This document shows, piece after piece, positions 1 through 64,000 of a DNA stretch of 64,000 nucleotides. Made by a program: the position numbers and the translations under genes. The notes beneath the pieces were generated by a model. That model was not told where the DNA came from. It was given only the letters and a program-made list of their open reading frames with translations, and made no database searches. The stretch is from an uncultured Verrucomicrobiota bacterium (GTDB lineage: Bacteria > Verrucomicrobiota > Kiritimatiellia > CAIKKV01 > CAITUY01). The first letter of the stretch is position 1, and every line of letters begins with the position of its first letter. The stretch spans positions 3,940-67,939 of the forward strand of contig CAZHRU010000003.1 of the NCBI GenBank assembly GCA_964535015.1. Direction: 5' to 3'.

Positions 1-2162
1 GTGTACTGGAGGAGTTTCAGGCCAGGCGAGGGAAGTTGGGCGGGCAGGCTGCCGGGTTTGAGCAGCACCAGCGCCAACTGCGTATTTTGGGGCACCTGAC
101 GGAAGCGGCGCTGGCCTCATCGTCGTTCGTCGAGGCGTTGCGCGAATTAAGCGACGGTCTGGCTGAATTGCTTTCGTGTGATGTGGCGGGGTTGCTCGGT
201 TTTTCGGAGGGCCAGAAGATCCTGGTCCTGAGCGCGCAGAAGAAGGTGACCGAGGAGTTTCTGCGCCAGGCCGAGAGCGAGGTGATCAGCCGGTACAACT
301 CGCTTAGCGGTCAGCAGTTACAACGAACCGACTTGCGGATTCAATGGGAGGGGGAGCCGGTGACGGCGGACGGGGCCCCGGTCCCCGATCGGATGCTGGT
401 CATTCCGATCCTGGTTGGCAATGAAGTCAAGGGGGTGCTGTTGCTGGCGGCGGCGGCGGCCGAAGCCTTTGCCGAGACGGACATCGCCTTCATGTATCAC
501 ACCGCCAATCTGCTTTCGGCGATTCTTTCGGCGGTCAACCGGATCCGTCAGATGGCGGTACATGATGCGTTGACGGGGTTGCACAACCGGGCGCACCTTG
601 AGGAGCAGTTGGAGCGGGCCTGGTCCCTGGCCCGGCGGCATGGTCACCACATGGCGGTCATGATCATGGATTTGGACTACTTCAAGACCTTCAACGACAG
701 TCACGGGCACATGGTGGGGGACCGGTTGCTGAAGGAGTTTGCCGATATCCTGAAGCGGTCGGCACGAACGACGGATGTGGTGGCCCGGTATGGGGGTGAT
801 GAGTTTGTCATCATGTTGCCGGAGACTGATTTGCCGGCGGGCCTGATGTTGGGGAACCGCGTGTTAAAGCTGGTGAGCGAGCATGTATTCTGTGCCGATT
901 CGCTGGGGTTGAAGTTGACGGCCTCGATCGGGGTGGCCACCAGTCTGGATGTTGACCCGGAGGCGCGCGCGTCCGAGATGTTGCGTCTTGCCGATATTGC
1001 GTTGTATGACGCGAAACGTGAGGGGCGCAACTGTGTCCGGTTGTGGTCGGCGGGGAGGGGGGGGCGGGAAACGCAGGCGCCCGAGGGGGGGGCGGAAGGA
1101 CGGGACAAGCCGGGACAGGGGCGAATTCTTCTGGTGGACGACGACTTGGCGATCCTGGAGGTGGTGTCGAGCATGCTGGGGAGCGCTGGTTACACGGTTG
1201 ATGCGGAATCCTCATCGTCGGAGGCTTTTCGCCGGTTGGAGGAGAGCGTCGGGGTTTATGACGTGGTTTTGACGGACCTGCTGATGCCGGACGTGGATGG
1301 CCTGCAGATTCTGGACCGGGTTCGCATGATTGATACGTTGGCGATGCCGATTGTGATGACGGGGCAGGCCACCAAGGATACAGCGGTGTCCAGTTTGCGG
1401 CACGGGGCGTTTGAGTTCATCGAGAAGCCGATCAGAAAGGGTGAACTACTGGCGGTGGTGGAGCGCGCCCGCGAGTACAGGCGGCTCAGGGTGGAGAACG
1501 ACCGTTACCGGATCAGGCTGGAGGACATGGTTCGCCAGAAGAGCAGTGAGTTGGTTGATGCGCTGGAGCGGGTCAAGCACTCGCATGAGTTCACGTTGCT
1601 GGCGCTGGCCAGTCTGTTGGATGCGCGGGAACAGGCGACGGGGCGGCACAGTCTGCGGGTACGGGACTTGGCGTGTGTGCTGGGGCAGGAGATGGGGATG
1701 ACGGAGCACGAATTGAACACGTTGAGGCAGGGCGCCTTGTTGCACGATATCGGCAAGATCGCCGTGCCCGATGCCATTCTTCTCAAGCCGGGGCCGCTGA
1801 CGGAGGAGGAGTGGAAAGTGATGAAGACGCACTCGGAGGTCGGGTACAACATCCTCAAGATCAGTCCGTACATGCAGGAGGTGGCCGATCTGGTGTACTC
1901 GCATCAGGAGCGGTATGACGGGACGGGGTATCCGCGGGGATTGAAAGGCGATGCCATTGCGCTCACGGCGCGGCTGTTTGCGGTGGTGGATGCGTATGAC
2001 GCGATGCGGTCGCATCGGCCTTACCGCCGGGCCATGACTTCGGTCCGGGCGGTGGAGGAGTTAAAGCGGAATGCCGGGACCCAGTTTGATCCGGCGGTGG
2101 TGGCGGCCTTTCTGCAGTGCGAGCATGCCATTGAAGCGGTGGGCCGCTGGGTGCCGGACTGA
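1..2162 (+). CDS. Multidomain c-di-GMP signalling protein: GAF - GGDEF (diguanylate cyclase) - receiver (REC) - HD-GYP phosphodiesterase. Open at the 5' window edge, so possibly N-terminally truncated.
   Basis: ORF 36..2162, and the frame stays open upstream to nt 3. GGDEF motif RYGGDEFVIM. REC motif ILLVDDDLAILEV...VLTDLLMPDVDG. HD-GYP motifs HDIGKIAVPD and YSHQERYDGTGYPRGL. Confidence 0.8.
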   Translation, partial: VLEEFQARRGKLGGQAAGFEQHQRQLRILGHLTEAALASSSFVEALRELSDGLAELLSCDVAGLLGFSEGQKILVLSAQKKVTEEFLRQAESEVISRYNSLSGQQLQRTDLRIQWEGEPVTADGAPVPDRMLVIPILVGNEVKGVLLLAAAAAEAFAETDIAFMYHTANLLSAILSAVNRIRQMAVHDALTGLHNRAHLEEQLERAWSLARRHGHHMAVMIMDLDYFKTFNDSHGHMVGDRLLKEFADILKRSARTTDVVARYGGDEFVIMLPETDLPAGLMLGNRVLKLVSEHVFCADSLGLKLTASIGVATSLDVDPEARASEMLRLADIALYDAKREGRNCVRLWSAGRGGRETQAPEGGAEGRDKPGQGRILLVDDDLAILEVVSSMLGSAGYTVDAESSSSEAFRRLEESVGVYDVVLTDLLMPDVDGLQILDRVRMIDTLAMPIVMTGQATKDTAVSSLRHGAFEFIEKPIRKGELLAVVERAREYRRLRVENDRYRIRLEDMVRQKSSELVDALERVKHSHEFTLLALASLLDAREQATGRHSLRVRDLACVLGQEMGMTEHELNTLRQGALLHDIGKIAVPDAILLKPGPLTEEEWKVMKTHSEVGYNILKISPYMQEVADLVYSHQERYDGTGYPRGLKGDAIALTARLFAVVDAYDAMRSHRPYRRAMTSVRAVEELKRNAGTQFDPAVVAAFLQCEHAIEAVGRWVPD

Positions 2163-2184
2163 GGCGTTGTGTTGTGTCGGCGGG

Positions 2185-3585
2185 TTATCCGGGTTCACCA
2201 GCCTGTTCCACTTCCGCGGCGCGGATATTCAACAAGCGCATGCGGTAGTTGAGGATTCTCCTTGTGGTACCCAGGAGTTTTGCCGCGCGGGTCTGGACCC
2301 CCTTGGTTTGCCGGAGCGCGTCGAGGACCAGGCGTCGTTCGAAGGCGTTGACGGCATCTTCAAGCGAGGTGCCGGCCGGCACGGACTGGTGAGGGGTGAC
2401 GGGTGTGATGGGGGCGGTCCGCCGCAACGGGTCCGGGAGATCATCGGCGGTGATCTGGGTTTCGCCGGCGTGCAGGACCAGCATCCGTTCTATGAGGTTA
2501 CGCAACTCGCGGACGTTACCCGGCCAGGGGTATTGTTGCAGGATGGCGAGGGCATCGGGGGTAAAGCCGGCGACCTTGACGTGCATGGACCGGCGGAAGG
2601 ATTCCAGGAAATACTTTGCCAACCGGGGAATGTCGTCCTGGCGTTCACGCAGGGGCGGAAGGCGGATGGGGACTACATTCAGCCGATAGAAGAGGTCGTC
2701 GCGGAATTTCCGGAGGCGGACTTCCTCGGTGAGGTCCCGTGCGGTGGCGGCCACGATGCGCGCGTTGGTGCGGATGATCTGGGTGCCGCCGACGCGCATA
2801 TATTCCCGTTCCTGCAACACGCGCAGTAACTTCACCTGGGTTGAGAGGGACATTTCGCCGACTTCATCGAAGAAGATGGTTCCCTGACCGGCGAGATCAA
2901 AGCGACCGGACTTGCGGGTGTCGGCGCCGGTGAAGGCTCCTTTTTCATGTCCGAACAGTTCGCTTTCGAGGAGGGTTTCGGGCAGGGCGGCGCAATGAAC
3001 GGGGATGAAGGGTTCATCGTGCCGGTTGGCGAGTGCATGGAGGCGGCGGGCGATCAACTCCTTGCCGGTACCGCTCTCGCCGGTGATCAGGACGGTGGCA
3101 TCGGTATCGGCGGCCTTGGCGACATCCGCCATGGCGGCCAGGAATGAGGGGGATTCGCCGACGAGGGCGCTGACGGGGAATTCCTGTTCCACCTCTTTCT
3201 GCAGGGTTTCGACACGGCGCCGCAAGGCGCTGGTTTCCAGGACACGGGCCACGATGCGGCGAATCTCGTCCACATCGAAGGGTTTGACCACGAAATCGTA
3301 GGCGCCAGCCTTCATGGCCTCGACCACGGGGCGGACGGAGGCCGAGGCGCTGACCATGACGCAGGGCAATTCCGGGTAGAGGTGCTGGATCTCCTTCAGG
3401 AGCGTGATGCCGTCCTTTTCGGGCATGAGCACATCCAGCAGAACGAGATCGACCGACTGGGTTTCCAGAGTTTTGGAGGCGGCGGCCGCGTGTTCGGCCA
3501 GGGTGAGGTGGTAGGAGCGGGCGAAGACTTGCCGGAGGGATTCACGGCTGCCGCGGTCATCATCGACAATCAGGATGCGTTTCAT
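2185..3585 (-). CDS. Sigma-54-dependent transcriptional response regulator (NtrC/AtoC family: REC - AAA+ sigma-54 interaction - Fis-type HTH).
   Basis: N-terminal REC domain MKRILIVDDDRGSRESL. Walker A GESGTGKELIARRLH. GAFTGA motif (EKGAFTGA). C-terminal HTH AKLLGTTRRILNYRM. The 4-nt ATGA overlap with the upstream kinase indicates an operon. Confidence 0.9.
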   Translation of the reverse strand: MKRILIVDDDRGSRESLRQVFARSYHLTLAEHAAAASKTLETQSVDLVLLDVLMPEKDGITLLKEIQHLYPELPCVMVSASASVRPVVEAMKAGAYDFVVKPFDVDEIRRIVARVLETSALRRRVETLQKEVEQEFPVSALVGESPSFLAAMADVAKAADTDATVLITGESGTGKELIARRLHALANRHDEPFIPVHCAALPETLLESELFGHEKGAFTGADTRKSGRFDLAGQGTIFFDEVGEMSLSTQVKLLRVLQEREYMRVGGTQIIRTNARIVAATARDLTEEVRLRKFRDDLFYRLNVVPIRLPPLRERQDDIPRLAKYFLESFRRSMHVKVAGFTPDALAILQQYPWPGNVRELRNLIERMLVLHAGETQITADDLPDPLRRTAPITPVTPHQSVPAGTSLEDAVNAFERRLVLDALRQTKGVQTRAAKLLGTTRRILNYRMRLLNIRAAEVEQAGEPG

Positions 3586-5588
3586 GGTGGTGGCCCTCCT
3601 CCTTCAATAGCCGGAAGGCGCACGGTGACACAGGTTCCGAGTTCGTTCGAGTGAATGGCGATCTGGCCGTTATGGTCAAGGATGGTGCGTTGTGCGACGG
3701 GGAGGCCGAGGCCGATTCCGCGTGCCTTGGTGGTGTAGAAGGGGGAGAAGACCTTGCTGAGGTGATCGGCGGGGATGCCCGGGCCGTTATCCTTGACGAC
3801 AAGGACCACGGTGGGTTGGAGGGGGTCGTCCTGTTGGGCATGCAGGAGGAGGGACAGTTCGGGACGGGGTTGGTTGGCCAGGGCCTCGATGGCATTGCGG
3901 ATGAGGTGCTGGAAGGCTTCACCAAGGGCGCGGGCGTCGCCGTTCACCTTGGGAATGGGGGTATCGGCTGAGATTCGCGTATGGAGGGCCTCGCGTTGTG
4001 CGGGCGTGAGGAGCGAGGCGAGGGAGGTCTCCACAATGGCGGCGATGTTCAGAGGTGATGGATGGAGGGGTGGGGGGTGCGCGTAGTCGTTGATCTGATT
4101 GATAATGGCGTTCAGGCGGTCCACTTCCAAAGAGACGAGGTCGCTGAACTCGGCCCGGAATTCCTTGTCGTCGTACCGTTCCGGCAGCAATTGGGCAAAG
4201 GTTTTGATGGTGACCAGAGGGTTGCGGACCTCGTGTGACATTCCGGCGGCCAGTTCGGCCCAGAAGGTGGCGCGTTCGAGCCGTTCTGTTTTTTCCAGGA
4301 GGATTGCCTGATCGGTCACGTCCTGGATGATGGCCAGGGCGCCCAGGCAGAGGGCGCGGTTGATCAGGCGTTCTGTCCGGACGATCAGGCTGCGACGGGT
4401 GGATGGATCAATCCAGGACGCATTGCCGGGGACCCCATTTTCGCCCAGGGTGCGCCGGAAGATATCGGCCAGACGACCGTCGACGGCCTCAATGGGGTGG
4501 CCGGTGGCGGATTCGGCGTTGCCGCCGATCATGTCACGGGCGGCTTGATTGCACCAACGGACGATGCCATCGGCGTCCACGGCGATGATGCCGGAGGGGA
4601 GGGCATGGAGGAGGGTTTCGGCCAGTGTTTTCTGAAGTGTGACCTCCTCAAGGAGCAGGGCGTTCTCAAGCGTTGTGGAGACGCAGTCGGCGAGGGCGAT
4701 CAGGTTTTCGACACGGGTATTGTCGAAGGGGGCCCCGGTGGAGAGGTGGCCGACGTGGATCCAGCCGAGGAGTCGGTCGCGGGATTGGAGAGGAACGAGG
4801 GCCTCGGCGCCCAGTTGATCCAGTGTCTGAGCGAGAACGAGGCGGGTGGTGGGGTCCTCGGTGAGGTTCAGGTTGGAACGGGTGATGGCGTGGGCCCGGA
4901 GTTTCAGCCAGCGGACGAGCGGGTGGTTGGCATCGAATTCCAGTCCGGCGGTGTTTTCCATGCAGCGGACATTTGCCCTGAGTCGGTAGTATTCGCCGTC
5001 GCGGGTGCGGCAGAAGATGCCTACGCGCGCCACCTTCAGGGTGCCGGCGGTTTCATCGGCGAGACGGTGCAGGAGGGAGTCCACATTGCTGAACTGACGG
5101 AGTGCGGAGGAGAAATCGCTGACCGTGAGGCAGGCCGGGCGGGTATCGGCGTTGCGGGTGGTGTCGGAGTTTATGATGGCGGACAGGCGGGCGGTATCGG
5201 CCCGCAGGCGGCGATTATCCTCGGCGGTGGACAGATGAGTCAAGGCGCGTTCAACCAGAGAGGAGATTCGGCGGTAGTCCGCCTCGGCGTCCTCCACGGC
5301 ATAGAGTCCCATTCCCTGTGCGGCGAGCATGGGGTCGCTGCCGGGGACGCCAAAGGCGATGATCAGGCCGTGGGGCCAGGAGGCGGTCAGGTGGTGGAGT
5401 TGGTCGAAAACGCCGGGGGACTGGAGATCCATCAGTAGGAGGCAGGCGGGCAGGCGGTCGAGTTCGGCGGACAGTTCATGTGGTGAGGACACGGGTTGCA
5501 CCGAGACGATGCCGTCCAATCCCGCGCACAGGCGTTGAGCCCATGTGTCGGAATTACTGCAAAGCAGACAGGTTAGGGGTGATTTCAT
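3582..5588 (-). CDS. Cytoplasmic sensor histidine kinase (N-terminal REC-like domain, GAF, PAS, HisKA, HATPase_c; NtrB/AtoS type).
   Basis: H-box MSHEVRNPLVTIKTFAQLL. G-box/HATPase DNGPGIPADHLSKVFSPFYTTKARGIGLGL. No predicted TM segments. Start/stop overlaps with neighbouring genes on both sides. Confidence 0.85.
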   Translation of the reverse strand: MKSPLTCLLCSNSDTWAQRLCAGLDGIVSVQPVSSPHELSAELDRLPACLLLMDLQSPGVFDQLHHLTASWPHGLIIAFGVPGSDPMLAAQGMGLYAVEDAEADYRRISSLVERALTHLSTAEDNRRLRADTARLSAIINSDTTRNADTRPACLTVSDFSSALRQFSNVDSLLHRLADETAGTLKVARVGIFCRTRDGEYYRLRANVRCMENTAGLEFDANHPLVRWLKLRAHAITRSNLNLTEDPTTRLVLAQTLDQLGAEALVPLQSRDRLLGWIHVGHLSTGAPFDNTRVENLIALADCVSTTLENALLLEEVTLQKTLAETLLHALPSGIIAVDADGIVRWCNQAARDMIGGNAESATGHPIEAVDGRLADIFRRTLGENGVPGNASWIDPSTRRSLIVRTERLINRALCLGALAIIQDVTDQAILLEKTERLERATFWAELAAGMSHEVRNPLVTIKTFAQLLPERYDDKEFRAEFSDLVSLEVDRLNAIINQINDYAHPPPLHPSPLNIAAIVETSLASLLTPAQREALHTRISADTPIPKVNGDARALGEAFQHLIRNAIEALANQPRPELSLLLHAQQDDPLQPTVVLVVKDNGPGIPADHLSKVFSPFYTTKARGIGLGLPVAQRTILDHNGQIAIHSNELGTCVTVRLPAIEGGGPPP

Positions 5589-8083
5589 GGTGGTGCCGTG
5601 CCGTCGTTGAACAGTGGGAACTGTAGGGTGAATGTGGTTCCCTGCCCGATCGCGCTCTTGACGTCGATGATGCCGCTGTGTTCATGAATGATGCCGTGGG
5701 CGACGGAAAGCCCAAGGCCGGTGCCGTGGCTTTTGGTGGTGAAGAAGGGGTCGAAGATGTGAGTGAGGGCGTCCTGGGCGATGCCTTCGCCGGTGTCCTG
5801 GATGGAGAGGACGATATGGCGTCCGTTGGGGTGATGGTTTGGAGGGGAGAGAGGGTGGTAGTCGGTGGTGGTGATGGTCAGGGTGCCGGAGTCGGGCATG
5901 GCATCGATGGCGTTCAGGAAGAAGTTAATGAGGGCCTGGCCCAACTGATGGGCGTCGGCGTTGATCAGGTCGGAGGTGGCCTCGAAGTGTTGTTCCAGCC
6001 GGATGTCTTTCTGGCGGAGTTGCTGACTCATCAGTTTGGTGGCGTGGTCGAGGACTTCGTGGAGGTGGGAAGGGGCGAGGATGGGGCGGGACGGTCGTGA
6101 GAAGCGCAGGAGTTGGTTAACGATGGTGTCGATGCGTTTGACTTCGGATCCGACCAGGGAGGTGAAGGTGTCGCGGAAGTCGGCGTCGTCGAAGCGTTCG
6201 GGGAGGAGTTGGGTGAAGGTTTTGATGGAGACGAGGGGGTTCTTGATTTCGTGGGCCATGCCCGCGGCGAGGGTGCCGATACTGGCGAGGCGGTCGGTCC
6301 GGCGGACTTGCAGTTCCAGTTGGCGGATGGCGGTGAGGTCGTTGATGACCAGGAACGCGCCCATCATCTGGCCGGTGTGGCTGTAGAACACGGAACTGCT
6401 GACGCGGACGGGGGTTTCGGTGTCGTCGGGCCAAGGGAGGATGATATCCTTGTCGCGGGTGCCCTGGCCTTGAGTGATGGTTTCCGTGAAGACGTCGGCG
6501 AGAGCGGGGGGGATGGCGGCGAGGGTGGTGGGAGCGGAGGCGAGGTGGAGAATGCGTTGAGCCTCGCGATTGAAGACGGTCAGGTTGCTGTTGGTGTCGG
6601 CGGCGATGACGCCGCTGGCGAGGCCATCCACGAGTAGGTCGTTGTAGAGTTTGGCATTTTGGACCTCGGTATAGAGGCGGGCGTTATTCAGGGCGATGGC
6701 CAGTTGGTTGCACAGGAGTTGCAGTCCCTGTTGGTCGGGCGCTCCGTAGATGCGTCCTGACAGTTTGGGTCCAAGGAGGAGAATGCCTTCAAGGCCGTCC
6801 GGGGACCGCATGCCGGCGGCGGCGGAGATCTTGATATTGTCGAGGAACTGGATGGTCTGCGCCATGGTGGGGTTGGGATTGAGGCGTTTTATGATGTCCG
6901 GGACGATGGTCTCGCCGCTCTCCCTGAGCATTTGGGGCAGGATGTCGTGTTGGCTGATTGTCAACGGTGTGGAGCCTGGAGTGAGCGGGTAGCGTTCGAC
7001 ATAGGAATCGTCCTTGGCGAAGAGGATGCGGACTTGATCCGTGCCCGTCGCCTCCGCCACCAGGCGGGCGAATTCAGAAACCAAGGCGTCTATCGTGGTA
7101 ATCGATCGCAGGATATTGGATGTCGATTGCATGGCGGAGGAAACATCCATGGGGGCAAAATGGATAAAGACGCGATTGGCGAACCGTTGCATCCGGCCGT
7201 GAGCCGGGGCGAGTGAGAAGGCGGTTGTCAAGGCGGCAAGAAAATGGGCGATGGGATGGTTGGAAATGTGGAATACCGAGAGTAGCTGGTTTACCGGCCA
7301 CCAGGTGACGAAATAGACGATGGAGAGATAGAAGATCAACAGGCTGTAGGCAATGGCCATTCGGAAGACGTAGGCCATGTCCATGATGCGGCGAGTGGCG
7401 ATGCCATAGGCGATGACGACATCCAGCACGATGACTGACAAGGGGGCAAGTTGAATGGGCGCGGACGTCTCCATAAACAGGGGAACGAGGATGACCAATC
7501 CGAGGGCGGACAACAGGCCAAGGGCGGCCCCCAGAAGGACATAGTTCATTTCCGCGCGGCGGATGCCTTGCAGGTGTTTCAGGGAGCGGGCGAACTCCCA
7601 GATGAGAAGGATCAGGGACCCCGTGAAGAAGACCGGGAAAAGCCAAAAGGCCACACCAAAGACAGGTTCCGGGACCGCCATGGCGGGGTTGGCGGGATTG
7701 GAGGGGGAGTACATGCCTTGCACGATGAGCGGGGTTAGGGAGGCGGTCAGCGACAAGGCAATGGCCGCGCCCAGCCAGACGCGGTTACGGGTGATGATTT
7801 TCCAGCTACTGTCGGCGGGGAAAAGAATGGACTGGCGGAGCCAGTCGAACGTCAGCGGGAAAAGGGCGGCCATGCTGTGACAAAAGCGAATCAAGAACAG
7901 GGTGATGCGATCCGACGGAGCAGAAAAGCCGAGGGCGAGCGCGATGAGCCAACACGCCAGAATGCCGGACAGGACCATGAATAGTTGATTGGTTGGCCGG
8001 CGGGGGTTGGTTCGATAGACGCTGATGCCCAGTCCCACGTCAAACCCGACGGCGATGAGATGGAAAACTGATAAGATGTTCAT
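5585..8083 (-). CDS. Membrane-embedded sensor histidine kinase (about 8-9 TM helices, then GAF/PAS, HisKA, HATPase_c).
   Basis: The N-terminal ~330 aa are highly hydrophobic, with multiple TM segments. H-box AAGMAHEIKNPLVSIKTFTQLLPERFDD. HATPase IQDTGEGIAQDALTHIFDPFFTTKSHGTGLGL. Confidence 0.85.
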   Translation of the reverse strand: MNILSVFHLIAVGFDVGLGISVYRTNPRRPTNQLFMVLSGILACWLIALALGFSAPSDRITLFLIRFCHSMAALFPLTFDWLRQSILFPADSSWKIITRNRVWLGAAIALSLTASLTPLIVQGMYSPSNPANPAMAVPEPVFGVAFWLFPVFFTGSLILLIWEFARSLKHLQGIRRAEMNYVLLGAALGLLSALGLVILVPLFMETSAPIQLAPLSVIVLDVVIAYGIATRRIMDMAYVFRMAIAYSLLIFYLSIVYFVTWWPVNQLLSVFHISNHPIAHFLAALTTAFSLAPAHGRMQRFANRVFIHFAPMDVSSAMQSTSNILRSITTIDALVSEFARLVAEATGTDQVRILFAKDDSYVERYPLTPGSTPLTISQHDILPQMLRESGETIVPDIIKRLNPNPTMAQTIQFLDNIKISAAAGMRSPDGLEGILLLGPKLSGRIYGAPDQQGLQLLCNQLAIALNNARLYTEVQNAKLYNDLLVDGLASGVIAADTNSNLTVFNREAQRILHLASAPTTLAAIPPALADVFTETITQGQGTRDKDIILPWPDDTETPVRVSSSVFYSHTGQMMGAFLVINDLTAIRQLELQVRRTDRLASIGTLAAGMAHEIKNPLVSIKTFTQLLPERFDDADFRDTFTSLVGSEVKRIDTIVNQLLRFSRPSRPILAPSHLHEVLDHATKLMSQQLRQKDIRLEQHFEATSDLINADAHQLGQALINFFLNAIDAMPDSGTLTITTTDYHPLSPPNHHPNGRHIVLSIQDTGEGIAQDALTHIFDPFFTTKSHGTGLGLSVAHGIIHEHSGIIDVKSAIGQGTTFTLQFPLFNDGTAPP

Positions 8084-9324
8084 AGGAACCCCGGGGGCCG
8101 CTCGACAATGAGAGTGCTGTTATTGCCCCCCAGTCCGTGGGAGTTGATCAATACAACCCTGGCGTCAATGCGTCGGGCTTTCCAGGGGACATAGTCGAGG
8201 TCGCAGGCGGGGTCGGGTTTGTCAAGATTGGTTGTTGGGGTAAGAATTCCATTTCGCATGCCCATGGAACTGGCGATGACTTGGAGCGGGCCTGCGACGG
8301 CGAGGGGGCTGCCGATAACGCCTTTGATGGAGGTTACCGGTGTCCGGTAGGCAAGAGGCCCGAAGACTCTCTTGATCATTAACGTCTCGATGCGGTCAAT
8401 AAGGGGATGTCCGGGGCCATGGGCGGAAATATAGTCCACACTTTCTGTTCTTATGCCTGCGTTGGCAAGAGCCATACGCATGGTGTCTTCAAGGCCAGAA
8501 CCGGGTTGAGCGAGGTCGGGATCCACACGGGTAGCAAACCCGGTGATCTCGAGATAAGGCCGTACCCCACGCCTCCGGGCATGTTCAAGGCTTTCCAGAA
8601 TCAGGATTCCCGATCCTTCGGAGAGGACTCCCGAATCCCGGTCAAGGTCAAACGGACGACAGGCTTTCCCCGGGGTGTCGTTGCGCGTCGAGAGCAAACC
8701 GCCTGCTGCCATGGCTGAATAGGTCAAGGTGTTGATGGGGGCATCTGTGGCGCCACACATCCCGATTTCGGCTTTTCCGCGTCGGATCAGATCGGCGGTG
8801 GCGGCAATGGCGTCAATTCCCGCCGTGCAGGCGGAACCTGTTGTTGTGGCCTGGGTGATACGGGGGATGTATTGGGCCAATATACTGGCGGCATGATGGG
8901 GATGCGAGGCTTGAGCCAGATGGGCATGCATGCGTTCAGGCCCGTGGGCCAGCAGGCGGTCATGGATTTGGGCAACGACCTCAATGGCGATCGAACCGAC
9001 TCCCAGTATCAAAGGGAAGGGTTGATTGCCGGTGCGATGTTCCGTAAGGGATGCATCCTTGAGAGCCTCGTAGGCGGCCGCCAGGGCCATCTGGGTTTGG
9101 CGGGCGATTCGCTTGGTGCTGATATGATGCCCCACATGGACTGAGGGATTGAAGTCCTGAACTTCGCCGGCAATTCGACTTGGGTATCCGGTGGTATCAA
9201 ACGACCGGATCGCCTTGATGCCGCTCCGGCACGCAACAAGTGATTCCCAAAAGGCAGTCTTCCCTATTCCATTTGGTGCAACGACGCCCAATCCAGTGAC
9301 AACCACTCTATTGCAAATTGCCAT
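8080..9324 (-). CDS. Beta-ketoacyl-ACP synthase II-like condensing enzyme (FabF/KAS family), first gene of the kinase/NtrC operon.
   Basis: KAS N-terminus MAICNRVVVTGLGVVAPNGIGKTAFWESL...RIAGEV. C-terminal NSHGLGGNNSTLIV motif. The tracked ORF is extended; the real ATG is at 9324. There is a 4-nt overlap with the HK start at 8083. GC is intermediate (~55%). Confidence 0.8.
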   Translation of the reverse strand: MAICNRVVVTGLGVVAPNGIGKTAFWESLVACRSGIKAIRSFDTTGYPSRIAGEVQDFNPSVHVGHHISTKRIARQTQMALAAAYEALKDASLTEHRTGNQPFPLILGVGSIAIEVVAQIHDRLLAHGPERMHAHLAQASHPHHAASILAQYIPRITQATTTGSACTAGIDAIAATADLIRRGKAEIGMCGATDAPINTLTYSAMAAGGLLSTRNDTPGKACRPFDLDRDSGVLSEGSGILILESLEHARRRGVRPYLEITGFATRVDPDLAQPGSGLEDTMRMALANAGIRTESVDYISAHGPGHPLIDRIETLMIKRVFGPLAYRTPVTSIKGVIGSPLAVAGPLQVIASSMGMRNGILTPTTNLDKPDPACDLDYVPWKARRIDARVVLINSHGLGGNNSTLIVERPPGFL

Positions 9325-9559
9325 CTTCTGTTGCCTGGGGAAGGTTTCCTTATTCAAGCACTTGTGCAGAGAGAAACTTTCGTGTTGAGAAAACGCGCAA
9401 AAATAATAACTATTACCTCGCAAATATGGCGCTGAAAGGGTTATGTTCAAAAGTGCGCATCTAATGTTCAAGTTTGTACAAAGACGTCCAGCCAATTGCA
9501 AGGAATAAATCAACGAACTGTGATGGAATTGTTGGTGAGTGCTTAGAAAAGGAGATGCA

Positions 9560-10648
9560 ATGATTCGATTAAGCGGGACGATCAAGAATTGGCTATTGAG
9601 AATGGGAGAGCGAATCTTTCTCGGTGCAAGTCTGCGGCAGGCGTATCTTGTAATGGGAGGGCATATATATTTCCAGACATTGAGTGCTGCCGTCCAATTG
9701 GACTTATTTACATTGCTGGCTCGGAAAGGGCCCCTGCGACGTGAAGAGATCGCGTCAATTCTGGGGATCGATGAAAAGCCGGCACGCATCCTTTTGTTGG
9801 GATGTTCATCATTGGGTCTTGTTCGTCACGTTCGCAGGGGGTGCTATGGGAACACGAGGCTTTCGTCCTTGTTATTGAACGCTGATCATCCTCGTAACAT
9901 CCTTGCCATTATTCGCTGGCAGCATTTCATCAACTACCGAGCCATGTATTATTTCGGTGATGCCATCAAGGTTAATCGGAATGTTGGGCTTGAAGTCTTC
10001 AAGGGCGGGGGTGCAACGCTTTATGAGCGGTTATCAGCAAACCCCGAACTCGAGCAGATATTTCAAGATGCGATGCAAGCCATTTCGGTCCAGGCAAATC
10101 ATCTACTGGCAGGGTCTGTCGATTTTTCACAGTTCAAATACCTATTGGATGTCGGTGGGGGGAATGCCACCAATATCATCGCGTTAGCCAGGTGCTGTCC
10201 AGGCCTTAGAGCTGCCGTCTTTGACTGGCCTTCTGTGTGCGCCATTGCGTCCGAGAATATTCAGAAAGAAGGGTTGGCGCAAAGGCTTCAAGCCGTATCG
10301 GGAAACTGTTTCTCGGATCCGTTTCCCGAGGGAGTGGATTGCGTCCTGTTCTGTCATTTCATGACCATTTGGTCCGAGGCCAAGAATAGAGTTTTATTGA
10401 AGAAGGCCTATGAGGCTCTGCCGACAGGAGGTGCTGCAATAGTGTTCAACATGATGCAGAATGATTGTGAAACTGGGCCTCTTAGCGCCGCCATGGGTTC
10501 GCCTTATTTCCTCACATTGGCAACAGGTGAGGGGATGCTTTACACATGGTCCGAGTATGAGTCATGGATGAAGGAAGCTGGTTTTCGAAAGGTCATTGTC
10601 CAAAGACTCATTCGTGATCATGGCATTATCATCGGCATAAAACAATGA
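9560..10648 (+). CDS. SAM-dependent O-methyltransferase (class I, family-2 OMT with N-terminal dimerisation domain; CrtF/COMT-like).
   Basis: SAM-binding motif LLDVGGGNATNIIALARCCPGL. AAGGAG RBS 7 nt before the ATG at 9560. Gene and flanks are ~48% GC against ~64% for the surroundings. Confidence 0.8.
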   Translation: MIRLSGTIKNWLLRMGERIFLGASLRQAYLVMGGHIYFQTLSAAVQLDLFTLLARKGPLRREEIASILGIDEKPARILLLGCSSLGLVRHVRRGCYGNTRLSSLLLNADHPRNILAIIRWQHFINYRAMYYFGDAIKVNRNVGLEVFKGGGATLYERLSANPELEQIFQDAMQAISVQANHLLAGSVDFSQFKYLLDVGGGNATNIIALARCCPGLRAAVFDWPSVCAIASENIQKEGLAQRLQAVSGNCFSDPFPEGVDCVLFCHFMTIWSEAKNRVLLKKAYEALPTGGAAIVFNMMQNDCETGPLSAAMGSPYFLTLATGEGMLYTWSEYESWMKEAGFRKVIVQRLIRDHGIIIGIKQ

Positions 10649-10900
10649 TGTGTACATATATGTGCGGATTTAAGGTTCTTGTTGGTGTGTAGGCTGGTGA
10701 ATGGCAATGTTGTGCTGAACTTATTAACATGTTTGTACATAGGTGCATTTATGTTAATCTTGATTGTTATTTGCCATACCAGATATTGTGGTGTGAAATA
10801 GAAAATACCATACATATTGATTTTCATGATTTGGCACTGCGATTGCTATAGGACCTTGCTGTTGATGATAGCGGTGGAACAACAATAGCGGAGGTATTGA

Positions 10901-12181
10901 ATGAGCAGGATGATGCAAAAGTGGGGGTTGGTGGTTGTGGCTGTTTGCAGTGTGGCCATGGTGGGTTATGCCAACGGGTTTAGGAATCCGCCGGAGGGTG
11001 CTGCGGCGCTTGGGCGAGTTGGCGGCAAGGTGGCGCTGGCCGATGATGCGGCTGCTGTGGCGCATAATCCTGCGAACCTGACGGAGTTGAAGGGGGCTGA
11101 ACTTGAGGCATCGGTGACTCTGATCAATACCGAGACGAAGTACCGGTCGCCGATGGGCGGTTCCACGACGGATGATCCCTGGAAGTACTTGCCGAATGTG
11201 TTTTATGCGACTCCGATCGAAAATTCCCGGTATGCGGCGGGCATCGGGTTGACCACGCCGTTCGGGCAGTCCACGGTATGGGACAAAGAGAGTGTGTTCC
11301 GCTATACGGCGCCGTATTTTGCGGAGATGAAGACGGTCAACCTGAATCCCACGCTGGCGGCCAAGGTGAGCGACAAGGTGTCGGTGGCGGCGGGGTTGGA
11401 TGTGTACTGGTCAAGCCTGGATCTCAAGCAGGTGTTTCCCTGGGGGATGGTGACGGGCAACCCATTGATCCCGGACGGGGAAGTTCGGATGCAGGGCAGT
11501 GGTGTGGGTGTTGGCGGCAATGCGGCGGTGACCTTCCGTCCCGTTCCCCGGCATATCGTGGCCTTGACCTATCGGTCCGCGGTGAAGGTGGACTACGAGG
11601 GTGACACTGATTTTGCGGGATTTCCTGCGGGCGGGGAAGTTCTCGGGATTTCGCCTGGCAGTGATTTTGACACCTCCATCGAGTTTCCGACGGTGGCCGC
11701 GCTCGGGTATGCGGTGAAGATTACCGACAACGTCCGCGTGGAAGCCGATGTGGAGTGGGTGCAGTTTTCCAAGTATGAAAACCTTGTCCTTGATGCCGGG
11801 CGCAATAATCCGCTGGTGCAGCGGCCGGGCAGTGTAAACCCGATGGCCCCGGTGGCGATTCCCCAGCAATGGGATGACACGTGGACCTATGGTCTGGGCG
11901 CCGAGTGGGATGTGCGGTCCGATCTGACGTTGCGTGCGGGGTATATCTTCCTGGAAAGCCCGGTGCCGGAAACGACGCTGGCGCCGACGCTGCCGGATGC
12001 GGATCGCCATGTGATTTCGGTGGGGGCGGGTCTCCATCGAAACGGACACCGGGTCGACCTTGCCTACGGTTACAGTGTGATCGGTGACCGTGAGGTTTCC
12101 CCGGAAGCGAACCCCGCCTATGCGGGCACGTATGAGACCAGTTCCCATTTGATGAGTGTGACCTATGGCTGCACATTCTGA
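10901..12181 (+). CDS. Outer-membrane transporter of hydrophobic compounds, FadL/TodX/OmpP1 family.
   Basis: Signal peptide. The family-typical N-terminal segment ANGFRNPPEGAAALGRVGGKVALADDAAAVAHNPANLT. C-terminal Phe (…YGCTF). Confidence 0.8.
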   Translation: MSRMMQKWGLVVVAVCSVAMVGYANGFRNPPEGAAALGRVGGKVALADDAAAVAHNPANLTELKGAELEASVTLINTETKYRSPMGGSTTDDPWKYLPNVFYATPIENSRYAAGIGLTTPFGQSTVWDKESVFRYTAPYFAEMKTVNLNPTLAAKVSDKVSVAAGLDVYWSSLDLKQVFPWGMVTGNPLIPDGEVRMQGSGVGVGGNAAVTFRPVPRHIVALTYRSAVKVDYEGDTDFAGFPAGGEVLGISPGSDFDTSIEFPTVAALGYAVKITDNVRVEADVEWVQFSKYENLVLDAGRNNPLVQRPGSVNPMAPVAIPQQWDDTWTYGLGAEWDVRSDLTLRAGYIFLESPVPETTLAPTLPDADRHVISVGAGLHRNGHRVDLAYGYSVIGDREVSPEANPAYAGTYETSSHLMSVTYGCTF

Positions 12182-13361
12182 CGTGGCGGATAAAGCGACC
12201 ACGGAGACTGCGCGTCCCAAGGTTCTGGTTATTGATGATGAACGGGGTCCGCGTGAGAGTCTGCGGATCCTGTTGAAGACGGAATACGACGTGTTGTGCG
12301 CCGAGTCGGTGGATGTCGGGGTTACGATGTTGAAGGAGCATCATCCCGACATGGTGATCATGGACATCCGGATGCCGGGCAAGAGCGGCATTGAGGGGTT
12401 GAAGGCGATCCGCGACCTGGACACGGCGGTGTCCGTGGTGATGTTCACTGGATTCGGGGCGCTGGAAACGGCGCAGGAAGCCATCCGGCTGGGGGCCAAC
12501 GATTATCTCAAGAAGCCGTTCGATGCCTTTGAAATCCGTGAGGTGGTGCACCGGTATGTGCGGCGCACTCAGGTGGAAAGGCGCCGACGGCAGACCGTTG
12601 ATGAACTGGGGCAACTCAATCAGACGCTCAAGGAAGAGTTGGTGCGGAAAGAGCATCTGGCGGTTCTGGGGCGGAAGTCCGCGGAACTGATGCACGACAT
12701 ACGGCAGCCGTTGACGGCGGTCACGGCGTATGTGGACCTGTTGTCCTCCGAGTTGAAGGACGTCCAGACCCATTTTGGGGACCGCTGGCAGGAGACCTCG
12801 GCGTACCTTGATAAAATCGAAAATGGCGCGGAACGGTGCAGGCGACTGGCGGACATGTGGCTGGACATCAGCCGTGGGAAACTGAACCGCGCACCGATTC
12901 GGGTTCAGGAGATTGGTGATGCCGTGGTGCATGACTGTCGTTCGCTGGTTGACGAGAGGAAGGTGGTCCTGATGGTCGAGATGGATGATGGAGCCACTGT
13001 GATCAATGTTGACAGGATGCAGTACACGCGGGCGCTTCAGAATCTCCTGGTGAATGCCGTTGAGGCGGTTCAACCTGGCACTGGACGGGTGAAGGTGTGG
13101 TGCCGGTGTGATGGGGGACAGGTTGAACTGGGTGTTGAGGATAACGGCTGCGGGATGAGTCCGGAGCAAATCAAGCGTTCGGTGGAGCCTTTCTTCAGCA
13201 CCAAACCGGGAACGGGAACGGGTCTTGGGTTGTTCATTGCGCGTCAGGCGGTGGAAGCGCATGGTGGCACGATGCGGATTGAGAGTGAGACTGGCAAGGG
13301 GACGAGGATCACGATAACGGCGCCCTGTGGTGATAATACAAGTAGTCAGAATCCAGAATGA
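12165..13361 (+). CDS. Hybrid two-component protein: receiver domain fused to HisKA/HATPase_c kinase core. Alternative GTG start at 12183.
   Basis: REC domain KVLVIDDERGPRESL...MDIRMPGKSG. H-box LMHDIRQPLTAVTAYVDLL. ATPase EDNGCGMSPEQIKRSVEPFFSTKPGTGTGLGLFIARQ. Confidence 0.8.
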   Translation: MAAHSDVADKATTETARPKVLVIDDERGPRESLRILLKTEYDVLCAESVDVGVTMLKEHHPDMVIMDIRMPGKSGIEGLKAIRDLDTAVSVVMFTGFGALETAQEAIRLGANDYLKKPFDAFEIREVVHRYVRRTQVERRRRQTVDELGQLNQTLKEELVRKEHLAVLGRKSAELMHDIRQPLTAVTAYVDLLSSELKDVQTHFGDRWQETSAYLDKIENGAERCRRLADMWLDISRGKLNRAPIRVQEIGDAVVHDCRSLVDERKVVLMVEMDDGATVINVDRMQYTRALQNLLVNAVEAVQPGTGRVKVWCRCDGGQVELGVEDNGCGMSPEQIKRSVEPFFSTKPGTGTGLGLFIARQAVEAHGGTMRIESETGKGTRITITAPCGDNTSSQNPE

Positions 13362-13393
13362 ATCACCGACGAGCGCAAAGGCTAGTGTGCAAA

Positions 13394-13420
13394 GGGAGTG
13401 AGTTTATTGCTCCCTATTCT
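13394..13420 (+). terminator. Putative bidirectional terminator hairpin between convergent genes.
   Basis: Stem-loop GGGAG-tgagtttattg-CTCCC followed by TATTCT. It is flanked by an imperfect inverted repeat cagaatccagaa / ttctgaattctg (13346-13440). Confidence 0.45.
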
Positions 13421-15117
13421 GAACCCTGACTTCTGAATTCTGAATACCCATCCGGTAATGCCGTATGGTTGATGGAACGGGCGAGATCGCTGATGGTGTC
13501 CGTGTCGCCTGAGAAGAAGGCGCCGAGGGCCGTGTCACGGAAGAGGCCAGCCTCCATGCCGGCCTGAACGCTCATCAGGTAGGTTTCGTCGCTGATGGAG
13601 GTGGGGATTCCGAGGCGACCGACTTTGCGGGCGAATGCGCCTGTCATCCCCAGCACCTTGCGGTAGGAGCGCCCGTCAATTTCGATGGGCATGGAGTTCC
13701 AGAAGCGGGGAGGCAACTGGAGTTTGACTTTCCAGGTCATGGCTACGTTGAGGTACTGGTCGGGGTCGGCGAACCGGATACGGTACTGGTCGGGCGACTG
13801 GAACCAGGCGGTTCGTGGGGCGACGATGGGTGCCTGAAGCATGAGGGAATGGAGTCCGACATTTTGAAGCAAGGTGAGAGTCTCCGCTTCCGACTGAGCG
13901 GTTTCGCCTGGACAGGGGAAGATCACGCTGCCGACGGTGAAGATTCCTGCGGCCTTGCATCGGAGGAGGGCGCGCCGGGTATCCTCGACCCGAATGCCTT
14001 TGCGTAGCGCATCCAGGATGGGTTGGGAGCCGGACTCGATGCCAAAGAAGAGGGAGACGCATCCGGACCGGCGAATGGTTTCAAAATCCGCGTCATCGGC
14101 TTCCCGGATATGGGCGAAGGAGGCGTAGCGCAGGGGGAGTTTTTCGTTCAAGGTGGCCCGTGCGAATTCGTTAAGGAGGGTATAGGGCGTGCAGGAGCCT
14201 GCGAAACGGAAGGCCCGGATCCCGTACCGGTGATCCAAGTCCCTGACTTCCGCCAGGAGGCGGGTAATACTTTTGAGGCGGACGCTCTTGTTGCTTTTCA
14301 CGGGGTGGACGCAGAAGGTGCAGGCGTTGCGGCAACCGCGGCTTTCGTCGATCACCATGATTTTGATTTTCTCGTCGCCCGCCATGGCGGGATAGACGGC
14401 GGGGTCGTAGATGGGGAGGGGAAGGTCGTCCAGATTGGCCACCATGAGTTCGTCGGTAAAGCGGATAGTGCCGCCGGGTTCCATGAAGATCAAATTGGGG
14501 ATTTCGCCCAGGGTCTTGTTTTCGGCGCCGTGGCGAGCGAGCATGACGATGGTGTGTTCGCCCTCGCCGTGGGCGAGGGCGTCGAAGACGGGGTAGCGGC
14601 GCAGGATGCGGTCCATAAAGAGATCCACATGCGGACCGCCGCCGAAGATGCGGAGGTGCGGGTGGCGATGACGCAGGATGGAGGCGAGGCGGGCGGAGCC
14701 CTCGAGGCCATCGCCATTCCAGAGTTTAAAGCCCACGGCATCGATGTGGTGTTCTTCGACGGCATCGGAAAGTTCGGCGCCGATGATCTCAATGGCCTGT
14801 TGCTGGAGGTGGCGGCGTTCGGTTTCGGCGCGTTGCAGAATCGGCAGGGCGACCAGGCGGCGCAGGGCGGTTAGAGGGCCGGGGTCCGGTTGGCGGAGGG
14901 CCTGCCACTCGCGGGCGAGGCGATGGCGGAGATCTGGGGAGGTCATCCGGCGAATCGTTCCGACGGTAGAGAAGTCGAGGATGCGGACGGTGCGACCGTC
15001 CTTGAAGAGGGCGCCGGCCAGGTTGGCCAGGCCGTTGTCGGGCATCAGGCTGTTGGGTGCGAACGGATACCCGGCATAGTTGACGAGCAGCCAGTTCTGG
15101 AGTGGTTTAGTCGGCAT
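13414..15117 (-). CDS. B12-binding-domain radical SAM enzyme (class B radical SAM; methyltransferase or other cobalamin-dependent radical enzyme).
   Basis: CxxxCxxC motif CRNACTFC. Rossmann-like N-terminal cobalamin-binding domain. 3-nt spacing from the upstream paralogue. Confidence 0.8.
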   Translation of the reverse strand: MPTKPLQNWLLVNYAGYPFAPNSLMPDNGLANLAGALFKDGRTVRILDFSTVGTIRRMTSPDLRHRLAREWQALRQPDPGPLTALRRLVALPILQRAETERRHLQQQAIEIIGAELSDAVEEHHIDAVGFKLWNGDGLEGSARLASILRHRHPHLRIFGGGPHVDLFMDRILRRYPVFDALAHGEGEHTIVMLARHGAENKTLGEIPNLIFMEPGGTIRFTDELMVANLDDLPLPIYDPAVYPAMAGDEKIKIMVIDESRGCRNACTFCVHPVKSNKSVRLKSITRLLAEVRDLDHRYGIRAFRFAGSCTPYTLLNEFARATLNEKLPLRYASFAHIREADDADFETIRRSGCVSLFFGIESGSQPILDALRKGIRVEDTRRALLRCKAAGIFTVGSVIFPCPGETAQSEAETLTLLQNVGLHSLMLQAPIVAPRTAWFQSPDQYRIRFADPDQYLNVAMTWKVKLQLPPRFWNSMPIEIDGRSYRKVLGMTGAFARKVGRLGIPTSISDETYLMSVQAGMEAGLFRDTALGAFFSGDTDTISDLARSINHTALPDGYSEFRSQGSE

Positions 15118-15120
15118 ACG

Positions 15121-16800
15121 TTATCCGATCCTGTCCGGTCGTGAAGTCTGTTGATCTGCCTGGCGGACCAGGTTTAGCAAGGCGGCGCCGCCATCATCCG
15201 GAAGTTGTTTCAGGCGGTTTTTCTGGAAGGCGTCGCGAAACTCCATGATGCGTCTGGTTTCGGGGACGGGCCACTCGGGGGGGAAATGTTCCAGGTACAG
15301 GTGGGAGGGTCCGGAGACGCGTTCAAAGATCGTGCGCATTGCCTCGCGGGCCTCGGTCGAATCCATGGTGTTGTGCGACCATGTTTCGCCGGTTCCCTTC
15401 AGGCCGAATTCCTCGCGGCGTTCGGGGGTGGCGGCGGGGCAGAGGGGGACGACTTCGAAACGGAACATGTAGTAGCGATGGATGGCGCGGGCGTTGCCGC
15501 CGGAAGGCATTGAGGAGATGAGATCTGCCGTGTTTTGGATCGAGGCGGCACACTCGCCGGGGAAGCCGACCAGGAATGTGCATTGGGTACCGATGCCGTG
15601 CCGGTCCAGGAGGGTGATGGCGCGCAGGGCCTTTTCGGGGTCAAGGTGTTTTCGCATATTGTGCAACACGGTTGGGTCGCCGGATTCGATGCCGACGAGG
15701 CATTCGCGGCAGCCGGACTCGGCCATGAGTGCGGCGGCTTCCTCATCGATGGCGTCGGCCCGGATGAAAGCACGCCAGGTCAGGCCGAGGTTTGCCTTGA
15801 CGAGAGCGCGCGTGAATTGTGTGATCCGGTTACGGGTGACGGCCAGGTTATCGTCGGTAAAGAAGACGCGGCGCGGCGCCGGCATGGCTGCGGACAAGGT
15901 GCTCAGCTCGCTGAGGAGGCTATCGACTGAGCGCAGGCGGGGTTCATAGAGGCCCATGAAGTCGCAGAACTCACAACGGAACGGGCATCCCATGGCGGTG
16001 CGGATGGGGGCCTCGAAATGCTTGAGACGGTCCGTGTGCTGACGCCAGTCCACGATACTGCCGTCGATATCGCTGGTTTCCGGGACGGTCGAGTTGAAGT
16101 GGTAACCGGAAGGTTTTGGGATGGCGAGGTTGGGGAGATCGCGGAAGTCCCTGTCTTCGGCGAGGCGGCGGGCAATGGCGGCAAGGGTATTTTCGCCACC
16201 TTCGCTGACGATGAGCGCATCCAGGTCGAGATCGCGGGAAGCGTCGACGAGGAAATAGTGTTCGGCGACTTCACCGGGTGACATTCCGCTGAGTCTGCCT
16301 TCCTGCAGCAGTTTGCGGGCGCGCAGGCCTTTGCGGACTCCGACGCCGCCGGCGACGATGGGGATGCCCGGGGCGGCGGCCTTGAGGCGTTGGGCGGCAT
16401 TACGGATGAGGGTGGCGCCGTGCGACCCGGGCAACCAGGTGGTGGACAGGGCGATCAGCCGGACGCCGTTGGCAATGGCCGCATGGACGGTATCCATGCC
16501 GGTTTCGAGGCATGGAATTTCCAGCAGATTCAACCCGAGGCGGGCCATGTGATCCTTCAGGAATGGGCCGGTGAGGACAGGGGAGGTGCCCATGGAGGCC
16601 CGGATGCGTGCCAGGTGTTGGAAGGCGGCCTGCGGATCGGGACTGGCCAAGGCGCGGAGGACTGGGAATGAAGCCACTTGATTGTGGAGTTCGAGGCGCA
16701 AGGGTTTGTAGACGGCGGGATCGCCGGTGTCACGGGGCGCCAAAATCTGTGAGATAAACAGAATGTCAATTGTAGACACTGGTTTCCTCCGCACATCCAA
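15121..16800 (-). CDS. B12-binding-domain radical SAM enzyme (paralogue of the downstream gene).
   Basis: CxxxCxxC motif GCPFRCEFCDF. N-terminal B12-binding domain ...IALSTTWLPG...PIVAGGVG. Own promoter region 16801-16932, which is lower in GC. Confidence 0.8.
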   Translation of the reverse strand: MDVRRKPVSTIDILFISQILAPRDTGDPAVYKPLRLELHNQVASFPVLRALASPDPQAAFQHLARIRASMGTSPVLTGPFLKDHMARLGLNLLEIPCLETGMDTVHAAIANGVRLIALSTTWLPGSHGATLIRNAAQRLKAAAPGIPIVAGGVGVRKGLRARKLLQEGRLSGMSPGEVAEHYFLVDASRDLDLDALIVSEGGENTLAAIARRLAEDRDFRDLPNLAIPKPSGYHFNSTVPETSDIDGSIVDWRQHTDRLKHFEAPIRTAMGCPFRCEFCDFMGLYEPRLRSVDSLLSELSTLSAAMPAPRRVFFTDDNLAVTRNRITQFTRALVKANLGLTWRAFIRADAIDEEAAALMAESGCRECLVGIESGDPTVLHNMRKHLDPEKALRAITLLDRHGIGTQCTFLVGFPGECAASIQNTADLISSMPSGGNARAIHRYYMFRFEVVPLCPAATPERREEFGLKGTGETWSHNTMDSTEAREAMRTIFERVSGPSHLYLEHFPPEWPVPETRRIMEFRDAFQKNRLKQLPDDGGAALLNLVRQADQQTSRPDRIG

Positions 16801-16932
16801 TGATGTTCATATTTCCGCAGAATGTCAACGAGAAGCCCCCGATCTGGTGAGGGGTTATTGTTGAAGTTTGACTGCCATAAGGGGTTAAGACGGCGAGTAT
16901 CTGCAGGATTCTCAACATGGGCGCAGGCGCTT

Positions 16933-17703
16933 TCAGGTCCGGCCGCCCAGGACAGCGGTCACGGCTTTCAACAGGTCGGGGGGGGTGCTGGAGCTTACAA
17001 ACCTGTCCACATTGGTAAACTTGGCGTCGGGGTTGTGGAGCCCGCTGGAGTCATAGACGATGACGGAAATACCGCTGGCATTGGTGAAGGGTGCCAGGCT
17101 GGCGGCGATAGAACTGCCCGCCATTCCGGGCAGCATTTCCTTCAGCAGGATCACATCCGGGGTTCGTGCCTGCAGGGATTCAACCAATGTCGAGTTATCG
17201 TGCAGGATGGTGGTTTCGTAGCCGGCGGCGGTGAAGAAGCTACGCAGGCGCATGGAAAGGCGAGGCTCGTCTTCGATGATCATCAAATGGGGATGGTGGT
17301 GGTGCGCGTTACAATTCCGGCCGGCCTTTTTGTGTTTGAGCAGGATGCGTTCGATCTCCCGTGTCAAGAGCGTTGGATCGCAGGTTTTGGCGAGGAATCC
17401 CTCGACGGCGGTATCGGCGAAGAACTGTTCCATATTGGCACGTGCCGTGAAGACCAGGACGGGGTAGCGGGGTTTCTCGTCGGCGCCGGAAATTCTTTTC
17501 AGGAAGGCGAGGCCGGTCATTCCGGGCATGCTGATATCCAGGATGATCAGGTCGGGGGTGAGCGTCCGCAGGACTTGCAGGGCCTGGTCGCCGGTTTCGG
17601 CGGTGACGACCTCATAGCCGTCCAGGCGGAGTTGGTCGCCGACACTAAGGAGGACAGCGGGGTCGTCGTCCACGAGTAGAATCCGGTCCTGTGTGGTGGT
17701 CAT
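16933..17703 (-). CDS. Response regulator consisting of two tandem receiver domains, with no output domain.
   Basis: REC1 LLVDDDPAVLL...ILDISMPGMTG. His-rich linker HHHHPH. REC2 LMIIEDEPRLS. 4-nt overlap with the upstream hybrid kinase. Confidence 0.8.
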   Translation of the reverse strand: MTTTQDRILLVDDDPAVLLSVGDQLRLDGYEVVTAETGDQALQVLRTLTPDLIILDISMPGMTGLAFLKRISGADEKPRYPVLVFTARANMEQFFADTAVEGFLAKTCDPTLLTREIERILLKHKKAGRNCNAHHHHPHLMIIEDEPRLSMRLRSFFTAAGYETTILHDNSTLVESLQARTPDVILLKEMLPGMAGSSIAASLAPFTNASGISVIVYDSSGLHNPDAKFTNVDRFVSSSTPPDLLKAVTAVLGGRT

Positions 17704-19370
17704 GTGGGTTTCTCCTGTCGTACGGGTTGAAAGGGAGTGATGCCGATCAAGGTGCTTTCGATCAGTTCGTGCAATTCCCTCATGTTCCAGGGTTTGCGGA
17801 GGGAAGGGATGGAAAACCGGTTCAAGAGGTCCTTGGTGTTTTCATCCACTGAAGCCCCGGTGACGGCCACGATGGGGACAAGGCGGGTGGCGGGGGCCTC
17901 CTTGAGTTGGAGGATGACATCGGAGCCGTTCATGTCCTCGAGATGGATATCCATGAGGATCATGCTGGGCGGGGCATTCAGGGCGCGTCGGAGGATGGCC
18001 TCGCCGTCGGTGAGGGAATCCACCCGGTAGCCGCGGGCGATCAACTGGGCGGCCAGCAGGGCTTGGATGGAGAGGTTGCTGGTGGCGATGAGCAGGGAGG
18101 GAGTGGGGGCGACCGGCAGGGAGATGGTGACGCAGGTGCCGTTTGGGGCGTTTGGCGGGGGGCTGGCGATGTCGAGACTGCCGCCGTGGAGGTGCATGAT
18201 CTCCTTGGAGATTGCCAGGCCCAGGCCGGTGCCGGAGATATGGGTCCCCACGCGGAAGTAACGCTCGGTTACACGTTGGAGGGCGGCGGGTGGAATGCCG
18301 ATGCCGTTATCGGCAACGGAAATGGCCGCCAAGCCCGGCGGGTCACTTGCGGGGAAGATGCTGATGGTGATGCGTCCACCGGCGGGGGTGAACTTGATGG
18401 CGTTAGACAGGATGTTCTGCAGGACGCGTTGAACCATGCCGGGGTCGCAGAGGACAAAGTCCAGACCGCGAGTGGCACCGACATTCAGGGTGAGGCGGGC
18501 CGCTTCGATTTGGACGCGCAGGGAATCAGTGGTGCGGGAGATCAGGTAACGGAGGGGCGTGGCGACGGGGTTGATGGTCAGGGCATGGTTATCCAGGCGG
18601 CTGACATCGAGGATGCGGTCAATGGTGCTCACGAGGCGTTCGCACTCTGAGTCGAACATTTTCAGGTAGCGGTTGGCCTGGTCGGGCAGGGGCCCCGCGA
18701 TGCCCTTGAGCAGGTTACGGGTGCCGTACATGATGGACGTCAACGGGGTCTTGAGTTCGTGGGAGACATTGGCGACGAACTCCGATTTTTCCTTGTTGTG
18801 GCGTTCGAGTTTGACGATGGCTTCGCGCAGTTGCTGTTCCGTCCCGATACGGCGCGTGATTTCAGTCTGGAGGGCATCCACGGCCCTGGAGAGTTCGGCG
18901 GCGCGTTGCTGGACCCGTTCCTCAAGTTCGTCGCGGGAGGTGCGGAGTTCGACTTCGATGCGTTTGAGTTCAGCCTGGGCAAAGTGACGTTCGAGGGCGT
19001 GCCGGATGACGCGTTCCAGCATTTCGGGTTCGAAGTGGCCCTTGATGAGGTAGTCGGCGGCGCCGCCATGGATGGCAAGGGTTTCGACGGTGCTGTCCTC
19101 CATGCCGGTCAGGACGACGAAGGGAGCATGGAAGCCTTTGGTTGCGGCGGCGCGCATCAATTCGAGGGCGTCATGACCGATGTCGAGTTTCAGGTCGGTG
19201 AGGCAGAGGTCATAGGTAGTGTTGGTGAGGCGGTCGAGAGCGTCGTCATAGGAGTAGGCGAGATCAGCGACGAAGCGGGAGGACTTGCTGCGGGCCAGCA
19301 TGGCGCTCGTCAGCAGGGCATCCTCCCTGTTGTCATCCACCAGCAGTACTTTAATGGTATCCAGTCTCAT
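17700..19370 (-). CDS. Hybrid sensor histidine kinase: REC - coiled coil - HisKA - HATPase_c - REC.
   Basis: N-terminal REC domain VLLVDDNREDALL. H-box VANVSHELKTPLTSIMYGTRNL. ATPase SVADNGIGIPPAALQRVTERYFRV. C-terminal REC domain ...ILMDIHLEDMNGSDV. Confidence 0.85.
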   Translation of the reverse strand: MRLDTIKVLLVDDNREDALLTSAMLARSKSSRFVADLAYSYDDALDRLTNTTYDLCLTDLKLDIGHDALELMRAAATKGFHAPFVVLTGMEDSTVETLAIHGGAADYLIKGHFEPEMLERVIRHALERHFAQAELKRIEVELRTSRDELEERVQQRAAELSRAVDALQTEITRRIGTEQQLREAIVKLERHNKEKSEFVANVSHELKTPLTSIMYGTRNLLKGIAGPLPDQANRYLKMFDSECERLVSTIDRILDVSRLDNHALTINPVATPLRYLISRTTDSLRVQIEAARLTLNVGATRGLDFVLCDPGMVQRVLQNILSNAIKFTPAGGRITISIFPASDPPGLAAISVADNGIGIPPAALQRVTERYFRVGTHISGTGLGLAISKEIMHLHGGSLDIASPPPNAPNGTCVTISLPVAPTPSLLIATSNLSIQALLAAQLIARGYRVDSLTDGEAILRRALNAPPSMILMDIHLEDMNGSDVILQLKEAPATRLVPIVAVTGASVDENTKDLLNRFSIPSLRKPWNMRELHELIESTLIGITPFQPVRQEKPT

Positions 19371-19451
19371 GGTAGACGTTGGGGAACGACGTCTCGATCA
19401 CTGACTGGAGAGTAACCCGTTTCCAGGGCATCCGGTCAAGTGAAATACACG

Positions 19452-20597
19452 TCAGAAAAGCCAGGAGAGGTCATCGTCGCTGGACGGCGGCCTGGTTTTT
19501 CGGCGGGGTTTGGAGGGTTTACGCGGGGGTGGGGGATGGGTTGCCTGCCATTCCAGTTCGGCTAACAGGGCATCGATGGAATTCAACTCGGTGGCGAGAT
19601 CGTCCGCTTCGTCGGTAAGATCCGCGCGGATTCGCCGGATGAACGCGGGGTTCTTGATGCGGGTCTGGTAATCCCAGGCGGGGTTTGACTTGGCGCGCCG
19701 GATTTCCGAACGGGTGGATTGGAGGGATTGCTTCAGTTTGCGGATCAGAAGATGAATTGTGGAAACGGGGGTATGGGCGCCGAGGCCGGTTTCTTCGTTA
19801 TCACAACGGGCGAGGATGCTCTGGAGGGCCTGGGTATCATGTCGGGAATAGGCCGCCTGTGCCTCGTGCCAGAGGTTCTTACGGGCCTCGGACATGTGGC
19901 CGTGATGATCGGGATGGAGGCGGCGGACGATGGCCCGGTAGAGTTCCTTGATGGTCTTTGTCTCGGCGTGTGATCGATGCGGGGTTCGTGCGGGAGGGCG
20001 GGCACCGAAGAAACTCTCGAAAAAGTCGCTGAAGTCATCGTAGTCGTTATCCGGGATTGATTCGAAGTCCTCGTCATCCAAGCCGAAGATGTCATTCCTG
20101 TCGTCGGCATCCTCCTCTGGGTCGTGGGCGTCGGGGTTCTGTTTGCGGCGTTGTTCCTCCTCCTGGGCCAGGCGGAGGTCTTCTTCTTCGGCCTCCTTGG
20201 GGTGGGCGCGGCGCCACTTGGCCTTGAGGTAGGCCTCGGGTTCGGAGAGGTTGCGGTGGCGGACAAGGAAACCGATTTCGTTGACTAGGGCCTGTTTGTC
20301 GCGGATTTTTTCAACCAGTTCGCGGGAGTTGGTGAGGATCTGGCCGAAGGTTTGATGGAGCCATGAGCGGAAGCCGGGGATATCGCGCTCGTGGTGTTGC
20401 TTCAATTGGGATTTCAGTTGTTCCAGGGAGCGTTCGTGTTTCTGGTAGTCCTTGAGTGCTTTCTTGCGGATGGTATTGGTGTTGAGGGGGATGATGCTTC
20501 GGATGGGGTTGGCGGGAGGGCGGGGAGCCAGCGGGGGGCGGCCGCGGCGGGGGGTGTACGGGACGGACAAGGGGCGGTATTTTCGTGACGGCGGCAT
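19452..20597 (-). CDS. Hypothetical protein with an internal J-domain-like segment (HPD motif) and a highly acidic stretch.
   Basis: J-like segment KELYRAIVRRLHPDHHGHMSEARKNLWHEAQAAYSRHD. Acidic segment EEDADDRNDIFGLDDEDFESIPDNDYDDFSDFFESFF. Start uncertain. Confidence 0.45.
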   Translation of the reverse strand: MPPSRKYRPLSVPYTPRRGRPPLAPRPPANPIRSIIPLNTNTIRKKALKDYQKHERSLEQLKSQLKQHHERDIPGFRSWLHQTFGQILTNSRELVEKIRDKQALVNEIGFLVRHRNLSEPEAYLKAKWRRAHPKEAEEEDLRLAQEEEQRRKQNPDAHDPEEDADDRNDIFGLDDEDFESIPDNDYDDFSDFFESFFGARPPARTPHRSHAETKTIKELYRAIVRRLHPDHHGHMSEARKNLWHEAQAAYSRHDTQALQSILARCDNEETGLGAHTPVSTIHLLIRKLKQSLQSTRSEIRRAKSNPAWDYQTRIKNPAFIRRIRADLTDEADDLATELNSIDALLAELEWQATHPPPPRKPSKPRRKTRPPSSDDDLSWLF

Positions 20598-20639
20598 GAC
20601 GTGTGGCTTAAGAGAAAGTGCGATGGTGAGGGGTGATGT

Positions 20640-21377
20640 TTACGGGGCGGAGTCGATGGCGTAGTCGAGGGTCACGACGGCCTTGGCGGTCTTCTCAATG
20701 GAGGAGGTGTCGTACTCGCCATATCCGGAAGTGTCGGTGGAGTGCCGTTCGGTGATCTGAAAGACGCCCTGTTGCGCGGAGATCAGGGAGCCCACTTTGC
20801 CTTTGCTGCCTTTGGCGAGGGCCAGGGCACGACGGTAACCGTCATCGGTCGCCTGGGCGAGTAACCGGAGTTTCGTATCCTTCAGATCGGTGACCATGAA
20901 CATGGGGGCGGAGGCCCTGATATCCACATCGTCCCGGATCAGGTCCGTGATGCGGGTGGCGGTGTCACGGATGAGGACGACATTGGTGGAGGTGACGGTA
21001 ATGTCCTGGGTTACATCGTAATATTCGGTCTCGTTGGTTTCTTTGCCTTGGAGATCGCGTTTGGCGACTTTGGAGTTGTTGATGGTGTGAAGTACCGTTT
21101 CACTGTCGCGCAGACCCATTTGTTTTATGAGGGCGAGGGTGGCGTTGCGGCTGGACTGCAGTTTGTCGTAGGCGTCTTTCATGCTGTTCCCGCGCGCGGA
21201 ACAGGTGCAGGAGAATTTGCCGACATCGGAGGTGATATCGGCCTCGGCGTAACCTTTCACGGTGATGGCCTGTTCATGGCGGATGCGGAGGAAGAACTTG
21301 GAGAGCATCGAGGCCGACAGGATCATGCCTGCCGCCAGGATGAGGGCGGCGAGGGAGAGTTTCATCAGGTTATTCAT
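20640..21377 (-). CDS. SIMPL-domain (DUF541; YggE / 26 kDa periplasmic immunogenic protein family) protein.
   Basis: Signal peptide MNNLMKLSLAALILAAG. Real start at 21377; the track ORF is 5'-extended. Family-like segments ...ITVKGYAE...VTQDITVTS.... Confidence 0.65.
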   Translation of the reverse strand: MNNLMKLSLAALILAAGMILSASMLSKFFLRIRHEQAITVKGYAEADITSDVGKFSCTCSARGNSMKDAYDKLQSSRNATLALIKQMGLRDSETVLHTINNSKVAKRDLQGKETNETEYYDVTQDITVTSTNVVLIRDTATRITDLIRDDVDIRASAPMFMVTDLKDTKLRLLAQATDDGYRRALALAKGSKGKVGSLISAQQGVFQITERHSTDTSGYGEYDTSSIEKTAKAVVTLDYAIDSAP

Positions 21378-23247
21378 GGGGGGCCTTTGGGTTTGAGGTG
21401 TTTGTGTTATGGAGGCGAAGGATGGTTTCGACCACTTTGGCGGGGGAGAGGATATCGGTGTCGATCTGGTGGGGTATGGATCCGTACAGGGATTTTCGTT
21501 TTTCGAGCAACTCCCGGATACGCTGGAGGCGGTCCTGCTCCTCAAGGAGGGGGCGGTGGTTTGCCTTGGCGGTGCGCTTGAAGATGGTATCGGGCGAGGC
21601 AGTCAGGCAGACCATCAGGCCGGTGCGCTGGTAATCGCGGATGTTGTCGGGGTTAAGGACGACCCCGCCGCCACAACCGATCACCAGTCCCTGGCGGGCG
21701 GATAATTCCTTGGTGAGTTCGCGTTCCATGTTGCGGAAATGGGGTTCGCCCTCCTCGGCAAAGATACGGGTGATGGATTTGCCGGCTCGCGCCTCGATCA
21801 TGTGGTCCATGTCGATGAACTCCATGTTGAGTCGGTTGGCCAGTTGTTTGCCGACGGTGGTTTTTCCGGTTCCCATAAAGCCCATGAGGACGATGTTCTT
21901 TTGGGAAGGATTGATGGTTGATGGTTGATGGTTGATGGAAGAGGAGAAGACCTGGATGCCGTCGCGGAAGGTCATGACGGCGCGTCCCTGGAGGGACCAG
22001 CCTTCGAACGGGGTGTTGCGGGATTTCGAGGCAAAGGAGTCGGCATGGACAGTCCATTCGGTGTTCAGGTCGAGGAGGACCAGGTTGGCGGGTTGGCCCA
22101 GGGCGAGGCTGGGGGGTGGCAGGCCCAGGATGGCGGCGGGGCCGGTGGTCCAGCGGGCCACCCAGTCCGTCAGGGAAAGGAGTCCTTTGCGGACGAGGAG
22201 GGAGAAGGTGACGCCGACGGCGGTTTCGAGGCCGATGACGCCGAAGGGGGCCCCGGTGAAACCGCGGGCCTTGGAAGCGGCGGTGTGGGGCGCGTGATCG
22301 GTGGCGAAGCAGGCGATGGTGCCATCAACGAGGCCATGTATGAGTTCCTCGCGATCGGCGAAGGATCGCAGGGGTGGATTCATCTTGAAGGCATCCGCAC
22401 AGTCGGGGCGGACGTCGTCATCGGTCAGGGCGAGATGATGGGGGGTCAGTTCGGCAGAGACGTGGAGTCCGCGTTGTTGGGCGTTGCGGATCAGTCTGAC
22501 GGATTCACCGGCGGAGAGGTGTTGGATATGGATGGCGCCGCCGGTGGTTTCGGCCAGGCGGATATCGCGGGCGACGATGGCGGTCTCGGCTTCGGAGGGA
22601 ATGCCGGGCAGGTTGAGGGTTTGGGATCGGAGTCCATCATGCATGACGCCGTTGCCGGCGAGGCGCGGGTCGAGGGCGTGATCCATGAGCGGGTGACCGG
22701 TGGCGGCAGAGCGCCGCATGGCTTCCTCCATGAGGGAGGTATTGGTGACGGTGCAACCGTCGTCGGTAAAGGCCACGGCGCCGGCCCGGGCAAGCGCCTC
22801 GATATCGGTGAGGGCGTGGCCGGCGCGGTTGCGGGTGATGCAGGGGGCGGGCAGGACACGGGCGAGGTTGGCGGCGGCGGCGCGGGTGGCGAGGGTGGCG
22901 ATCTCGGCCGGGCAATCCATGGCGGGATTGGTGTTTGGCATGGCGACGATGGTGGTGAAGCCGCCTTGGACAGCGGCCCGGCAGGCGGTTTCGACGGATT
23001 CCGCCGCTTCGTTGCCGGGCTGGCGCAAATGGACATGCAGGTCAATCAGGCCCGGCACGGCCACAAGGTTGGTGCCGTCAATGACGGTACAGTCCGGGGG
23101 AAGGGAGGAATGGTTGATGGTTAATGGTTGATGGAGAATGGGGAGAGGGGCAAAGACGCCGTTTTGGATGAAGAGGTCGCCGATGAAATCCCGGTTTGAG
23201 ACGGGGTCCACGATGCGGGCGTTCTTGATATACCATGAAGGGTTCAT
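21370..23247 (-). CDS. pyrC: Dihydroorotase (class I amidohydrolase, PyrC-like) fused in-frame to a C-terminal shikimate kinase (AroK) domain. Alternatively, two genes whose separation was erased by a repeat insertion.
   Basis: DHOase motifs VPGLIDLHVHLRQPG and ATDHAPH. After ...AVMTFRDGIQVF the linker SSSINHQPSTINPSQK is encoded by (TTGATGG)4. AroK P-loop NIVLMGFMGTGKTTVG with no intervening stop. Real start MNPSWYIKNARIVDP at 23247. Confidence 0.7.
   Translation of the reverse strand: MNPSWYIKNARIVDPVSNRDFIGDLFIQNGVFAPLPILHQPLTINHSSLPPDCTVIDGTNLVAVPGLIDLHVHLRQPGNEAAESVETACRAAVQGGFTTIVAMPNTNPAMDCPAEIATLATRAAAANLARVLPAPCITRNRAGHALTDIEALARAGAVAFTDDGCTVTNTSLMEEAMRRSAATGHPLMDHALDPRLAGNGVMHDGLRSQTLNLPGIPSEAETAIVARDIRLAETTGGAIHIQHLSAGESVRLIRNAQQRGLHVSAELTPHHLALTDDDVRPDCADAFKMNPPLRSFADREELIHGLVDGTIACFATDHAPHTAASKARGFTGAPFGVIGLETAVGVTFSLLVRKGLLSLTDWVARWTTGPAAILGLPPPSLALGQPANLVLLDLNTEWTVHADSFASKSRNTPFEGWSLQGRAVMTFRDGIQVFSSSINHQPSTINPSQKNIVLMGFMGTGKTTVGKQLANRLNMEFIDMDHMIEARAGKSITRIFAEEGEPHFRNMERELTKELSARQGLVIGCGGGVVLNPDNIRDYQRTGLMVCLTASPDTIFKRTAKANHRPLLEEQDRLQRIRELLEKRKSLYGSIPHQIDTDILSPAKVVETILRLHNTNTSNPKAPHE
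21911..21938. repeat. Tandem heptanucleotide repeat (TTGATGG)x4, located in-frame at the PyrC/AroK junction.
   Basis: Direct reading: ttgatggttgatggttgatggttgatgg. Confidence 0.9.
23109..23141. repeat. Degenerate heptamer tract (aatgg ttgatgg ttaatgg ttgatgg agaatgg) inserted in-frame in the N-terminal loop of PyrC.
   Basis: Encodes the extra PILHQPLTINHSS segment between conserved DHOase beta-strands. Same family as the 21911 and 26127 tracts. Confidence 0.85.
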
Positions 23248-23352
23248 ATGTCGGACTTGATGTATACACCAGCGGCGGCTTGACAGAAAAGCGATAAATG
23301 GTAGTTTGAACCCCTTTTCAGTGGGATTGCAGAGGTTAGTGAGGGACAAACG

Positions 23353-23487
23353 ATGAAGATGACGTATCAGCCGAAGAAGAAGAAGCGCCAGCGCAAGTGT
23401 GGTTTCAGGAAACGTATGAAGACGGTTGGAGGCCGCAGGGTGATTGCCAGTCGCCGTCAAAAGGGTCGGAAAAAGCTTTCCGAGTAA
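23353..23487 (+). CDS. rpmH: 50S ribosomal protein L34.
   Basis: Not in the ORF track (44 aa). Translation [44 protein letters not shown] matches the L34 consensus, and rnpA lies downstream. Confidence 0.9.
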
Positions 23488-23658
23488 CAGCGCCTGTTCG
23501 GCCCGAAGGGGCAGGGAACGACGATGAACGCCGTTACCCGCAGGCGTGTGGAGGCAACTCCACGCTGGCGGGTGGCGCTTTGCCCGGGTGGGCAGAGCCG
23601 GCGTTCATTTTGTGTTTCAGGAGGCGGTTCGCGGGAATGGCGGGCATGGAAGAATGCG

Positions 23659-24048
23659 ATGACGACAGACCGGACAGCCGAATCAGGGAAGGTGAAGCGG
23701 CCGGACGTCGGGTTGTGCCGGGCCCAGCGGTTGACCCGGCCTGAGGATTTTACGGCCATCTATGAGCAGGGCCGGTCCATGGCGGGGCGGTGCATGGTGT
23801 TGTGGGTGGGGAAAGGGCCGGGCACGTCGCTGCGTCTGGGCGTGGTGGCCAGTCGTGTGATTGGCGACGCGGTGCGCCGGAACCGGGCGAAGCGGCGGTT
23901 GCGGGAAGTCTGGCGACTGAACCGGCACCGGTGGACGGCGGATGTGGATGTTATTCTGGTGGCCCGGCGGACGATTATTTTGGCGAGCTGGGAGGACGTG
24001 GTGGCTGACCTTCTGAAACTGGCGCGAAAGGCGGGACTGGGGGCATGA
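23659..24048 (+). CDS. rnpA: Ribonuclease P protein component.
   Basis: Family segment RLTRPEDFTAIYEQGRSMAGRCMVLWV...RRNRAKRRLRE. Start ambiguous: track 23524, probable 23659. Sits in the rpmH-rnpA-yidD-yidC order. Confidence 0.8.
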   Translation: MTTDRTAESGKVKRPDVGLCRAQRLTRPEDFTAIYEQGRSMAGRCMVLWVGKGPGTSLRLGVVASRVIGDAVRRNRAKRRLREVWRLNRHRWTADVDVILVARRTIILASWEDVVADLLKLARKAGLGA

Positions 24049-24293
24049 TCCGCAAGGCGTTCATTCTGCTGATCAAAGGGTATCAGCGCAGTCTGGCGTT
24101 GATCCTTGGCGGGCAGTGCCGGTTTTATCCGACCTGTTCGGCGTATGGAATTGAGGCGATTGAGACGCATGGGGTCCTGCGGGGAATCCTGTTGGGGGCC
24201 CGGCGTGTGGTGCGGTGTCATCCCTTTCATCCGGGAGGCGTGGATCCGGTTCCGCCGCGGGTGGAGCGGGGTGGTGTCGTGCGAGAACGATAA
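24045..24293 (+). CDS. yidD: Membrane protein insertion efficiency factor YidD.
   Basis: Family segment LIKGYQRSLALILGGQCRFYPTCSAYGIEAIETHG. 4-nt overlap with rnpA. Confidence 0.85.
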   Translation: MIRKAFILLIKGYQRSLALILGGQCRFYPTCSAYGIEAIETHGVLRGILLGARRVVRCHPFHPGGVDPVPPRVERGGVVRER

Positions 24294-24328
24294 GACGGGC
24301 TGGGAAACAGCCCTTTGGAGTACAGGCG

Positions 24329-26137
24329 ATGAGCAAGCAGAAATTACCGATCAAAGACATCCTGATAATCGCGGCGCTGTTTGGCGCCATGTTGGCCTGG
24401 GGGCCTGTGTACCAGAAGTTCCTGGCACCGCCGCCCGTGGCGGTGACGCCCGGCGTTGTCACGGAGGCCACCACTAATGCGGTGCCGCCGCCAGTCGAGG
24501 TAGTGGCGCCAGTCGTCGTCAAGGCGCAACCGGCGGTGGTGGATGCGCCGGTGTTGCAGGCGGCCACCACTGCGCGGAGGCCCGAGGAAACCTTCGTCAT
24601 CAGCAACCAGTTTATTCATGCGACCCTGACGTCGCGCGGGGGCGGCGTGGTGTCCGTTGAGTTGCCGTCTTTTTCGGTGACCAAGAAGGATCTGCGTCCG
24701 GTGGTGTTGGATTTCAAACGGTTCCCGGCACTGGCGTACGAAGGCTGGGAAGGATTGGATGTCGGCGCTGATTATTCGATCACGGTGCTTTCCAACGGTG
24801 TGGCGGCCCGGTTGGAAGCGACGCGGGCGGACGGGGTCCGGTTGGAGCGCCATATTGCGCTGGGCGAACGTTACCTGCTGACGGTGCAGGATCGTCTGAT
24901 CAACACGGCTGGCGAGGTGCGGGCGGTACCGGCGGTGGCGATGACATTGGGCGACATGGAGATGCTCGAGGGTGAGGAGCGGATGACCGGGGTGGAGTTT
25001 CTGGGGATTGACTCCCTGCCGTCGGCGGGTGGCGGAGGGGTGCGGCACTGGATGAGCAAGCGGTGGTTTTCGGATGATCTGACGGTGGCGGACTATTTTC
25101 AGGAGGAACCGATTCGCGGTCACGGTTGCATTGGCCGGCCGAAGATGACCAAACCGCTGCCACACCGCGTCCGGGAGCGGATCAGCCAGAACATGGATTG
25201 GGTGGCGGCGAGGAACAAGTATTTCGTGCAGATCCTGGCGCCGCAAGGCGGGGCGGTGGGGTGTGATCTGATTGCCGACCGGGAGGTGGATCCCACGGAG
25301 GATCCCGCGCAGAGCCGGTCATGGGCCAGTGTGGCGGTGCCTTTGCGCGTGGCGGGTGCGGTGCGGTTCCCTGAACGGGTGCTGGCGCCGGGCGAGGCGG
25401 CGGTGCGTTCGCTGGAGTACTATGTCGGGCCGAAGGAGCTTTCCACCATCAGGCCGCTGGGTCGTCACATGAAGGAAGTGATGGACTTCGGAACGTTGAA
25501 GTGGGTTTGCGAGATTCTGGTTGTGGCGCTGACCTGGCTATACGCGGTGATTCCCAACTACGGGGTGGCGATCATCCTGTTGACCCTGATCGTGCGGGTG
25601 ATCTTCTGGCCCCTGACGCACAAGGGTACGGAGAGTATGAAGCGGATGCAGGAACTGCAGCCGAAGGTGAAGGCGTTGCAGGATCAATACCGCGACAAGC
25701 CGCAGAAGCTTCAGCAGGAGACCATGGCGTTATACCGGGAAAACAAGGTCAATCCGCTGGGCGGGTGTCTGCCGATGCTGATCCAGATTCCGGTGTTCTT
25801 TGCTTTGTTCAATGTGCTGCGCAGCGGGATTGAGTTGCGTTATGCGGGGTTCCTGTGGATTGGCGACTTGAGCGCCGCGGAGAACCTGTTGGCGGGGGTG
25901 TTGCCTTTCCCGATCAACATCCTGCCGCTCGTGATGGCGGCCACGCAGGCGTGGCAGCAGCATCTGACGCCTTCGGCGGGCGACCCGGCGCAACAGAAGA
26001 TGATGATGTTCATGCCGGTGATCATGTTGCTGTTCCTGTACTCCATGCCGTCAGGGCTGGTGTTGTACTGGACGGCCAACCAGGTGATGATGATCGTCCA
26101 GTTGTTATGGCAGCGGCGGATGAAGAAGAATGGTTAA
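24329..26137 (+). CDS. yidC: Membrane protein insertase YidC.
   Basis: N-terminal TM segment. Conserved C-terminal insertase core YGVAIILLTLIVRVIFWPLT...NPLGGCLPMLIQIPVFFALF. The stop TAA lies inside a heptamer tract. Confidence 0.9.
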   Translation: MSKQKLPIKDILIIAALFGAMLAWGPVYQKFLAPPPVAVTPGVVTEATTNAVPPPVEVVAPVVVKAQPAVVDAPVLQAATTARRPEETFVISNQFIHATLTSRGGGVVSVELPSFSVTKKDLRPVVLDFKRFPALAYEGWEGLDVGADYSITVLSNGVAARLEATRADGVRLERHIALGERYLLTVQDRLINTAGEVRAVPAVAMTLGDMEMLEGEERMTGVEFLGIDSLPSAGGGGVRHWMSKRWFSDDLTVADYFQEEPIRGHGCIGRPKMTKPLPHRVRERISQNMDWVAARNKYFVQILAPQGGAVGCDLIADREVDPTEDPAQSRSWASVAVPLRVAGAVRFPERVLAPGEAAVRSLEYYVGPKELSTIRPLGRHMKEVMDFGTLKWVCEILVVALTWLYAVIPNYGVAIILLTLIVRVIFWPLTHKGTESMKRMQELQPKVKALQDQYRDKPQKLQQETMALYRENKVNPLGGCLPMLIQIPVFFALFNVLRSGIELRYAGFLWIGDLSAAENLLAGVLPFPINILPLVMAATQAWQQHLTPSAGDPAQQKMMMFMPVIMLLFLYSMPSGLVLYWTANQVMMIVQLLWQRRMKKNG

Positions 26138-26154
26138 TGGTTCATGGTTGATGG
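26127..26154. repeat. Heptamer tract agaatgg ttaatgg ttcatgg ttgatgg between yidC and plsY.
   Basis: Same (W)T(N)ATGG heptamer family as the tracts in pyrC. Contains the yidC stop and the first in-frame ATG of the plsY ORF. Confidence 0.85.
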
Positions 26155-26161
26155 GGGAAAT

Positions 26162-26830
26162 ATGAACTGCTTCTGTTGTGGGCAATCGGGGTGGGTGATC
26201 GGGTTTGGCGTGGTGGCGTACCTGGTGGGGGCGATTCCGTTCGGGTTGTTGATTTCGCGGGCGAAGGGTGTGGACATCCGCAAGGTGGGGAGCGGGAACA
26301 TTGGCGCCACGAATGTGTTCCGGGCCGTCAGCAAGCCGCTGGGGATCCTGACGTTTGTGGCAGACGCCCTGAAGGGGTGGGTGCCCGCCTGGGTGTTTCC
26401 GCTGGTGGTGGCGAGGGTCGTGGAGGCGGGGGTTCCCGGAGAACTCGGGTTGGCCTATGGGGCGTTGGCGATCATGGGGCATACCTGGCCGGTGTATCTC
26501 GGGTTCAAGGGGGGGAAGGGCGTGGCCACGAGCGCCGGGGCGCTGATCGGGATTGCTCCGGCGGCGACGGGAGTTGGACTACTCTGCTGGGTGTTGGTGT
26601 TTGCGGTGTCGCGCTATGTGTCCCTGGCATCCATGGTGGCGGCGGCAACGGTGGCGGTGGCCGCCTGGGTTATGTATCGCGGAGCGGGTTTGGGATTGCC
26701 GGTGGCGTTGACGGTGCTGTCGGCATTGATTGTCTGGCGTCACAAGGCGAATATCCGGCGTCTGTTGGATGGCACGGAGCACCGGTTTTCCAAGAAGAAA
26801 TCAGCGGCGGCGGATCCTGCGGCGCAGTGA
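26162..26830 (+). CDS. plsY: Glycerol-3-phosphate acyltransferase PlsY.
   Basis: Family segment GSGNIGATNVFRAVSKPLGILTFVADALKG. Multi-TM protein. Start 26144 or 26162. Confidence 0.85.
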   Translation: MNCFCCGQSGWVIGFGVVAYLVGAIPFGLLISRAKGVDIRKVGSGNIGATNVFRAVSKPLGILTFVADALKGWVPAWVFPLVVARVVEAGVPGELGLAYGALAIMGHTWPVYLGFKGGKGVATSAGALIGIAPAATGVGLLCWVLVFAVSRYVSLASMVAAATVAVAAWVMYRGAGLGLPVALTVLSALIVWRHKANIRRLLDGTEHRFSKKKSAAADPAAQ

Positions 26831-26837
26831 GGATACG

Positions 26838-27836
26838 ATGGCGACAGTGGCAATTCTTGGTGATGGCGGGTGGGGAACAGCGCTGGGGTTGACGCTGCAC
26901 CGTAATGGGCACCGTGTGTGCCTATGGGGCCCCTTTCCCGAGACGATCGCGGCGATCCGGGGGCGCGGTGAAAATGTTGATTATTTGCCGGGCGTTGCGT
27001 TGCCGCCGGAGTTGCGCTGGACGGCGGACCGTGCGGAGGCGGTGGCCGGGGCCGAGGTGGTGGTGCTGGCCAGTCCCACGAAATTCATGCGGACGGTACT
27101 GGGTTCGTTTGCCGGATTGATTCCCCCGTCGGCCTTGTTGGTAAGTGTGGCCAAGGGGTTGGATGCGGGCAGTCACCGGCGGATGACCGAGGTGGCGGAG
27201 GAGGTGCTTGGGATGGGGCCGGTGGCGGCGCTATCGGGGCCGAGTTTTGCGTCCGAGGTGGCGGTGGGGGCTCCCACGGCGGTGGTGATTGCCTGTCGCG
27301 ATCATAAGCGGGCGGTGCAGTTGCAGGCGGTGTTTAATGGTCGGCGTTTCCGTGTCTACACTTCCGACGACGTGGTGGGTGTGGAACTGGGCGGGTGCCT
27401 TAAGAATGTGATCGCCGTGGCGGCGGGGGTATGCGCGGGAATCGGGTTTGGCCATAATGCCCAGGCGGCATTGATCACGCGGGGGTTGGCGGAGATGACG
27501 CGGTTGGGGGTGGCGATGGGGGCGCATCCGGCGACGTTTGCGGGATTGAGCGGGATGGGGGATCTTGTATTGACCTGTACGAGCCGGTTGAGTCGCAATT
27601 ACACGGTGGGCGAGCGGATCGGGCGCGGGGAGGCATTGGCGGCGATTGTGGGAGGCATGAAGCAGGTGGCGGAGGGGATTACGAATGCGGCCACGGCGCG
27701 GGAGTTGGCGGAGATGAAGGGGGTCTCGGCGCCGATCATTGAGGAAGTCCATGCCATGGTGAGCGAGGGTAAGGATCCGCAGGCGGCGGTGGAGTCCCTG
27801 TTGGCGCGCGAGCCGCGTCCGGAGCGGGATGGGTGA
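26838..27836 (+). CDS. gpsA: NAD(P)H-dependent glycerol-3-phosphate dehydrogenase.
   Basis: N-terminal Rossmann motif MATVAILGDGGWGTALG. Family segment ...GVELGGCLKNVIAVAAG.... Adjacent to plsY, as is typical. Confidence 0.9.
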   Translation: MATVAILGDGGWGTALGLTLHRNGHRVCLWGPFPETIAAIRGRGENVDYLPGVALPPELRWTADRAEAVAGAEVVVLASPTKFMRTVLGSFAGLIPPSALLVSVAKGLDAGSHRRMTEVAEEVLGMGPVAALSGPSFASEVAVGAPTAVVIACRDHKRAVQLQAVFNGRRFRVYTSDDVVGVELGGCLKNVIAVAAGVCAGIGFGHNAQAALITRGLAEMTRLGVAMGAHPATFAGLSGMGDLVLTCTSRLSRNYTVGERIGRGEALAAIVGGMKQVAEGITNAATARELAEMKGVSAPIIEEVHAMVSEGKDPQAAVESLLAREPRPERDG

Positions 27837-27876
27837 GCAACTTTCGCTCAGCGGAATCCGACGACTGCCGAAAAGT

Positions 27877-27919
27877 GACACCCCTTAGCCAGAAGGGAGC
27901 AAGTCCGAACCGGCTAAGG
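27877..27919 (+). terminator. Stem-loop (11-bp stem CCCCTTAGCCA.../...GGCTAAGGGG) downstream of gpsA in the convergent intergenic region. Possible intrinsic terminator without a U-tract.
   Basis: Inverted repeat ccccttagccag-aagggagcaagtccgaa-ccggctaagggg. Confidence 0.4.
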
Positions 27920-28135
27920 GGTCATGGCTGGTGAGTTTGCCGGACGCTTCCCGCATCCACCCCCGTTGCTCTACTTATATGATCGCATATTCCTTGAAAA
28001 ACGGATGTCAGGAGTCCGTTAAATCATGCATAAGCCGGGACGGCGAATGCCGCCCCGTAATCCGATTTCAGGCCCAGGCTTCTTCAATGAGAAAAGAACA
28101 CCTTGATCCGGGCCAAGGATTGGGGACATCGCGCT

Positions 28136-29431
28136 TTATCCGGCGAACACGGCGCGGTGGCCATCCGGGCCGGCCTTTTCGGCGGCGCGGGTGATTTCCT
28201 CGCGGGCGATGGCGGCCCAGCGGTCAAAGCGTTCGGGGTGGTTCTCGCAGGTATGGGTGTCCTTCAGAATGAAGTCGAGTCGGCACCCGTTGTCCATGGC
28301 GGCTTCCAGTCCGGCGCGCAATTCCCCGCGGATGAGGGTTTCGTCGAACGATCCGACAAGGTGGGAGGGTTGGGGTTTCCAGCACATGACGAAGTTACCC
28401 TTCAGGCGTTCGGCACAGCGACGCAGGTCGGACCAGGGCGAAATGGAGATGCGGCGCATGCCGGGCAGTGCCGTGACGGCGTCAAGTTTGTGGGTCAGGT
28501 CCTCGCAGCAGCCGTAGCAGTTCAGCGGGAAGGGTTCGAGGAGTTTCCGTTCGTATGAGAGGGCGAACTCCGCGTGCTGCTCGGGGCTGACTTGGGCCAG
28601 TTCTTGCGCTTCGGCGAGTGCCCAGCGGTCGCGGGTACGGACGCGGGCGGGATCGAACCCGGCGGCGGGCAGGCCGTCGACATAGCCATGGGCGCCCTGA
28701 TTGATCGCGGGGCCATCATGGTTGCTGGCGAGGAGGTTTTGTTGCAGGGCCTGGGTGAGAACCTTCTGATGGCCCTCGGTCAGGAAGTGCATGGCCTCAT
28801 GAAGGAAACCGGGATTCTCGTACATATCCACCATCACTTGTTCAAGGCCGCGAAGTTGGGTCCATTCTCCCATCAGGTGATAGTAGGGTTTGATGCCGCC
28901 GGTGAGTTTCACGGGGAGCAGGTCGCCGACGAGATCCCGTGTTCGGGCCAAGGCGGCCTCAGTGGCGGTTTCGTCGTAGGTGATCTCGGGGTGGTGCATC
29001 GTCTTGAGGTTTGCGGGTTCCTTGACCACCGGGTCAAAAGCCCATGCTCCTTGGGCCTGGGTGCTGTCGGTGTGTTGGGCTTTCAGGCCCCACCCGGTGG
29101 AGTGGATTCGTTTGGCAACCCTGATGTAGCCATCGGCGACGGCGTCGTCGCGCCAGTGCTGGTGTCCATAGAGGGTGGCGCGCAGGTCCAATTCCAGCCA
29201 GCGGTCGGGGCCATAGGTGCATTGGAGGGAGGCGTTGGGCAGGATTTCGCGCCAGGATCCTTCGGGGATGATCCGGAAGATCGGGCGGCAGGGCCGCAGG
29301 CTGTTATGGTCACGCCACAAGCGACGGCGTTCCTCCTGGATTGGCAGGTTGGCGATGTCGCGAAGTTGACGGCACAGGTCGCGGATGACGGTGCGGTCTT
29401 CCGGGCGGATGGCTGGAATGGGTGTACTCAT
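28136..29431 (-). CDS. Hypothetical protein, URO-D (uroporphyrinogen decarboxylase / MtaA-CmuA methyltransferase)-like fold suspected.
   Basis: Start MSTPIPAIRPEDR at 29431. Weak family-like segments (…EQVMVDMYENPGFLHEAMHFLTEGH…, …YGCCEDLTHKLDAVTALPGMRRISISPW…). No decisive motif. Confidence 0.45.
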   Translation of the reverse strand: MSTPIPAIRPEDRTVIRDLCRQLRDIANLPIQEERRRLWRDHNSLRPCRPIFRIIPEGSWREILPNASLQCTYGPDRWLELDLRATLYGHQHWRDDAVADGYIRVAKRIHSTGWGLKAQHTDSTQAQGAWAFDPVVKEPANLKTMHHPEITYDETATEAALARTRDLVGDLLPVKLTGGIKPYYHLMGEWTQLRGLEQVMVDMYENPGFLHEAMHFLTEGHQKVLTQALQQNLLASNHDGPAINQGAHGYVDGLPAAGFDPARVRTRDRWALAEAQELAQVSPEQHAEFALSYERKLLEPFPLNCYGCCEDLTHKLDAVTALPGMRRISISPWSDLRRCAERLKGNFVMCWKPQPSHLVGSFDETLIRGELRAGLEAAMDNGCRLDFILKDTHTCENHPERFDRWAAIAREEITRAAEKAGPDGHRAVFAG

Positions 29432-29571
29432 GGCGGGTGAGTGCGCCGAAAAGGCGGTGGTTATTCCAGCAGATTTCCCAAATTCGGAGTTTGTTCCTCT
29501 CATTGAAGTGCACCCGGTTGCATGGTAGTGTTCGCATTCAATGGGGCTTCACAACAAGGCGATGGTGCACA

Positions 29572-32550
29572 ATGAATAGAATAGATGGACTTGCGTCGGC
29601 GGGAAGCGAAACGCCGCTGGAGGGATTGAGCAAGAGTTACGCACTATTGAAACTGGCGGTGGGAGCCCCGGATCGTTTTGTGACATGGGACGCGATTGTA
29701 TTGACGGCGTCGAGCGAGGAGCAGGCGCGGTTGTACCGGCGGCATCTGGAGGAAGTGCGTGTCCGTGGATTGATCGCGGCGGCGACGCGGACGGTGGTGG
29801 TGGCGGATCCGGGCGGGATGCGGATCGGGAGCGGCGGGGCGACGCTGCATGCGTTGCGGGTGCTGGCGCAGGAGTACTCGGCAGAGGCGGTGGGCGGGTG
29901 GCGGGTGCTTTTGGTGCATGCGGGCGGGGATAGCCGGCGAGTGCCGTGGGCGAACGTGTTCGGGAAGTGTTTCATTCCGTTTCCTCTGTTGGCGGATCCC
30001 GACCAGGCGGTGCCGACGCTATTTGATCACCAGTTGGCGGTGGCGGCGCCGTTAGCGGGACGGATGCCGGGTGCGGGATTGGTGTCGCTGGCGGGGGATG
30101 TATTGCCGTTGCTGAACACGAGCCGGGTGGGGTTGGTGGCGGATGGTGCGGTGGTAGTGACGGCGGCGGAATCGCTGGATGTGGCGGGGCGGCACGGGGT
30201 GATCGTGGCGGACGGGGATGGGCGGGTGGTGGATCTTCTGCAGAAGGCGGACCCGGAGACGTTGGCGGCGCGGGGTGCGCTGGTGGGTGGGGGGGCGGCC
30301 TTGCTGGACACGGGGATCTACGCGTTCTGCGGGGAGGTGTACCGGCGGTTGGTGGGGTTGGCAGGCGAGACGCCGGACCCGGTCGTGGAATTGGTGGCGT
30401 CGCGGCGGGAGTGCAGTCTTTACGAGGAGATCGCGTCGGCACTGGTGGCGTCGCGTCGCGAGTGGGTGCAGGGGCGGCCACTGGGGCCCCGGTTGGTTGG
30501 TGCGTTGGGTGAGGGGGTGTTGTGGAACCGGACGGTGCCGGAGTTATATTTTGTCCACTTGGGGACGACGGCGGAGATTCTGAATCACTTTTCGTTGAAT
30601 TGGGAGGGGCGGATCGGGCGGGTGGTTTCGGCGGATGTGGCAGGGGCGTTGGGGTCAGCGGCCGTAGTCTGTGCGACGACGGCGGGGCGCGAGACGACGG
30701 TGGGGGACAACAGTTTTCTTTACGGTTGCCGGCTGACGGGGGAGACGGCGGTCGGGAGTCGGTGTGTGGTCATGGGGGTTCATAGCCGGGGGTTGCTGCG
30801 GGTTCCGCCGAATCTTTGCGTATGGCAGTTGCCGTTGCGGCGGCGGGGGAAAGGGGCGCGCCGGTTTGCGTCGGTCTGTTGCGGGGTGGATGACTGTCCG
30901 AAGGACGAGTGGACGGCGGGGACATTTTGTAACCGCGAGTTTGCCGGCTGGATGCGGTCGCACGGGGTGGAGGCGGATGAGTTGTGGGGGGCGGGGGTGG
31001 CGCGGACGTTGTGGCACGCGCGGTTGTTTGCGCGGGTGGGTGCGGACGACGGGTTGGTTGTGTTGGGGTGGTTGTGGGGTGATGGGACGAAGGGTGGCGA
31101 GGGGGCGGCGTTATGGCGGGGGGCGGAACGGTTGAGTCTGGCCGAGTTGCATGCGGAGGTGGATTTCGGGGAGGTGGCGGAACGGTTGGCTCGGGTGCAG
31201 GATGGATTGATTTTGGACATTATGGAAAGGACAGTCCGGCACGGGATGAACCGGAATGTGCGGGCGTTGATGGGGCAGGCGTCGCCTGCGGTGCGACGCA
31301 CGAAGGCGTGGCGTGGTGTGGTCTCGGCGGCGGAGGGATGCGTCGAAGGCGGGGGGAGCCGGTCGTTGCAGGTTGCGGCAGATTTGTTTTTGGCGGATGG
31401 CAGGGCGGATGAGGCAGCGGCGGCGGAGCGCAAGGCGTTTGAGGCGATTGGGCGGGAGGTCGGGCGGTATGTGAAGTCGTACGAGGCGGTCAGGGTGTCG
31501 GACCTGGTGCCCGGGACGGTGGAGGAGACGTGTTTGCCGGTGCGGTTCGATTTGGCGGGAGGGTGGAGCGATACGCCGCCGTATTGTCTGGAGAATCCGG
31601 CGCGGGTTTTGAATATGGCCGTGGAGTTCGGGGGGCGTCGTCCGGTCATGGCGCGGGTGACGGCGTTGGCGGAGCGGGAATGGCGTTTTTACCAGGAGGA
31701 TACGGGTTTGGTCGAGGTGGTGCGGCCGGGGGAAGGGACGGGGGTGACCAGTTCGCTATCGGATCCGTTTGTGTTGTTGAAAGCGGCCTTGCAGTTGACG
31801 GGGTATGGGGCGGGACGGGGGATTCATCAGGGGGTGGAGGTGCGGACGCACACGGGAGTCCCGAAAGGGAGTGGGTTGGGTACGAGTTCAATCCTGGGTG
31901 CGGCGCTGGTGAGTGCGTTGCAGAAGTTGGCAGGCCGCAGGTGTGATGCGGAACCTGTGAGTGAACTGGTGTTGGTGCTGGAGCAGCGGATCACGACTGG
32001 CGGCGGGTGGCAGGATCAGGTTGGCGGATTGATGCCGGGCGTGAAGTGCATCACGTCGGCGCCGGTGCAGCCGATGCGGCTGGTGATCGAGCCGGTGCCG
32101 TTGTTACGGGAGACGGCGGTGGAGTTGGAGTCGCGTCTGGTGATCGCGTACACGGGATTGGACCGGTTGGCGAAGAACGTATTGCAGATCGTGGTGGGGC
32201 GGTATTTGAGGCGGGAGCGACGGGCGTTGAATGCGGTCCGGCGGTTGGTGGAGTTGGCGGATGAGGGGCGTGAGGCGCTGGTGCTGGGGCGGTTGGATGA
32301 CGTGGGGCGGGTGATGGAGGAAGTGTGGCGGGTACACCAGGAGTTGGATCCGCACTGCAGCAATGCGGGCGTGGACGCGATGTTCGACAAGGTTGCGGAT
32401 CTGGCGTCGGGCTGGAAGTTGGCCGGTGCGGGTGGAGGCGGGTTCATGGGGGTGTTGGGCAAGGACCCGGAGGCGGCGGAGCGGATCCGGCGGACCCTGG
32501 CGGGGTTGGGCGCCGGCGTCAAGGTGTATGATTGGCGGCTGGCCACCTGA
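29572..32550 (+). CDS. Bifunctional L-fucokinase / fucose-1-phosphate guanylyltransferase-like protein (FKP-like): N-terminal nucleotidyltransferase-type domain plus C-terminal GHMP kinase.
   Basis: N-terminal segment GSGGATLHAL...LLVHAGGDSRR. C-terminal GHMP motif THTGVPKGSGLGTSSILGAALVSAL. ~990 aa as for Bacteroides FKP. Start MNRIDGL at 29572. Confidence 0.65.
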   Translation: MNRIDGLASAGSETPLEGLSKSYALLKLAVGAPDRFVTWDAIVLTASSEEQARLYRRHLEEVRVRGLIAAATRTVVVADPGGMRIGSGGATLHALRVLAQEYSAEAVGGWRVLLVHAGGDSRRVPWANVFGKCFIPFPLLADPDQAVPTLFDHQLAVAAPLAGRMPGAGLVSLAGDVLPLLNTSRVGLVADGAVVVTAAESLDVAGRHGVIVADGDGRVVDLLQKADPETLAARGALVGGGAALLDTGIYAFCGEVYRRLVGLAGETPDPVVELVASRRECSLYEEIASALVASRREWVQGRPLGPRLVGALGEGVLWNRTVPELYFVHLGTTAEILNHFSLNWEGRIGRVVSADVAGALGSAAVVCATTAGRETTVGDNSFLYGCRLTGETAVGSRCVVMGVHSRGLLRVPPNLCVWQLPLRRRGKGARRFASVCCGVDDCPKDEWTAGTFCNREFAGWMRSHGVEADELWGAGVARTLWHARLFARVGADDGLVVLGWLWGDGTKGGEGAALWRGAERLSLAELHAEVDFGEVAERLARVQDGLILDIMERTVRHGMNRNVRALMGQASPAVRRTKAWRGVVSAAEGCVEGGGSRSLQVAADLFLADGRADEAAAAERKAFEAIGREVGRYVKSYEAVRVSDLVPGTVEETCLPVRFDLAGGWSDTPPYCLENPARVLNMAVEFGGRRPVMARVTALAEREWRFYQEDTGLVEVVRPGEGTGVTSSLSDPFVLLKAALQLTGYGAGRGIHQGVEVRTHTGVPKGSGLGTSSILGAALVSALQKLAGRRCDAEPVSELVLVLEQRITTGGGWQDQVGGLMPGVKCITSAPVQPMRLVIEPVPLLRETAVELESRLVIAYTGLDRLAKNVLQIVVGRYLRRERRALNAVRRLVELADEGREALVLGRLDDVGRVMEEVWRVHQELDPHCSNAGVDAMFDKVADLASGWKLAGAGGGGFMGVLGKDPEAAERIRRTLAGLGAGVKVYDWRLAT

Positions 32551-32612
32551 ATCACGCATTCTGGTTTCGATGATCGTTGACTCCGGCCTCTGTTCGGGTA
32601 TCCTTTTCCGTC

Positions 32613-33890
32613 ATGAATATTCTTGTTGTGGGCGGAGGGGGTCGCGAACATACCCTCGTGTGGAAACTGGTGAATGACAGCCGCCGGCCGAAGGTGTTTT
32701 GCGCGCCCGGTAATGCCGGCACGGCGGAACTTGCCACGAATCTGGATATCGGCGCCGAGGATATTCCGGCGCTCATGAGCTGGGCCCGGGAGCACCGGCC
32801 CGACCTGACGGTGGTGGGCCCCGAAGCGCCGTTGTGCGCGGGATTGGTGGACCTTCTGGAAAAGGAAGGATTGAAGGCCTTTGGTCCGTCACGGGCCGCG
32901 GCCCAGATCGAGGGTAGCAAGGTCTTTGCCAAGGACATCATGGTGGCTGCCGGGGTGCCGACAGCGAAGGCGAGTTTCTTTACCGATGCCGCGCTGGCGC
33001 TGGACTTCGTTCGTTCCATTGGTGCGCCGCTGGTGATCAAGGCCGAGGGGTTGGCGGCGGGTAAAGGGGTGACGGTCTGCGCCACGGTGGAGGAGGCCGA
33101 ACGTGCGGTACGGGAGTCGCTTGTGGATGGCGCCTTTGGCGAAGCCGGCAAGCGGATTCTGGTGGAGGAGTTCCTGGAAGGGGAGGAGGCGTCCATTCTG
33201 GCGCTGACCGACGGGAAGCGGGTGGTGTTGCTGGCCACGGCACAGGATCACAAGCGGGTTTTCGATAACGATCAGGGGCCCAATACGGGAGGCATGGGCG
33301 CCTATTCGCCGGCGCCGGTGGTTACGGCGGAGATGTTCCCCGCCATCGAGCGCGACGTGTTCGGACCGACGCTGGCGGAACTTGAGTTGCGCGGCATTCA
33401 CTACAAGGGCGTGCTCTATGCGGGACTGATGATGACCAAGAAGGGGCCCAAGGTTCTGGAGTTCAACTGCCGGTTCGGCGATCCCGAGACGCAGGTGATT
33501 ATTCCGCGCCTTGCCGGCGACCTGATACCCGCGCTGGAGGCGTGCATTGATGGGACCCTGCGGCCGGAACTGGTGACCTGGCGGGCGGAGTCCTGCGTGT
33601 GTGTGGTGATGGCGGCGGGTGGATACCCGGGGACCTACCGGAAGGGCGACGAAATCCGGGGCCTCAAGGAGGCGGCGAAGGTCAAGCAGGCCGTGGTATT
33701 CCATGCGGGAACGGCGTTGAGCAAGGGGCGCGTGGTGACGGCCGGCGGGCGGGTGCTGGGGGTGACGGCGCTGGGCAGCGGGTTGAAGGAGGCGGTGGAC
33801 CAAGCCTATGAGGCGGTGACCCGGATTGATTTCGACGGGGCCATCTACCGCACGGATATTGCGGCGAAGGCGTTCGGAAGGAAACAGTAA
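32613..33890 (+). CDS. purD: Phosphoribosylamine--glycine ligase.
   Basis: N-terminal motif MNILVVGGGGREHTLVWKL. ATP-grasp core. Family segment ...GGMGAYSPAP.... Confidence 0.9.
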   Translation: MNILVVGGGGREHTLVWKLVNDSRRPKVFCAPGNAGTAELATNLDIGAEDIPALMSWAREHRPDLTVVGPEAPLCAGLVDLLEKEGLKAFGPSRAAAQIEGSKVFAKDIMVAAGVPTAKASFFTDAALALDFVRSIGAPLVIKAEGLAAGKGVTVCATVEEAERAVRESLVDGAFGEAGKRILVEEFLEGEEASILALTDGKRVVLLATAQDHKRVFDNDQGPNTGGMGAYSPAPVVTAEMFPAIERDVFGPTLAELELRGIHYKGVLYAGLMMTKKGPKVLEFNCRFGDPETQVIIPRLAGDLIPALEACIDGTLRPELVTWRAESCVCVVMAAGGYPGTYRKGDEIRGLKEAAKVKQAVVFHAGTALSKGRVVTAGGRVLGVTALGSGLKEAVDQAYEAVTRIDFDGAIYRTDIAAKAFGRKQ

Positions 33891-33918
33891 AGGGATTAAC
33901 CTTTAGAGAAAGGGACTT

Positions 33919-34434
33919 ATGAGTACAGCAGAAGTGGCGTTGGTGATGGGGAGTGATTCGGATTGGCCACTATTGGAGGACGCCGTCGGTGTTCTGGCCA
34001 AGTTTGAGGTGGAGAGTGAAGTACGCGTCATGTCGGCGCACCGGACGCCTGATTTGGCGGCGACGTTTTCCAAGCAGGCGGCGGGGCGCGGGCTTAAGGT
34101 AATCATTGCCGCGGCGGGCGGGGCGGCGCATCTGGCGGGCGTCATCGCGGCGCATACGACCCTTCCGGTTATCGGGATTCCGGTGGCCAGCAATCTCATG
34201 GGAGGCATGGATTCGCTGTTGTCCACGGTGCAGATGCCGGCGGGGATTCCCGTGGCGACGGTGGCGGTGGGGAAGAGCGGGGCCACGAATGCGGCGCTAC
34301 TGGCTGTTCAGATTCTGGCGCTGGGAAACCCGGCGTTGACGCGCAAGTTGGTTCAATACAAGAAGTCACTCGGGGAGAAAGTAAAGGCCGGCAACGCGCG
34401 GATCCAGATTGAGGCGGCGAAGAAGAAGGGGTGA
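33919..34434 (+). CDS. purE: N5-carboxyaminoimidazole ribonucleotide mutase.
   Basis: Family segment [18 protein letters not shown]...VMSAHRTPD...[23 protein letters not shown]. Confidence 0.9.
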
Positions 34435-34529
34435 GGGCTGGGGGTGTGAGTTGTGAATGGTGAATCGTGACAAGAATCCGGAGTTCAGAATCCAGAACGG
34501 ATAGTGAGACCATCCGTGCCGTCGGACGT

Positions 34530-35495
34530 GTGACGCGGGCGCGGGTGTTCGTTCTCGGGTTGTCCCTGCTGGTGTCCGCTTCGTATGCGCGGGCGGCCTT
34601 GAGTATCGGGGAGATGATACAGTTTCTGGAGGATCGCGGGTTGCCGGGCGTGTCGACCACGGCGGTGGAAAGTGCGATTACCGGGTTGATCCGATCGATA
34701 GATTCCGAGGCCAGGATCTGCACACCGGAGGAGGCCGCGTCTATCCGCACCGAATGGACCGGCGTGGGGCAGAGCGGGGCAACCAACGGCGGGTGGTCAG
34801 GGTCGGTGGACATGTTCGAGTCCTGGCCGGAGGGTCTTGCCTATCTGAAGATCAAGGGGCTTTACCGCGGTGGTGGAGTGGAGATCATGGGGCACTTGCG
34901 GACATTGTCGAAGAGGGCGGGGGTGATCATGGATCTCCGGGGGACCGACGGGGCCGACTTGGATGCCGTGGTGGCGTTGGCGAGTCCGTTCTATTGTTCC
35001 GGGGATGTGCTTTTCCGTGTGGAGACCCGGGCGGGGGCGCCGGTGGAAACCCGTGTGGCCGGCGAGGGGACCGCGTTGAAGACGCCGTTGCTGGTGTTGA
35101 TTGATCATGACACGCGTTGTGCGGCGGAAACCCTGGTGGCGTTATGGAACGGCAAACCGGGTGTCATGTTGATTGGCGAGTCCACGCGGGGGGATACCGG
35201 GGTGCGTGATCTGTTGCCGTTGCCGGATGGGCGTTTCCTGTATATGGCCACGAAAAGGCTGGTTCCGGTGGCGACGGCGTATGGGGCGAAGGGGGTGTGT
35301 CCCGACGTGGCGGTGGATACGAAGGGCGGGAGTGTAACACCCCTGGTGCATGCGCCCGGCCACGGCCGCCCGCTCAGTGCGAAGTCGCTGGAAGACCGGG
35401 ACTTGATGATGCGGGTGGATTCCGATCCGGTGTTGAGGCGGGGAACCGACATTCTCCTGGCGTTGCGGGCAATTGACAACCATGGCAATCCCTGA
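34530..35495 (+). CDS. S41-family peptidase (C-terminal processing peptidase-like), secreted. Start uncertain (GTG 34467 / 34530).
   Basis: Signal peptide RARVFVLGLSLLVSASYA. S41 core segments GVIMDLRGTDGADLD and PLLVLIDHDTRCAAETLVALWN...LIGESTRGDTG. Confidence 0.6.
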   Translation: MTRARVFVLGLSLLVSASYARAALSIGEMIQFLEDRGLPGVSTTAVESAITGLIRSIDSEARICTPEEAASIRTEWTGVGQSGATNGGWSGSVDMFESWPEGLAYLKIKGLYRGGGVEIMGHLRTLSKRAGVIMDLRGTDGADLDAVVALASPFYCSGDVLFRVETRAGAPVETRVAGEGTALKTPLLVLIDHDTRCAAETLVALWNGKPGVMLIGESTRGDTGVRDLLPLPDGRFLYMATKRLVPVATAYGAKGVCPDVAVDTKGGSVTPLVHAPGHGRPLSAKSLEDRDLMMRVDSDPVLRRGTDILLALRAIDNHGNP

Positions 35496-36543
35496 CTCCA
35501 TCATTATTCCCGTGGATGCCAGGCGGCCCGACCCCGCGGCGGTTCGGCGTGCCGTCAAGGTGTTGCGAGCCGGGGGGCTCGTGATTGTTCCGACGGAGAC
35601 GGTGTACGGGTTGGCGGCGGACCCCGGGGTGGACGGGGCGGAGGATCGTATCTACGAGGCCAAGGCGCGGGATCGGGGGAAGCCGATTCCCCTACTGGCG
35701 ACCAGCCAGGAGGCGGTGGCGCGATGGGGGGGCACATTGTCGTGTGCGGCGCGGCGGTTGGCGCGGCGATACTGGCCGGGGCCCCTGACCCTGGTGTTGC
35801 CCTGTGGCGACCGGGCGGAGGGTTTCAGGGTGCCGGACCATGCGGTGACTCAGGCGTTGCTCAAGGCGGCGGGAGGGGTATTGCGGGTGACCAGTGCCAA
35901 CGTGAGTGGAGATCCGGCGGCGAGGAATGCCCAGGAGGCGCTGGCGGCACTGGGTGACCGCGTGGGACTGGTGTTGGACGCCGGGCCGGCGGCGCTGGGC
36001 CGGGAGAGTACGGTGGTGGATGCCACCGGCGAGGTTGTGAAGGTCCTGCGTGAGGGGGCGATTCCGTCGGGCCGGATTCTGGCCAGGCCCCTGGTTTTGT
36101 TTGTTTGCACCGGCAATATCTGCCGGAGTCCGATGGCCGAGTATCTCCTGCGCCGGTGGCTGGGGCCGGAGAGTTCCTGGGAGGTGGGTTCCGCCGGCGT
36201 TTCGACGGCGGATGGGTTGGAGGCCAGCGAGGCGGCGGTAATGGCGATGGAGGACGCGGGGCTGGATGCGTCGGGGCACCGGAGCCGGCGCCTGACCCCG
36301 GCGCTGGTTGACGCCGCCGACCTGGTTGTGGTAATGACCGATGCGCACCGTCGGATCGTCCTCGGTCAGTTTCCCGGAGCCCGCCACAAGGTGGTCCTGT
36401 TGAATGCATTCAACAGTGTCCGGCGGAACGAGGATGTGGAGGATCCCATCGGGATGTCGCTCGATGTCTACCGGCAGACGCGGGATGAGATGAATGCGGC
36501 CATGCCGGATCTGGTGTTGCATTTGCACGAATTGCTTCAATAA
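35473..36543 (+). CDS. Fusion protein: L-threonylcarbamoyladenylate synthase (TsaC/YrdC/Sua5 domain) plus low-molecular-weight protein tyrosine/arginine phosphatase (LMW-PTP).
   Basis: YrdC segment LVIVPTETVYGLAADP...LTLVLPCGD...RVTSANVSGDP. P-loop LFVCTGNICRSPMAEY, with DP catalytic Asp later. Single ORF, no stop between domains. Confidence 0.8.
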   Translation: MTTMAIPDSIIIPVDARRPDPAAVRRAVKVLRAGGLVIVPTETVYGLAADPGVDGAEDRIYEAKARDRGKPIPLLATSQEAVARWGGTLSCAARRLARRYWPGPLTLVLPCGDRAEGFRVPDHAVTQALLKAAGGVLRVTSANVSGDPAARNAQEALAALGDRVGLVLDAGPAALGRESTVVDATGEVVKVLREGAIPSGRILARPLVLFVCTGNICRSPMAEYLLRRWLGPESSWEVGSAGVSTADGLEASEAAVMAMEDAGLDASGHRSRRLTPALVDAADLVVVMTDAHRRIVLGQFPGARHKVVLLNAFNSVRRNEDVEDPIGMSLDVYRQTRDEMNAAMPDLVLHLHELLQ

Positions 36544-36558
36544 CTCGCAAGGAAGAAC

Positions 36559-38241
36559 ATGAAAATAGCGATTGGCGCGGACCACGGCGGTTTTGAGTTG
36601 AAAACCCACCTGCTCGGATGGCTCCGGGAGCGCGGGATTACGGTGGAGGACGTGGGTTGCTACAGTAACGAAGCGGCGGACTATCCCGACTATGCCCGTC
36701 TGGTGTCGGTGATGGTGTCCGAAGGGTTGGTTGACCAGGGCATCCTGATTTGCCGGACCGGGCTGGGGATGAGCATGGCGGCCAACAAGTTTCCGCGCGT
36801 ACGTGCGGCGTTATGCCTGACGCCGGACATGGGGCGGGTGGCCCGGGTTCATAACAACGCCAATGTGTTGGTGCTGGGAAGCGACAACAATTCCCATGAC
36901 AAGATTGGGGCCATCGTCAAGGCGTGGTGCGAGGCCCGGTTTGAAGGGGATGAACGGCACCAGCGGCGCGTGAACAAGATTGGCGCGATGGGGGGATCGG
37001 CTGTGGAGATGGCGGCGGTTGGCCTGGTGGATCCCGAGATTTACGATGCGATCAAGGGCGAGGAGGATCGCGAACAGAAGACGCTGGATTTGATCGCCTC
37101 CGAGAATTATGCCAGCCGGGCGGTGCGCGAGGCGCAGGGGTCGCTGATGACCAACAAGTATGCGGAAGGCTATCCTGGCAAGCGGTACTACAACGGGTGC
37201 GAGTTTGTTGACGTGGCCGAGCGTCTGGCGATTGAGCGGGCCAAGGCCCTGTTCGGCGCCGAGCATGCGAATGTCCAGCCGCATTGCGGGAGTTCGGCCA
37301 ATATGGCGGTTTACTTCGCGATGTTGCAGCCGGGCGATACGATTCTGGCCATGAGTCTGGCGCATGGGGGGCACCTGACACACGGGCACAAGGTCAACTT
37401 TTCCGGGCGTCTTTTCAACATCGTCTCCTACGGGGTCAACAAGGGGACGGAGTTGATTGATTACGACGAGGTGGAGGGACTGGCAAAACAGCACAAGCCC
37501 AAGTTGATTGTTGCCGGCGCCAGTGCCTATCCGCGGGTGCTCGAGTTTGCGCGGTTGCGCCAGATTGCCGACCGTGTCGGTGCCCTGCTGATGGTGGACA
37601 TGGCGCACATTGCCGGTCTGATCGCCGCCGGAGTGCATCCCAACCCCGTGCCTTACAGCGACTTTGTGACGACCACCACGCATAAGACGTTGCGCGGTCC
37701 GCGTAGCGGCATGATCCTGTGCCGTGCGGTCTACGCCCAGGAAATCGACAAGACGGTATTCCCGGGATTGCAGGGCGGTCCGCTGATGCATACGATTGCC
37801 GCCAAGGCCGTGTGCTTCAAGGAAGCCGCGTTGCCGGACTTCAAGGCCTACCAGCGGCAGGTGGTGACGAATGCACGGTTATTGGCGGACTATCTTTCCA
37901 AGCACGGGATGCGGATTGTGTCGGGCGGCACGGATAACCACCTGATGCTGGTGGATCTGACGGGTATTGGCAGTACCGGCAAGGATGCGGCGGTGGCCTT
38001 GGAGAAGGCGGGAATCGTGGTCAACAAGAACGCGATCCCGTTCGATGCCAAGCCGCCGGCGGTGACCTCCGGTATCCGCATCGGGACTCCGGCGGTGACC
38101 ACGCGGGGTCTCAAGGACGCCGAGATGACGCTGTTGGGGCAATGGATTGTGGATGCGGTCAAGCATCAGGGGGATGGGAAACGGTTGGAGAAGATCCGGG
38201 GCGAGGTCCAGGCGCTGGCACTGCGATTTCCGATACCGTAG
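36559..38241 (+). CDS. glyA: Fusion protein: ribose-5-phosphate isomerase B (RpiB/LacAB) plus serine hydroxymethyltransferase (GlyA).
   Basis: RpiB segment [15 protein letters not shown]...[21 protein letters not shown] segments [55 protein letters not shown] and PLP-Lys region [14 protein letters not shown]. 560 aa = 145 + 415. Confidence 0.85.
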
Positions 38242-38264
38242 AGTCTGGAAGAAGGAGGACGGTT

Positions 38265-38798
38265 GTGATTCTTCGCGATTTGACCAAAGACGAGATGGCC
38301 ATGGTGGAACAGGTGGGCCATCAGCAGGAGGTGGCCCGCGGGGACTGGATCGTGAGGGAAGGCGATGTGGGTCAGTCGTTTTTCCTGGTGATCAGCGGGC
38401 GAGTGGAAGTGCGCAAGAACCTTGGCATGGACAAGTACAAGCGGTTGGTCGAACTGGGGCCGTTGGATGTTTTCGGCGAGGTGTGTTTTCTTGGGGTGGC
38501 ATCCCGGTCGGCGGGGGTGGTGGCGCTGGAGCCGACGGTGGTGATGGAGTTCAGACAGGATGACTTCGAAAAATTGATCGCCGTGCATCCGTTGATCGGA
38601 CTCAAGTTATACCGCGGGATCGCCCGCGAGTTGGCGCAACGCCTGGCCTGTGTGGATAGCGATCTGAGGGATGCGCTGTTGTGGGCGCTGGGCGACAAAC
38701 GGATGGCGGCGGACCCCGTGGTGCTTTCCCAGCGCAAGTTGACGCTGGCGCCGCTGTCCTCCCGTGTCGGCGGCAACGCCAGGATTGTCGTCGAGTAA
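38265..38798 (+). CDS. Cyclic-nucleotide-binding (cNMP/CAP effector) domain protein without a DNA-binding domain.
   Basis: cNMP-binding segment IVREGDVGQSFFLVISGRVEVRKN...FGEVCFLG. GGAGG RBS 7 nt before the GTG at 38265; the track ORF is 5'-extended into glyA. Confidence 0.65.
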   Translation: MILRDLTKDEMAMVEQVGHQQEVARGDWIVREGDVGQSFFLVISGRVEVRKNLGMDKYKRLVELGPLDVFGEVCFLGVASRSAGVVALEPTVVMEFRQDDFEKLIAVHPLIGLKLYRGIARELAQRLACVDSDLRDALLWALGDKRMAADPVVLSQRKLTLAPLSSRVGGNARIVVE

Positions 38799-38800
38799 AG

Positions 38801-39454
38801 ATGAAGCCGCGTGACATTCCCTTTGTCCATCGGCGTTTGAAAGCGCATTTCGAATCCACACGGAGTCCGGTGGCGGCCTTCATGGCAACGCGGACGAATG
38901 ATCCCTACCGTGTCCTGGTGGCCACGATCCTCAGTTCACGGACCAAGGACCAGACGACAGAGGTTGTGTCGCAACGCCTGTTTGAGGCGGCGCCGAGGGC
39001 GGCGGCGCTTCGCGGAATACCCGTGGCGCGCTTGGAAACCCTGCTACGTCCTGTCGGGTTCTTCCGGACCAAAGCGCGCATGCTGAAGCAGTTGCCGGAT
39101 GCGCTGGATGAACGGTTTGGCGGCCGTATTCCGGAGGCGGTGGAGGATCTGGTGCGTCTGCCGGGGGTGGGGCGTAAGACGGCCAACCTGGTGGTGTCGG
39201 AGGCGTTTGACCGGCCGGGCATTTGTGTGGATGTGCATGTACACCGGATCTGCAACCGGTTGGGGTTGATCAAGACCGGGACGCCTGAAGCGACGGAAAT
39301 GACGTTGCGGCGGCTGTTGCCTGTCCGTTATTGGAAGACGTGGAACCGTTATCTGGTGGCGTTCGGACAAACCTTATGTACGCCGCGGAATCCCAAGTGT
39401 GCGGTTTGCCCGGTGCAAGCGCGGTGTGATACAGGGGCGGGGACGGTTCGGTAA
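38801..39454 (+). CDS. nth: Endonuclease III (HhH-GPD DNA glycosylase with [4Fe-4S] cluster).
   Basis: HhH segment LVRLPGVGRKTANLV. Cluster motif CTPRNPKCAVCPVQARC. Start MKPRDIP at 38801, 2 nt after the preceding stop. Confidence 0.9.
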   Translation: MKPRDIPFVHRRLKAHFESTRSPVAAFMATRTNDPYRVLVATILSSRTKDQTTEVVSQRLFEAAPRAAALRGIPVARLETLLRPVGFFRTKARMLKQLPDALDERFGGRIPEAVEDLVRLPGVGRKTANLVVSEAFDRPGICVDVHVHRICNRLGLIKTGTPEATEMTLRRLLPVRYWKTWNRYLVAFGQTLCTPRNPKCAVCPVQARCDTGAGTVR

Positions 39455-39484
39455 AGTATGGGTAATCCATGGAGGGTGGAGGTT

Positions 39485-39898
39485 ATGAAGAACATTTGCA
39501 ATACGTTGGCGGTGCTGGCGGTGATGACCGTTCTGGTGATGTGTTTTGCCTGTGCTAAACGGGAACCGGTGAGTCATTTCGTTATTGTGCCGCGGAGCGG
39601 GCAGACTGAAATTGCCGCGGCGGATATTGAGAAATTGCGGGTAACATTGGACGCGGTCGGCGAACATTACAAGATGACGAAAAAGCAGTCCGGGCAGGCG
39701 GGGATCATCCGTTACTATGCACCCAACGACGACTACGAGATCGGGTTCTATGCCAAACGCGAGGCGTCGTACCTGAAGGTGTATGCGATTCCGATGACGC
39801 CGTCGGTTGCCGGTTCGAAGAACTTTGTGGCCTTCCGGCAGAACCTGGCGAATGTACTGTCGGGGGCGTTTCCGGGCCGGGTCTCCGTGGTGAAGTAG
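39485..39898 (+). CDS. Hypothetical lipoprotein.
   Basis: Signal/lipobox MKNICNTLAVLAVMTVLVMCFAC. Lower GC than the surroundings. No recognisable domain. Confidence 0.5.
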   Translation: MKNICNTLAVLAVMTVLVMCFACAKREPVSHFVIVPRSGQTEIAAADIEKLRVTLDAVGEHYKMTKKQSGQAGIIRYYAPNDDYEIGFYAKREASYLKVYAIPMTPSVAGSKNFVAFRQNLANVLSGAFPGRVSVVK

Positions 39899-39933
39899 CA
39901 GGCGAAGACGGTGGTGATGGGCAGGTCCGTTGC

Positions 39934-39980
39934 GGACGTTCAACGTTTGCCTCCACCGGGGCGAGCCCGGTGGCCGGCTG
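39934..39980. repeat. Hairpin-containing intergenic repeat (GACGTTCAACGTTTGCCTCCACCGG-loop-CCGGTGG), related to the 48474-48658 array.
   Basis: 25 of 26 nt identical to 48609-48634. Perfect 8-bp stem CCACCGGG/CCCGGTGG. Confidence 0.8.
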
Positions 39981-40063
39981 CCGTCATGTCGCCAAGACTC
40001 AGAGATGCGCCCCCGGGAATCATCCTGTTGACGGATGCCTGCAAATGTGCGTATTAATGATCT

Positions 40064-42904
40064 ATGAAGCATGGCCTATTTGTCGCGGGTTGTTGTGCGC
40101 TAGTGATGGTCGCCCTACTGGCCGGGGGATGCGCCTCGACGGCGATCAAAGGGACTCCGTTCTACACAGCCGTGGATGAGAAGCCGGCGGGGCCGCCGGA
40201 GGATCGTATCTGGGCCTGGCCCTTGGTCTACTATCGCGATCCGGCGCTTTCGATCCTGTGGCCCATCTTCGAGAAGAACGACCAATGGCTTGCCGTAAGG
40301 CCGGTTTTCTCGATCTACGGGCTGGACCGTGGCAAGCATCAGTACAATGTGCTGTGGCCGATCGCCCAGTGGGATTGGGAGACGGGCAACCATCGCGTCT
40401 TTCCCTATTTCTGGGGGGCTAATTACCGGGCGTTGTTCCCCTTGTATTGGCACTTCAATCACCCGTTGAACGGGTACGGAACCGATACGCTTTTCCCGTT
40501 GTGGTATTACACCCGGAACGCGGGGCAGTACAGTTTCTGGGCGGTGGGTCCGGTGTTCCACTCCAAGAATCGCGGGGGTGAAACCGGCTGGCACGTGTGG
40601 CCGGTGACGGGGCATTACGCGGGTTCGGATCACAGTTACCGGTTCTTTGCCTGGCCGCTGGCCCACCAGTGGCGCGGGCACGGGGACCGGGGTGCGGATA
40701 CGATCATTCCGTTATTCTATCGTGGATGGGGCCCAGACAGCCGCACGTTTATCAGTCCGTTGTGGATGACGCGCTCCAATGAAGGGGAAACGTGGCGATG
40801 TCTGCCACCCCTGTTCTACGAGCAATCCGGCAAAGGGGCGTCGCGGTTCCTTTCCCTGCCCTGGTCCTATGGTGCCGAGCGGGACGGCAGTGCGTGGCAT
40901 CTCGCTTTTCCTTTCTACTTCGATAAAGTTGCTTCCAATCGCGTCACCCGTCTGACGCCTTTGGGCGGGTCGAGGACGGTGGGTGAACGAACGGAGTGGG
41001 GTGTTGTGCCGGTGCTTTCGTGGGGGACAACGACACCCACGAGCCATTCCACCTGGGTCGCGGCGGGCCTGGCCCATCATTCGCAGGATGGCGCCAGTCG
41101 GTCACACCATGTATTGCCCCTGTACTACTCCAGCAGTGATTCGGATAGTTCCACCTTCATTTCCATTCCCTATAGTCAGCGGCGGACCGTTAGTGGCGCC
41201 CAATGGGATCTGGCGTTCCCATTGGTGTACCGGTACCGGTCGCCGGAGGCGAACCGGTGGATAACTCCGTTGGCGGCGGGCGGCGGGACGACCGATGGGC
41301 GCGAACGCTGGCATGCCATTCTGCCCCTGTACTATAGTCAGCAAGACGGGCAGGGGAGTTCGCTGGTCACCCTGGCGGGGGGATATCACCGCGATCCATC
41401 CGGGACGCGGTGGAATGCGTGGCCGTTGCTGACCTGGCGGACGGAGGACAAGGAGGGTTCCGATTTCTGGGCACTGGCACCCCTGATTCATGCCCGGCAC
41501 GAAGCGGGATATTCCACACACCATGTGTTACCCGTTTACTACTGGAACAGTCGTACGGACAGTCTTGTTTCCCTGCTGGCCGCGCGTTGGCAGACAGCGG
41601 CATCCAATACGGTGACGTTGGTCCCGCCGGCGTTGAGTTGGAAGGTGACGTCGACAAACCGGTCGGATCTCTGGTTGGCTGGCGGACTGGCCAGGGCCAG
41701 TTGGGGGGCGAAGCCGGGGCCCCATCATGTCGTTCCCTTGTATTACCGTGACCGGGAACGCGACACCTTCATTTCGCCGGTTTTTGCTCAATGGGAGGCC
41801 AGTGATGAGTCGCGGGTTACTGTGATTCCGCCCCTATTGGGTGCGGGAAGTTCATCACCGCAGAACAGGGATCTGTGGTTTCTGGCGGGATTGGGCAAGG
41901 CCAGTTGGGGTGAACATCCGGGGGCCCGCTATCTGGTTCCCCTTTTCTATGAGAACCCGCAGACGGGCTCGTTTATTTCGCCGTTCTTTACCCGGTCCAC
42001 TGCCGGAACGCGCGACACCCGTTTCTACCCGCCGCTCCTGTCTCTTGACATCACCGACGGATCGCAGCGCGACATCTGGGGGTTGGCCGGCCTCGCGCAT
42101 TACTCCGGCGATTCAGTGACCCGCACCAGCAGTGGCTACCTTCTGCCGCTTTTCTATTATGACTCCACCAACACGCTTCTCACTCCGCTCTTCGGACGTC
42201 ATCGCCAAAATGAGAACGGGTTCTTCTATCCGCTCACGCCGCTGGCTGGTGTCCGCACGGGGCAACGGTCGGGGGGGTGGTTGTTTCCGCTTTTTTCGCA
42301 CACGCGCCAGCGGGAAAGTGGTGACATCAACGGCATGGTTCTTTGGGGTCCGTACTGGCGTGATCATGTCCGCAAGGGGGCGTTTCTGTTTCCGTTCTTC
42401 TATCACCAACGTGATCTTGCGCCACTGAACAGCAAAGAGAGCGTCAATCGCAAGACGTATGTCTTTCCGACGTTCTGGAAGCGGACGTTGGCCTACACGG
42501 AGGTCGGGTCCAATTCAAGAAAGCGGATTCTGGATACGAAGAATATGTTTGTGCCGTTTTGGGCGCACACGGAGACAGGGGTTTTGGGGAAGGCGCCTGA
42601 TGTGGCTGAGACGTCCGTCCTGCTGGGGGCCTGGAACAGCCGGAAAGAGAAAGTGGCGGCGCCGGGTTCAGATCAGACCGTTACGCAATGCCGGAAGCGG
42701 CTCCTGTGGTGGCTCTGGCGATATGACCGGAACGGCGCGGATATGGCGATGGATATATTTCCGGGGATCAGCATTGACCGGAAGGGCGACGGATTCAAGA
42801 AGACGGCCTTCTTCTACCGCCTCTACCGCAACGAGGTAACGCCCGACGGCAAGCGCAAGATGGATATCCTGTTCATTCCGATCCTGCGCCCCCGCCAGGG
42901 GTAG
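40064..42904 (+). CDS. Large repeat lipoprotein (946 aa) built of ~15-18 tandem W/Y/P-rich modules; function unknown.
   Basis: Lipobox LLAGGCAS. Recurrent module ...DLW.LAGL[AG]+ASWG..PG.[HRY][HY]+VPL[FY]Y......[ST]FISP.F... (HHVLPLYY, HHVVPLYY, RYLVPLFY, GYLLPLFY, AILPLYY ...). Confidence 0.6.
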   Translation: MKHGLFVAGCCALVMVALLAGGCASTAIKGTPFYTAVDEKPAGPPEDRIWAWPLVYYRDPALSILWPIFEKNDQWLAVRPVFSIYGLDRGKHQYNVLWPIAQWDWETGNHRVFPYFWGANYRALFPLYWHFNHPLNGYGTDTLFPLWYYTRNAGQYSFWAVGPVFHSKNRGGETGWHVWPVTGHYAGSDHSYRFFAWPLAHQWRGHGDRGADTIIPLFYRGWGPDSRTFISPLWMTRSNEGETWRCLPPLFYEQSGKGASRFLSLPWSYGAERDGSAWHLAFPFYFDKVASNRVTRLTPLGGSRTVGERTEWGVVPVLSWGTTTPTSHSTWVAAGLAHHSQDGASRSHHVLPLYYSSSDSDSSTFISIPYSQRRTVSGAQWDLAFPLVYRYRSPEANRWITPLAAGGGTTDGRERWHAILPLYYSQQDGQGSSLVTLAGGYHRDPSGTRWNAWPLLTWRTEDKEGSDFWALAPLIHARHEAGYSTHHVLPVYYWNSRTDSLVSLLAARWQTAASNTVTLVPPALSWKVTSTNRSDLWLAGGLARASWGAKPGPHHVVPLYYRDRERDTFISPVFAQWEASDESRVTVIPPLLGAGSSSPQNRDLWFLAGLGKASWGEHPGARYLVPLFYENPQTGSFISPFFTRSTAGTRDTRFYPPLLSLDITDGSQRDIWGLAGLAHYSGDSVTRTSSGYLLPLFYYDSTNTLLTPLFGRHRQNENGFFYPLTPLAGVRTGQRSGGWLFPLFSHTRQRESGDINGMVLWGPYWRDHVRKGAFLFPFFYHQRDLAPLNSKESVNRKTYVFPTFWKRTLAYTEVGSNSRKRILDTKNMFVPFWAHTETGVLGKAPDVAETSVLLGAWNSRKEKVAAPGSDQTVTQCRKRLLWWLWRYDRNGADMAMDIFPGISIDRKGDGFKKTAFFYRLYRNEVTPDGKRKMDILFIPILRPRQG

Positions 42905-42926
42905 CGGTCTGATGCAGGCCACAGGC

Positions 42927-42984
42927 GGCATTCGAAAGAATGCCGCTACCGACCTTGACGTAACGGAATCCTTTCGGATTCCGC
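42927..42984. repeat. Double-hairpin intergenic element, copy 1 (GGCATTC-GAAA-GAATGCC ... GCTACCGA ... CGGAATCC-TTTC-GGATTCCG).
   Basis: Two perfect stem-loops with GAAA/TTTC tetraloops, sitting between convergent gene ends. Near-identical copy at 45465-45527. Confidence 0.8.
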
Positions 42985-43089
42985 CTGCAGTTTGGTTTCC
43001 CCCAGGGACAGTTTCCCCCAGGGATAGTCCCTGTTGAACTGAATTGGCAAACCGGGCCAAACTACAGGGTTCGCCCTCAGGCGAGCCGA

Positions 43090-44172
43090 TCACAAGCGGT
43101 TGAGGATGGTGCTGCCGCGTTCGAAGAACCACTGGAGTGTATCGTGTTCGACCTCGGGCGGGATCGAGTGGTCGGAAGCGACGATCACGCCGCTTCCCCC
43201 CTTCAACACGGGAATGATTTTCCGGTTGAGTTCCTCGTCAATCAGTGCTCGATCGTTGCTCGCGAGAATCCGGATGTCAATGTTGCCGCAGAAGGTGATG
43301 CGGTCCCCGTACTGTTTTGCCAGTCGCGGCATATCCATACCCGCCTTGACCTCCATGGCCTGCAGGCAGTCCATGCCTGCAGAGATCAGGCCGGGCACCA
43401 GGGGTTCGACGAACCCGCAGGAATGAACGACGACCTTCAATCCCTTGGAGTGTGCGTAGTCGAAGAGAAGTTTGTGGCCGGGCATGACCAGTTCCTCGTA
43501 CATCGCGGGCGACATGAAGGGTTTCTCCTTGAACCCCATGTCCTCGAAGAACCAGATGAAATCGGGAGTTCCTTCTTCGGCGAAGAGGACCTCCAGATGC
43601 ATGATGGTCATGCGGGCATAGGTCATGACCATGTCCAGGACCCAGTCGGGGTCCAGGCCCATGCCCATGAGCATGTACTCATGACCGCAGACCGGGTGCA
43701 TTTGCTCGAAGGGCGCCACACCGTGCCAGCAGAATGCGCGGCCTTCTGCCGCGGCCAAGGCCTTTTGGTTCCGGTACCCTTCAAAGGGGATGCGGCGGCG
43801 ATCCACCTTCAGGAGGTGCGGTTTGATCATGGATTCCCAGGGGCCCCGTTCCTGGACGGCGAAGTCCACATGTTCCGGTGTTCCGGAGCGTGCCTTCCAC
43901 CAGCGCAAGGTGGCGCCGTTGCCGTTAAGCACCAGTTTGGTTTCGGCGGTTTCCTCCAGAAGTTTGTCAGTGAAGTCCAGGTCGGCAGTGCTGTTCAGCC
44001 AGCCGCCGGAACGCCAACTCATGTTGAAATGGGTGACGGCATCTTCGTTGGTCCGTAGTTTGCCTTGGGCCGCGTACTTCACCCGGGTCTCTCCCCACAA
44101 TGAATCCCCGTAGGGCAACGCATCCACGGGTTTGCGGTTCAACGTATTCAACAAGCGCGTTTTGTGTGTCAT
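43090..44172 (-). CDS. Uroporphyrinogen decarboxylase (URO-D) family protein (MtaA/CmuA-like methyltransferase or decarboxylase homologue).
   Basis: Start MTHKTRLLNTLNRKPVDALPYGDSLWGE at 44172. URO-D-like core, and the family-like segment ...HSCGFVEPLVPGLISAGMDCLQ.... Confidence 0.55.
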   Translation of the reverse strand: MTHKTRLLNTLNRKPVDALPYGDSLWGETRVKYAAQGKLRTNEDAVTHFNMSWRSGGWLNSTADLDFTDKLLEETAETKLVLNGNGATLRWWKARSGTPEHVDFAVQERGPWESMIKPHLLKVDRRRIPFEGYRNQKALAAAEGRAFCWHGVAPFEQMHPVCGHEYMLMGMGLDPDWVLDMVMTYARMTIMHLEVLFAEEGTPDFIWFFEDMGFKEKPFMSPAMYEELVMPGHKLLFDYAHSKGLKVVVHSCGFVEPLVPGLISAGMDCLQAMEVKAGMDMPRLAKQYGDRITFCGNIDIRILASNDRALIDEELNRKIIPVLKGGSGVIVASDHSIPPEVEHDTLQWFFERGSTILNRL

Positions 44173-44290
44173 GGGTATTTTCCTGCTGATGACAATTTCG
44201 ACAGGGGGTAAATGGTGCAAGTTGCCGGCATCATTTGCAAGTCCTGACATCATTCCCGGAGCATGTTTGGGTTTTGGCATCCACAGTGTT

Positions 44291-44388
44291 TGGCGTCACG
44301 CCGTGACGTCCTACAGAATCCAGAATGTGTAGGACCGCACGGTGTGCGGTCGCAATCCAGAAGGGGTGGGGCCGCACGGTGTGCGGTC
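44291..44388. promoter_or_regulatory. Divergent promoter region carrying three palindromes: GTCACG-c-CGTGAC and two copies of CCGCACGG-T-GTGCGG(TC).
   Basis: Palindromes at 44293-44309, 44333-44351 and 44371-44388, ~40 bp apart. CAGAATCCAGAATG motif at 44314-44327. Confidence 0.5.
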
Positions 44389-44513
44389 GGAGTTTGCGTA
44401 TGGCCGCGCTGAGACGTGGAGAGGCGCGTGGGGGATTCGTGAAAAGTCGTGACTAATCCTGCGGAAACCGTTAAACAACCCGCGCTACACATCATGGAAA
44501 GGGTAGAATTCAC

Positions 44514-45320
44514 ATGCTGACGTTGCTTATATCGTTGTTGGCGATGGTGGGGGTATGGGTTGGGTTGCGGCATGGGGTCGCGATGGTGAATGGGTGGAGT
44601 ATTGTGGTGGCGGTTACCGTGGGGGTGGGGATCTACATCGGGACCATGTTGTTGCTTCGGCGCAAAGTCGGGGCCCTGATGACAGCCGTGCAGAACCGCA
44701 TCACCAGCCGGAATGCCATCCTCATGCGGAAGTACCAGCAACTGGGCAGTCGGGGCGGGGACCCCAAGCGGCTGATGGACCAGGCGCGCCGGGAGCAGGA
44801 ATCCATTTTGGCCGAGGCCCTGGAGGCGACCCGCCAGTTGGATCCCTACTGCAAATGGAGCCCGTTGCTTGACCGGCAGATCAATTCCATCCGCGTCCAG
44901 TTCCTGTTCCAGTTGAAGAAGTACGACGAGGTTGACCGGCTTCTACCGAAGGCCCTGCTGACCGAGCCCGTTCTGGTATGCATGAAGATGTGCCGACAAT
45001 ACCAGCGCGGCGCCGAGGCCGACCTCGAGAAGACGTACAACAAGTATCGAAAGAAATTCAAACTGGATGCCGCCATCATCTATGCGACGTATGCGTGGAT
45101 GTTGCTCAGGAAGAAGCAAGGCGACAAGGCCCGGCAAGTCCTGCTGGATGGCAAGACGGCGACGGAGAACGACATTCTGGAGAAGAACTGGGAACACTTG
45201 TCCAACGACAGGCCGAGTCATTTCTCCAATGCCGGGTTTGGCGAGTCCTGGTATGCCCTGTATCTGGAAGAGCCCAAGCAACCCAAGCCGAGGGTGGAGC
45301 GGCGTATCCGGAGGTGGTAG
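44514..45320 (+). CDS. Hypothetical membrane protein (two N-terminal TM helices plus a helical cytoplasmic domain).
   Basis: N-terminal TM-like segment MLTLLISLLAMVGVWVGL...IVVAVTVGVGIYIGTMLLL. No known catalytic motif. Confidence 0.45.
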   Translation: MLTLLISLLAMVGVWVGLRHGVAMVNGWSIVVAVTVGVGIYIGTMLLLRRKVGALMTAVQNRITSRNAILMRKYQQLGSRGGDPKRLMDQARREQESILAEALEATRQLDPYCKWSPLLDRQINSIRVQFLFQLKKYDEVDRLLPKALLTEPVLVCMKMCRQYQRGAEADLEKTYNKYRKKFKLDAAIIYATYAWMLLRKKQGDKARQVLLDGKTATENDILEKNWEHLSNDRPSHFSNAGFGESWYALYLEEPKQPKPRVERRIRRW

Positions 45321-45464
45321 GGGGGGGGCTGTTCCCTGGGTGAAAGGTCCATCAGGATTTTTCTCCGGGGACAGACCCTGTTGAACCCGCTGTTCGCGGC
45401 GTCGCAGGAGCTCCGCCCTCCAGAAGGCGTGTTTGGATTTCTCCCGGGGGCACGGCACTGGTGC

Positions 45465-45527
45465 GGCATTCGAAAGAATGCCGCTACCGAACCTGACATA
45501 GCGGAATCTGAAAGGATTCCGCTACCG
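45465..45527. repeat. Double-hairpin intergenic element, copy 2.
   Basis: ggcattcgaaagaatgccgctaccgaacctgacatagcggaatctgaaaggattccgctaccga. Again located between convergent gene ends. Confidence 0.8.
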
Positions 45528-45556
45528 ATTGTGCTTTATTACGGGTTCCCCGGGTA

Positions 45557-46345
45557 TTACGGGAAGTTGATATCCAACTGGGTCGTGAACATGTTGGAAC
45601 CCGCGAGACTGGGTTCTTCCCACATGTCGTACCCGAAGATCACGGAGACGTTCTTGGAGAAGGCCCAGGCCGCGCCGAAACTCAGGCCGCTCAGGGCGTT
45701 GTTCCCGCCCTGATAATCCACGGCGACCCACAGTTTGTCCGAGATCTCGCTCACGGTGCGGTCCCACGACAGAAGGATGCCGTCGGCGGCTTCGTTGCCG
45801 TTCTTATCCAGCAACACATCGCCGTTCCCGCTGTAGTAGCCGGCCGAAAAGCGGCCGAGGGACGGAATGGCACCGAAGGCCGGCATTGTCTTGGCCGCGA
45901 GACCATAGACGATGTTCTGGTCAGTTCGCGTGGGGCTGTTCTCCTTCGAATGGGTGCCGAAGTTGAACCCGCCTACCGCGAGGGCCGGTGAGTAGGGGCA
46001 CAAGGCATCCTCGGCCACGCCCACCTTGGCGTTGAAATAGAACGGGTGGTCGTCATAGGCCGTTCCATTCACCAGATAGTCGGCGCCGACTTCCGCCTTG
46101 ATGGTTTCGAACGGAAGGACGCCGACGGTGATGCCGACATCATAGACGTTGGGGTCCCGCTCGCCCGCGGTGAACCGTCCGTTGTCCGAGGACCGGACGT
46201 AGTTGTCCAATCCGAGATGCCAGACGTTAAACGGTTGAATGTCCGTGGAGGGAATCCAGATCTGGGTTGAAGGGGTTGCCATGCCCAGATTGGCCGAGCC
46301 TGAACACAGTACGCCTGCGATGAGTCCTGCGATTGTCTTTTTCAT
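45557..46345 (-). CDS. Outer-membrane beta-barrel (porin-like) protein, downstream of glnK.
   Basis: Signal peptide MKKTIAGLIAGVLCSGSA. Alternating-hydrophobic beta-strands. C-terminal ...QLDINFP. Start at 46345. Confidence 0.5.
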   Translation of the reverse strand: MKKTIAGLIAGVLCSGSANLGMATPSTQIWIPSTDIQPFNVWHLGLDNYVRSSDNGRFTAGERDPNVYDVGITVGVLPFETIKAEVGADYLVNGTAYDDHPFYFNAKVGVAEDALCPYSPALAVGGFNFGTHSKENSPTRTDQNIVYGLAAKTMPAFGAIPSLGRFSAGYYSGNGDVLLDKNGNEAADGILLSWDRTVSEISDKLWVAVDYQGGNNALSGLSFGAAWAFSKNVSVIFGYDMWEEPSLAGSNMFTTQLDINFP

Positions 46346-46434
46346 AGTACACTTACCTTTCTTTTGTTTGTTTTGTCTGGTTATGAGTTGCGGGATGGCG
46401 CACCACCCGGGGCGCCATCCCATCCGGGGAATGA

Positions 46435-46776
46435 TTATCCGATGGCGGGACCTCCTGTTTCTCCGGTCCGGATGCGGATGCATTCGGCAAGGTCCAGGAC
46501 GAAGATCTTTCCGTCCCCGACTTTCCCTGTTCGGGCCGCTCCGGTGATGGCCTCGATTGTCGGCTTCACGAAGTCGTCGTTCACCGCGATCTCCAGTTTC
46601 ACTTTCTTCAGCAAGGTCCCGGCCTCCTTATGACTACGGTAGACTTGGGCGATACCGCCCTGCCGGCCGCGTCCCATGACGCTGGTCACGGTGACCAGAT
46701 GGATCTGGTTGGCGGTCAACTGTTCCAGGACTTCTTCCATCCGGTCCGGTTGAATAATGGCTACGATGTATTTCAT
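46435..46776 (-). CDS. glnK: Nitrogen regulatory protein P-II (GlnK/GlnB).
   Basis: Family segment MKYIVAIIQPDRMEEV...TGAARTGKVGDGKIFV...IRIRTGE. Start 46776; the track ORF is extended. Confidence 0.9.
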   Translation of the reverse strand: MKYIVAIIQPDRMEEVLEQLTANQIHLVTVTSVMGRGRQGGIAQVYRSHKEAGTLLKKVKLEIAVNDDFVKPTIEAITGAARTGKVGDGKIFVLDLAECIRIRTGETGGPAIG

Positions 46777-46819
46777 GTTATTTTGTTCCTTCCGTTCTTT
46801 GTTGTATTCATTAGGGGAC

Positions 46820-48184
46820 TCAATCCAGCATTGTGTAACCGGTTTCACGGTGATCCGTGAGATCCAGGCCGATCCGCTCGGATTGTTCGGTGGCGCGCAG
46901 GCCGATCGTCTTATCCACGAGTTTCAGCAGGACAAAACTGGCCACGGCGGAATATGCCACGGTGACGGCGACGGCCTTGAGTTGGATCAGGAACTGGCCG
47001 GGGTTTCCGTAGAACAGGCCGTTGGCGCCCGCGCTATTGACGGTGGTGGTTGCCCACAACCCGGTGGCTAGGGCGCCCCAGATTCCGCCCACGCAGTGGA
47101 CGCCGAAGGCATCCAGGGCGTCATCGTATCCGAGTTTCTCCTTCAGGACGCTGACGAACAGGTAGCAGATGACGCCTGCGCCGATGCCGATGCCGATGGC
47201 ACCGCCGACGTTGACGAAGCCCGCGGCGGGGGTAATGGCAACCAGGCCGGCCACCGCGCCGGAGATCATGCCCAGCATGGTCATGCGCCGGTTGAACGCC
47301 ACATCCATCAGTGCCCAGGCCAGACCCGCCACGGCGGAAGCCACATGCGTCACCACGAAGGCATTGCCCGCCAAGCCATTGGCGCCGAGCGCGCTTCCGG
47401 CGTTGAACCCGTACCAGCCGAACCACAGCAGGGATGCGCCCATGACGGCGAACGGCAGGTTATGGGGCGGCGAGATTTTGTGGGGGTGCCCCAGGCGGCG
47501 TCCCAGCACCAGGGCGGCGACCAGGGCCGCGATACCGGCGTTGATATGGACCACGGTGCCGCCGGCAAAGTCCAGTGCGCCCATTTTACGGAGGAATCCG
47601 CCGACGCCCCACACCCAGTGGCACACGGGGTCATAGACGAGGGTGGACCAGAGCACCATGAAGACGGCGAAGGCGGCGAACTTCATACGTTCGGCAAAGG
47701 CGCCGATGATCAGGCCGGGAGTGATGACGGCAAACATCATTTGAAAGACCATGAAGACCTGGTGCGGTATGGTGCCGGCGTAGTCGGCATTGGGTTCCAT
47801 TCCCACCATCTTCAGCATCGCCCAATCCAGATTGCCGATTACTCCCTTGATGTCAGGGCCGAACGAGAGACTATACCCGAACAGTACCCATTGCAGGCTG
47901 ACGGCGCACATCAGGAAGAAGCACTGCATCAGGATCGAGAGCACGTTCTTCTTTCTAACCAGGCCCCCGTAGAACAGGGCGAGGCCCGGGATGGTCATCA
48001 GCATCACCAGAGCGGTGCTGACGAGGACCCAGGCGGTATCGCCCGAGTTCACGGCGGAGGCGACAACTGCAACCGGCGCCGCCGTTGTTGCGGCGGTCTC
48101 ATCCGCCAGAGCGGCGCTTGTGCCCGCCAGTGCCAATCCCGTTCCCATTAGTAACGTCATCCATCCTCTCGTTTTCACCTTCAT
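46820..48184 (-). CDS. amt: Ammonium transporter (Amt/MEP family).
   Basis: GGAGGA RBS, then MKVKTRGW... at 48184. Signal peptide plus ~11 TM helices. Family segments ...GGTVVHINAGIAALV... and ...DDALDAFGVHCVGGIWG.... glnK lies immediately downstream. Confidence 0.9.
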   Translation of the reverse strand: MKVKTRGWMTLLMGTGLALAGTSAALADETAATTAAPVAVVASAVNSGDTAWVLVSTALVMLMTIPGLALFYGGLVRKKNVLSILMQCFFLMCAVSLQWVLFGYSLSFGPDIKGVIGNLDWAMLKMVGMEPNADYAGTIPHQVFMVFQMMFAVITPGLIIGAFAERMKFAAFAVFMVLWSTLVYDPVCHWVWGVGGFLRKMGALDFAGGTVVHINAGIAALVAALVLGRRLGHPHKISPPHNLPFAVMGASLLWFGWYGFNAGSALGANGLAGNAFVVTHVASAVAGLAWALMDVAFNRRMTMLGMISGAVAGLVAITPAAGFVNVGGAIGIGIGAGVICYLFVSVLKEKLGYDDALDAFGVHCVGGIWGALATGLWATTTVNSAGANGLFYGNPGQFLIQLKAVAVTVAYSAVASFVLLKLVDKTIGLRATEQSERIGLDLTDHRETGYTMLD

Positions 48185-48473
48185 TCCTCCTTCTTCTGTT
48201 GAGCTTCTCATTGTGTGACTCCAACCATTGTTGTCTGGGTCTATATCATGATGTGTGCCAACCCTTGTCCTGTGCAGGTGTCGCAAGTCGCAAGTGGCTT
48301 GTGAGAAATGACATACAGATAATATTATTGTGGGGCGCCAGGCGGGTCGCTTGAATTACTATGATTCAATTATGTAGGTGAGATTGGCAAACATACAGAA
48401 CTGTAACTCATTTACCTGTATCGAACACGGTGAAGGTTTGCATGGATTTCTCTCCTGGGGCAGACCGTGCTGA

Positions 48474-48658
48474 ACATGTCAGGGATGCCGTGGATGTTCA
48501 CCGTTTGCCTCCACCGGCGCAAGGCCGGTGGGCGGCGAAGTCACGGGGATGCCGGTGGGCGGCGAAGTCACGGGGATGCCGGTGGGCGGCGAAGTCACGG
48601 GGATGCCGTGGACGTTCAACGTTTGCCTCCACCGGCGCAAGGCCGGTGGGCGGCGAAG
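48474..48658. repeat. Complex tandem repeat: 27-bp unit GGTGGGCGGCGAAGTCACGGGGATGCC x3 (plus partial copies) interleaved with two 37-bp hairpin units (...GTTTGCCTCCACCGGC-GCAAG-GCCGGTGG...).
   Basis: Direct reading of 48482-48658. 8-bp perfect stems with GCAAG loops. Intergenic, between the amt and tetR promoters. The overlapping track ORFs 48430..48726 and 48467..48733 are repeat artefacts. Confidence 0.85.
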
Positions 48659-48766
48659 GCATCTGGGCAGGTGTGGGGTGGTTTGGATTGCAAAGAGGTG
48701 TTGACGGGCATGGCGAAAAAGATTAATGAGTAAGCACTTACTTATTCAGGAGAGAGGGGTTTCAGA

Positions 48767-49423
48767 GTGGCCAGGCCGATTTCCATCCAGACCGACGTGA
48801 TCCTGAGAGCCGCCCGCACGATGTTCATGCGGGATGGATACCGGGCCAGTACCGCCCGGATTGCCCGGGAGGCCGGGGTTTCGGAGGGGTCGGTCTTCAA
48901 GCATTTCAAAAGCAAGGCCAACCTGTTCCTGACGGCGATGGAAGTGGAGGCGGGTGATCCGGCGTGGGAGACGCATCTGCTGGAGGGCGCCGGGCGTGTG
49001 GACCCGCAGGAGGCGCTTGAATCGGCCGGGTTGCAGCTTCTCAAGCAATTGCGGCTGACGTTGCCGCGGTTGATGATGGTCAACGCGAGCGGGGTGACGA
49101 TCCCGAATCACCATGTGCCCGGTGAGCGACCCTGTCCGCTCCAGAAGATGGATGTGTTGCGCCGGTATTTCACGGCCGAAGTCCGTTGCGGGCGGCTGGC
49201 GATGGACTCTCCCCAGATCCAGGCGCATTTGTTTATCGGGGCGTTGGCGCATTACGCCTGGTGCGAGACGTTGTTCGGGCACCGGTCGGGTTCCCCGGCG
49301 TCGTATGTGCGGGGGCTCGTGGATACGATTTTGAGGGCGACTCGGGCGCCGTTGAGCGGGCGCAAGGGGCCGCGGTTGTCCTGTGGAACGATGCAAGGAA
49401 AGAAGACAAGAGGGATCAAGTGA
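48767..49423 (+). CDS. TetR/AcrR-family transcriptional regulator.
   Basis: N-terminal HTH ILRAARTMFMRDGYRASTARIAREAGVSEGSVFKHFKSK. Confidence 0.85.
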   Translation: MARPISIQTDVILRAARTMFMRDGYRASTARIAREAGVSEGSVFKHFKSKANLFLTAMEVEAGDPAWETHLLEGAGRVDPQEALESAGLQLLKQLRLTLPRLMMVNASGVTIPNHHVPGERPCPLQKMDVLRRYFTAEVRCGRLAMDSPQIQAHLFIGALAHYAWCETLFGHRSGSPASYVRGLVDTILRATRAPLSGRKGPRLSCGTMQGKKTRGIK

Positions 49424-50871
49424 TGAAAGCAACTCGTGTTCATATCCTGTTGGCGTCCAGTCTGGCCTTCTGGGTGGCCGGGTGTGTGCAGGTGCCGCCG
49501 CCTGCCTCGCGGGTCGAGGTTTGGACGCCGCCGGACGACGCGCGCCAATCGGACGTGTCGTGGCGTGAAGTCCGCGCCCAGGCGGTTCCCGATCTGGACA
49601 AGCCGCTGTCGCTGTACAGTCTGGCCGCTCTTGCCTTGGAGAACAACCCGGCCACCCGCAAGGCGTGGAATGAGGCGCGGGCGGCTTCCGAGCAGGTCCG
49701 TTATGCCGAGGGCTACTTCATGCCTAGCGTGACCGCAGTGGCCGGGCTCACGCGGGTGAATGTTGCCGCCCATCCGGAGAGTTATGATGAGAACAAGATG
49801 ACCTATGGGCCGGGGCTTCAGTTAAATTACCTGGTCTGCAACTTCGGGGGCGGGCGGAATGCCGCCGTGGAGCAGGCGTTGCAGACGGTCTATGCCGCCA
49901 ACTTCGCCTTCAATCGCGCCATCCAGGACACGTTGTTGGGGGTGGAGATCGCCTATTACGGTGTGATCAGTGCGCAGGCGGGGGTGGAGGCGGCGGCCAC
50001 GAATGCCTTGGATGCCAAGGCGATCCTGGCGGCGGCCACCGACCGGCGTGATGCGGGGTTGGGAATTGATCTGGAGGTTCTGCAGGCGCAAGCGGTGTAC
50101 GACCAAGCGCTCTATGCCCTGGTAGCGGCAGAGGGGCAGAGGAAGATTGCGCAGGGACTGTTGGCGCAGGCCGTGCACCTGCCGGCCGATACGTCAATCC
50201 CGCTCGCCCCGCCTGAGGGGGACATGCCGGCCTCGCTCTCCGGGCGTGATATTCGGGGGCTGATTGACGCGGCGCTGGCGCGCCGGCCGGACCTGGCGGC
50301 GTTGCGGGCGACCCTGGCGTCGCGGGAGGCCTCCGTCCGGGTGGGCCGCGCATCGCGGTGGCCGTCGCTTTATCTCAACGGGGCGGTGATGCGTGACTAC
50401 TATGAACTTTACGGGGCGAGCAACCGTGGTGTGGCCTCGGATGATTGGTCGTACACGGGCGGGGCAAGTTTGAAGTGGAATCTCTTTGACGGGTTCCAGA
50501 CCCTGAGTTCCGTGCGCACAGCCGAGGCGCAGGCCGAGGCCGCGCGGGCACAACTCCGGCAGGCGGAACTGGCGGCTGGCTCCGAGGTGTGGGCCAGGTT
50601 CCACAACTACGAGACGGCCCTCCGCAAGTATGAATCCAGTCTCGTCGTCCTGAAGAGTGCGATGGCGGCGCGGGAATTGTCCCTTGAGAGTTACAAGTCC
50701 GGTGTCAAGACACTGCTCGATCTGCTGAATGCCGAGACCCAGTTATCGCAAGCCCGCAGTCAGCAGGTGGCGGTGCGGCAGGAGGTCTTCTCGGCCTTGG
50801 CCTATTTGACCCATGTGACGGGACTCACGGAAAAGGGTCATCACGGGATTGCTCAACCGCAACAACAGTGA
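49423..50871 (+). CDS. Outer-membrane efflux protein (OMF; TolC/NodT family lipoprotein).
   Basis: Lipobox MKATRVHILLASSLAFWVAGC. Two TolC-like repeat halves. TGATG overlap with tetR. Confidence 0.8.
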   Translation: MKATRVHILLASSLAFWVAGCVQVPPPASRVEVWTPPDDARQSDVSWREVRAQAVPDLDKPLSLYSLAALALENNPATRKAWNEARAASEQVRYAEGYFMPSVTAVAGLTRVNVAAHPESYDENKMTYGPGLQLNYLVCNFGGGRNAAVEQALQTVYAANFAFNRAIQDTLLGVEIAYYGVISAQAGVEAAATNALDAKAILAAATDRRDAGLGIDLEVLQAQAVYDQALYALVAAEGQRKIAQGLLAQAVHLPADTSIPLAPPEGDMPASLSGRDIRGLIDAALARRPDLAALRATLASREASVRVGRASRWPSLYLNGAVMRDYYELYGASNRGVASDDWSYTGGASLKWNLFDGFQTLSSVRTAEAQAEAARAQLRQAELAAGSEVWARFHNYETALRKYESSLVVLKSAMAARELSLESYKSGVKTLLDLLNAETQLSQARSQQVAVRQEVFSALAYLTHVTGLTEKGHHGIAQPQQQ

Positions 50872-50897
50872 CTTTGCAGAGAAAGGGAAATCAAAGG

Positions 50898-52031
50898 ATG
50901 AAAACCAAACTTCACGGATCGGTAGTTGTAGTCGCCGCCACGGTGTTGGCGATGGCACTGTGTGCCTGTGGTAAGAAACAAGCCGCCGCTTTCCAGCCGC
51001 CGCCGGCGATGGTGAGTATGGCGACAGCGGTCCAGGCGGATACTCCTGTTGTCATCGCGGCCTATGGAACGATCCAGGATCGGGAAAGCGTGGACGTGGT
51101 CCCCCAGGTGTCGGGGATTCTGCTGTCCATCCTGGTACAGGAAGGGGCGGTGGTGACCAACGGTCAGCCGCTTTTCCAGATTGATCCGCGCGACTATCAG
51201 GTTCGAGTGGAGCAGGCGGAAAGCATGGTGGCGATTGACCGGGCGAACCTTGACCAGGGGCGTGCCACGTTACAGCGCAACCAAGGACTGCTGGAGAAGC
51301 GTCTGATTGCGCCGGACACCTTTGACAACATCAAGACCAAGGTGGCGGCGTTGGAGTCGCAACTGAGGATGGATGAGGCGGGGTTGGCGCAGGCCCGGCT
51401 CAATCTCGCCCGCTGCACCATTTCCGCCCCAATCGGCGGTGTCTGTTCCAAGCGGTATGTTGACGCGGGGAATCTGGTGGCCGCCGGAATGTCCCGTCTG
51501 ATCAACGTCCGCAGTTACGATCCCCTGCGCCTCGAGTGTTCGGTCTCCGAGCAGTACTTGCCGGCGCTTCGGAGTGCCTTGTCAGCGGGGGCGCTGGCCG
51601 TATCGGTGACGGCCCGTGGCGATACCAATGTCTACTGGGGCACGGTGTCGTTCATGGACAATGCGGTGAATCCGGTGGCTGGAACCATCCTGTTGCGGGG
51701 CGAGATTCCGAATCCGGCCCTGAACCTATGGGCCAACCAGTTTGTGAACGTTCAGATTACGGTGGCGTCCGTTCCAGGCGCCATCCTGGTCCCGGAGAGC
51801 GCTGTGCAACTGGGCAAGCGGGGCCCCTATCTCTATGTGGTGGGCGCGGATCAAAAGGCTGTAATACGACCGGTCAAGACCGGGGTTCGGCGGAACGACT
51901 GGATTCAGATCACCGAGGGAGTGGCTGCTGGCGAAACGGTGGTTTCGCTGGGGCAGATCAAGTTGTATCCGGGGGTGACGGTTGTGGATCCGGCCAAGAT
52001 GCCGCCGGCGGCTGGTCTTAAGCCCCATTGA
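50898..52031 (+). CDS. RND efflux periplasmic adaptor (membrane fusion protein, AcrA/HlyD family).
   Basis: Lipobox ...AMALCACGKK. Biotinyl/lipoyl-like and beta-barrel domains. Family segment ...RLNLARCTISAPIGGV.... Confidence 0.85.
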   Translation: MKTKLHGSVVVVAATVLAMALCACGKKQAAAFQPPPAMVSMATAVQADTPVVIAAYGTIQDRESVDVVPQVSGILLSILVQEGAVVTNGQPLFQIDPRDYQVRVEQAESMVAIDRANLDQGRATLQRNQGLLEKRLIAPDTFDNIKTKVAALESQLRMDEAGLAQARLNLARCTISAPIGGVCSKRYVDAGNLVAAGMSRLINVRSYDPLRLECSVSEQYLPALRSALSAGALAVSVTARGDTNVYWGTVSFMDNAVNPVAGTILLRGEIPNPALNLWANQFVNVQITVASVPGAILVPESAVQLGKRGPYLYVVGADQKAVIRPVKTGVRRNDWIQITEGVAAGETVVSLGQIKLYPGVTVVDPAKMPPAAGLKPH

Positions 52032-52057
52032 AGTACGAGGGAATCACGGAGGTTGCA

Positions 52058-55000
52058 ATGACGTTTTCAGAAGTATTCATCCGGCGGCCAGTCATGACAA
52101 TTCTGGTCACCGTTCTCATGGTGGTTGGCGGGGTCTGGGCTTATTTACGGCTTCCAGTCAACAGTCTGCCGACGGTGGACTATCCCGTGATTCAGGTGAC
52201 GGTTGCCTATCCTGGTGCCAGTCCGGCCACGATGGCCTCGGCGGTGGCCACGCCGCTTGAAAATGAATTCACGCAGATCAACGGGCTACAGTTCATGTAT
52301 TCGGACAACAAGCAGGGGGTCAGCACCATTACGCTGACCTTCAGTTTGAGCCGCAACGTGGATCTGGTGGCGCCGGATGTCCAGGCGGCTATCACGCGGG
52401 CGGCGCGTAACCTGCCCACCGATCTGCCGAGTCCGCCCATCTACAAGAAGTTCAACCCGTCGGATTCGCCGATTTTCTACCTGATGGTCTATTCCGAGAC
52501 CATGCCCCACGGCGAACTCTATGACTACGCCAACCAGGTGGTGGCGCGGAAACTCAGTATGGTCGAAGGGGTGTCGAAGGTGGAGGTGTTTGGTTCCAAG
52601 CGTGCCGTGCGCATCCAGTTCAGTCCCGAGAAACTGGCCGCCTACCAGATTGGCGTGGACGAGTTGGCCCTGGCGCTCCAGGCGGGGACGGTCAACATTC
52701 CCGGCGGCAGTTTGAACGGCGCGTCGCGCACCTACACCATCGAGCCGCAGGGGCAACTCCGCACCGCCCGCGAATTTGAAAACCTGGTCGTTGCCTCGCG
52801 TCTGGGCGCGCCGGTCCGGTTGCGGGATGTCGCCACGTGCGTTGACAGCATTGGCAACGAGTTGGTGAACATCCGGTTCAGTCCGCCGGGCCGCCCGGAC
52901 TATGAAAAATGCGTGGTAATGCCTGTGTCGCGCGTGAGCGGGGCGAATACGGTGGCGGTGGCGGACCGGGTGGTCAAGGCGCTGGAAGAGGCCAGGCGAG
53001 AACTGCCTTCCATGGTTCAACTGGAGATCATGTTCAACGGCGCCGATCCCATCCGTGAATCACTCCATGATGTTCAGGTCACGGTTATCATCGCGCTGGT
53101 CATGGTGGTGCTGGTGATCTTCTTCTTCCTGGGGCGTGTTCGCGAGACCATCATTCCGGCTATTGTCCTGCCGATTTCCCTGTTGGGAACCTTTGCCATG
53201 ATGCTGCCGGTGGGGTTCAATCTTGATACCCTTTCGCTGATGGGCATCATCCTGGCCGTGGGGTTCCTGGTGGATGACGCCATTGTGGTGCTGGAGAACA
53301 CGGTGCGCCATCTTGAGGAAGGCCTGAAGCCCATCCCCGCGGCGCTGAAGAGCATGAAGGAAATCTCGTTCACCGTGATTTCCACGAGTGCGGCGCTGGT
53401 CATTGTGTTCCTGCCGCTGGTGTTCATGACGGGGGCGGTGGGGCGGAACCTGAGGGAATTCGCCTTGACGGTCATTTTCGCTGTCATTGTTTCCACCGTT
53501 CTGGCGCTGACGTTGTCGCCCATGATGTGTGCGCGTATCCTGCACCGCGCCAAGGATCCGAACCGGATCCAGCGTTCCATCACCGGGTTTATTGCGGGGA
53601 TGGTGCGGATATACGGGCGTGCGCTCCATTTCCAACTGCGGCACAAGTGGTTGGCCCTGGTGGCCTGGTTGCTTTGCATCGTGGGGGCCGTCGTGTTGTA
53701 CTTCAAGATACCCGGGGACTTCCTGCCGCCGGGGGATAGCAGTTTCATCATGGGTCCGATGCTCATGCCCCAGGGTGCTTCCACTGAGCAGATGCAAGCC
53801 TACCAGGCCAAGGTGACGGCGCTGATCAAGCAGGATCCCAACGTCACTAAACTCGGGAGCGTCACGGGATTCATGCCCGGGTCGGACCAGAGTCTGGGGT
53901 TTGTGTTCATCCGGCTGAAACCCCCGAAGGGTCGGCCGCCGATTGATCAGATTGCCATGAAACTCATGATGCAGTTGATGGCGATTCCGGATGGTTTCTG
54001 TGCCCTGCGTCCGGCGCCGGTGCTCAAGATCAGTTCGGGAGGCGATCCGACGGCGGTTGGCAGTGACTACGCGTACTTGCTCAAGGGGTTGGACCGCGAG
54101 ACGGTCTATTCGACGGCCCTGCAGTTGCAGAGGGAGATGAGTACCATAGGCCTTTTGAATCCGATGACCATCCAGAACAGTGTCAAGTTGGGGATGCCGA
54201 TGCTCAACGTCGCGCTTGACCGGGACCGGGCCTCGGCGTTGGGGATCACGGCCGGTTCCATTGAGCGGGCACTGGCGCTGGCGTTTGCGGGGGGGTATGT
54301 GGCCCAGTTCACGACCGACCAGGACCAGTACCAGGTCATACCGGAAATCCAGAAGTCCAGCCAGCGGTTGCCGGATGATTTGGCGTTGCTCTATTTGCGG
54401 TCCGCCCAGGGGGGATTGGTTCCCATGAAGTCCATTATTCAGTGGCGTGAGACGGCGGGGCCCCAGAGTGTTCCGCATGCGCAGCAGCATGATGCCGCTG
54501 TTATTTCGTTCAGTGCGTGGCCGGGGATTCCGCTGGGGGTGGTGCTCGGGGAAGTGGAGAAGAAGATAGCGTCCGTTCTGCCGCCGACGGTACACGGGGA
54601 GTTCATTGGCGACGCCCTGGAATTCCGGAAATCCATTGCGAGTCTGGGGTTGTTGCTGTTGATCGCCATCTTCCTCAAATACATCATTCTCGGGATTCTC
54701 TATGAGAGTTACATTCATCCTATCACGATTCTCACGACCCTGCCGGTGGCTCTATTTGGCGGGTTCCTGACGCTTTTCATCTTTGGCAGTACGTTGTCGC
54801 TCTATGCCTACATCGGGGTATTCGTGCTGTTGGGGTTGATCACCAAGAACGGGATTCTGATGGTGGACTTTGCGTTGCAGAGGAAGGCCGAGGGCATGAA
54901 CAGTTACGACGCCATTCACAGTGCCTGTGTGGTCCGGTTCCGTCCGATTCTCATGACGGGGTTATGCGCCATTCTGGGGGCGGTGCCGATTGCCTTCGGG

Positions 55001-55159
55001 TATGGGGCGGATGCGTCCAGCCGGGTTCCGCTTGGACTGGTGGTGATGGGCGGGATGATTTTCGCGCAGGTGATTACGTTGTTTGTAACGCCCGGGATTT
55101 ATCTCTACATGGAGAAAATCCAGGAACGCCTGTTCAAGGCGAGGACGGATCTGGAGTAG
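52058..55159 (+). CDS. RND efflux permease (AcrB/HAE1 family, 12-TM).
   Basis: N-terminal segment MTFSEVFIRRPVMTILVTVLMVVGG...LPTVDYPVIQVTVAYPGASP. ~1030 aa. ACGGAGG RBS. Confidence 0.9.
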   Translation: MTFSEVFIRRPVMTILVTVLMVVGGVWAYLRLPVNSLPTVDYPVIQVTVAYPGASPATMASAVATPLENEFTQINGLQFMYSDNKQGVSTITLTFSLSRNVDLVAPDVQAAITRAARNLPTDLPSPPIYKKFNPSDSPIFYLMVYSETMPHGELYDYANQVVARKLSMVEGVSKVEVFGSKRAVRIQFSPEKLAAYQIGVDELALALQAGTVNIPGGSLNGASRTYTIEPQGQLRTAREFENLVVASRLGAPVRLRDVATCVDSIGNELVNIRFSPPGRPDYEKCVVMPVSRVSGANTVAVADRVVKALEEARRELPSMVQLEIMFNGADPIRESLHDVQVTVIIALVMVVLVIFFFLGRVRETIIPAIVLPISLLGTFAMMLPVGFNLDTLSLMGIILAVGFLVDDAIVVLENTVRHLEEGLKPIPAALKSMKEISFTVISTSAALVIVFLPLVFMTGAVGRNLREFALTVIFAVIVSTVLALTLSPMMCARILHRAKDPNRIQRSITGFIAGMVRIYGRALHFQLRHKWLALVAWLLCIVGAVVLYFKIPGDFLPPGDSSFIMGPMLMPQGASTEQMQAYQAKVTALIKQDPNVTKLGSVTGFMPGSDQSLGFVFIRLKPPKGRPPIDQIAMKLMMQLMAIPDGFCALRPAPVLKISSGGDPTAVGSDYAYLLKGLDRETVYSTALQLQREMSTIGLLNPMTIQNSVKLGMPMLNVALDRDRASALGITAGSIERALALAFAGGYVAQFTTDQDQYQVIPEIQKSSQRLPDDLALLYLRSAQGGLVPMKSIIQWRETAGPQSVPHAQQHDAAVISFSAWPGIPLGVVLGEVEKKIASVLPPTVHGEFIGDALEFRKSIASLGLLLLIAIFLKYIILGILYESYIHPITILTTLPVALFGGFLTLFIFGSTLSLYAYIGVFVLLGLITKNGILMVDFALQRKAEGMNSYDAIHSACVVRFRPILMTGLCAILGAVPIAFGYGADASSRVPLGLVVMGGMIFAQVITLFVTPGIYLYMEKIQERLFKARTDLE

Positions 55160-56645
55160 CCCCGAGGTAGATCACTGCACTGAGAAGAACCAGATATCCG
55201 GCGCAATAGACGATGGTGGTTCTCAGGATTTCGTTTTGGCGGGATTCCACGCCGGCGATTGAGGCGCCCACCGAGATGCTTTGCGGGGAGATCATCTTGC
55301 CGGCGGTGGCACCCGAGGTGTTGGCGGCGGAAAGCCATGCGGGGTCGTAGCCTGTGTTGATGGCGGTTTGCTTCTGTAATGACCCCAGCAGGATGTTGGA
55401 CGAGGTGTCGCTGCCGGTCACAAAGGTTCCGATGGCGCCGAGCCACGGTGAGAGGAGGGGGAAATACCCGCCCACGGTGGATGCGAGCATTTTGGCGACG
55501 GAGGCGATCATGCCCGAGGCGGTCATGATCTTGGCCAGGATCAGGATCGAGATGACGACCACGGCGGTGCGCCGGAGTTTTGCGGCGGCCTGACCGACAA
55601 GGTGCAGGGATCGTTTGAAGGTCAGGCCGCCCGCAAGGGTGCCGATGAAGCCGGAAAGCATCAGGAGCGTTCCCGGCGAGGTGAGCAGATCCAGGGGGAC
55701 AGTGTGGCCGTTGCCGCCCAGTGACAGGACGAAAGGGGGCTTTTGGAGGATTTTGAGGGGGGTGAGGCGGGTGGCCAGGACCATAACGAGAAGGCAGATG
55801 AAGGGGAGAGAGGCGGTGAACAGGGAAGGTTCGCCGGGTTCGCGCGGAGTAACGGGCGTATTCTGCCTGAGGCAGTGACTGTAGGCGACATAAGCGAACA
55901 GGGAGATGAGGGATCCGCCGACGGCCACCAGTTCGGGGCCGGAGAACCAGGCGATGAGCAGTTGTGTTGTTGAGAAGACAACGCCGATAAACAGGGCTTC
56001 GAGCAGGGAGCGACGGGATCCGCGCCAGCCGCCGTTCGCCATGAGGACCAGGACGGATGGGATCAGGACGGCGAAGAGTGCCAATTGAACGGCCGTATGC
56101 CGGGTCAGGGTGGTGATGTCCAGTCCAGTTGCGTTGGCCAGGGCGAACATCGGGATGCCCAGGCCGCCAAAGGCGACGGGGACGGAATTGGCCACGAGGC
56201 AGATCACGGTGGCCCGAACGGGTTTGATGCCAAGGACAATCAGCATGCCAGCGGGGACGGCGACGGCGGAACCGAAGCCAGCCACGGATTCGAGGAATCC
56301 GCCCAGGCAGAAGGCGATCAGGACGACTTGGACGGGTCGGTCGGGTGTGACGGCCGTGATGAAGCGGCGGAACGTGTTGATGGCCTTGGTTTCCGTGCAG
56401 GCCAGGAAGACGAAGATGGCGGCGAGGATCACCCACAGGATGGGAACCACGGCGGTGACGGTTCCTTCGAAAGCGGCCCAACCGAGGAGGGGGAGGGAGG
56501 CGTTCCAACCGGACCAGGCGAGCAGGGCGGTCGCGGTGGCGGCCAACAGGGCGACAGCGTGGGCGGGACGTCTCGTGAAGCCCAGTCCGATGAAGAGCAA
56601 GACCAACGGGACCAACCCAACGAATCCTGAAGATAGATCAGTCAT
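55134..56645 (-). CDS. L-lactate permease (LctP family).
   Basis: Multi-TM protein with LctP-like segments ...ESVAGFGSAVAVPAGMLIVLGIKP... and GGLGIPMFALANATGLD. Start MTDLSSGF at 56645. 26-nt convergent overlap with the RND permease gene. Confidence 0.8.
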   Translation of the reverse strand: MTDLSSGFVGLVPLVLLFIGLGFTRRPAHAVALLAATATALLAWSGWNASLPLLGWAAFEGTVTAVVPILWVILAAIFVFLACTETKAINTFRRFITAVTPDRPVQVVLIAFCLGGFLESVAGFGSAVAVPAGMLIVLGIKPVRATVICLVANSVPVAFGGLGIPMFALANATGLDITTLTRHTAVQLALFAVLIPSVLVLMANGGWRGSRRSLLEALFIGVVFSTTQLLIAWFSGPELVAVGGSLISLFAYVAYSHCLRQNTPVTPREPGEPSLFTASLPFICLLVMVLATRLTPLKILQKPPFVLSLGGNGHTVPLDLLTSPGTLLMLSGFIGTLAGGLTFKRSLHLVGQAAAKLRRTAVVVISILILAKIMTASGMIASVAKMLASTVGGYFPLLSPWLGAIGTFVTGSDTSSNILLGSLQKQTAINTGYDPAWLSAANTSGATAGKMISPQSISVGASIAGVESRQNEILRTTIVYCAGYLVLLSAVIYLGATPDPSSP

Positions 56646-56808
56646 TTCGGCGTCCAAAAAGAGCGCAAGAATGTGACAGGGCGTGATGGAACGCAAGCCG
56701 CAACTGTGCGTGGATTATGGGTTGACTCAATTCGCCGCCTGCCTCATTGTTTTGGGCAAAGGGAAATTTGGATAATTGGCTGTTTCGCGGGGGAAAGGAA
56801 AAGTCACC

Positions 56809-57246
56809 ATGCCGTTGCCGTTGTATCCTGGATCCGAGGGGCTTTCGCTAATGGAATTGACGAGGCTGACGGCCATGGCGGCGGGGGCCGTGACGGGGGC
56901 GGCTGCAGGGTGGCTCTGCAAGCGCAGCATCGGACTTTCCCTGATTGCTTTCATGATTGGCATTATGGGGGGGCTGTTGATTGGGACCGGGATGGGGCGG
57001 TGGCTTTATGTGGCCGAGAACGGGATTGATTGTTACATCACGGCCGGTTTCGGGTGCCTGGTGTCAGCCGCTTTGTCCGCGCTGGCCGGATCTATTCCCA
57101 CGGCGCTGGTGATTTCAGCGGTGATTACCTTTTTGACGTTGCGGCACATGCATCCGCGGCCGCCGCGAATCCGAACGGGGCTGATGGCGGTGTGGTGCGG
57201 CGTGATCGGCGGGCTACTGACGGCGGTGTTCGTGGCGCTGGTGTAG
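56809..57246 (+). CDS. Small hypothetical integral membrane protein (4 TM).
   Basis: Gly/Ala-rich TM helices. Start uncertain (56776 / 56809). Confidence 0.4.
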   Translation: MPLPLYPGSEGLSLMELTRLTAMAAGAVTGAAAGWLCKRSIGLSLIAFMIGIMGGLLIGTGMGRWLYVAENGIDCYITAGFGCLVSAALSALAGSIPTALVISAVITFLTLRHMHPRPPRIRTGLMAVWCGVIGGLLTAVFVALV

Positions 57247-57250
57247 AGGC

Positions 57251-58561
57251 TCAGGCCTTGACGATGTTGCGGGCGGGTTTGGAATAGACGCCCCGCGTAT
57301 CCACGATCAACTTCGCGTGCCTTTTCAGCATCTTGTAGTCGAACGCCGAATGGTGTGTGGCCAGCAGGATGGCATCGTAGGAGGCGATGGTTCGCGGGGT
57401 CAGGGGCACGCTTTTCAGAGTGAAATGATGTTCCCGCATTTTTGGGAAGACCGGGAAGTAAGGGTCGGAGTAGGCGTACCGGGCTCCCCGTTTGCGCAGG
57501 AGTTCCAGCAGGATCATGGAGGGAGACTCGCGAGGGTCGTCCACGTCCTTCTTGTAGGAGAGGCCGAGGAGGAGGATGCGGCTGTTCTTGACTGATTTGC
57601 CGCGCTCGTTAAGGGCCTCGGCCAGTTTGCCGATGACCCATTCCGGCATGCCGCTGTTCACTTCGCCGGCCAGTTCGATGAAGCGGGTATGGACGCCGTA
57701 TTCCCGGGCCTTCCACGTCAGGTAGAAGGGGTCGATGGGGATGCAGTGGCCGCCGAGGCCGGGGCCGGGTTGGTAAGGGACGAAGCCGAACGGTTTGGTG
57801 GAGGCCGCCTCGATGACCTCGTGGATATCAATGCCCATGCGGTCGGCCACGATCTTCATTTCGTTTACCAATCCGATATTGACGGAGCGGTGGATGTTTT
57901 CCAGGAGTTTGGTCATCTCGGCCACGCGGGTGGAACTGACGGGGACGACCCGGTCAATGGCCTTGCCGTAGAGGGCTAAGCCGGCGGCGAGGCAGGCGGG
58001 GGTGACGCCGCCGCAGACCTTGGGGATGGAACGGGTATTGAACTTCGGGTTGCCGGGGTCCTCGCGTTCGGGCGAGAAGACCACGAAGTAGTCCTCACCG
58101 ATGGTGAAGCCGCGCGCGGCGATACGCGGGACGAGTTCCTCGTCGGTGGTGCCGGGATAGGTGGTGCTTTCCAGCGACATGATCTGGCCGGCGCGGATAT
58201 GGGGGACGAGTGACTCGACGGTGCCGACGACGAAACTCAGGTCCGGTTCGCGGTGTTCATCGAGTGGGGTGGGGACGCAGATGATGAGGGCGTCGGTCTT
58301 GCGGGCGCGGGCGAAGTCGGTGGTGGCCTCGAAGCCGGATTTGCGGGCGCGGCGGAGCGCCTGGGCGGGAATATGTTTGATGTAACTTTTCCCGGCGGTG
58401 AGCAGTTTGACCTTATGTGGGTCAATATCGATGCCGAGGACCTTGTAGCCTTCCTCGATAAAGCGCAGGACGAGCGGGAGGCCGACATAGCCCAATCCCA
58501 CGATGCCGATGACGGCGGACTTGCGATCGAGTTTGCGGATCAGTTTGGTTTTGTAGTCCAT
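57251..58561 (-). CDS. Nucleotide-sugar dehydrogenase (UDP-glucose / UDP-N-acetyl-D-mannosamine dehydrogenase family, WecC/TviB-like).
   Basis: N-terminal Rossmann motif [14 protein letters not shown]. Catalytic Cys region ...[10 protein letters not shown].... Start MDYKTKL at 58561. Confidence 0.85.
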
Positions 58562-58731
58562 GGTGTTTGCCTCCCCCTGAGTCAATGTAGAACCGACTGT
58601 CTGGTATTTAACCACGAAGGGTGCGAAGGACACAAAGGAAATAGTGACCCGCCATTTGGCGAAGTCGGCAAACAAAGATTGCCGATCGATTTCCTGTCCG
58701 GATTTGCCTTCTGCTGCAGCATACTAGTAGA

Positions 58732-60870
58732 ATGAGCGATGTCATGAACGACAGGGAATTGTTGCAGGCGTTTGCCCGGCAGAAGTCGGGATCGGCGTTC
58801 GCGGAACTGGTGCGCCGCCACGGCAAACTGGTCTATTCCTGTGCCCGGCAACGTGTGGGCGACCCCCACGCCGCCGAGGACATTACCCAGTCGGTCTTCC
58901 TCGCTCTGGCCATCAAAGCCCCCAAACTGCCGGCCGACGTTGTCTTGCCGGGATGGTTGTATCGGGCCACCCGGTTTGCGGCGGCCGAATACCACAGGCG
59001 GGAACAACACCGCCGGGAGAGGGAAATGCGAGCCAGCGAACACCAACAGATCCATGGGGCCACCGACGACACAGTCGCGCTTTGGGAGGCAATCCGCCCC
59101 CACCTGGCCGAGGCGCTCGACGGGTTGTCATCCGCCGACCGTGATGCGGTTTTGCTGCGGTTCTACGAACAGGCGAGTTACCCGCAGATCGCAGAGACGT
59201 TGCGGATGTCGCACGATTCCGCCCGCAAGCGGGTGGATCGGGCGCTGGACAAACTGCGCCGATTCTTCACCAAGAAAGGCATCGGAATCGGCACGGGTGC
59301 ACTGGCGGCCTTGCTTTCCGCGGAAGCCGGAGCCGTAACTCTCCCGGCAACATTTGTGTCCGCCACGGTCAAGGGAGCGACCTTGGTTGCGGGTGGAAAA
59401 TTGGCGGCAGGCGTTGGTGTCGGCATGGTGTCGGCCCACGTTGCCGCGTTAACGAAAGGAGCCCTGAAGATGATATTCATTGCCAAAGTAAAAACCGCCG
59501 CCCTGATTGCTGCCGCCTGTGTCGTCGTGGCCGGTAGCGGGGTGGTTGTCGCCAAACAACTCGTTGTGTCTTCGACACCAGTGCCATCTGAAACGAAAGT
59601 TGCGGTGCCGGTAGCCACACCTGTTCTGGTCGCACCCGCACCCGCCCCAGTCACGCCCGATCAACCGCCGACTGTGACACCGGCCCCGGCTTCCTCCAAG
59701 GTCGCCGACCAGTCAGTCCATTTCACCGAGGCAGACAACGGCAAGACGGTGACGGTCACAGTGGGGCAGACCTTCGAAATCGTACTCCGCAGTAGCCAGA
59801 AACTGACGGGTTGGGAAGGTGGACGGCCTGATGGCGAGAACGTCGTGCGGTTGAGTGAGGAAAAAGGGTTCCAGTACCGTGCGGTAAAGGTCGGCCGGTG
59901 CTTGATCCAGTTGGATCTCGTTTATCCGAGCGGTCCGGAGGTGACAACGCGCAGGAAAGCCGAGTTGAGGGGCCGTTTCAAATTGACGGTGCAGGTGCGG
60001 GCGGCGGACGAGACGTCGGCCACGACGCAGCCGATCCGGCTGGCCAACGGTTTGGAGTTGGTGGCATTTGGCCCAAGTCAGGCCGACGCGCCGACGCGAA
60101 CGCGGGCGACGCCGTTGACGCTGGGCGTGCGGGTCACCAACCCGACCGCGCAACCGCAGGAGTTCTGGCCGCACAAAGTTCAGATCCTGCTTCGCTGGGG
60201 CCGCGGCGAACTGCGGACGGTTGGCATTAATGTGGATGTTACGGCGCGTGCGCGTGCCATCAGCATCCCGGCGGGTGGCACCCAGTCGTTCCCGTTGACC
60301 GATGCTCGGTTCAGTTACGGCGGCAAGCCGCCGTACCTGGCGTTTTACAGTGCCTCGTTGCACCCGGGCGCGTACTATGAGCAGGAGGTGAAGGGCGAAG
60401 CAGGCCAAGTCGGGTTCGCGTTTGAGTACCAAGAGGACAACGCCAGCCCGCGCACCGTCGAGATTATCTGCCGGCTGGTCGCTGCGCCTGCGGCGGCAGC
60501 CCCTGCCGTCAACGAGTACGTCGCCCAGCAGATCGCGCAACTTTGGGTCACCGCACTGTTGCAGGGCCGTGTCGAGCAAGTCGTGGCGGTCTCGGACGTG
60601 CCGTTCGTCTGGGACGAACGCGAGGTGGTGAAGACCGCTGAGGAACTCAAAACCAAGATTGAGGGCGTGATCAAGACGAAGGGCGTACGCAACCTGCAAG
60701 CCGGGGAGGCCACATTCCTCAAGGATGCGGAAGTCGCGCAGGCGGCGGATCGGTTCAACATGCTCGACGTTGCCGGGTTGGCCTTCGTGTTGGTGAAGAT
60801 CGATACGGAAGGTGTGCTTCTGGCCATCAAGTCCGGCAACCAATTGAAGGTGGGCGGTTTCAGTGATTGA
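58732..60870 (+). CDS. ECF (group 4) sigma-70 factor fused to a transmembrane segment and a ~430-aa extracytoplasmic domain (one-component sigma/anti-sigma-like protein).
   Basis: Sigma region 2 ELVRRHGKLVYSCARQRVGDPHAAEDITQSVFL. Region 4 DRDAVLLRFYEQASYPQIAETLRMSHDSARKRVDRAL. Conserved hydrophobic block ...GKLAAGVGVGMVSAHVAALTKGALKMIFIAKVKTAALIAAACVVVAG. Confidence 0.7.
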   Translation: MSDVMNDRELLQAFARQKSGSAFAELVRRHGKLVYSCARQRVGDPHAAEDITQSVFLALAIKAPKLPADVVLPGWLYRATRFAAAEYHRREQHRREREMRASEHQQIHGATDDTVALWEAIRPHLAEALDGLSSADRDAVLLRFYEQASYPQIAETLRMSHDSARKRVDRALDKLRRFFTKKGIGIGTGALAALLSAEAGAVTLPATFVSATVKGATLVAGGKLAAGVGVGMVSAHVAALTKGALKMIFIAKVKTAALIAAACVVVAGSGVVVAKQLVVSSTPVPSETKVAVPVATPVLVAPAPAPVTPDQPPTVTPAPASSKVADQSVHFTEADNGKTVTVTVGQTFEIVLRSSQKLTGWEGGRPDGENVVRLSEEKGFQYRAVKVGRCLIQLDLVYPSGPEVTTRRKAELRGRFKLTVQVRAADETSATTQPIRLANGLELVAFGPSQADAPTRTRATPLTLGVRVTNPTAQPQEFWPHKVQILLRWGRGELRTVGINVDVTARARAISIPAGGTQSFPLTDARFSYGGKPPYLAFYSASLHPGAYYEQEVKGEAGQVGFAFEYQEDNASPRTVEIICRLVAAPAAAAPAVNEYVAQQIAQLWVTALLQGRVEQVVAVSDVPFVWDEREVVKTAEELKTKIEGVIKTKGVRNLQAGEATFLKDAEVAQAADRFNMLDVAGLAFVLVKIDTEGVLLAIKSGNQLKVGGFSD

Positions 60871-61153
60871 CGTGGGCCGATCTTGATACGTCCGCCATTT
60901 CGGTCTGTTGGTGTACCGGCGCTTCTGCGACGACTAAGACCGCACAATCTATTGAGACTGCGGAGATTGGCGAGGGGCGACTAGGTTCGCTGCCGAGGCA
61001 TAACTCGTTGAGTGGAAAAGTATAACATGCAAAACGACTCCCTGTCGGAATAAAGTGATAGATTGTGTGTCCCTAAGCGACTTAGTCAGTCTTCGAAGAT
61101 TTATGATATTTATTGTCACAGTGAGGGAACGAGATACGGATAGGTTGGTAAGA

Positions 61154-62449
61154 ATGCAGAATGGAATTCAACAGAACCAGGCGAGGACCGACGGCGAAAT
61201 GCTGGCGGCCTTTGTGTCCGGCGGGGATGAACAGGCGTTTGCCACAGTCATCCAGCGACACGGACGAATGGTTGCGGGTGTAGCGCACGGTATTCTTGGG
61301 GACTGGCACGAAGCGCAGGACGTTGCCCAGGCGGTGTTTCTAGTGTTGGCCCGTAAAGCGGGTCGGCTCCAGGCATCCCTGAGCGTCGCTCCATGGTTGC
61401 ATCGTGTAGCCCATGATGTTGCTGTGGACGCCCTGCGACGCCGGCAGAGCCGGAGTCGCCATGAAAGAGATGGGGACCTAATGAACTTGCCGTATACTTC
61501 CGTGAAGTCGCTGGAGTCCATGAGTGGTGATCAGCGTCGGCAACTGCAGGAGCAGTTGGGTCGTCTGCCTGACAGGTATCGTGCACCGTTGGTGCTATGT
61601 TACCTGGAGGGTCAGACCTCTGAACAGGCGGCGCAGATGCTGGGGTTGGAGGCCGGCACATTACGCAAGCGACTGGAAAGGGGTAGGGACCGGTTACGGC
61701 AACGACTGGCACGGGCCGGTTGGGTGGTTACGACTGGGACGTTGATGACATTGCTTTCTGCGGAAACCGGGGCCGCTGTCCTCCCGGCGTCATACATCTC
61801 CGCCACGGTTAAGGCTTGTAGCCTGGTTGCGACGGGGAAATTTGCGGCTGGAGTGGGGGTGGGAATAATCTCGCCCAACGTGGCCGCGCTTACGAAAGGG
61901 ACCCTGCATATGTTGTTTATCAGCAAACTCAAAACTGCCATTGTAGTCGCCACCGCCTCTGTTGCCGTTGTTGGCACTGGCATTGTGACCGCGACGCAAC
62001 AAGGTCAGTCGCCAATGGCGGCTCCTGTTGCCGTAACGAAAGGTCAGTCCTCGATCAGTCAAACACCGGCCCGACAGACGCAAGTGCAAAGCGTTGCGGT
62101 CCCTGCGAAGGCGCTGGTGCCGAGTTCGGCGCCAGATGGCATCTGGGTTCCCATTGACCCCGGGGCTGCAAGAGTGAACGCGGGTACGGGGACACAAGGC
62201 CAGTCGCCGGCAGTATCTGTGCATAGTGTAAAAGGTCAAATTGTGTCAATCAACGAAAGTCGCCTGACGCTCCGCGTATCTGGGGGGCAAAGTAGTGATA
62301 TGCTTTGCAGTGTCGGCCCGGGCACCACGGTCATACTGATGGGCGGGAAGCAGGGGGCGCTGACCGATCTCAATGCGAGTCAGATGGTGAAAGCGACCTT
62401 GGACTCGCAATGGAAGCAGGTAATAAAAATTGAAATCGTCGAGCGGTGA
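61154..62449 (+). CDS. Paralogous ECF sigma factor fused to a TM segment and a C-terminal extracytoplasmic domain.
   Basis: Sigma region 2 ATVIQRHGRMVAGVAHGILGDWHEAQDVAQAVFL. Region 4 PLVLCYLEGQTSEQAAQMLGLEAGTLRKRLERGRDRL. TM block GKFAAGVGVGIISPNVAALTKGTLHMLFISKLKTAIVVATASVAVVG is nearly identical to the preceding gene. Confidence 0.7.
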   Translation: MQNGIQQNQARTDGEMLAAFVSGGDEQAFATVIQRHGRMVAGVAHGILGDWHEAQDVAQAVFLVLARKAGRLQASLSVAPWLHRVAHDVAVDALRRRQSRSRHERDGDLMNLPYTSVKSLESMSGDQRRQLQEQLGRLPDRYRAPLVLCYLEGQTSEQAAQMLGLEAGTLRKRLERGRDRLRQRLARAGWVVTTGTLMTLLSAETGAAVLPASYISATVKACSLVATGKFAAGVGVGIISPNVAALTKGTLHMLFISKLKTAIVVATASVAVVGTGIVTATQQGQSPMAAPVAVTKGQSSISQTPARQTQVQSVAVPAKALVPSSAPDGIWVPIDPGAARVNAGTGTQGQSPAVSVHSVKGQIVSINESRLTLRVSGGQSSDMLCSVGPGTTVILMGGKQGALTDLNASQMVKATLDSQWKQVIKIEIVER

Positions 62450-62469
62450 GATGATGGAATCGTAATTGA

Positions 62470-62506
62470 AGACCGGATAGTCTGGCGGACTATCCGGTCT
62501 TATTGA
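62470..62506 (+). terminator. Rho-independent terminator of the ECF-fusion gene.
   Basis: Perfect 13-bp stem AGACCGGATAGTC-tggcg-GACTATCCGGTCT followed by TATTGA. Confidence 0.7.
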
Positions 62507-62771
62507 GGGGACTAGGGCAAGAGGAGTAATCCAAGAGGAATGGTTCGGGGTGATGTTGGGTTATGACAATTTGCATGTCCCTAGTGTCCTGAACCGGATA
62601 ATGTGCCTAATCATCTCGCCGAGACCATAGGCCACCGTCATTTCCTGGCTTTCAACGTTCGTGCCCTTAACGGGGCGGTCTTGCCCCTCCTAAAAAAGGC
62701 TAAACTGCTACTAGTTTCTAGGCCTGATCCTAACGTCCCTCGGGGATCGACACCAAAACTCGGAGATGCGT

Positions 62772-63887
62772 CTATTGCGCGAAGAACTCCTTGATGTTTT
62801 GGACGACCCAGTCCGCCTGGGCATCGGAAAGTTCGGGGTAGATGGGAAGGGCGAGGGTTTCGAGGGCGGCGCGTTCGCTTTCGGGGAAGTCGCCTTTCTT
62901 GTGGCCGAGGTAGGCGAAGCAGTCCTGCAGGTGCAGAGGGAGCGGGTAGTAGACCTCGACGCCGATGTCCCGTTTCTGGAGGAAGGCGCGCAGGTCGTCC
63001 CGGCGGGGTGTGCGGATGATGTACTGGTTGAAGACATGGCGCGACATGACGGTGGGCGGCAGGCGGAGGGGGTTGTTTGCGAGTCCGGCGGCGGCGAAGA
63101 GGCGGTCATAGCGGGCCGCGTTGGCCTGCCGCTGGCGGGTCCAGGCGTCCAGGTGGTTGAGTTTCACGTTGACCACGGCGGCCTGCAGGGCATCGAGGCG
63201 GAAGTTGCCGCCGAGGAGGTGGTGGAAGTACTTGGGTTCCATGCCGTGGACACGCAGGACGGCCAGGCGGGTGGCACGGTCCTTGTCCAGGCAGGTGATG
63301 GCGCCGCCATCGCCTGCGCCGCCGAGGTTCTTGGAGGGGAAGAACGAGAAGCAGCCGTAGGTGCCGATGGTGCCGGCGCGCCGTCCTTTGTATTCCGCGC
63401 CGATGGACTGGCAGGCGTCCTCGATGACGGCGAGTTTGCGGCGGTTGGCGATGGCCATGATGGGGTCCATGTCGGCCATCTGGCCATAGAGATGGACGGG
63501 CATGATGGCGCGGGTCTTTGGGGTGATGGCGGCTTCGATTGTGGTGACATTGATGTTGAAGGTGGCCGGTTCGATATCCACGAAGACGGGGCGGGCGCCG
63601 AGGCGTGCGATGGAACCGGCGGTGGCGAAGAAGGTGTAGGGGGTGGTGATGACTTCGTCGCCGGGGCCGACGCCTTCGGCCATGAGGGCGAGGAGCAGGG
63701 CGTCGGTTCCGGAGGAGACGCCGATGGCGTGGGGGCAGTGGCAGTAGGCGGCGAGGGACTCCTCGCAGGCCTTGACGTTGGGGCCCATGATGAAGTACTG
63801 GGATTCGAATACCTGCGCCACGGCGGCGTCAATCTCGCTACGGATGCTTTGGTACTGCGCTTTCAGATCCAACAACGGTACGTTCAT
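62772..63887 (-). CDS. DegT/DnrJ/EryC1/StrS-family PLP-dependent sugar aminotransferase.
   Basis: N-terminal segment [23 protein letters not shown]...[17 protein letters not shown]. Family segment ...[17 protein letters not shown].... Start at 63887. Confidence 0.85.
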
Positions 63888-64000
63888 TGCATATTCTCCT
63901 GGAAGGGATTCAACCACAACGGGGACGAGAAGGGGGCGGGAGTATTAACATGGATAGGCAGGATGGACAGGATGGGGAGAGGGGAAGGTGCGGGGAGGAT

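Follow-up and report, generated by a model that had tools for sequence, protein, structure and literature searches.

Repetitive extragenic palindromes (REPs) are abundant in many bacterial genomes, where RAYT transposases copy them. REPs of the GTAG superfamily, to which those of E. coli and Pseudomonas belong, were surveyed by Di Nocera, De Gregorio & Rocco (2013, PMC3733652). GTAG REPs are short palindromes of 20-40 bp with a stem of 6-13 bp, a loop of 2-4 nt and an unpaired terminal GTAG or its variants GTGG and GTAA. Their subfamilies differ by complementary stem changes, the units form dimers, and they lie downstream of ORFs at convergent or unidirectional junctions, where the TAG of the tag is near stop codons or supplies them. 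The superfamily includes families of the PVC superphylum (Planctomycetes, Verrucomicrobia, Chlamydiae), in Opitutus terrae and Rhodopirellula baltica. A typical GTAG REP family has tens to hundreds of dispersed copies per genome. In REPIN-RAYT systems (Bertels & Rainey 2011, PMC3116915; Nunvar et al. 2010, PMC2817692), two inverted REPs with a short conserved spacer recur as a whole doublet, and REPs flank single-copy RAYT genes.

The window analysed here, a 64-kb stretch of DNA of a Kiritimatiellia bacterium of the PVC superphylum, contains two copies of a ~60-nt double-hairpin element, REP-A, which shares with GTAG REPs the palindromic form, the tag and its variants, the complementary stem changes, the dimers, the placement downstream of ORFs and the closeness of TAG to stop codons. 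It differs in its host, the class Kiritimatiellia being absent from the survey. The comparison of REP-A, with its stem CGGNATNC, to the 24 families of the survey was by the features described there. The element is of the ordinary GTAG REP kind, in a lineage without earlier cataloguing of such REPs, and this Kiritimatiellia lineage thus joins their hosts. It is quite probable that the double hairpins are doublets of GTAG-tagged REP units, that by homology they are dispersed by a RAYT, and that any role at transcript 3' ends is a side effect.

The two copies occupy 42925-42984 and 45463-45528, with 85% identity and a 28-nt exact core in both, and were recovered by a repeat search of the window as family D6 (42925-42984 against 45463-45522, 60 nt, 85% identity). 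The 26-mer GGCATTCGAAAGAATGCCGCTACCGA occurred exactly twice in the window and in 0 of 100 dinucleotide-preserving shuffles. The repeat is real and beyond chance, as the initial annotation had proposed from a ~60-nt element of ~85% identity at two sites. Its sites stood; its limits did not, since the 5' side reaches a shared GC and copy 2 reaches CTACCGA at 45522-45528. A full scan of the window with covariance model R1 found no degenerate REP-A copies elsewhere, leaving four units at two sites 2.5 kb apart. The copy number in this genome appears low, and from these two sites a large population of REPs is no more than a candidate for this lineage. The window held four perfect GTAG-tagged hairpins (three REP-A and one of a second family, REP-B), all within 42.9-45.5 kb, compared with ca. 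0.25 expected by chance according to our own arithmetic. The doublets were strictly conserved across five further samples of the species; in line with this conservation, the neighbouring porin-like protein was matched only on short same-species Logan/ENA contigs. The species occurs in SRR24858483, SRR21424289, SRR12261224, SRR25935583 and ERZ4201063.

Table 1 Features of the REP-A neighbourhood (window coordinates; R1, covariance-model score)
Feature	Position	Strand	Sequence and remarks
Lipoprotein-like gene, 946 aa	40064-42904	+	No Pfam match; stop TAG 42902-42904 within GGTAGCGG; doublet 1 begins 21 nt downstream of the stop codon
REP-A unit 1, copy 1	42925-42952	-	TCGGTAG-CGGCATTC-TTTC-GAATGCCG-C; 9-bp stem, 42925-42933/42938-42946; tag from 42952 to 42946; R1 44.8 bits, E 4e-9
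Doublet spacer, copy 1	42953-42959		CCTTGAC, between tags; conserved as ACCTGAC in copy 2 and CCATGAC in L004
REP-A unit 2, copy 1	42960-42984	+	GTAA (degenerate GTAG)-CGGAATCC-TTTC-GGATTCCG-C; inverted relative to unit 1; R1 35.8 bits (+ strand)
Motif 2 copy, 5' half duplicated	42993-43039	+	TTTCCCCCAGGGACAG / TTTCCCCCAGGGATAGTCCCTGTTGAAC
URO-D family gene	43090-44172	-	Convergent with the 946-aa gene; stop 106 nt from doublet 1
REP-B tandem pair	44329-44389	+	Second GTAG-tagged family (D17); divergent intergenic region between the doublets
Membrane protein gene, 268 aa	44514-45320	+	Stop 143 nt upstream of doublet 2
Motif 2, best copy	45355-45386	+	GGATTTTTCTCCGGGGACAGACCCTGTTGAAC; second 5' half at 45435-45453
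REP-A unit 1, copy 2	45463-45490	-	28 nt identical to unit 1 of copy 1; R1 42.3 bits
Spacer, copy 2	45491-45500		ACCTGAC + ATA; ATA + G45501 = ATAG
REP-A unit 2, copy 2	45501-45528	-	TCGGTAG-CGGAATCC-TTTC-AGATTCCG-C; direct relative to unit 1; R1 38.8 bits
Porin-like gene, 262 aa	45557-46345	-	Last of an amtB / P-II / porin run; stop 29-30 nt from doublet 2
Motif 2, third copy	48444-48475	+	Abuts repeat D1; no REP-A doublet beside it

The REP-A unit is ca. 28 nt long and consists of TCGGTAG, CGG(C/A)AT(T/C)C, TTTC and the complementary arm, that is, a conserved single-stranded foot, a G+C-rich stem of 8-9 bp and a 4-nt loop. In the window, a 9-bp stem with a 4-nt loop was found in all four units, and each reads (T)CGGTAG-stem-TTTC-stem in the orientation of the tag, GAAA being the opposite strand. 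The pattern described by eye as a "double GNRA hairpin" can be resolved by aligning the units on the GTAG foot; on the + strand that description is right for copy 2 but not for copy 1, where the loop of hairpin 2 is UUUC. Hairpin 2 seems flipped between the copies because the units run in different tag orientations: copy 1 is an inverted pair with the tags facing each other, as in REPINs, and copy 2 is a direct pair. The GTAG is unpaired and perfect in three of the four units; the fourth has GTAA, and its counterpart in a related genome (L004, below) has GTAG there. The extended foot TCGGTAG is also common to units of Planctomycetota. In copy 2, the stem of unit 2 has a single mismatch, C/A, which reads as a T-G wobble on the + strand, and the tag of this unit is GTGG in the strain represented by contig L099.

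In copy 1 and in L004, the doublet is an inverted REP pair with a short conserved spacer and recurs as a whole, as in REPINs; copy 2 is the tandem variant, a head-tail dimer of a sort uncommon among described REPs, and the ATAG at the end of its spacer is a relic of an inward-facing tag. Unlike REPINs, the REP-A doublet is a heterodimer with different stems and forms two hairpins, not one long one, with DNA parameters. The fold z-scores of both hairpins were -6.2 to -7.9 as RNA and -6.2 to -8.5 as DNA. Only RNA parameters, and only for the - strand of copy 1, gave one long REPIN hairpin as the minimum-energy fold.

The two stems of a doublet differ by compensatory changes, and such changes, for which the initial annotation had suggested a covariation analysis, recurred across the family. 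Among 29 aligned units (26 distinct), double changes were present at three of the nine stem pairs (A-T<->C-G, T-A<->C-G and one C-G<->G-C), with 11 cells changed on both sides; the units had been chosen by their near-perfect stems, which inflates the percentage paired and does not create double changes. The covariation score was reached by 0 of 500 shuffles, and slid controls collapsed. Judging from this alignment, structure is conserved among the stems of the family and sequence is not, and the complementary substitutions at three pairs correspond to those that separate subfamilies of GTAG REPs. The loops vary freely (TTTC, GCAA, GCCA, GTAA, GTGA, GTGC and GTAC). Many Planctomycetota units have G-N-N-A loops; with the tag as reference, G-N-N-A lies on one strand in Kiritimatiellia and on the other in Planctomycetota.

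Both doublets lie between convergent genes, according to the ORFs and to independent gene calls on L099 (99.4% identical), which agrees with the placement given in the initial annotation and with the extragenic, downstream-of-ORF position of GTAG REPs. With respect to the nearest gene, the two copies are oriented differently. Most family members sit 4-31 nt past a stop codon, and some are found upstream of genes or beside RAYT genes. Empty orthologous sites were sought at five URO-D homologs of relatives, none of which proved syntenic with the window; the loci of three of these homologs, 68 kb from three other related genomes, gave no REP-A unit in a covariance-model scan.

A scan of a genome collection returned 33 loci, compared with ca. 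17 expected by chance (our own arithmetic), and ca. 11 of them were true family members. In a Kiritimatiellia MAG from Lake Mendota, the strict pattern matched only two loci: L004, the same doublet including the spacer, with 96.6% identity over 59 nt, and L021, a singleton unit. The flanks of both showed no homology to the window and are non-syntenic. Units of the form GGTAG-CGGAATTC-NNNN-GAATTCCG recurred in Planctomycetota (Gemmataceae and Pirellulales contigs) as head-head, tail-tail and tandem dimers. The stems CGGCATTC and CGGAATCC were also found together, with a GTGA loop, in an inverted doublet on an IMG/VR contig (L126). A scan of JGI metagenomes for units of the hairpin-1 type gave 65 loci, of which almost all were coincidental matches within coding sequence; the real units were L048, L081 and L096 alone, which have a different loop, and the scan thus contained no GAAA-loop copy of the hairpin.

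The Planctomycetota relatives link the unit to transposases: as in REPIN-RAYT systems, related REPs flank single-copy RAYT genes there (L018, L105, L106 and L108). At the Gemmataceae locus L018, a gene whose product is homologous to rba11751, a RAYT of R. baltica (phmmer E 4.5e-36), ends 17 nt before a doublet of the GGTAG-tagged units. RAYTs of the rba11751 family in Rhodopirellula sp. P2, a Gemmataceae MAG and Roseimaritima have GTAG REP doublets on both sides, with stems that vary by lineage. The window and all loci were translated in six frames, and their ORFs were searched with an HMM built from published RAYT sequences (PMC3733652, Additional file 5); matches came from Planctomycetota loci only, with no RAYT in the window or at any Kiritimatiellia locus. 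As judged from these loci, the RAYT association of REP-A relatives is one of Planctomycetota only. The REP/MITE-like alternative raised in the initial annotation was thus upheld by the GTAG-tagged palindromes, the copies at unrelated loci elsewhere, the compensatory stems and the RAYT-adjacent relatives.

By homology, the single-stranded DNA hairpin with its GTAG foot would be the substrate of an rba11751-type RAYT (TnpA-REP, a Y1/HUH transposase), which would nick and rejoin DNA and so disperse and maintain the doublets in intergenic DNA. The doublets sit shortly after stop codons, between convergent genes, where insertions would be tolerated. From the REP literature, the stable hairpins probably form the 3' ends of both converging transcripts, where they may hold back exonucleases and block the polymerase, as a side effect and not as the reason for their existence. 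On this analysis, any 3'-end function would be a secondary effect of the REP type.

The foot TCGGTAG and the stem CGGNATNC are shared by Planctomycetota and Kiritimatiellia, and even the stem pair CGGCATTC and CGGAATCC in one doublet is common to both phyla. This sharing would therefore point to co-inheritance or inter-phylum transfer, and we advance only tentatively, as a rather unlikely extension, that REP-A stems from a very old cross-phylum lineage, either co-inherited with an rba11751-type RAYT since early PVC bacteria or the outcome of a REPIN-RAYT that moved between phyla. On this reading, REP-A in Kiritimatiellia might now survive in few copies and lack its transposase, kept as an insulator of the 3' ends of convergent genes. 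The near-identical recognition hairpin in the two groups offers a small handle on REP-RAYT persistence or transfer between phyla.

It is possible, if somewhat doubtful, that the doublets are bidirectional terminators or 3'-end stabilisers selected by the host and that their likeness arose by local copying or convergence rather than mobility. Like Rho-independent terminators, REP-A is a G+C-rich hairpin just past a stop codon that can fold on both strands, where it is very stable; both doublets are at convergent junctions, the nearer stop codon being 21 and 30 nt away, their strict conservation in the five other samples would suit a host function, and REPs elsewhere act on mRNA 3' ends (PMC3733652). 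However, the stems lack a T/U tract after them on both strands, the sequence after the hairpins being TACCGA (+ strand) and CTGTGG or ACCAGT (- strand), and a terminator scan had no match at either doublet, which speaks against a canonical intrinsic terminator. REP-A also departs from such terminators in its paired arrangement and its conserved GTAG foot; neither the single-stranded TCGGTAG nor the 7-nt spacer plays a part in termination. Moreover, other gene ends in the window lack the element, the same doublet is present at unrelated loci of another genome, and the family also has members that precede genes or adjoin RAYT genes.

It is improbable that a single intergenic hairpin cassette was duplicated locally, or copied by gene conversion, within a 9-kb neighbourhood rich in repeats and without a transposase. 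The copies are just 2.5 kb apart, other short repeats (motif 2, REP-B and D1) lie alongside and are confined to 39.9-48.7 kb, and no RAYT was seen in the window or the Kiritimatiellia loci, all of which would fit such an origin. The flanks of the copies are nevertheless unrelated outside the 60 nt, the near-identical doublet (96.6%) is on non-syntenic contigs of a different genome, and the family of the unit is tied to RAYT genes in Planctomycetota.

A small structured ncRNA or 3'-UTR RNA element with functional GNRA tetraloops (tetraloop-receptor or protein-binding motifs), which the initial annotation had also entertained, is highly improbable despite the GAAA loops on G-C-rich stems of the + strand, the compensatory stem changes and the G-N-N-A loops of many Planctomycetota units, because hairpin 2 of copy 1 has the UUUC loop, the second unit is inverted between the copies, the orientation relative to genes differs, loops vary freely with G-N-N-A on opposite strands relative to the tag in the two phyla, no promoter-like site or terminator is nearby, a DNA hairpin would be equally expected to show palindrome covariation, and Rfam 15 gave no match at the gathering score in the whole window and none at E <= 1 in 39800-48800. 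For annotation, such sites should be masked as repeats and not called as sRNAs or terminators. Separately, a CRISPR, IS200/IS605 ends and a transcription-factor operator were excluded because of the size and spacing of the units, because no tnpA lies next to them and because they sit at the 3' ends of genes.

The second motif reported in the initial annotation exists as repeat family D9 (motif 2; 43012-43039, 45359-45386 and 48448-48475, with identities down to 68-82%), but it does not accompany a REP-A element in every case, as no REP adjoins the third copy. As a hairpin it had no significant fold (z-scores -1.6 to +0.4), and as a promoter it has no -10 element. In one copy only, GGGGACAG of motif 2 fits the GGGGWSAS consensus reported for TIRYT-associated TIRs. 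The two REP-B units are GTAG-GACCGCAC-GGT-GTGCGGTC and GTGG-GGCCGCAC-GGT-GTGCGGTC. Between 45321 and 45556, the intergenic DNA is a patchwork of several short repeats, in the order motif 2, motif 3, a half motif 2 and the REP doublet; it resembles in this the BIMEs of E. coli, which are mosaics of REPs and conserved linkers, whereas its own linkers have no relation to the E. coli ones.

The repeated element of about 60 nt was found at 42925-42984 and 45463-45522 with the sequences described in the initial annotation, and the 60-nt pair showed 85% identity (repeat family D6 in the repeat search of the window). The first 28 nt, GCGGCATTCGAAAGAATGCCGCTACCGA, are the same in both copies, and the window contains exactly two occurrences of a 26-mer core that was absent from all 100 shuffles. 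Relative to shuffled controls, both copies were strongly folded as RNA (z -6.2 to -7.9) and as DNA (z -6.2 to -8.5). The element consists of two units of ca. 28 nt (REP-A), not one single unit. When a covariance model of REP-A was run unfiltered over the 64 kb, no units were found beyond the four at the two sites, and the same model found zero REP-A units in three related genomes, of which it covered 68 kb. The placement of both copies between convergent genes was borne out by ORFs, by Pfam and by genes called independently on contig L099, which is 99.4% identical. Upstream of the first doublet, GGTAGCGG at 42900-42907 encloses the TAG stop of the 946-aa gene; this octamer equals the REP head, lies 18 nt before the doublet, and may represent an eroded third REP whose remnant provides the gene with its stop codon. 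Nine consecutive G (45320-45328) begin at the final base of the stop codon of the 268-aa gene; strain L099 has eight, which makes the run length-polymorphic.

Features of the window and a match in a viral-database contig
Feature	Position	Strand	Remark
946-aa lipoprotein-like gene	40064-42904	+	left neighbour of copy 1
URO-D family gene	43090-44172	-	right neighbour of copy 1
268-aa membrane protein gene	44514-45320	+	left neighbour of copy 2
Porin-like gene	45557-46345	-	right neighbour of copy 2; last in amtB / P-II / porin run
REP-B, second GTAG-tagged REP family, tandem pair	44329-44389	+	conserved in L099
D1, GTTCAMCGTTTGCCTCCACCGG-GCGCAA-GGCCGGTGG, hairpin with GCAA loop	39924-39985, 48482-48543, 48600-48661	+	each upstream of + strand genes
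D2, (GGTTGAT)n-like purine-rich repeat, three copies	21903-21950, 23099-23146, 26119-26166		repeat search
L126 match	position 8168 of reverse complement (+ strand 1847-1871)	-	IMG/VR scan

Read on the TCGGTAG strand, all four units have the order (T)CGGTAG, CGG(C/A)AT(T/C)C, TTTC, complementary arm and C, and the "GAAA tetraloop" is the complement of TTTC. In copy 1, hairpin 2 reads UUUC on the + strand because this unit is inverted, and it carries a degenerate GTAA tag on its left side (a perfect GTAG in its counterpart in L004, a locus of a Lake Mendota Kiritimatiellia MAG); therefore, copy 1 is an inverted doublet whose tags point towards each other. In copy 2, an identical CTACCGA follows each hairpin; this copy is a tandem doublet in which the inward tag survives as the relic ATAG. 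Two compensated substitutions, C-G to A-T and T-A to C-G, distinguish the two stems of a doublet. In Di Nocera et al. 2013 (PMC3733652), a GTAG-tagged REP is defined by a palindrome and an unpaired GTAG foot. The proposal of a REP/MITE-like module agrees with this architecture and with the occurrence of relatives in other genomes. The window elements were shown to be GTAG-tagged REP doublets of a PVC-wide family, and the element, which the initial annotation had correctly observed, is of an ordinary class.

Relatives were searched with GCGGNAT-N8-ATNCCGCTACCGA in one genome per species, which gave 33 loci against a chance expectation of ca. 17 (calculated from 18 fixed bases over 596 Gb and two strands); about two thirds of them look like chance matches. 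Two loci came from the one Lake Mendota MAG: L004 has the entire doublet including the spacer (96.6% identity over 59 nt), and L021 has one lone unit 6 nt after a stop codon. Outside the REP, neither showed further similarity with the window except one short motif, the 26-nt repeat described below. The form GGTAG-CGGAATTC-NNNN-GAATTCCG was present in nine Planctomycetota MAG loci (Gemmataceae, Pirellulales and Planctomycetaceae) as head-head, tail-tail and tandem dimers, at up to three sites per 8 kb. This close match of the recognition hairpin between Kiritimatiellia and Planctomycetota is of modest interest. A metagenome scan for hairpin-1-type units gave nearly all chance matches, the exceptions being inverted doublets on three soil contigs (L048, 1428-1497; L081, 1438-1507; L096, 445-520), whose palindrome reaches into flanking arms CTGTTGAAAA / TTTTCAACAG. 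Additional units were found among the viral contigs of IMG/VR; L126 (UViG 3300018003_000027) has one doublet with exactly the two stems of the window, CGGCATTC and CGGAATCC, and the loop GTGA. This contig, classed as viral, has three REP sites; it is probably a piece of bacterial DNA or a prophage whose host bears REPs. The closest named homologs of the URO-D-like protein were from Kiritimatiellia, Lentisphaerae and Verrucomicrobia MAGs (76-79% identity). The window species was present in five public runs (99.4-100% nucleotide identity) with both doublets conserved, and the sole change within a doublet was GTAG to GTGG in one tag.

REP transposases (RAYTs) were sought in six-frame ORFs with the queries of Additional file 5 of PMC3733652. 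L018 begins with an ORF that is homologous to Rhodopirellula baltica RAYT rba11751 (E 4.5e-36) and ends 17 nt upstream of a GGTAG-CGGAATTC-GCAA-GAATTCCG doublet. Among the 863 database relatives of this family, the 120 matches listed had 57% or more identity to the query, all organism-named ones among them were Planctomycetota, and some were annotated as RayT. Three more RAYTs of the family had GTAG REP doublets on both sides with lineage-specific stems (CCGGATTC in Rhodopirellula sp. P2, CCGAAGTC in a Gemmataceae MAG and TGGATCTT in Roseimaritima), as is usual for REPtrons. The window and all Kiritimatiellia loci searched yielded no RAYT. Judging from homology, an rba11751-type RAYT would generate and maintain the window doublets, acting on the single-stranded hairpin and foot. 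Just downstream of the RAYT of Rhodopirellula sp. P2 (CP118225; L105, 10591-11100), inverted REP doublets recur in four copies with a 147-nt period; since the intervening sequence is also conserved, this is a tandemly amplified REPIN-containing block.

As for the suggested bidirectional terminator, both strands lack a T-run after the hairpins, and a terminator scan gave no match at either element. By analogy with the REP literature, doublets lodged just past stop codons probably act as 3'-end hairpins of both converging transcripts. The covariation analysis that had been proposed, performed on 29 tag-oriented units (26 distinct), revealed compensatory changes, with both sides altered in three of the nine stem pairs (11 cells). 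The score was equalled in 0 of 500 shuffles, and pairing was lost when the partners were slid. As the units were chosen for a near-perfect stem, the figure of 95% paired is inflated; this choice does not account for the double changes. The loops vary freely in the family (TTTC, GCAA, GCCA, GTAA, GTGA, GTGC and GTAC), and G-N-N-A stands on opposite strands in Kiritimatiellia and Planctomycetota when the units are oriented by the tag. These sequence patterns favour a palindrome at the DNA level over an RNA specific to one strand. A small structured RNA with conserved tetraloops, the remaining suggestion, is not supported, given the variable loops and the strand flip between phyla, and Rfam had zero matches to the element.

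The second motif, GGATTTYTCTCC-GGGGACAGACCCTGTTGAAC, was real, with three copies and partial ones, all on the + strand. Its reported association with the element held beside each doublet and failed for the copy at 48444, where there is no REP. Its fold was not significant, and none was found outside the window species in the related loci searched. The arms of the soil doublets resemble its 3' end (CTGTTGAAC), a likeness that may be accidental or reflect a flanking module in common. Of the three copies, only the best one, with GGGGACAG at 45367-45374, fits GGGGWSAS; Di Nocera et al. (PMC3733652) report this consensus in terminal inverted repeats flanking TIRYT transposase genes, and a TIRYT gene is absent from the window. 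The 26-nt GGCGTCGCAGGAGCTCCGCCCTCCAG (45398-45423), 40 nt upstream of doublet 2, is a third short repeat that accompanies the REPs; it recurs in L004 (1674-1699; 24/26) about 90 nt from the doublet. The REP-B units, GTAG-GACCGCAC-GGT-GTGCGGTC and GTGG-GGCCGCAC-GGT-GTGCGGTC, are located in the intergenic stretch from which the URO-D-like and 268-aa genes diverge. In the stretch of 39.9-48.7 kb, motif 2, the 26-nt repeat, REP-B and D1 together form a mosaic of short repeats that is BIME-like. A 27-nt sequence present in three exact tandem copies (48524-48608) is bracketed by two D1 copies.

What the first reader, a model, noticed from the sequence alone, without database searches (positions are those of the whole stretch)
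58732..62449. Tandem paralogous ECF sigma factors fused to a conserved transmembrane block and large extracytoplasmic domains
Both proteins carry complete sigma-2 and sigma-4 regions, followed by a nearly identical ~70-aa hydrophobic block (…LLSAE.GA.VLPA..ISATVK...LVA.GK.AAGVGVG..S..VAALTKG.L.M.FI.K.KTA…). After this come divergent periplasmic domains of ~430 aa and ~190 aa.

This looks like a one-polypeptide sigma / anti-sigma / sensor arrangement, which would require regulated proteolysis or conformational release. The second gene has its own low-GC promoter region and a strong terminator (62470-62506). Duplication with divergent sensor domains suggests signal diversification.
Basis: partly seen in the sequence, partly recalled or inferred. 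Interest (0 to 1): 0.55.

Follow-up and report, generated by a model that had tools for sequence, protein, structure and literature searches.

The report
Tandem membrane-anchored ECF sigma factors
Two neighbouring genes each encode a complete stress-type (ECF) sigma factor fused to a conserved cytoplasmic linker, one membrane-spanning helix and an unrelated outside domain; they belong to a very large, catalogued but experimentally unstudied family of Verrucomicrobia and Planctomycetes that probably works like the known fused sigma/anti-sigma protein IutY.

Summary
Gene 1 (58732-60870, 712 aa) and gene 2 (61154-62449, 431 aa; possible alternative start 61103) are same-strand paralogues. Each has a canonical ECF sigma2+sigma4 core, a conserved ~65-aa Ala/Gly-rich segment, one transmembrane helix, a Pro/Ser/Thr-rich linker and an unrelated C-terminal domain.

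Corrections:
- Only the last ~20-25 aa of the "hydrophobic block" can span the membrane. The rest is cytoplasmic.
- The block is 58-65% identical between the two genes, not "nearly identical".
- Gene 2's outside part is ~150 aa, not ~190.

The genes are not unusual. A block-only profile finds ~5,500 protein clusters, always directly after sigma4, mostly in Verrucomicrobiota. Tandem arrays of 2 to at least 6 copies with shuffled ectodomains recur, no anti-sigma gene is co-encoded, and a shared promoter-like motif (TTGTCCGGTTT...CATTTATA) sits ~35-40 nt before the start codons.

The block matches no known anti-sigma domain. Gene 1 is a mosaic of a clade-1 sigma and a clade-2 block, which argues against a tightly co-evolved anti-sigma interface.

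Most likely mechanism, inferred and not shown: a membrane-tethered pro-sigma released by regulated intramembrane proteolysis, as shown experimentally for IutY and proposed for ECF48/52/53. Verdict: new member of a known kind, moderate interest.

The parts
58683..58731 (+). Promoter-like region of gene 1. It contains the family motif TGTCCGGATTT (58695-58705) and a -10-like CATACTA (58720-58726) ending 5 nt before the ATG, which implies a leaderless or near-leaderless mRNA.
   Evidence: Motif enrichment across 103 family upstream regions: TGTCCG in 43 versus 4.2 expected, positioned at -31 to -50. This is the only exact TGTCCSSNTTT match in the window. 49 of 83 loose matches in 716 kb lie within 110 nt upstream of sigma-fusion genes.
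58732..60870 (+). Gene 1: a 712-aa membrane-anchored ECF sigma factor (sigma core, block, TM helix, three-module ectodomain).
   Evidence: ORF. An identical protein, P0001, is held in NCBI/Logan.
58807..59262 (+). Gene 1 ECF sigma core: sigma2 (aa 26-93) and sigma4 (aa 125-177).
   Evidence: Pfam PF04542, PF04545 and PF08281 above threshold; TIGR02937; full-length alignment to Mtb SigE; AF2 pLDDT 90-98; Foldseek hits to ECF sigma structures.
59278..59481 (+). Gene 1 conserved cytoplasmic juxtamembrane block (aa 183-250), Ala/Gly-rich. Predicted helices are 188-200 and 206-220, followed by a loop and then the start of a long helix. It is not membrane-spanning.
   Evidence: Hessa dG at least +5. 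Family consensus ALAxxLxxxAxxAAPAGLAA...LAKGAxxMM, with P205, L191 and L195 at least 90% conserved. AF2 pLDDT 93/88 falling to 74-77 and then ~55. No Pfam hit. Clade-2 type, giving a mosaic.
59482..59556 (+). Gene 1 single transmembrane helix (aa ~251-275, core 256-274 AALIAAACVVVAGSGVVVA).
   Evidence: Kyte-Doolittle 2.2-2.5. Hessa dG -0.05, the only window below 2 in the protein. Same position in ~all homologues. The flanking charge bias supports N-in/C-out.
59557..59706 (+). Gene 1 Pro/Thr/Ser/Ala-rich extracytoplasmic linker (aa 276-325).
   Evidence: Direct reading of the sequence. Family post-TM linkers average 46% P/T/S/A/Q.
59707..60024 (+). Gene 1 ectodomain module A (aa 326-431): an Ig-like beta-sandwich with fold-level resemblance to chagasin/amoebiasin (I42) inhibitors.
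   Evidence: AF2 pLDDT 60-80. Foldseek PDB hits 6cjz, 2nnr, 3m86, 3m88 with TMt 0.46-0.64, E ~1e-4, 18-20% identity. No Pfam hit. Shared with P0003, P0121, P0123, P0124.
60034..60501 (+). Gene 1 ectodomain module B (aa 435-590): beta-rich, fold unassigned, an insertion present only in gene 1, P0002 and P0122.
   Evidence: Alignment A3. AF2 confidence mostly below 50. No Pfam hit.
60514..60867 (+). Gene 1 ectodomain module C (aa 595-712, PAVNEY...LKVGGFSD): an alpha+beta domain shared by several otherwise differently built sigma fusions.
   Evidence: BLASTP 48-70% identity to the C-termini of P0003, P0005, P0121, P0123, P0125. AF2 pLDDT 60-80, three helices plus a beta-sheet. No Pfam hit.
61068..61078 (+). 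Variant family motif TGTCCCTAAGC upstream of gene 2. It lies 35 nt before the in-frame ATG 61103 and 86 nt before ATG 61154.
   Evidence: with the sequence. It lies in the low-GC intergenic region (GC 0.48-0.52). The downstream -10-like element is displaced by ~7 nt relative to the family consensus, so the assignment is tentative.
61154..62449 (+). Gene 2: a 431-aa membrane-anchored ECF sigma factor paralogue. The start is ambiguous: 61154 as called by NCBI, or 61103 giving 448 aa as in the Logan calls.
   Evidence: ORF; exact-match clusters P0126 (431 aa) and P0127 (448 aa).
61250..61702 (+). Gene 2 ECF sigma core (sigma2 and sigma4).
   Evidence: Pfam PF04542 at 49.8 bits and PF08281 at 48.1 bits; TIGR02937.
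61718..61924 (+). Gene 2 conserved cytoplasmic block, the same long 'clade-2' type as in gene 1.
   Evidence: 58-65% identity to the gene 1 block. Hessa dG at least +5. No Pfam hit.
61925..61999 (+). Gene 2 single transmembrane helix (core AIVVATASVAVVGTGIVTA).
   Evidence: Kyte-Doolittle 2.08. Hessa dG +1.37, the only windows below 2 in the protein.
62000..62446 (+). Gene 2 extracytoplasmic part (~150 aa): a low-complexity Ser/Gln/Pro/Ala linker followed by a small beta-rich C-terminal domain. It is an orphan sequence.
   Evidence: Translation. The homologue search found nothing, although it also missed the identical protein P0126, so its word prefilter failed on this query. The only Pfam match is a sub-threshold YajC-like hit, E 0.018.
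62469..62501 (+). Terminator-like hairpin after gene 2: a 15-bp perfect stem and 3-nt loop, followed by UUAUUG.
   Evidence: RNA fold dG -26.4 kcal/mol, z -5.1, 0 of 200 shuffles as stable. Not called by the consensus scan because the U-run is short.

Best explanation
Genes 1 and 2 are two tandem members of a very large Verrucomicrobiota/Planctomycetota family of single-pass, membrane-anchored ECF sigma factors.

Architecture (shown): a cytoplasmic sigma2-sigma4 core, a conserved ~65-aa cytoplasmic juxtamembrane block, one marginally hydrophobic Gly-containing TM helix, a Pro/Ser/Thr-rich linker and a variable ectodomain.

Proposed mechanism (inferred):
1. The full-length protein is an inactive, membrane-tethered pro-sigma.
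2. A signal perceived by the ectodomain triggers a site-1 cut in the exposed linker or ectodomain.
3. A site-2 protease (RseP-type) then cuts within the TM helix.
4. The sigma core, with the block trimmed or retained, is released to bind RNA polymerase.

This follows the experimentally characterised fused sigma/anti-sigma protein IutY. The genes carry a family-specific promoter-like motif that could mediate autoregulation or common control. Tandem duplication plus module shuffling (ectodomain modules, and in gene 1 even the cytoplasmic block) diversifies the inputs.
For: Architecture:
- Canonical sigma2/sigma4.
- A single insertion-competent helix at the same position in g1, g2 and ~all homologues.
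- Net charge bias +1.9 inside versus +0.35 outside.
- No signal peptide ahead of a domain that must be cytoplasmic (inference).

Self-contained regulation:
- No anti-sigma gene next to g1 or g2.
- No conserved neighbour in 79 related loci.
- The block is always attached to sigma4 among the best 150 of ~5,500 hits.

Compatibility with intramembrane proteolysis:
- 90% of family TM helices contain Gly (mean 2.1), and TM hydrophobicity is marginal (median dG ~1).
- The linkers are Pro/Thr/Ser-rich and likely exposed.

Auto-inhibition hint:
- AF2 places helix 188-200 with pLDDT ~90.
- The modelled sigma2/sigma4 arrangement is closer to anti-sigma-bound states (rmsd 7.5-12 A) than to holoenzyme states (22-28 A).

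Precedent: IutY is activated by Prc and RseP, and ECF48/52/53 are predicted to work alike (PMC8999054).

Diversification:
- Tandem arrays in 13 of 82 loci, and arrays of at least 6 genes.
- Modular ectodomains.
- A described planctomycetal analogue (PMC7671368).
Against: - No step of the proteolytic cascade is shown. No protease gene is linked in the window or in related loci.
- The block has no detectable homology to any anti-sigma domain.
- The g1 mosaic (clade-1 sigma with a clade-2 block) argues against a specific inhibitory sigma-block interface.
- The compact AF2 conformation may simply reflect AF2's tendency to compact single chains. Model coordinates could not be inspected for contacts.
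- K+R counts alone give only a modest positive-inside bias (79 versus 53 proteins).
- A 65-aa tether could in principle allow a membrane-bound sigma to function without cleavage.
- Ectodomain ligands are unknown. The gene 2 ectodomain is an orphan.
Confidence: 0.55

Rival explanations
1. Tethered-active sigma, like ToxR or CadC. The protein is never cleaved. The sigma core recruits RNA polymerase while anchored to the membrane through the ~65-aa flexible block, and ligand binding or oligomerisation of the ectodomain switches activity through conformational change.
For: The conserved cytoplasmic block is long enough to act as a tether or transmission element. The block can be swapped between clades, as expected for a generic transmission or tether module. 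No protease linkage was found.
Against: There is no precedent for a sigma factor functioning while membrane-anchored. The known membrane-associated or fused cases (pro-sigmaK, from general knowledge; IutY, PMC8999054) need proteolysis. A single Gly-rich, marginally hydrophobic TM helix followed by a Pro-rich linker is a poor conformational transmitter but a typical site-2 protease substrate.
Confidence: 0.18
2. One reading: the conserved block is a bona fide fused anti-sigma domain that clamps sigma2 and sigma4. The protein would then be a true sigma/anti-sigma fusion derived from an ancestral two-gene pair.
For: High AF2 confidence for helix 188-200 and moderate confidence for 206-220. The model's sigma2/sigma4 geometry is nearest to the CnrH/CnrY and SigW/RsiW complexes. 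Short two-helix class II anti-sigma domains (CnrY, NepR) exist (general knowledge). P205, L191 and L195 are strongly conserved.
Against: No Pfam anti-sigma hit at E<=10 and no ZAS motif. No standalone block-TM proteins were seen, and every apparent one is a truncated gene call. The mosaic g1 shows that sigma and block do not co-evolve as a pair. Contacts could not be read from the model.
Confidence: 0.17
3. Fortuitous extensions. After duplication of the sigma-block-TM unit, whatever lay downstream was captured as a C-terminal extension (the Pinto et al. model). In that case many ectodomains, including the orphan one of gene 2, are not sensors and the anchor only localises or sequesters the sigma.
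For: Pinto et al. proposed exactly this for planctomycetal duplicates (PMC7671368). The gene 2 ectodomain has no detectable homologue. Ectodomain content is extremely heterogeneous across the family.
Against: The gene 1 ectodomain modules are conserved at 48-70% identity and reused in different combinations in other fusions, which indicates selection. Many family ectodomains are recognisable binding domains such as HEAT, LRR, TonB_C and CarboxypepD_reg.
Confidence: 0.1

Closest known systems
IutY of Pseudomonas putida (ECF243), a fused FecI-type sigma / FecR-type anti-sigma protein activated by Prc and RseP
   Same: It is a single polypeptide with an N-terminal ECF sigma, one TM helix and a C-terminal periplasmic domain. 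It has no separate anti-sigma factor. Proteolytic release has been shown experimentally (PMC8999054).
   Different: IutY carries a FecR-type anti-sigma domain and periplasmic FecR domain, and works with a TonB-dependent receptor in cell-surface signalling. Here there are no FecR/DUF4880 hits and no receptor gene adjacent. The juxtamembrane block is a different, unannotated module, and the taxa differ (Verrucomicrobiota).
Actinobacterial ECF48/ECF52/ECF53 (for example SCO4117)
   Same: An ECF sigma with a long C-terminal extension containing TM helices, a Pro-rich outside region and a binding domain. Activation by proteolysis is predicted (PMC8999054).
   Different: Those extensions begin with a zinc-finger (ZAS-like) anti-sigma domain and have 1-2 or more TM helices. 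The block here has no His/Cys motif and there is a single TM helix.
Planctomycetal ECF sigma factors with C-terminal extensions (ECF01-Gob / ECF57; the duplicated clusters of Pinto et al. 2020)
   Same: The same superphylum (PVC). Many paralogues per genome. Recent duplicates share sigma2/sigma4 but carry unrelated C-terminal extensions (PMC7671368). Planctomycetota proteins are among the homologues found here.
   Different: ECF57 is described by WD40 repeats and two conserved Cys linking sigma2 and sigma4 (PMC8999054). Neither is present here. That ECF01-Gob has a TM helix after sigma4 is my recollection of Jogler et al. 2012, which is not held in the library and could not be checked. The conserved block, the promoter motif and the long tandem arrays are not described in the papers I could read.
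SigI/RsgI multiplicity in cellulolytic Clostridia
   Same: Many paralogous sigma systems whose membrane components carry diversified extracellular binding modules, with activation by regulated proteolysis (general knowledge; PMC10575876 was listed but not read).
   Different: These are two separate proteins, the sigma is of the SigI type and not an ECF, and the phylum is Firmicutes.
Pro-sigmaK of Bacillus subtilis
   Same: A sigma factor made as an inactive, membrane-associated precursor and activated directly by an S2P-family intramembrane protease, SpoIVFB (general knowledge).
   Different: It has an N-terminal pro-sequence, no ectodomain and no true TM helix, and it is a group 3 sigma.

Membership tests
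ECF (group 4) sigma-70 family | Sigma2 and sigma4 domains present, sigma3 and sigma1 absent | tested here: met
   Pfam r2 and r4/r4_2 above threshold, with no r3 or r1. TIGR02937 at 76.7 and 78.1 bits against a cut-off of 42.9. Foldseek and sequence hits only to ECF sigmas.
ECF (group 4) sigma-70 family | Conserved core- and DNA-binding determinants (region 2.2 DxxQxxF, region 2.3/2.4 WLxxI/A, region 4.2 HTH) | tested here: met
   g1 AEDITQSVF / GWLYRAT / SYPQIAETL...ARKRVDRALDKLR aligns with Mtb SigE. Q53, W75 and L76 are invariant across 97 family members.
A specific ECF Hub group (ECFxx / ECF2xx) | Score above threshold with the group HMM of the ECF classification 2.0 | not testable with these tools
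   The ECF Hub HMMs and the supplementary group descriptions are not available. No NCBIfam subfamily model reaches its cut-off; for example TIGR02989 scores 57 and 72 bits against 124.55.
FecI/FecR-type sigma/anti-sigma hybrids (IutY, ECF243) | FecR-type anti-sigma domain and periplasmic FecR domain after the sigma | tested here: not met
   No FecR/DUF4880/DUF4974 hit in the whole proteins at E<=0.1 or in the isolated block and modules at E<=10.
FecI/FecR-type sigma/anti-sigma hybrids (IutY, ECF243) | Genetic linkage to a TonB-dependent receptor | tested here: not met
   The neighbours are a UDP-sugar dehydrogenase, a lactate permease, an RND pump and a DegT aminotransferase. No conserved neighbour in 79 loci.
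FecI/FecR-type sigma/anti-sigma hybrids (IutY, ECF243) | Activation by site-1 (Prc) and site-2 (RseP) proteolysis | not testable with these tools
   This needs experiments. Only compatible features are seen: a Gly-containing marginal TM helix and an exposed linker.
ECF48/52/53 ZAS-fused sigma factors | Zinc-finger (HxxxCxxC) anti-sigma domain directly after sigma4 | tested here: not met
   No zf-HC2 hit. The block sequences of g1 and g2 contain no such motif.
ECF57 (Planctomycetes) | WD40-like repeats in the extension and two conserved Cys linking sigma2 and sigma4 | tested here: not met
   No WD40 Pfam hit. No alignment column in the sigma region has 20% or more Cys; the only such column is in the TM helix, position 263 at 22%.
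ECF41/42/56-type cytoplasmic C-terminal extensions | Soluble SnoaL_2 or TPR extension without a TM helix | tested here: not met
   A single TM helix is present. No SnoaL or TPR hits.
Verrucomicrobiota/Planctomycetota 'sigma4-block-TM' family (defined here) | Conserved G(V/I)xxSxxALAxxL...AAPAGLAA...(LAKGAxxMM)...KxK segment immediately after sigma4, followed by one TM helix | tested here: met
   Both genes match the block profile (P0001 at 71.4 bits, P0127 at 65.5 bits). Consensus and conserved P205/L191/L195.
Chagasin/I42 peptidase-inhibitor fold (module A only) | Ig-like beta-sandwich plus the NPTTG / GxGG / RPW loop motifs | tested here: inconclusive
   Fold-level Foldseek matches with TMt 0.46-0.64 on a model of only 60-80 pLDDT. 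No PF09394 hit. The canonical loop motifs are not evident in the sequence.

The most novel reading that the evidence does not exclude
The conserved sigma4-attached block plus single TM helix would be a previously undefined signalling module, found in ~5,500 protein clusters. It would turn ECF sigma factors into true one-component transmembrane receptors. In Verrucomicrobiota these would form tandem 'receptor arrays' of at least 6 genes that share a dedicated, near-leaderless promoter type and evolve by shuffling of ectodomain modules and of the cytoplasmic block. The block would then act either as a new minimal class of intramolecular anti-sigma element or as a generic docking site for a shared protease or regulator. 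This would make it the dominant extracytoplasmic sensing system of the phylum.
Probability: 0.3. Interest if true: 0.65.

Novelty: new member of a known kind. Interest (0 to 1): 0.38.

Why it matters
ECF sigma factors are a major route of bacterial signal transduction. Fused, membrane-anchored versions have been studied experimentally in essentially one case (IutY), with partial data for SCO4117. This locus is a clean, compact example of a very abundant PVC-superphylum family: two paralogues, a defined promoter motif, a clear single TM helix and different ectodomains.

If the proteolytic-release model holds, the family would explain how Verrucomicrobia, which are important soil, freshwater and gut polysaccharide degraders, sense many external cues without separate anti-sigma factors. 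The conserved block would be a candidate new regulatory or protease-recognition module. The shared promoter motif and modular build could also be useful as orthogonal parts for synthetic biology.

For this particular window, however, the result is an ordinary member of a catalogued architecture and not a new kind of system.

Tried and rejected
1. Standalone 'split' anti-sigma proteins. P0121 looked like a TM-plus-ectodomain protein without a sigma, but it lies at a contig edge. All ~57 block hits with the block near the N-terminus start inside sigma4, at the conserved internal Met, or with a non-Met residue, so they are truncated gene calls. Rejected.

2. Recent gene conversion between g1 and g2 as the reason for the similar block. 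Nucleotide identity in the block is only ~70%, with variable third-position identity. A recent event is rejected. An older module swap is supported instead.

3. A second TM helix or membrane hairpin inside the block. Kyte-Doolittle values of 1.4-1.6 were suspicious, but Hessa dG is at least +5 kcal/mol, and 0% of family members fall below 1.5. Rejected.

4. A sequencing or frameshift artefact fusing a sigma gene to an anti-sigma gene. Rejected, because the same architecture occurs in thousands of independent proteins.

5. Pfam assignment of the block and of ectodomain modules A, B, C and the g2 ectodomain at E<=10. Nothing was found except a sub-threshold YajC-like hit.

6. Homologues of the g2 ectodomain. 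None were found, but the search also missed the identical protein P0126, so its word prefilter failed on this query and the negative result is weak.

7. A sigma-70-type promoter scan. Only weak 9/12 matches.

8. A conserved genomic partner such as a protease, an anti-sigma factor or target genes. None was found in 79 loci.

9. The first genome scan with the 97-sequence alignment failed for lack of conserved stretches. It was repeated with 18 sequences.

11. Jogler 2012, Wiegand 2020 and the ECF 2.0 supplements are not held, so the ECF group could not be assigned.

12. The source organism was not identified.

Full report
1. WHAT IS THERE

The region holds two same-strand ORFs: 58732-60870 (712 aa, gene 1) and 61055-62449 (maximal ORF of gene 2). 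Gene 2 is called by NCBI as 431 aa starting at ATG 61154, and by Logan assemblies as 448 aa starting at ATG 61103. The GTG at 61055 is unlikely to be the start.

BLASTP between the two proteins gives 41% identity over 271 aa (E 2e-53). The similarity ends right after a hydrophobic helix, and the C-terminal parts are unrelated. No further copy of the sigma or the block exists in the 64-kb window.

2. THE SIGMA PARTS ARE CANONICAL

- Both proteins pass the Pfam thresholds for Sigma70_r2 and Sigma70_r4/r4_2.
- Both pass the NCBIfam ECF superfamily model TIGR02937, but no subfamily model reaches its cut-off.
- Gene 1 aligns from residue 13 to 179 with M. tuberculosis SigE (E 8e-11). The region 2.2 (AEDITQSVF), region 2.3/2.4 (GWLYRAT) and region 4.2 HTH motifs are all in place.
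- Q53, W75 and L76 are invariant across 97 relatives.
- An AF2 model of residues 1-290 has pLDDT 90-98 over both domains and finds only ECF sigma structures.

3. THE "HYDROPHOBIC BLOCK" IS TWO THINGS

Kyte-Doolittle analysis shows only one TM-grade segment per protein. The stricter Hessa biological scale gives a single insertion-competent 19-aa window in each protein:
- gene 1, residues 256-274: dG -0.05 kcal/mol
- gene 2, residues 262-280: dG +1.4 kcal/mol

The preceding ~65 residues score at least +5 kcal/mol. The same holds family-wide: the TM median is ~1.0, the best upstream-block window has a median of 5.1, and none falls below 1.5. Nearly every homologue has its one hydrophobic segment at residue ~225-265.

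The block is therefore a conserved cytoplasmic Ala/Gly-rich segment followed by one TM helix. The other refutation condition, that the block is not membrane-spanning, is met for most of the block but not for its last third.

Topology is N-in/C-out:
- The flanking net charge is about +1.9 on the N side and +0.35 on the C side.
- The sigma core has to be cytoplasmic to function (inference).

The C-terminal ~437 aa of gene 1 and ~150 aa of gene 2 are therefore extracytoplasmic by inference.

4. THIS IS A LARGE FAMILY, NOT A LOCAL ODDITY

- A whole-protein search returns hundreds of 450-1000-aa "sigma-70 family" proteins whose C-terminal parts carry very different Pfam domains: HEAT, CarboxypepD_reg, TonB_C, LRR, redoxin, PPIase and TIGR03435.
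- The family consensus after sigma4 is RKRVxRALDKLRxxLxRRGVxxTxxALAxxLxxxAxxAAPAGLAA...LAKGAxxMM..KxK followed by the TM helix. P205, L191 and L195 are at least 90% conserved.
- A block-only profile searched against 1.84 billion representatives finds 5,520 proteins at E<=1e-3 and 564 at E<=1e-10.
- In the best 150, the block either sits at ~175-190, directly after sigma4, or the protein is a truncated gene call beginning inside sigma4. I found no standalone block-TM protein. P0121, which looked like one, lies at a contig edge.
- Species-representative genomes with relatives are overwhelmingly Verrucomicrobiota MAGs, with some Planctomycetota and a few probably mis-binned records. The closest copy is only 50% identical, so the source organism is not among them.

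5. GENOMIC HABITS OF THE FAMILY

- Same-strand tandem sets of 2-4 paralogues occur in 13 of 82 loci.
- Longer contigs show 4-5 copies within 15 kb, and at least 6 consecutive copies.
- No other gene is a conserved neighbour. The most frequent non-sigma cluster is found in 12 of 79 loci, and these clusters are unrelated housekeeping or pseudopilin-like genes.
- In the window the neighbours are a divergent UDP-sugar dehydrogenase, a lactate permease, an RND pump and a convergent DegT aminotransferase.
- No separate anti-sigma factor accompanies these sigmas.

6. A FAMILY-SPECIFIC PROMOTER-LIKE MOTIF (side finding)

In 103 upstream regions, TGTCCG occurs in 43 against 4.2 expected. Anchoring on TGTCC gives this consensus: an A-rich tract, TTGTCCGGTTTTG, ~12 nt (often the inverted repeat CCGGTTT...AAACCGG), GCATTTATA, 4-9 nt, then the start codon. 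52 of 70 occurrences lie 31-50 nt before the start.

Across 716 kb of held sequence, 49 of 83 loose matches lie within 110 nt upstream of the 117 sigma-fusion genes. The remainder is at roughly the chance rate.

- Gene 1 fits exactly: TGTCCGGATTT at 58695 and CATACTA ending 5 nt before the ATG.
- Gene 2 has a variant, TGTCCC at 61068. It lies 35 nt before ATG 61103 and 86 nt before ATG 61154, so its start codon is ambiguous.

The geometry implies leaderless or near-leaderless mRNAs. I have not shown whether the motif is recognised by these sigmas themselves (autoregulation) or by another factor.

7. ECTODOMAINS

The gene 1 ectodomain has only nine homologues and is modular:
- a Pro-rich linker (276-325)
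- module A (326-431)
- module B (435-590, an insertion seen only in gene 1, P0002 and P0122)
- module C (595-712, PAVNEY...LKVGGFSD), which is reused in fusions with different upstream modules

AF2 on this shallow alignment is weak: mean pLDDT 57, with A and C at 60-80 and B unmodelled. Foldseek relates module A at fold level to chagasin/amoebiasin-type Ig-like sandwiches (TMt 0.46-0.64). There is no Pfam support, so this is only a lead.

The gene 2 ectodomain is a low-complexity linker plus a small beta-rich domain with no detectable relatives. That search also missed the identical protein P0126, so the negative result is weak.

8. IS THE BLOCK AN ANTI-SIGMA DOMAIN?

For:
- AF2 keeps high confidence for helix 188-200 (pLDDT ~90) and moderate confidence for helix 206-220 (~75), before dropping to ~55.
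- The modelled sigma2/sigma4 geometry is closer to anti-sigma-bound structures (CnrH/CnrY, SigW/RsiW, AlgU/MucA; rmsd 7.5-12 A) than to holoenzyme-bound sigmas (22-28 A).

Against:
- There is no similarity to any known anti-sigma domain, and no split versions were found.
- There is clear domain-wise discordance. The gene 1 sigma core belongs to one clade (60-71% identity to P0002, P0003 and P0006, but 30-34% to the other clade). Its block residues 186-246 belong to the other clade (75-79% to P0020, P0025 and P0031, and 65% to gene 2, but 29-36% to its sigma relatives). The TM helix and ectodomain again follow the first clade.
- This swap is not recent. Nucleotide identity to gene 2 is ~70% in the block against ~47% in the sigma part.

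A module that can be exchanged between sigma cores only ~32% identical is unlikely to be a tightly co-evolved cognate inhibitor. A generic tether, membrane-proximal element or docking site for a shared partner fits better. I could not inspect model coordinates, so this question stays open.

9. MECHANISM

Shown: the architecture, the single TM helix, the absence of a partner anti-sigma gene, family size, tandem arrays, modular shuffling and the promoter-like motif.

Inferred: the full-length protein is an inactive membrane-tethered pro-sigma that is released by regulated intramembrane proteolysis. The basis for the inference is:
- The experimental precedent of IutY (Prc plus RseP), and the same prediction for ECF48/52/53 and SCO4117 (PMC8999054).
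- Gly-containing, marginally hydrophobic TM helices (90% with Gly).
- Exposed Pro/Ser/Thr-rich linkers.

Rivals are a ToxR-like tethered-active sigma, a true intramolecular anti-sigma clamp, and fortuitously captured, non-sensing extensions (the Pinto et al. model, PMC7671368).

10. COMPARISON AND NOVELTY

Functionally the closest known system is IutY, and next the actinobacterial ZAS-fused ECF52-type sigmas. Membership of either fails, because the FecR and ZAS features were tested and not met. ECF57 features (WD40 repeats, a conserved Cys pair) are also not met.

The phenomenon that duplicates share the sigma but carry unrelated C-terminal extensions has been published for Planctomycetes (PMC7671368). 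The accessible literature does not describe the Verrucomicrobial block, its promoter motif or the long arrays, and the ECF Hub group could not be determined.

I rate the locus a new member of a known kind. It is real, tidy and typical of an abundant but experimentally untouched family. Interest is moderate (0.38). There is about a 0.3 chance that the block/TM unit is a new regulatory module of wider importance.

11. MINOR CHECKS

- The hairpin after gene 2 (62469-62501) is very stable (dG -26.4 kcal/mol, z -5.1) but has a weak U-tract.
- GC falls to 0.48-0.52 in the gene 1 / gene 2 intergenic region.

Noticed in passing
window 58683-58731 and 61068-61078; loci L003-L086 upstream of sigma-fusion genes: A family-wide conserved upstream architecture: an A-rich tract, TTGTCCGGTTTTG, ~12 nt (often the inverted repeat CCGGTTT...AAACCGG), GCATTTATA, 4-9 nt, then the start codon. 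This implies leaderless or near-leaderless transcripts and a dedicated, possibly autoregulated, promoter type. The motif is almost exclusive to these genes within the 716 kb examined.
   Followed up: partly
window 59287-59469 (gene 1 aa 186-246): Gene 1 is a mosaic. Its sigma core and TM/ectodomain group with one clade of the family, but its cytoplasmic block groups with another clade, the one that includes the neighbouring gene 2. This points to an old module swap between paralogues and not a recent gene conversion (~70% nucleotide identity).
   Followed up: yes
L086 1-13232; L084 1-15602: Related metagenomic contigs carry arrays of at least 6 (L086) or 4-5 (L084) consecutive same-strand sigma-fusion genes of 395-894 aa. 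In L084 they sit next to pectate-lyase/GH28 and SASA esterase genes, which hints at polysaccharide sensing.
   Followed up: partly
window 61055-61156: The gene 2 start codon is ambiguous. The candidates are GTG 61055 (the maximal ORF), ATG 61103 (448 aa, as in the Logan calls, and 35 nt downstream of the TGTCCC motif, which is the family-typical spacing) and ATG 61154 (431 aa, the NCBI call).
   Followed up: partly
window 62469-62501: A perfect 15-bp hairpin (dG -26.4 kcal/mol) lies between the convergent gene 2 and the DegT aminotransferase gene. Its U-tract is weak on the + strand, so it could act as a bidirectional or non-canonical terminator.
   Followed up: partly
window 57254-58561 (-) and 62775-63917 (-): The sigma pair is flanked by sugar-nucleotide genes: a UDP-glucose/GDP-mannose dehydrogenase family gene, divergent from gene 1 and sharing the 170-bp intergenic region that holds the motif, and a DegT/DnrJ/EryC1 aminotransferase. 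The sigma pair may be inserted into, or regulate, a cell-envelope glycan locus.
   Followed up: no
window 52028-55159 (+), 55137-56696 (-), 56776-57246 (+): Upstream context: an AcrB-type RND transporter whose 3' end overlaps the 3' end of a convergent L-lactate permease family gene by ~25 nt, and a 156-aa hydrophobic ORF with no Pfam hit.
   Followed up: no
record titles (for example DATJXK01, CAYPSF01, CAZZPE01): Several MAGs carrying typical members of this Verrucomicrobial family are labelled Pseudomonadales, Bifidobacteriaceae, Sulfotelmatobacter and the like. This probably reflects mis-binning or mislabelling in public records.
   Followed up: no
window 62042-62446: The word-indexed homologue search returned nothing for the gene 2 ectodomain, not even the identical protein P0126 that is known to be in the collection. 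A negative result from that tool on low-complexity or short queries should therefore be treated with caution.
   Followed up: no
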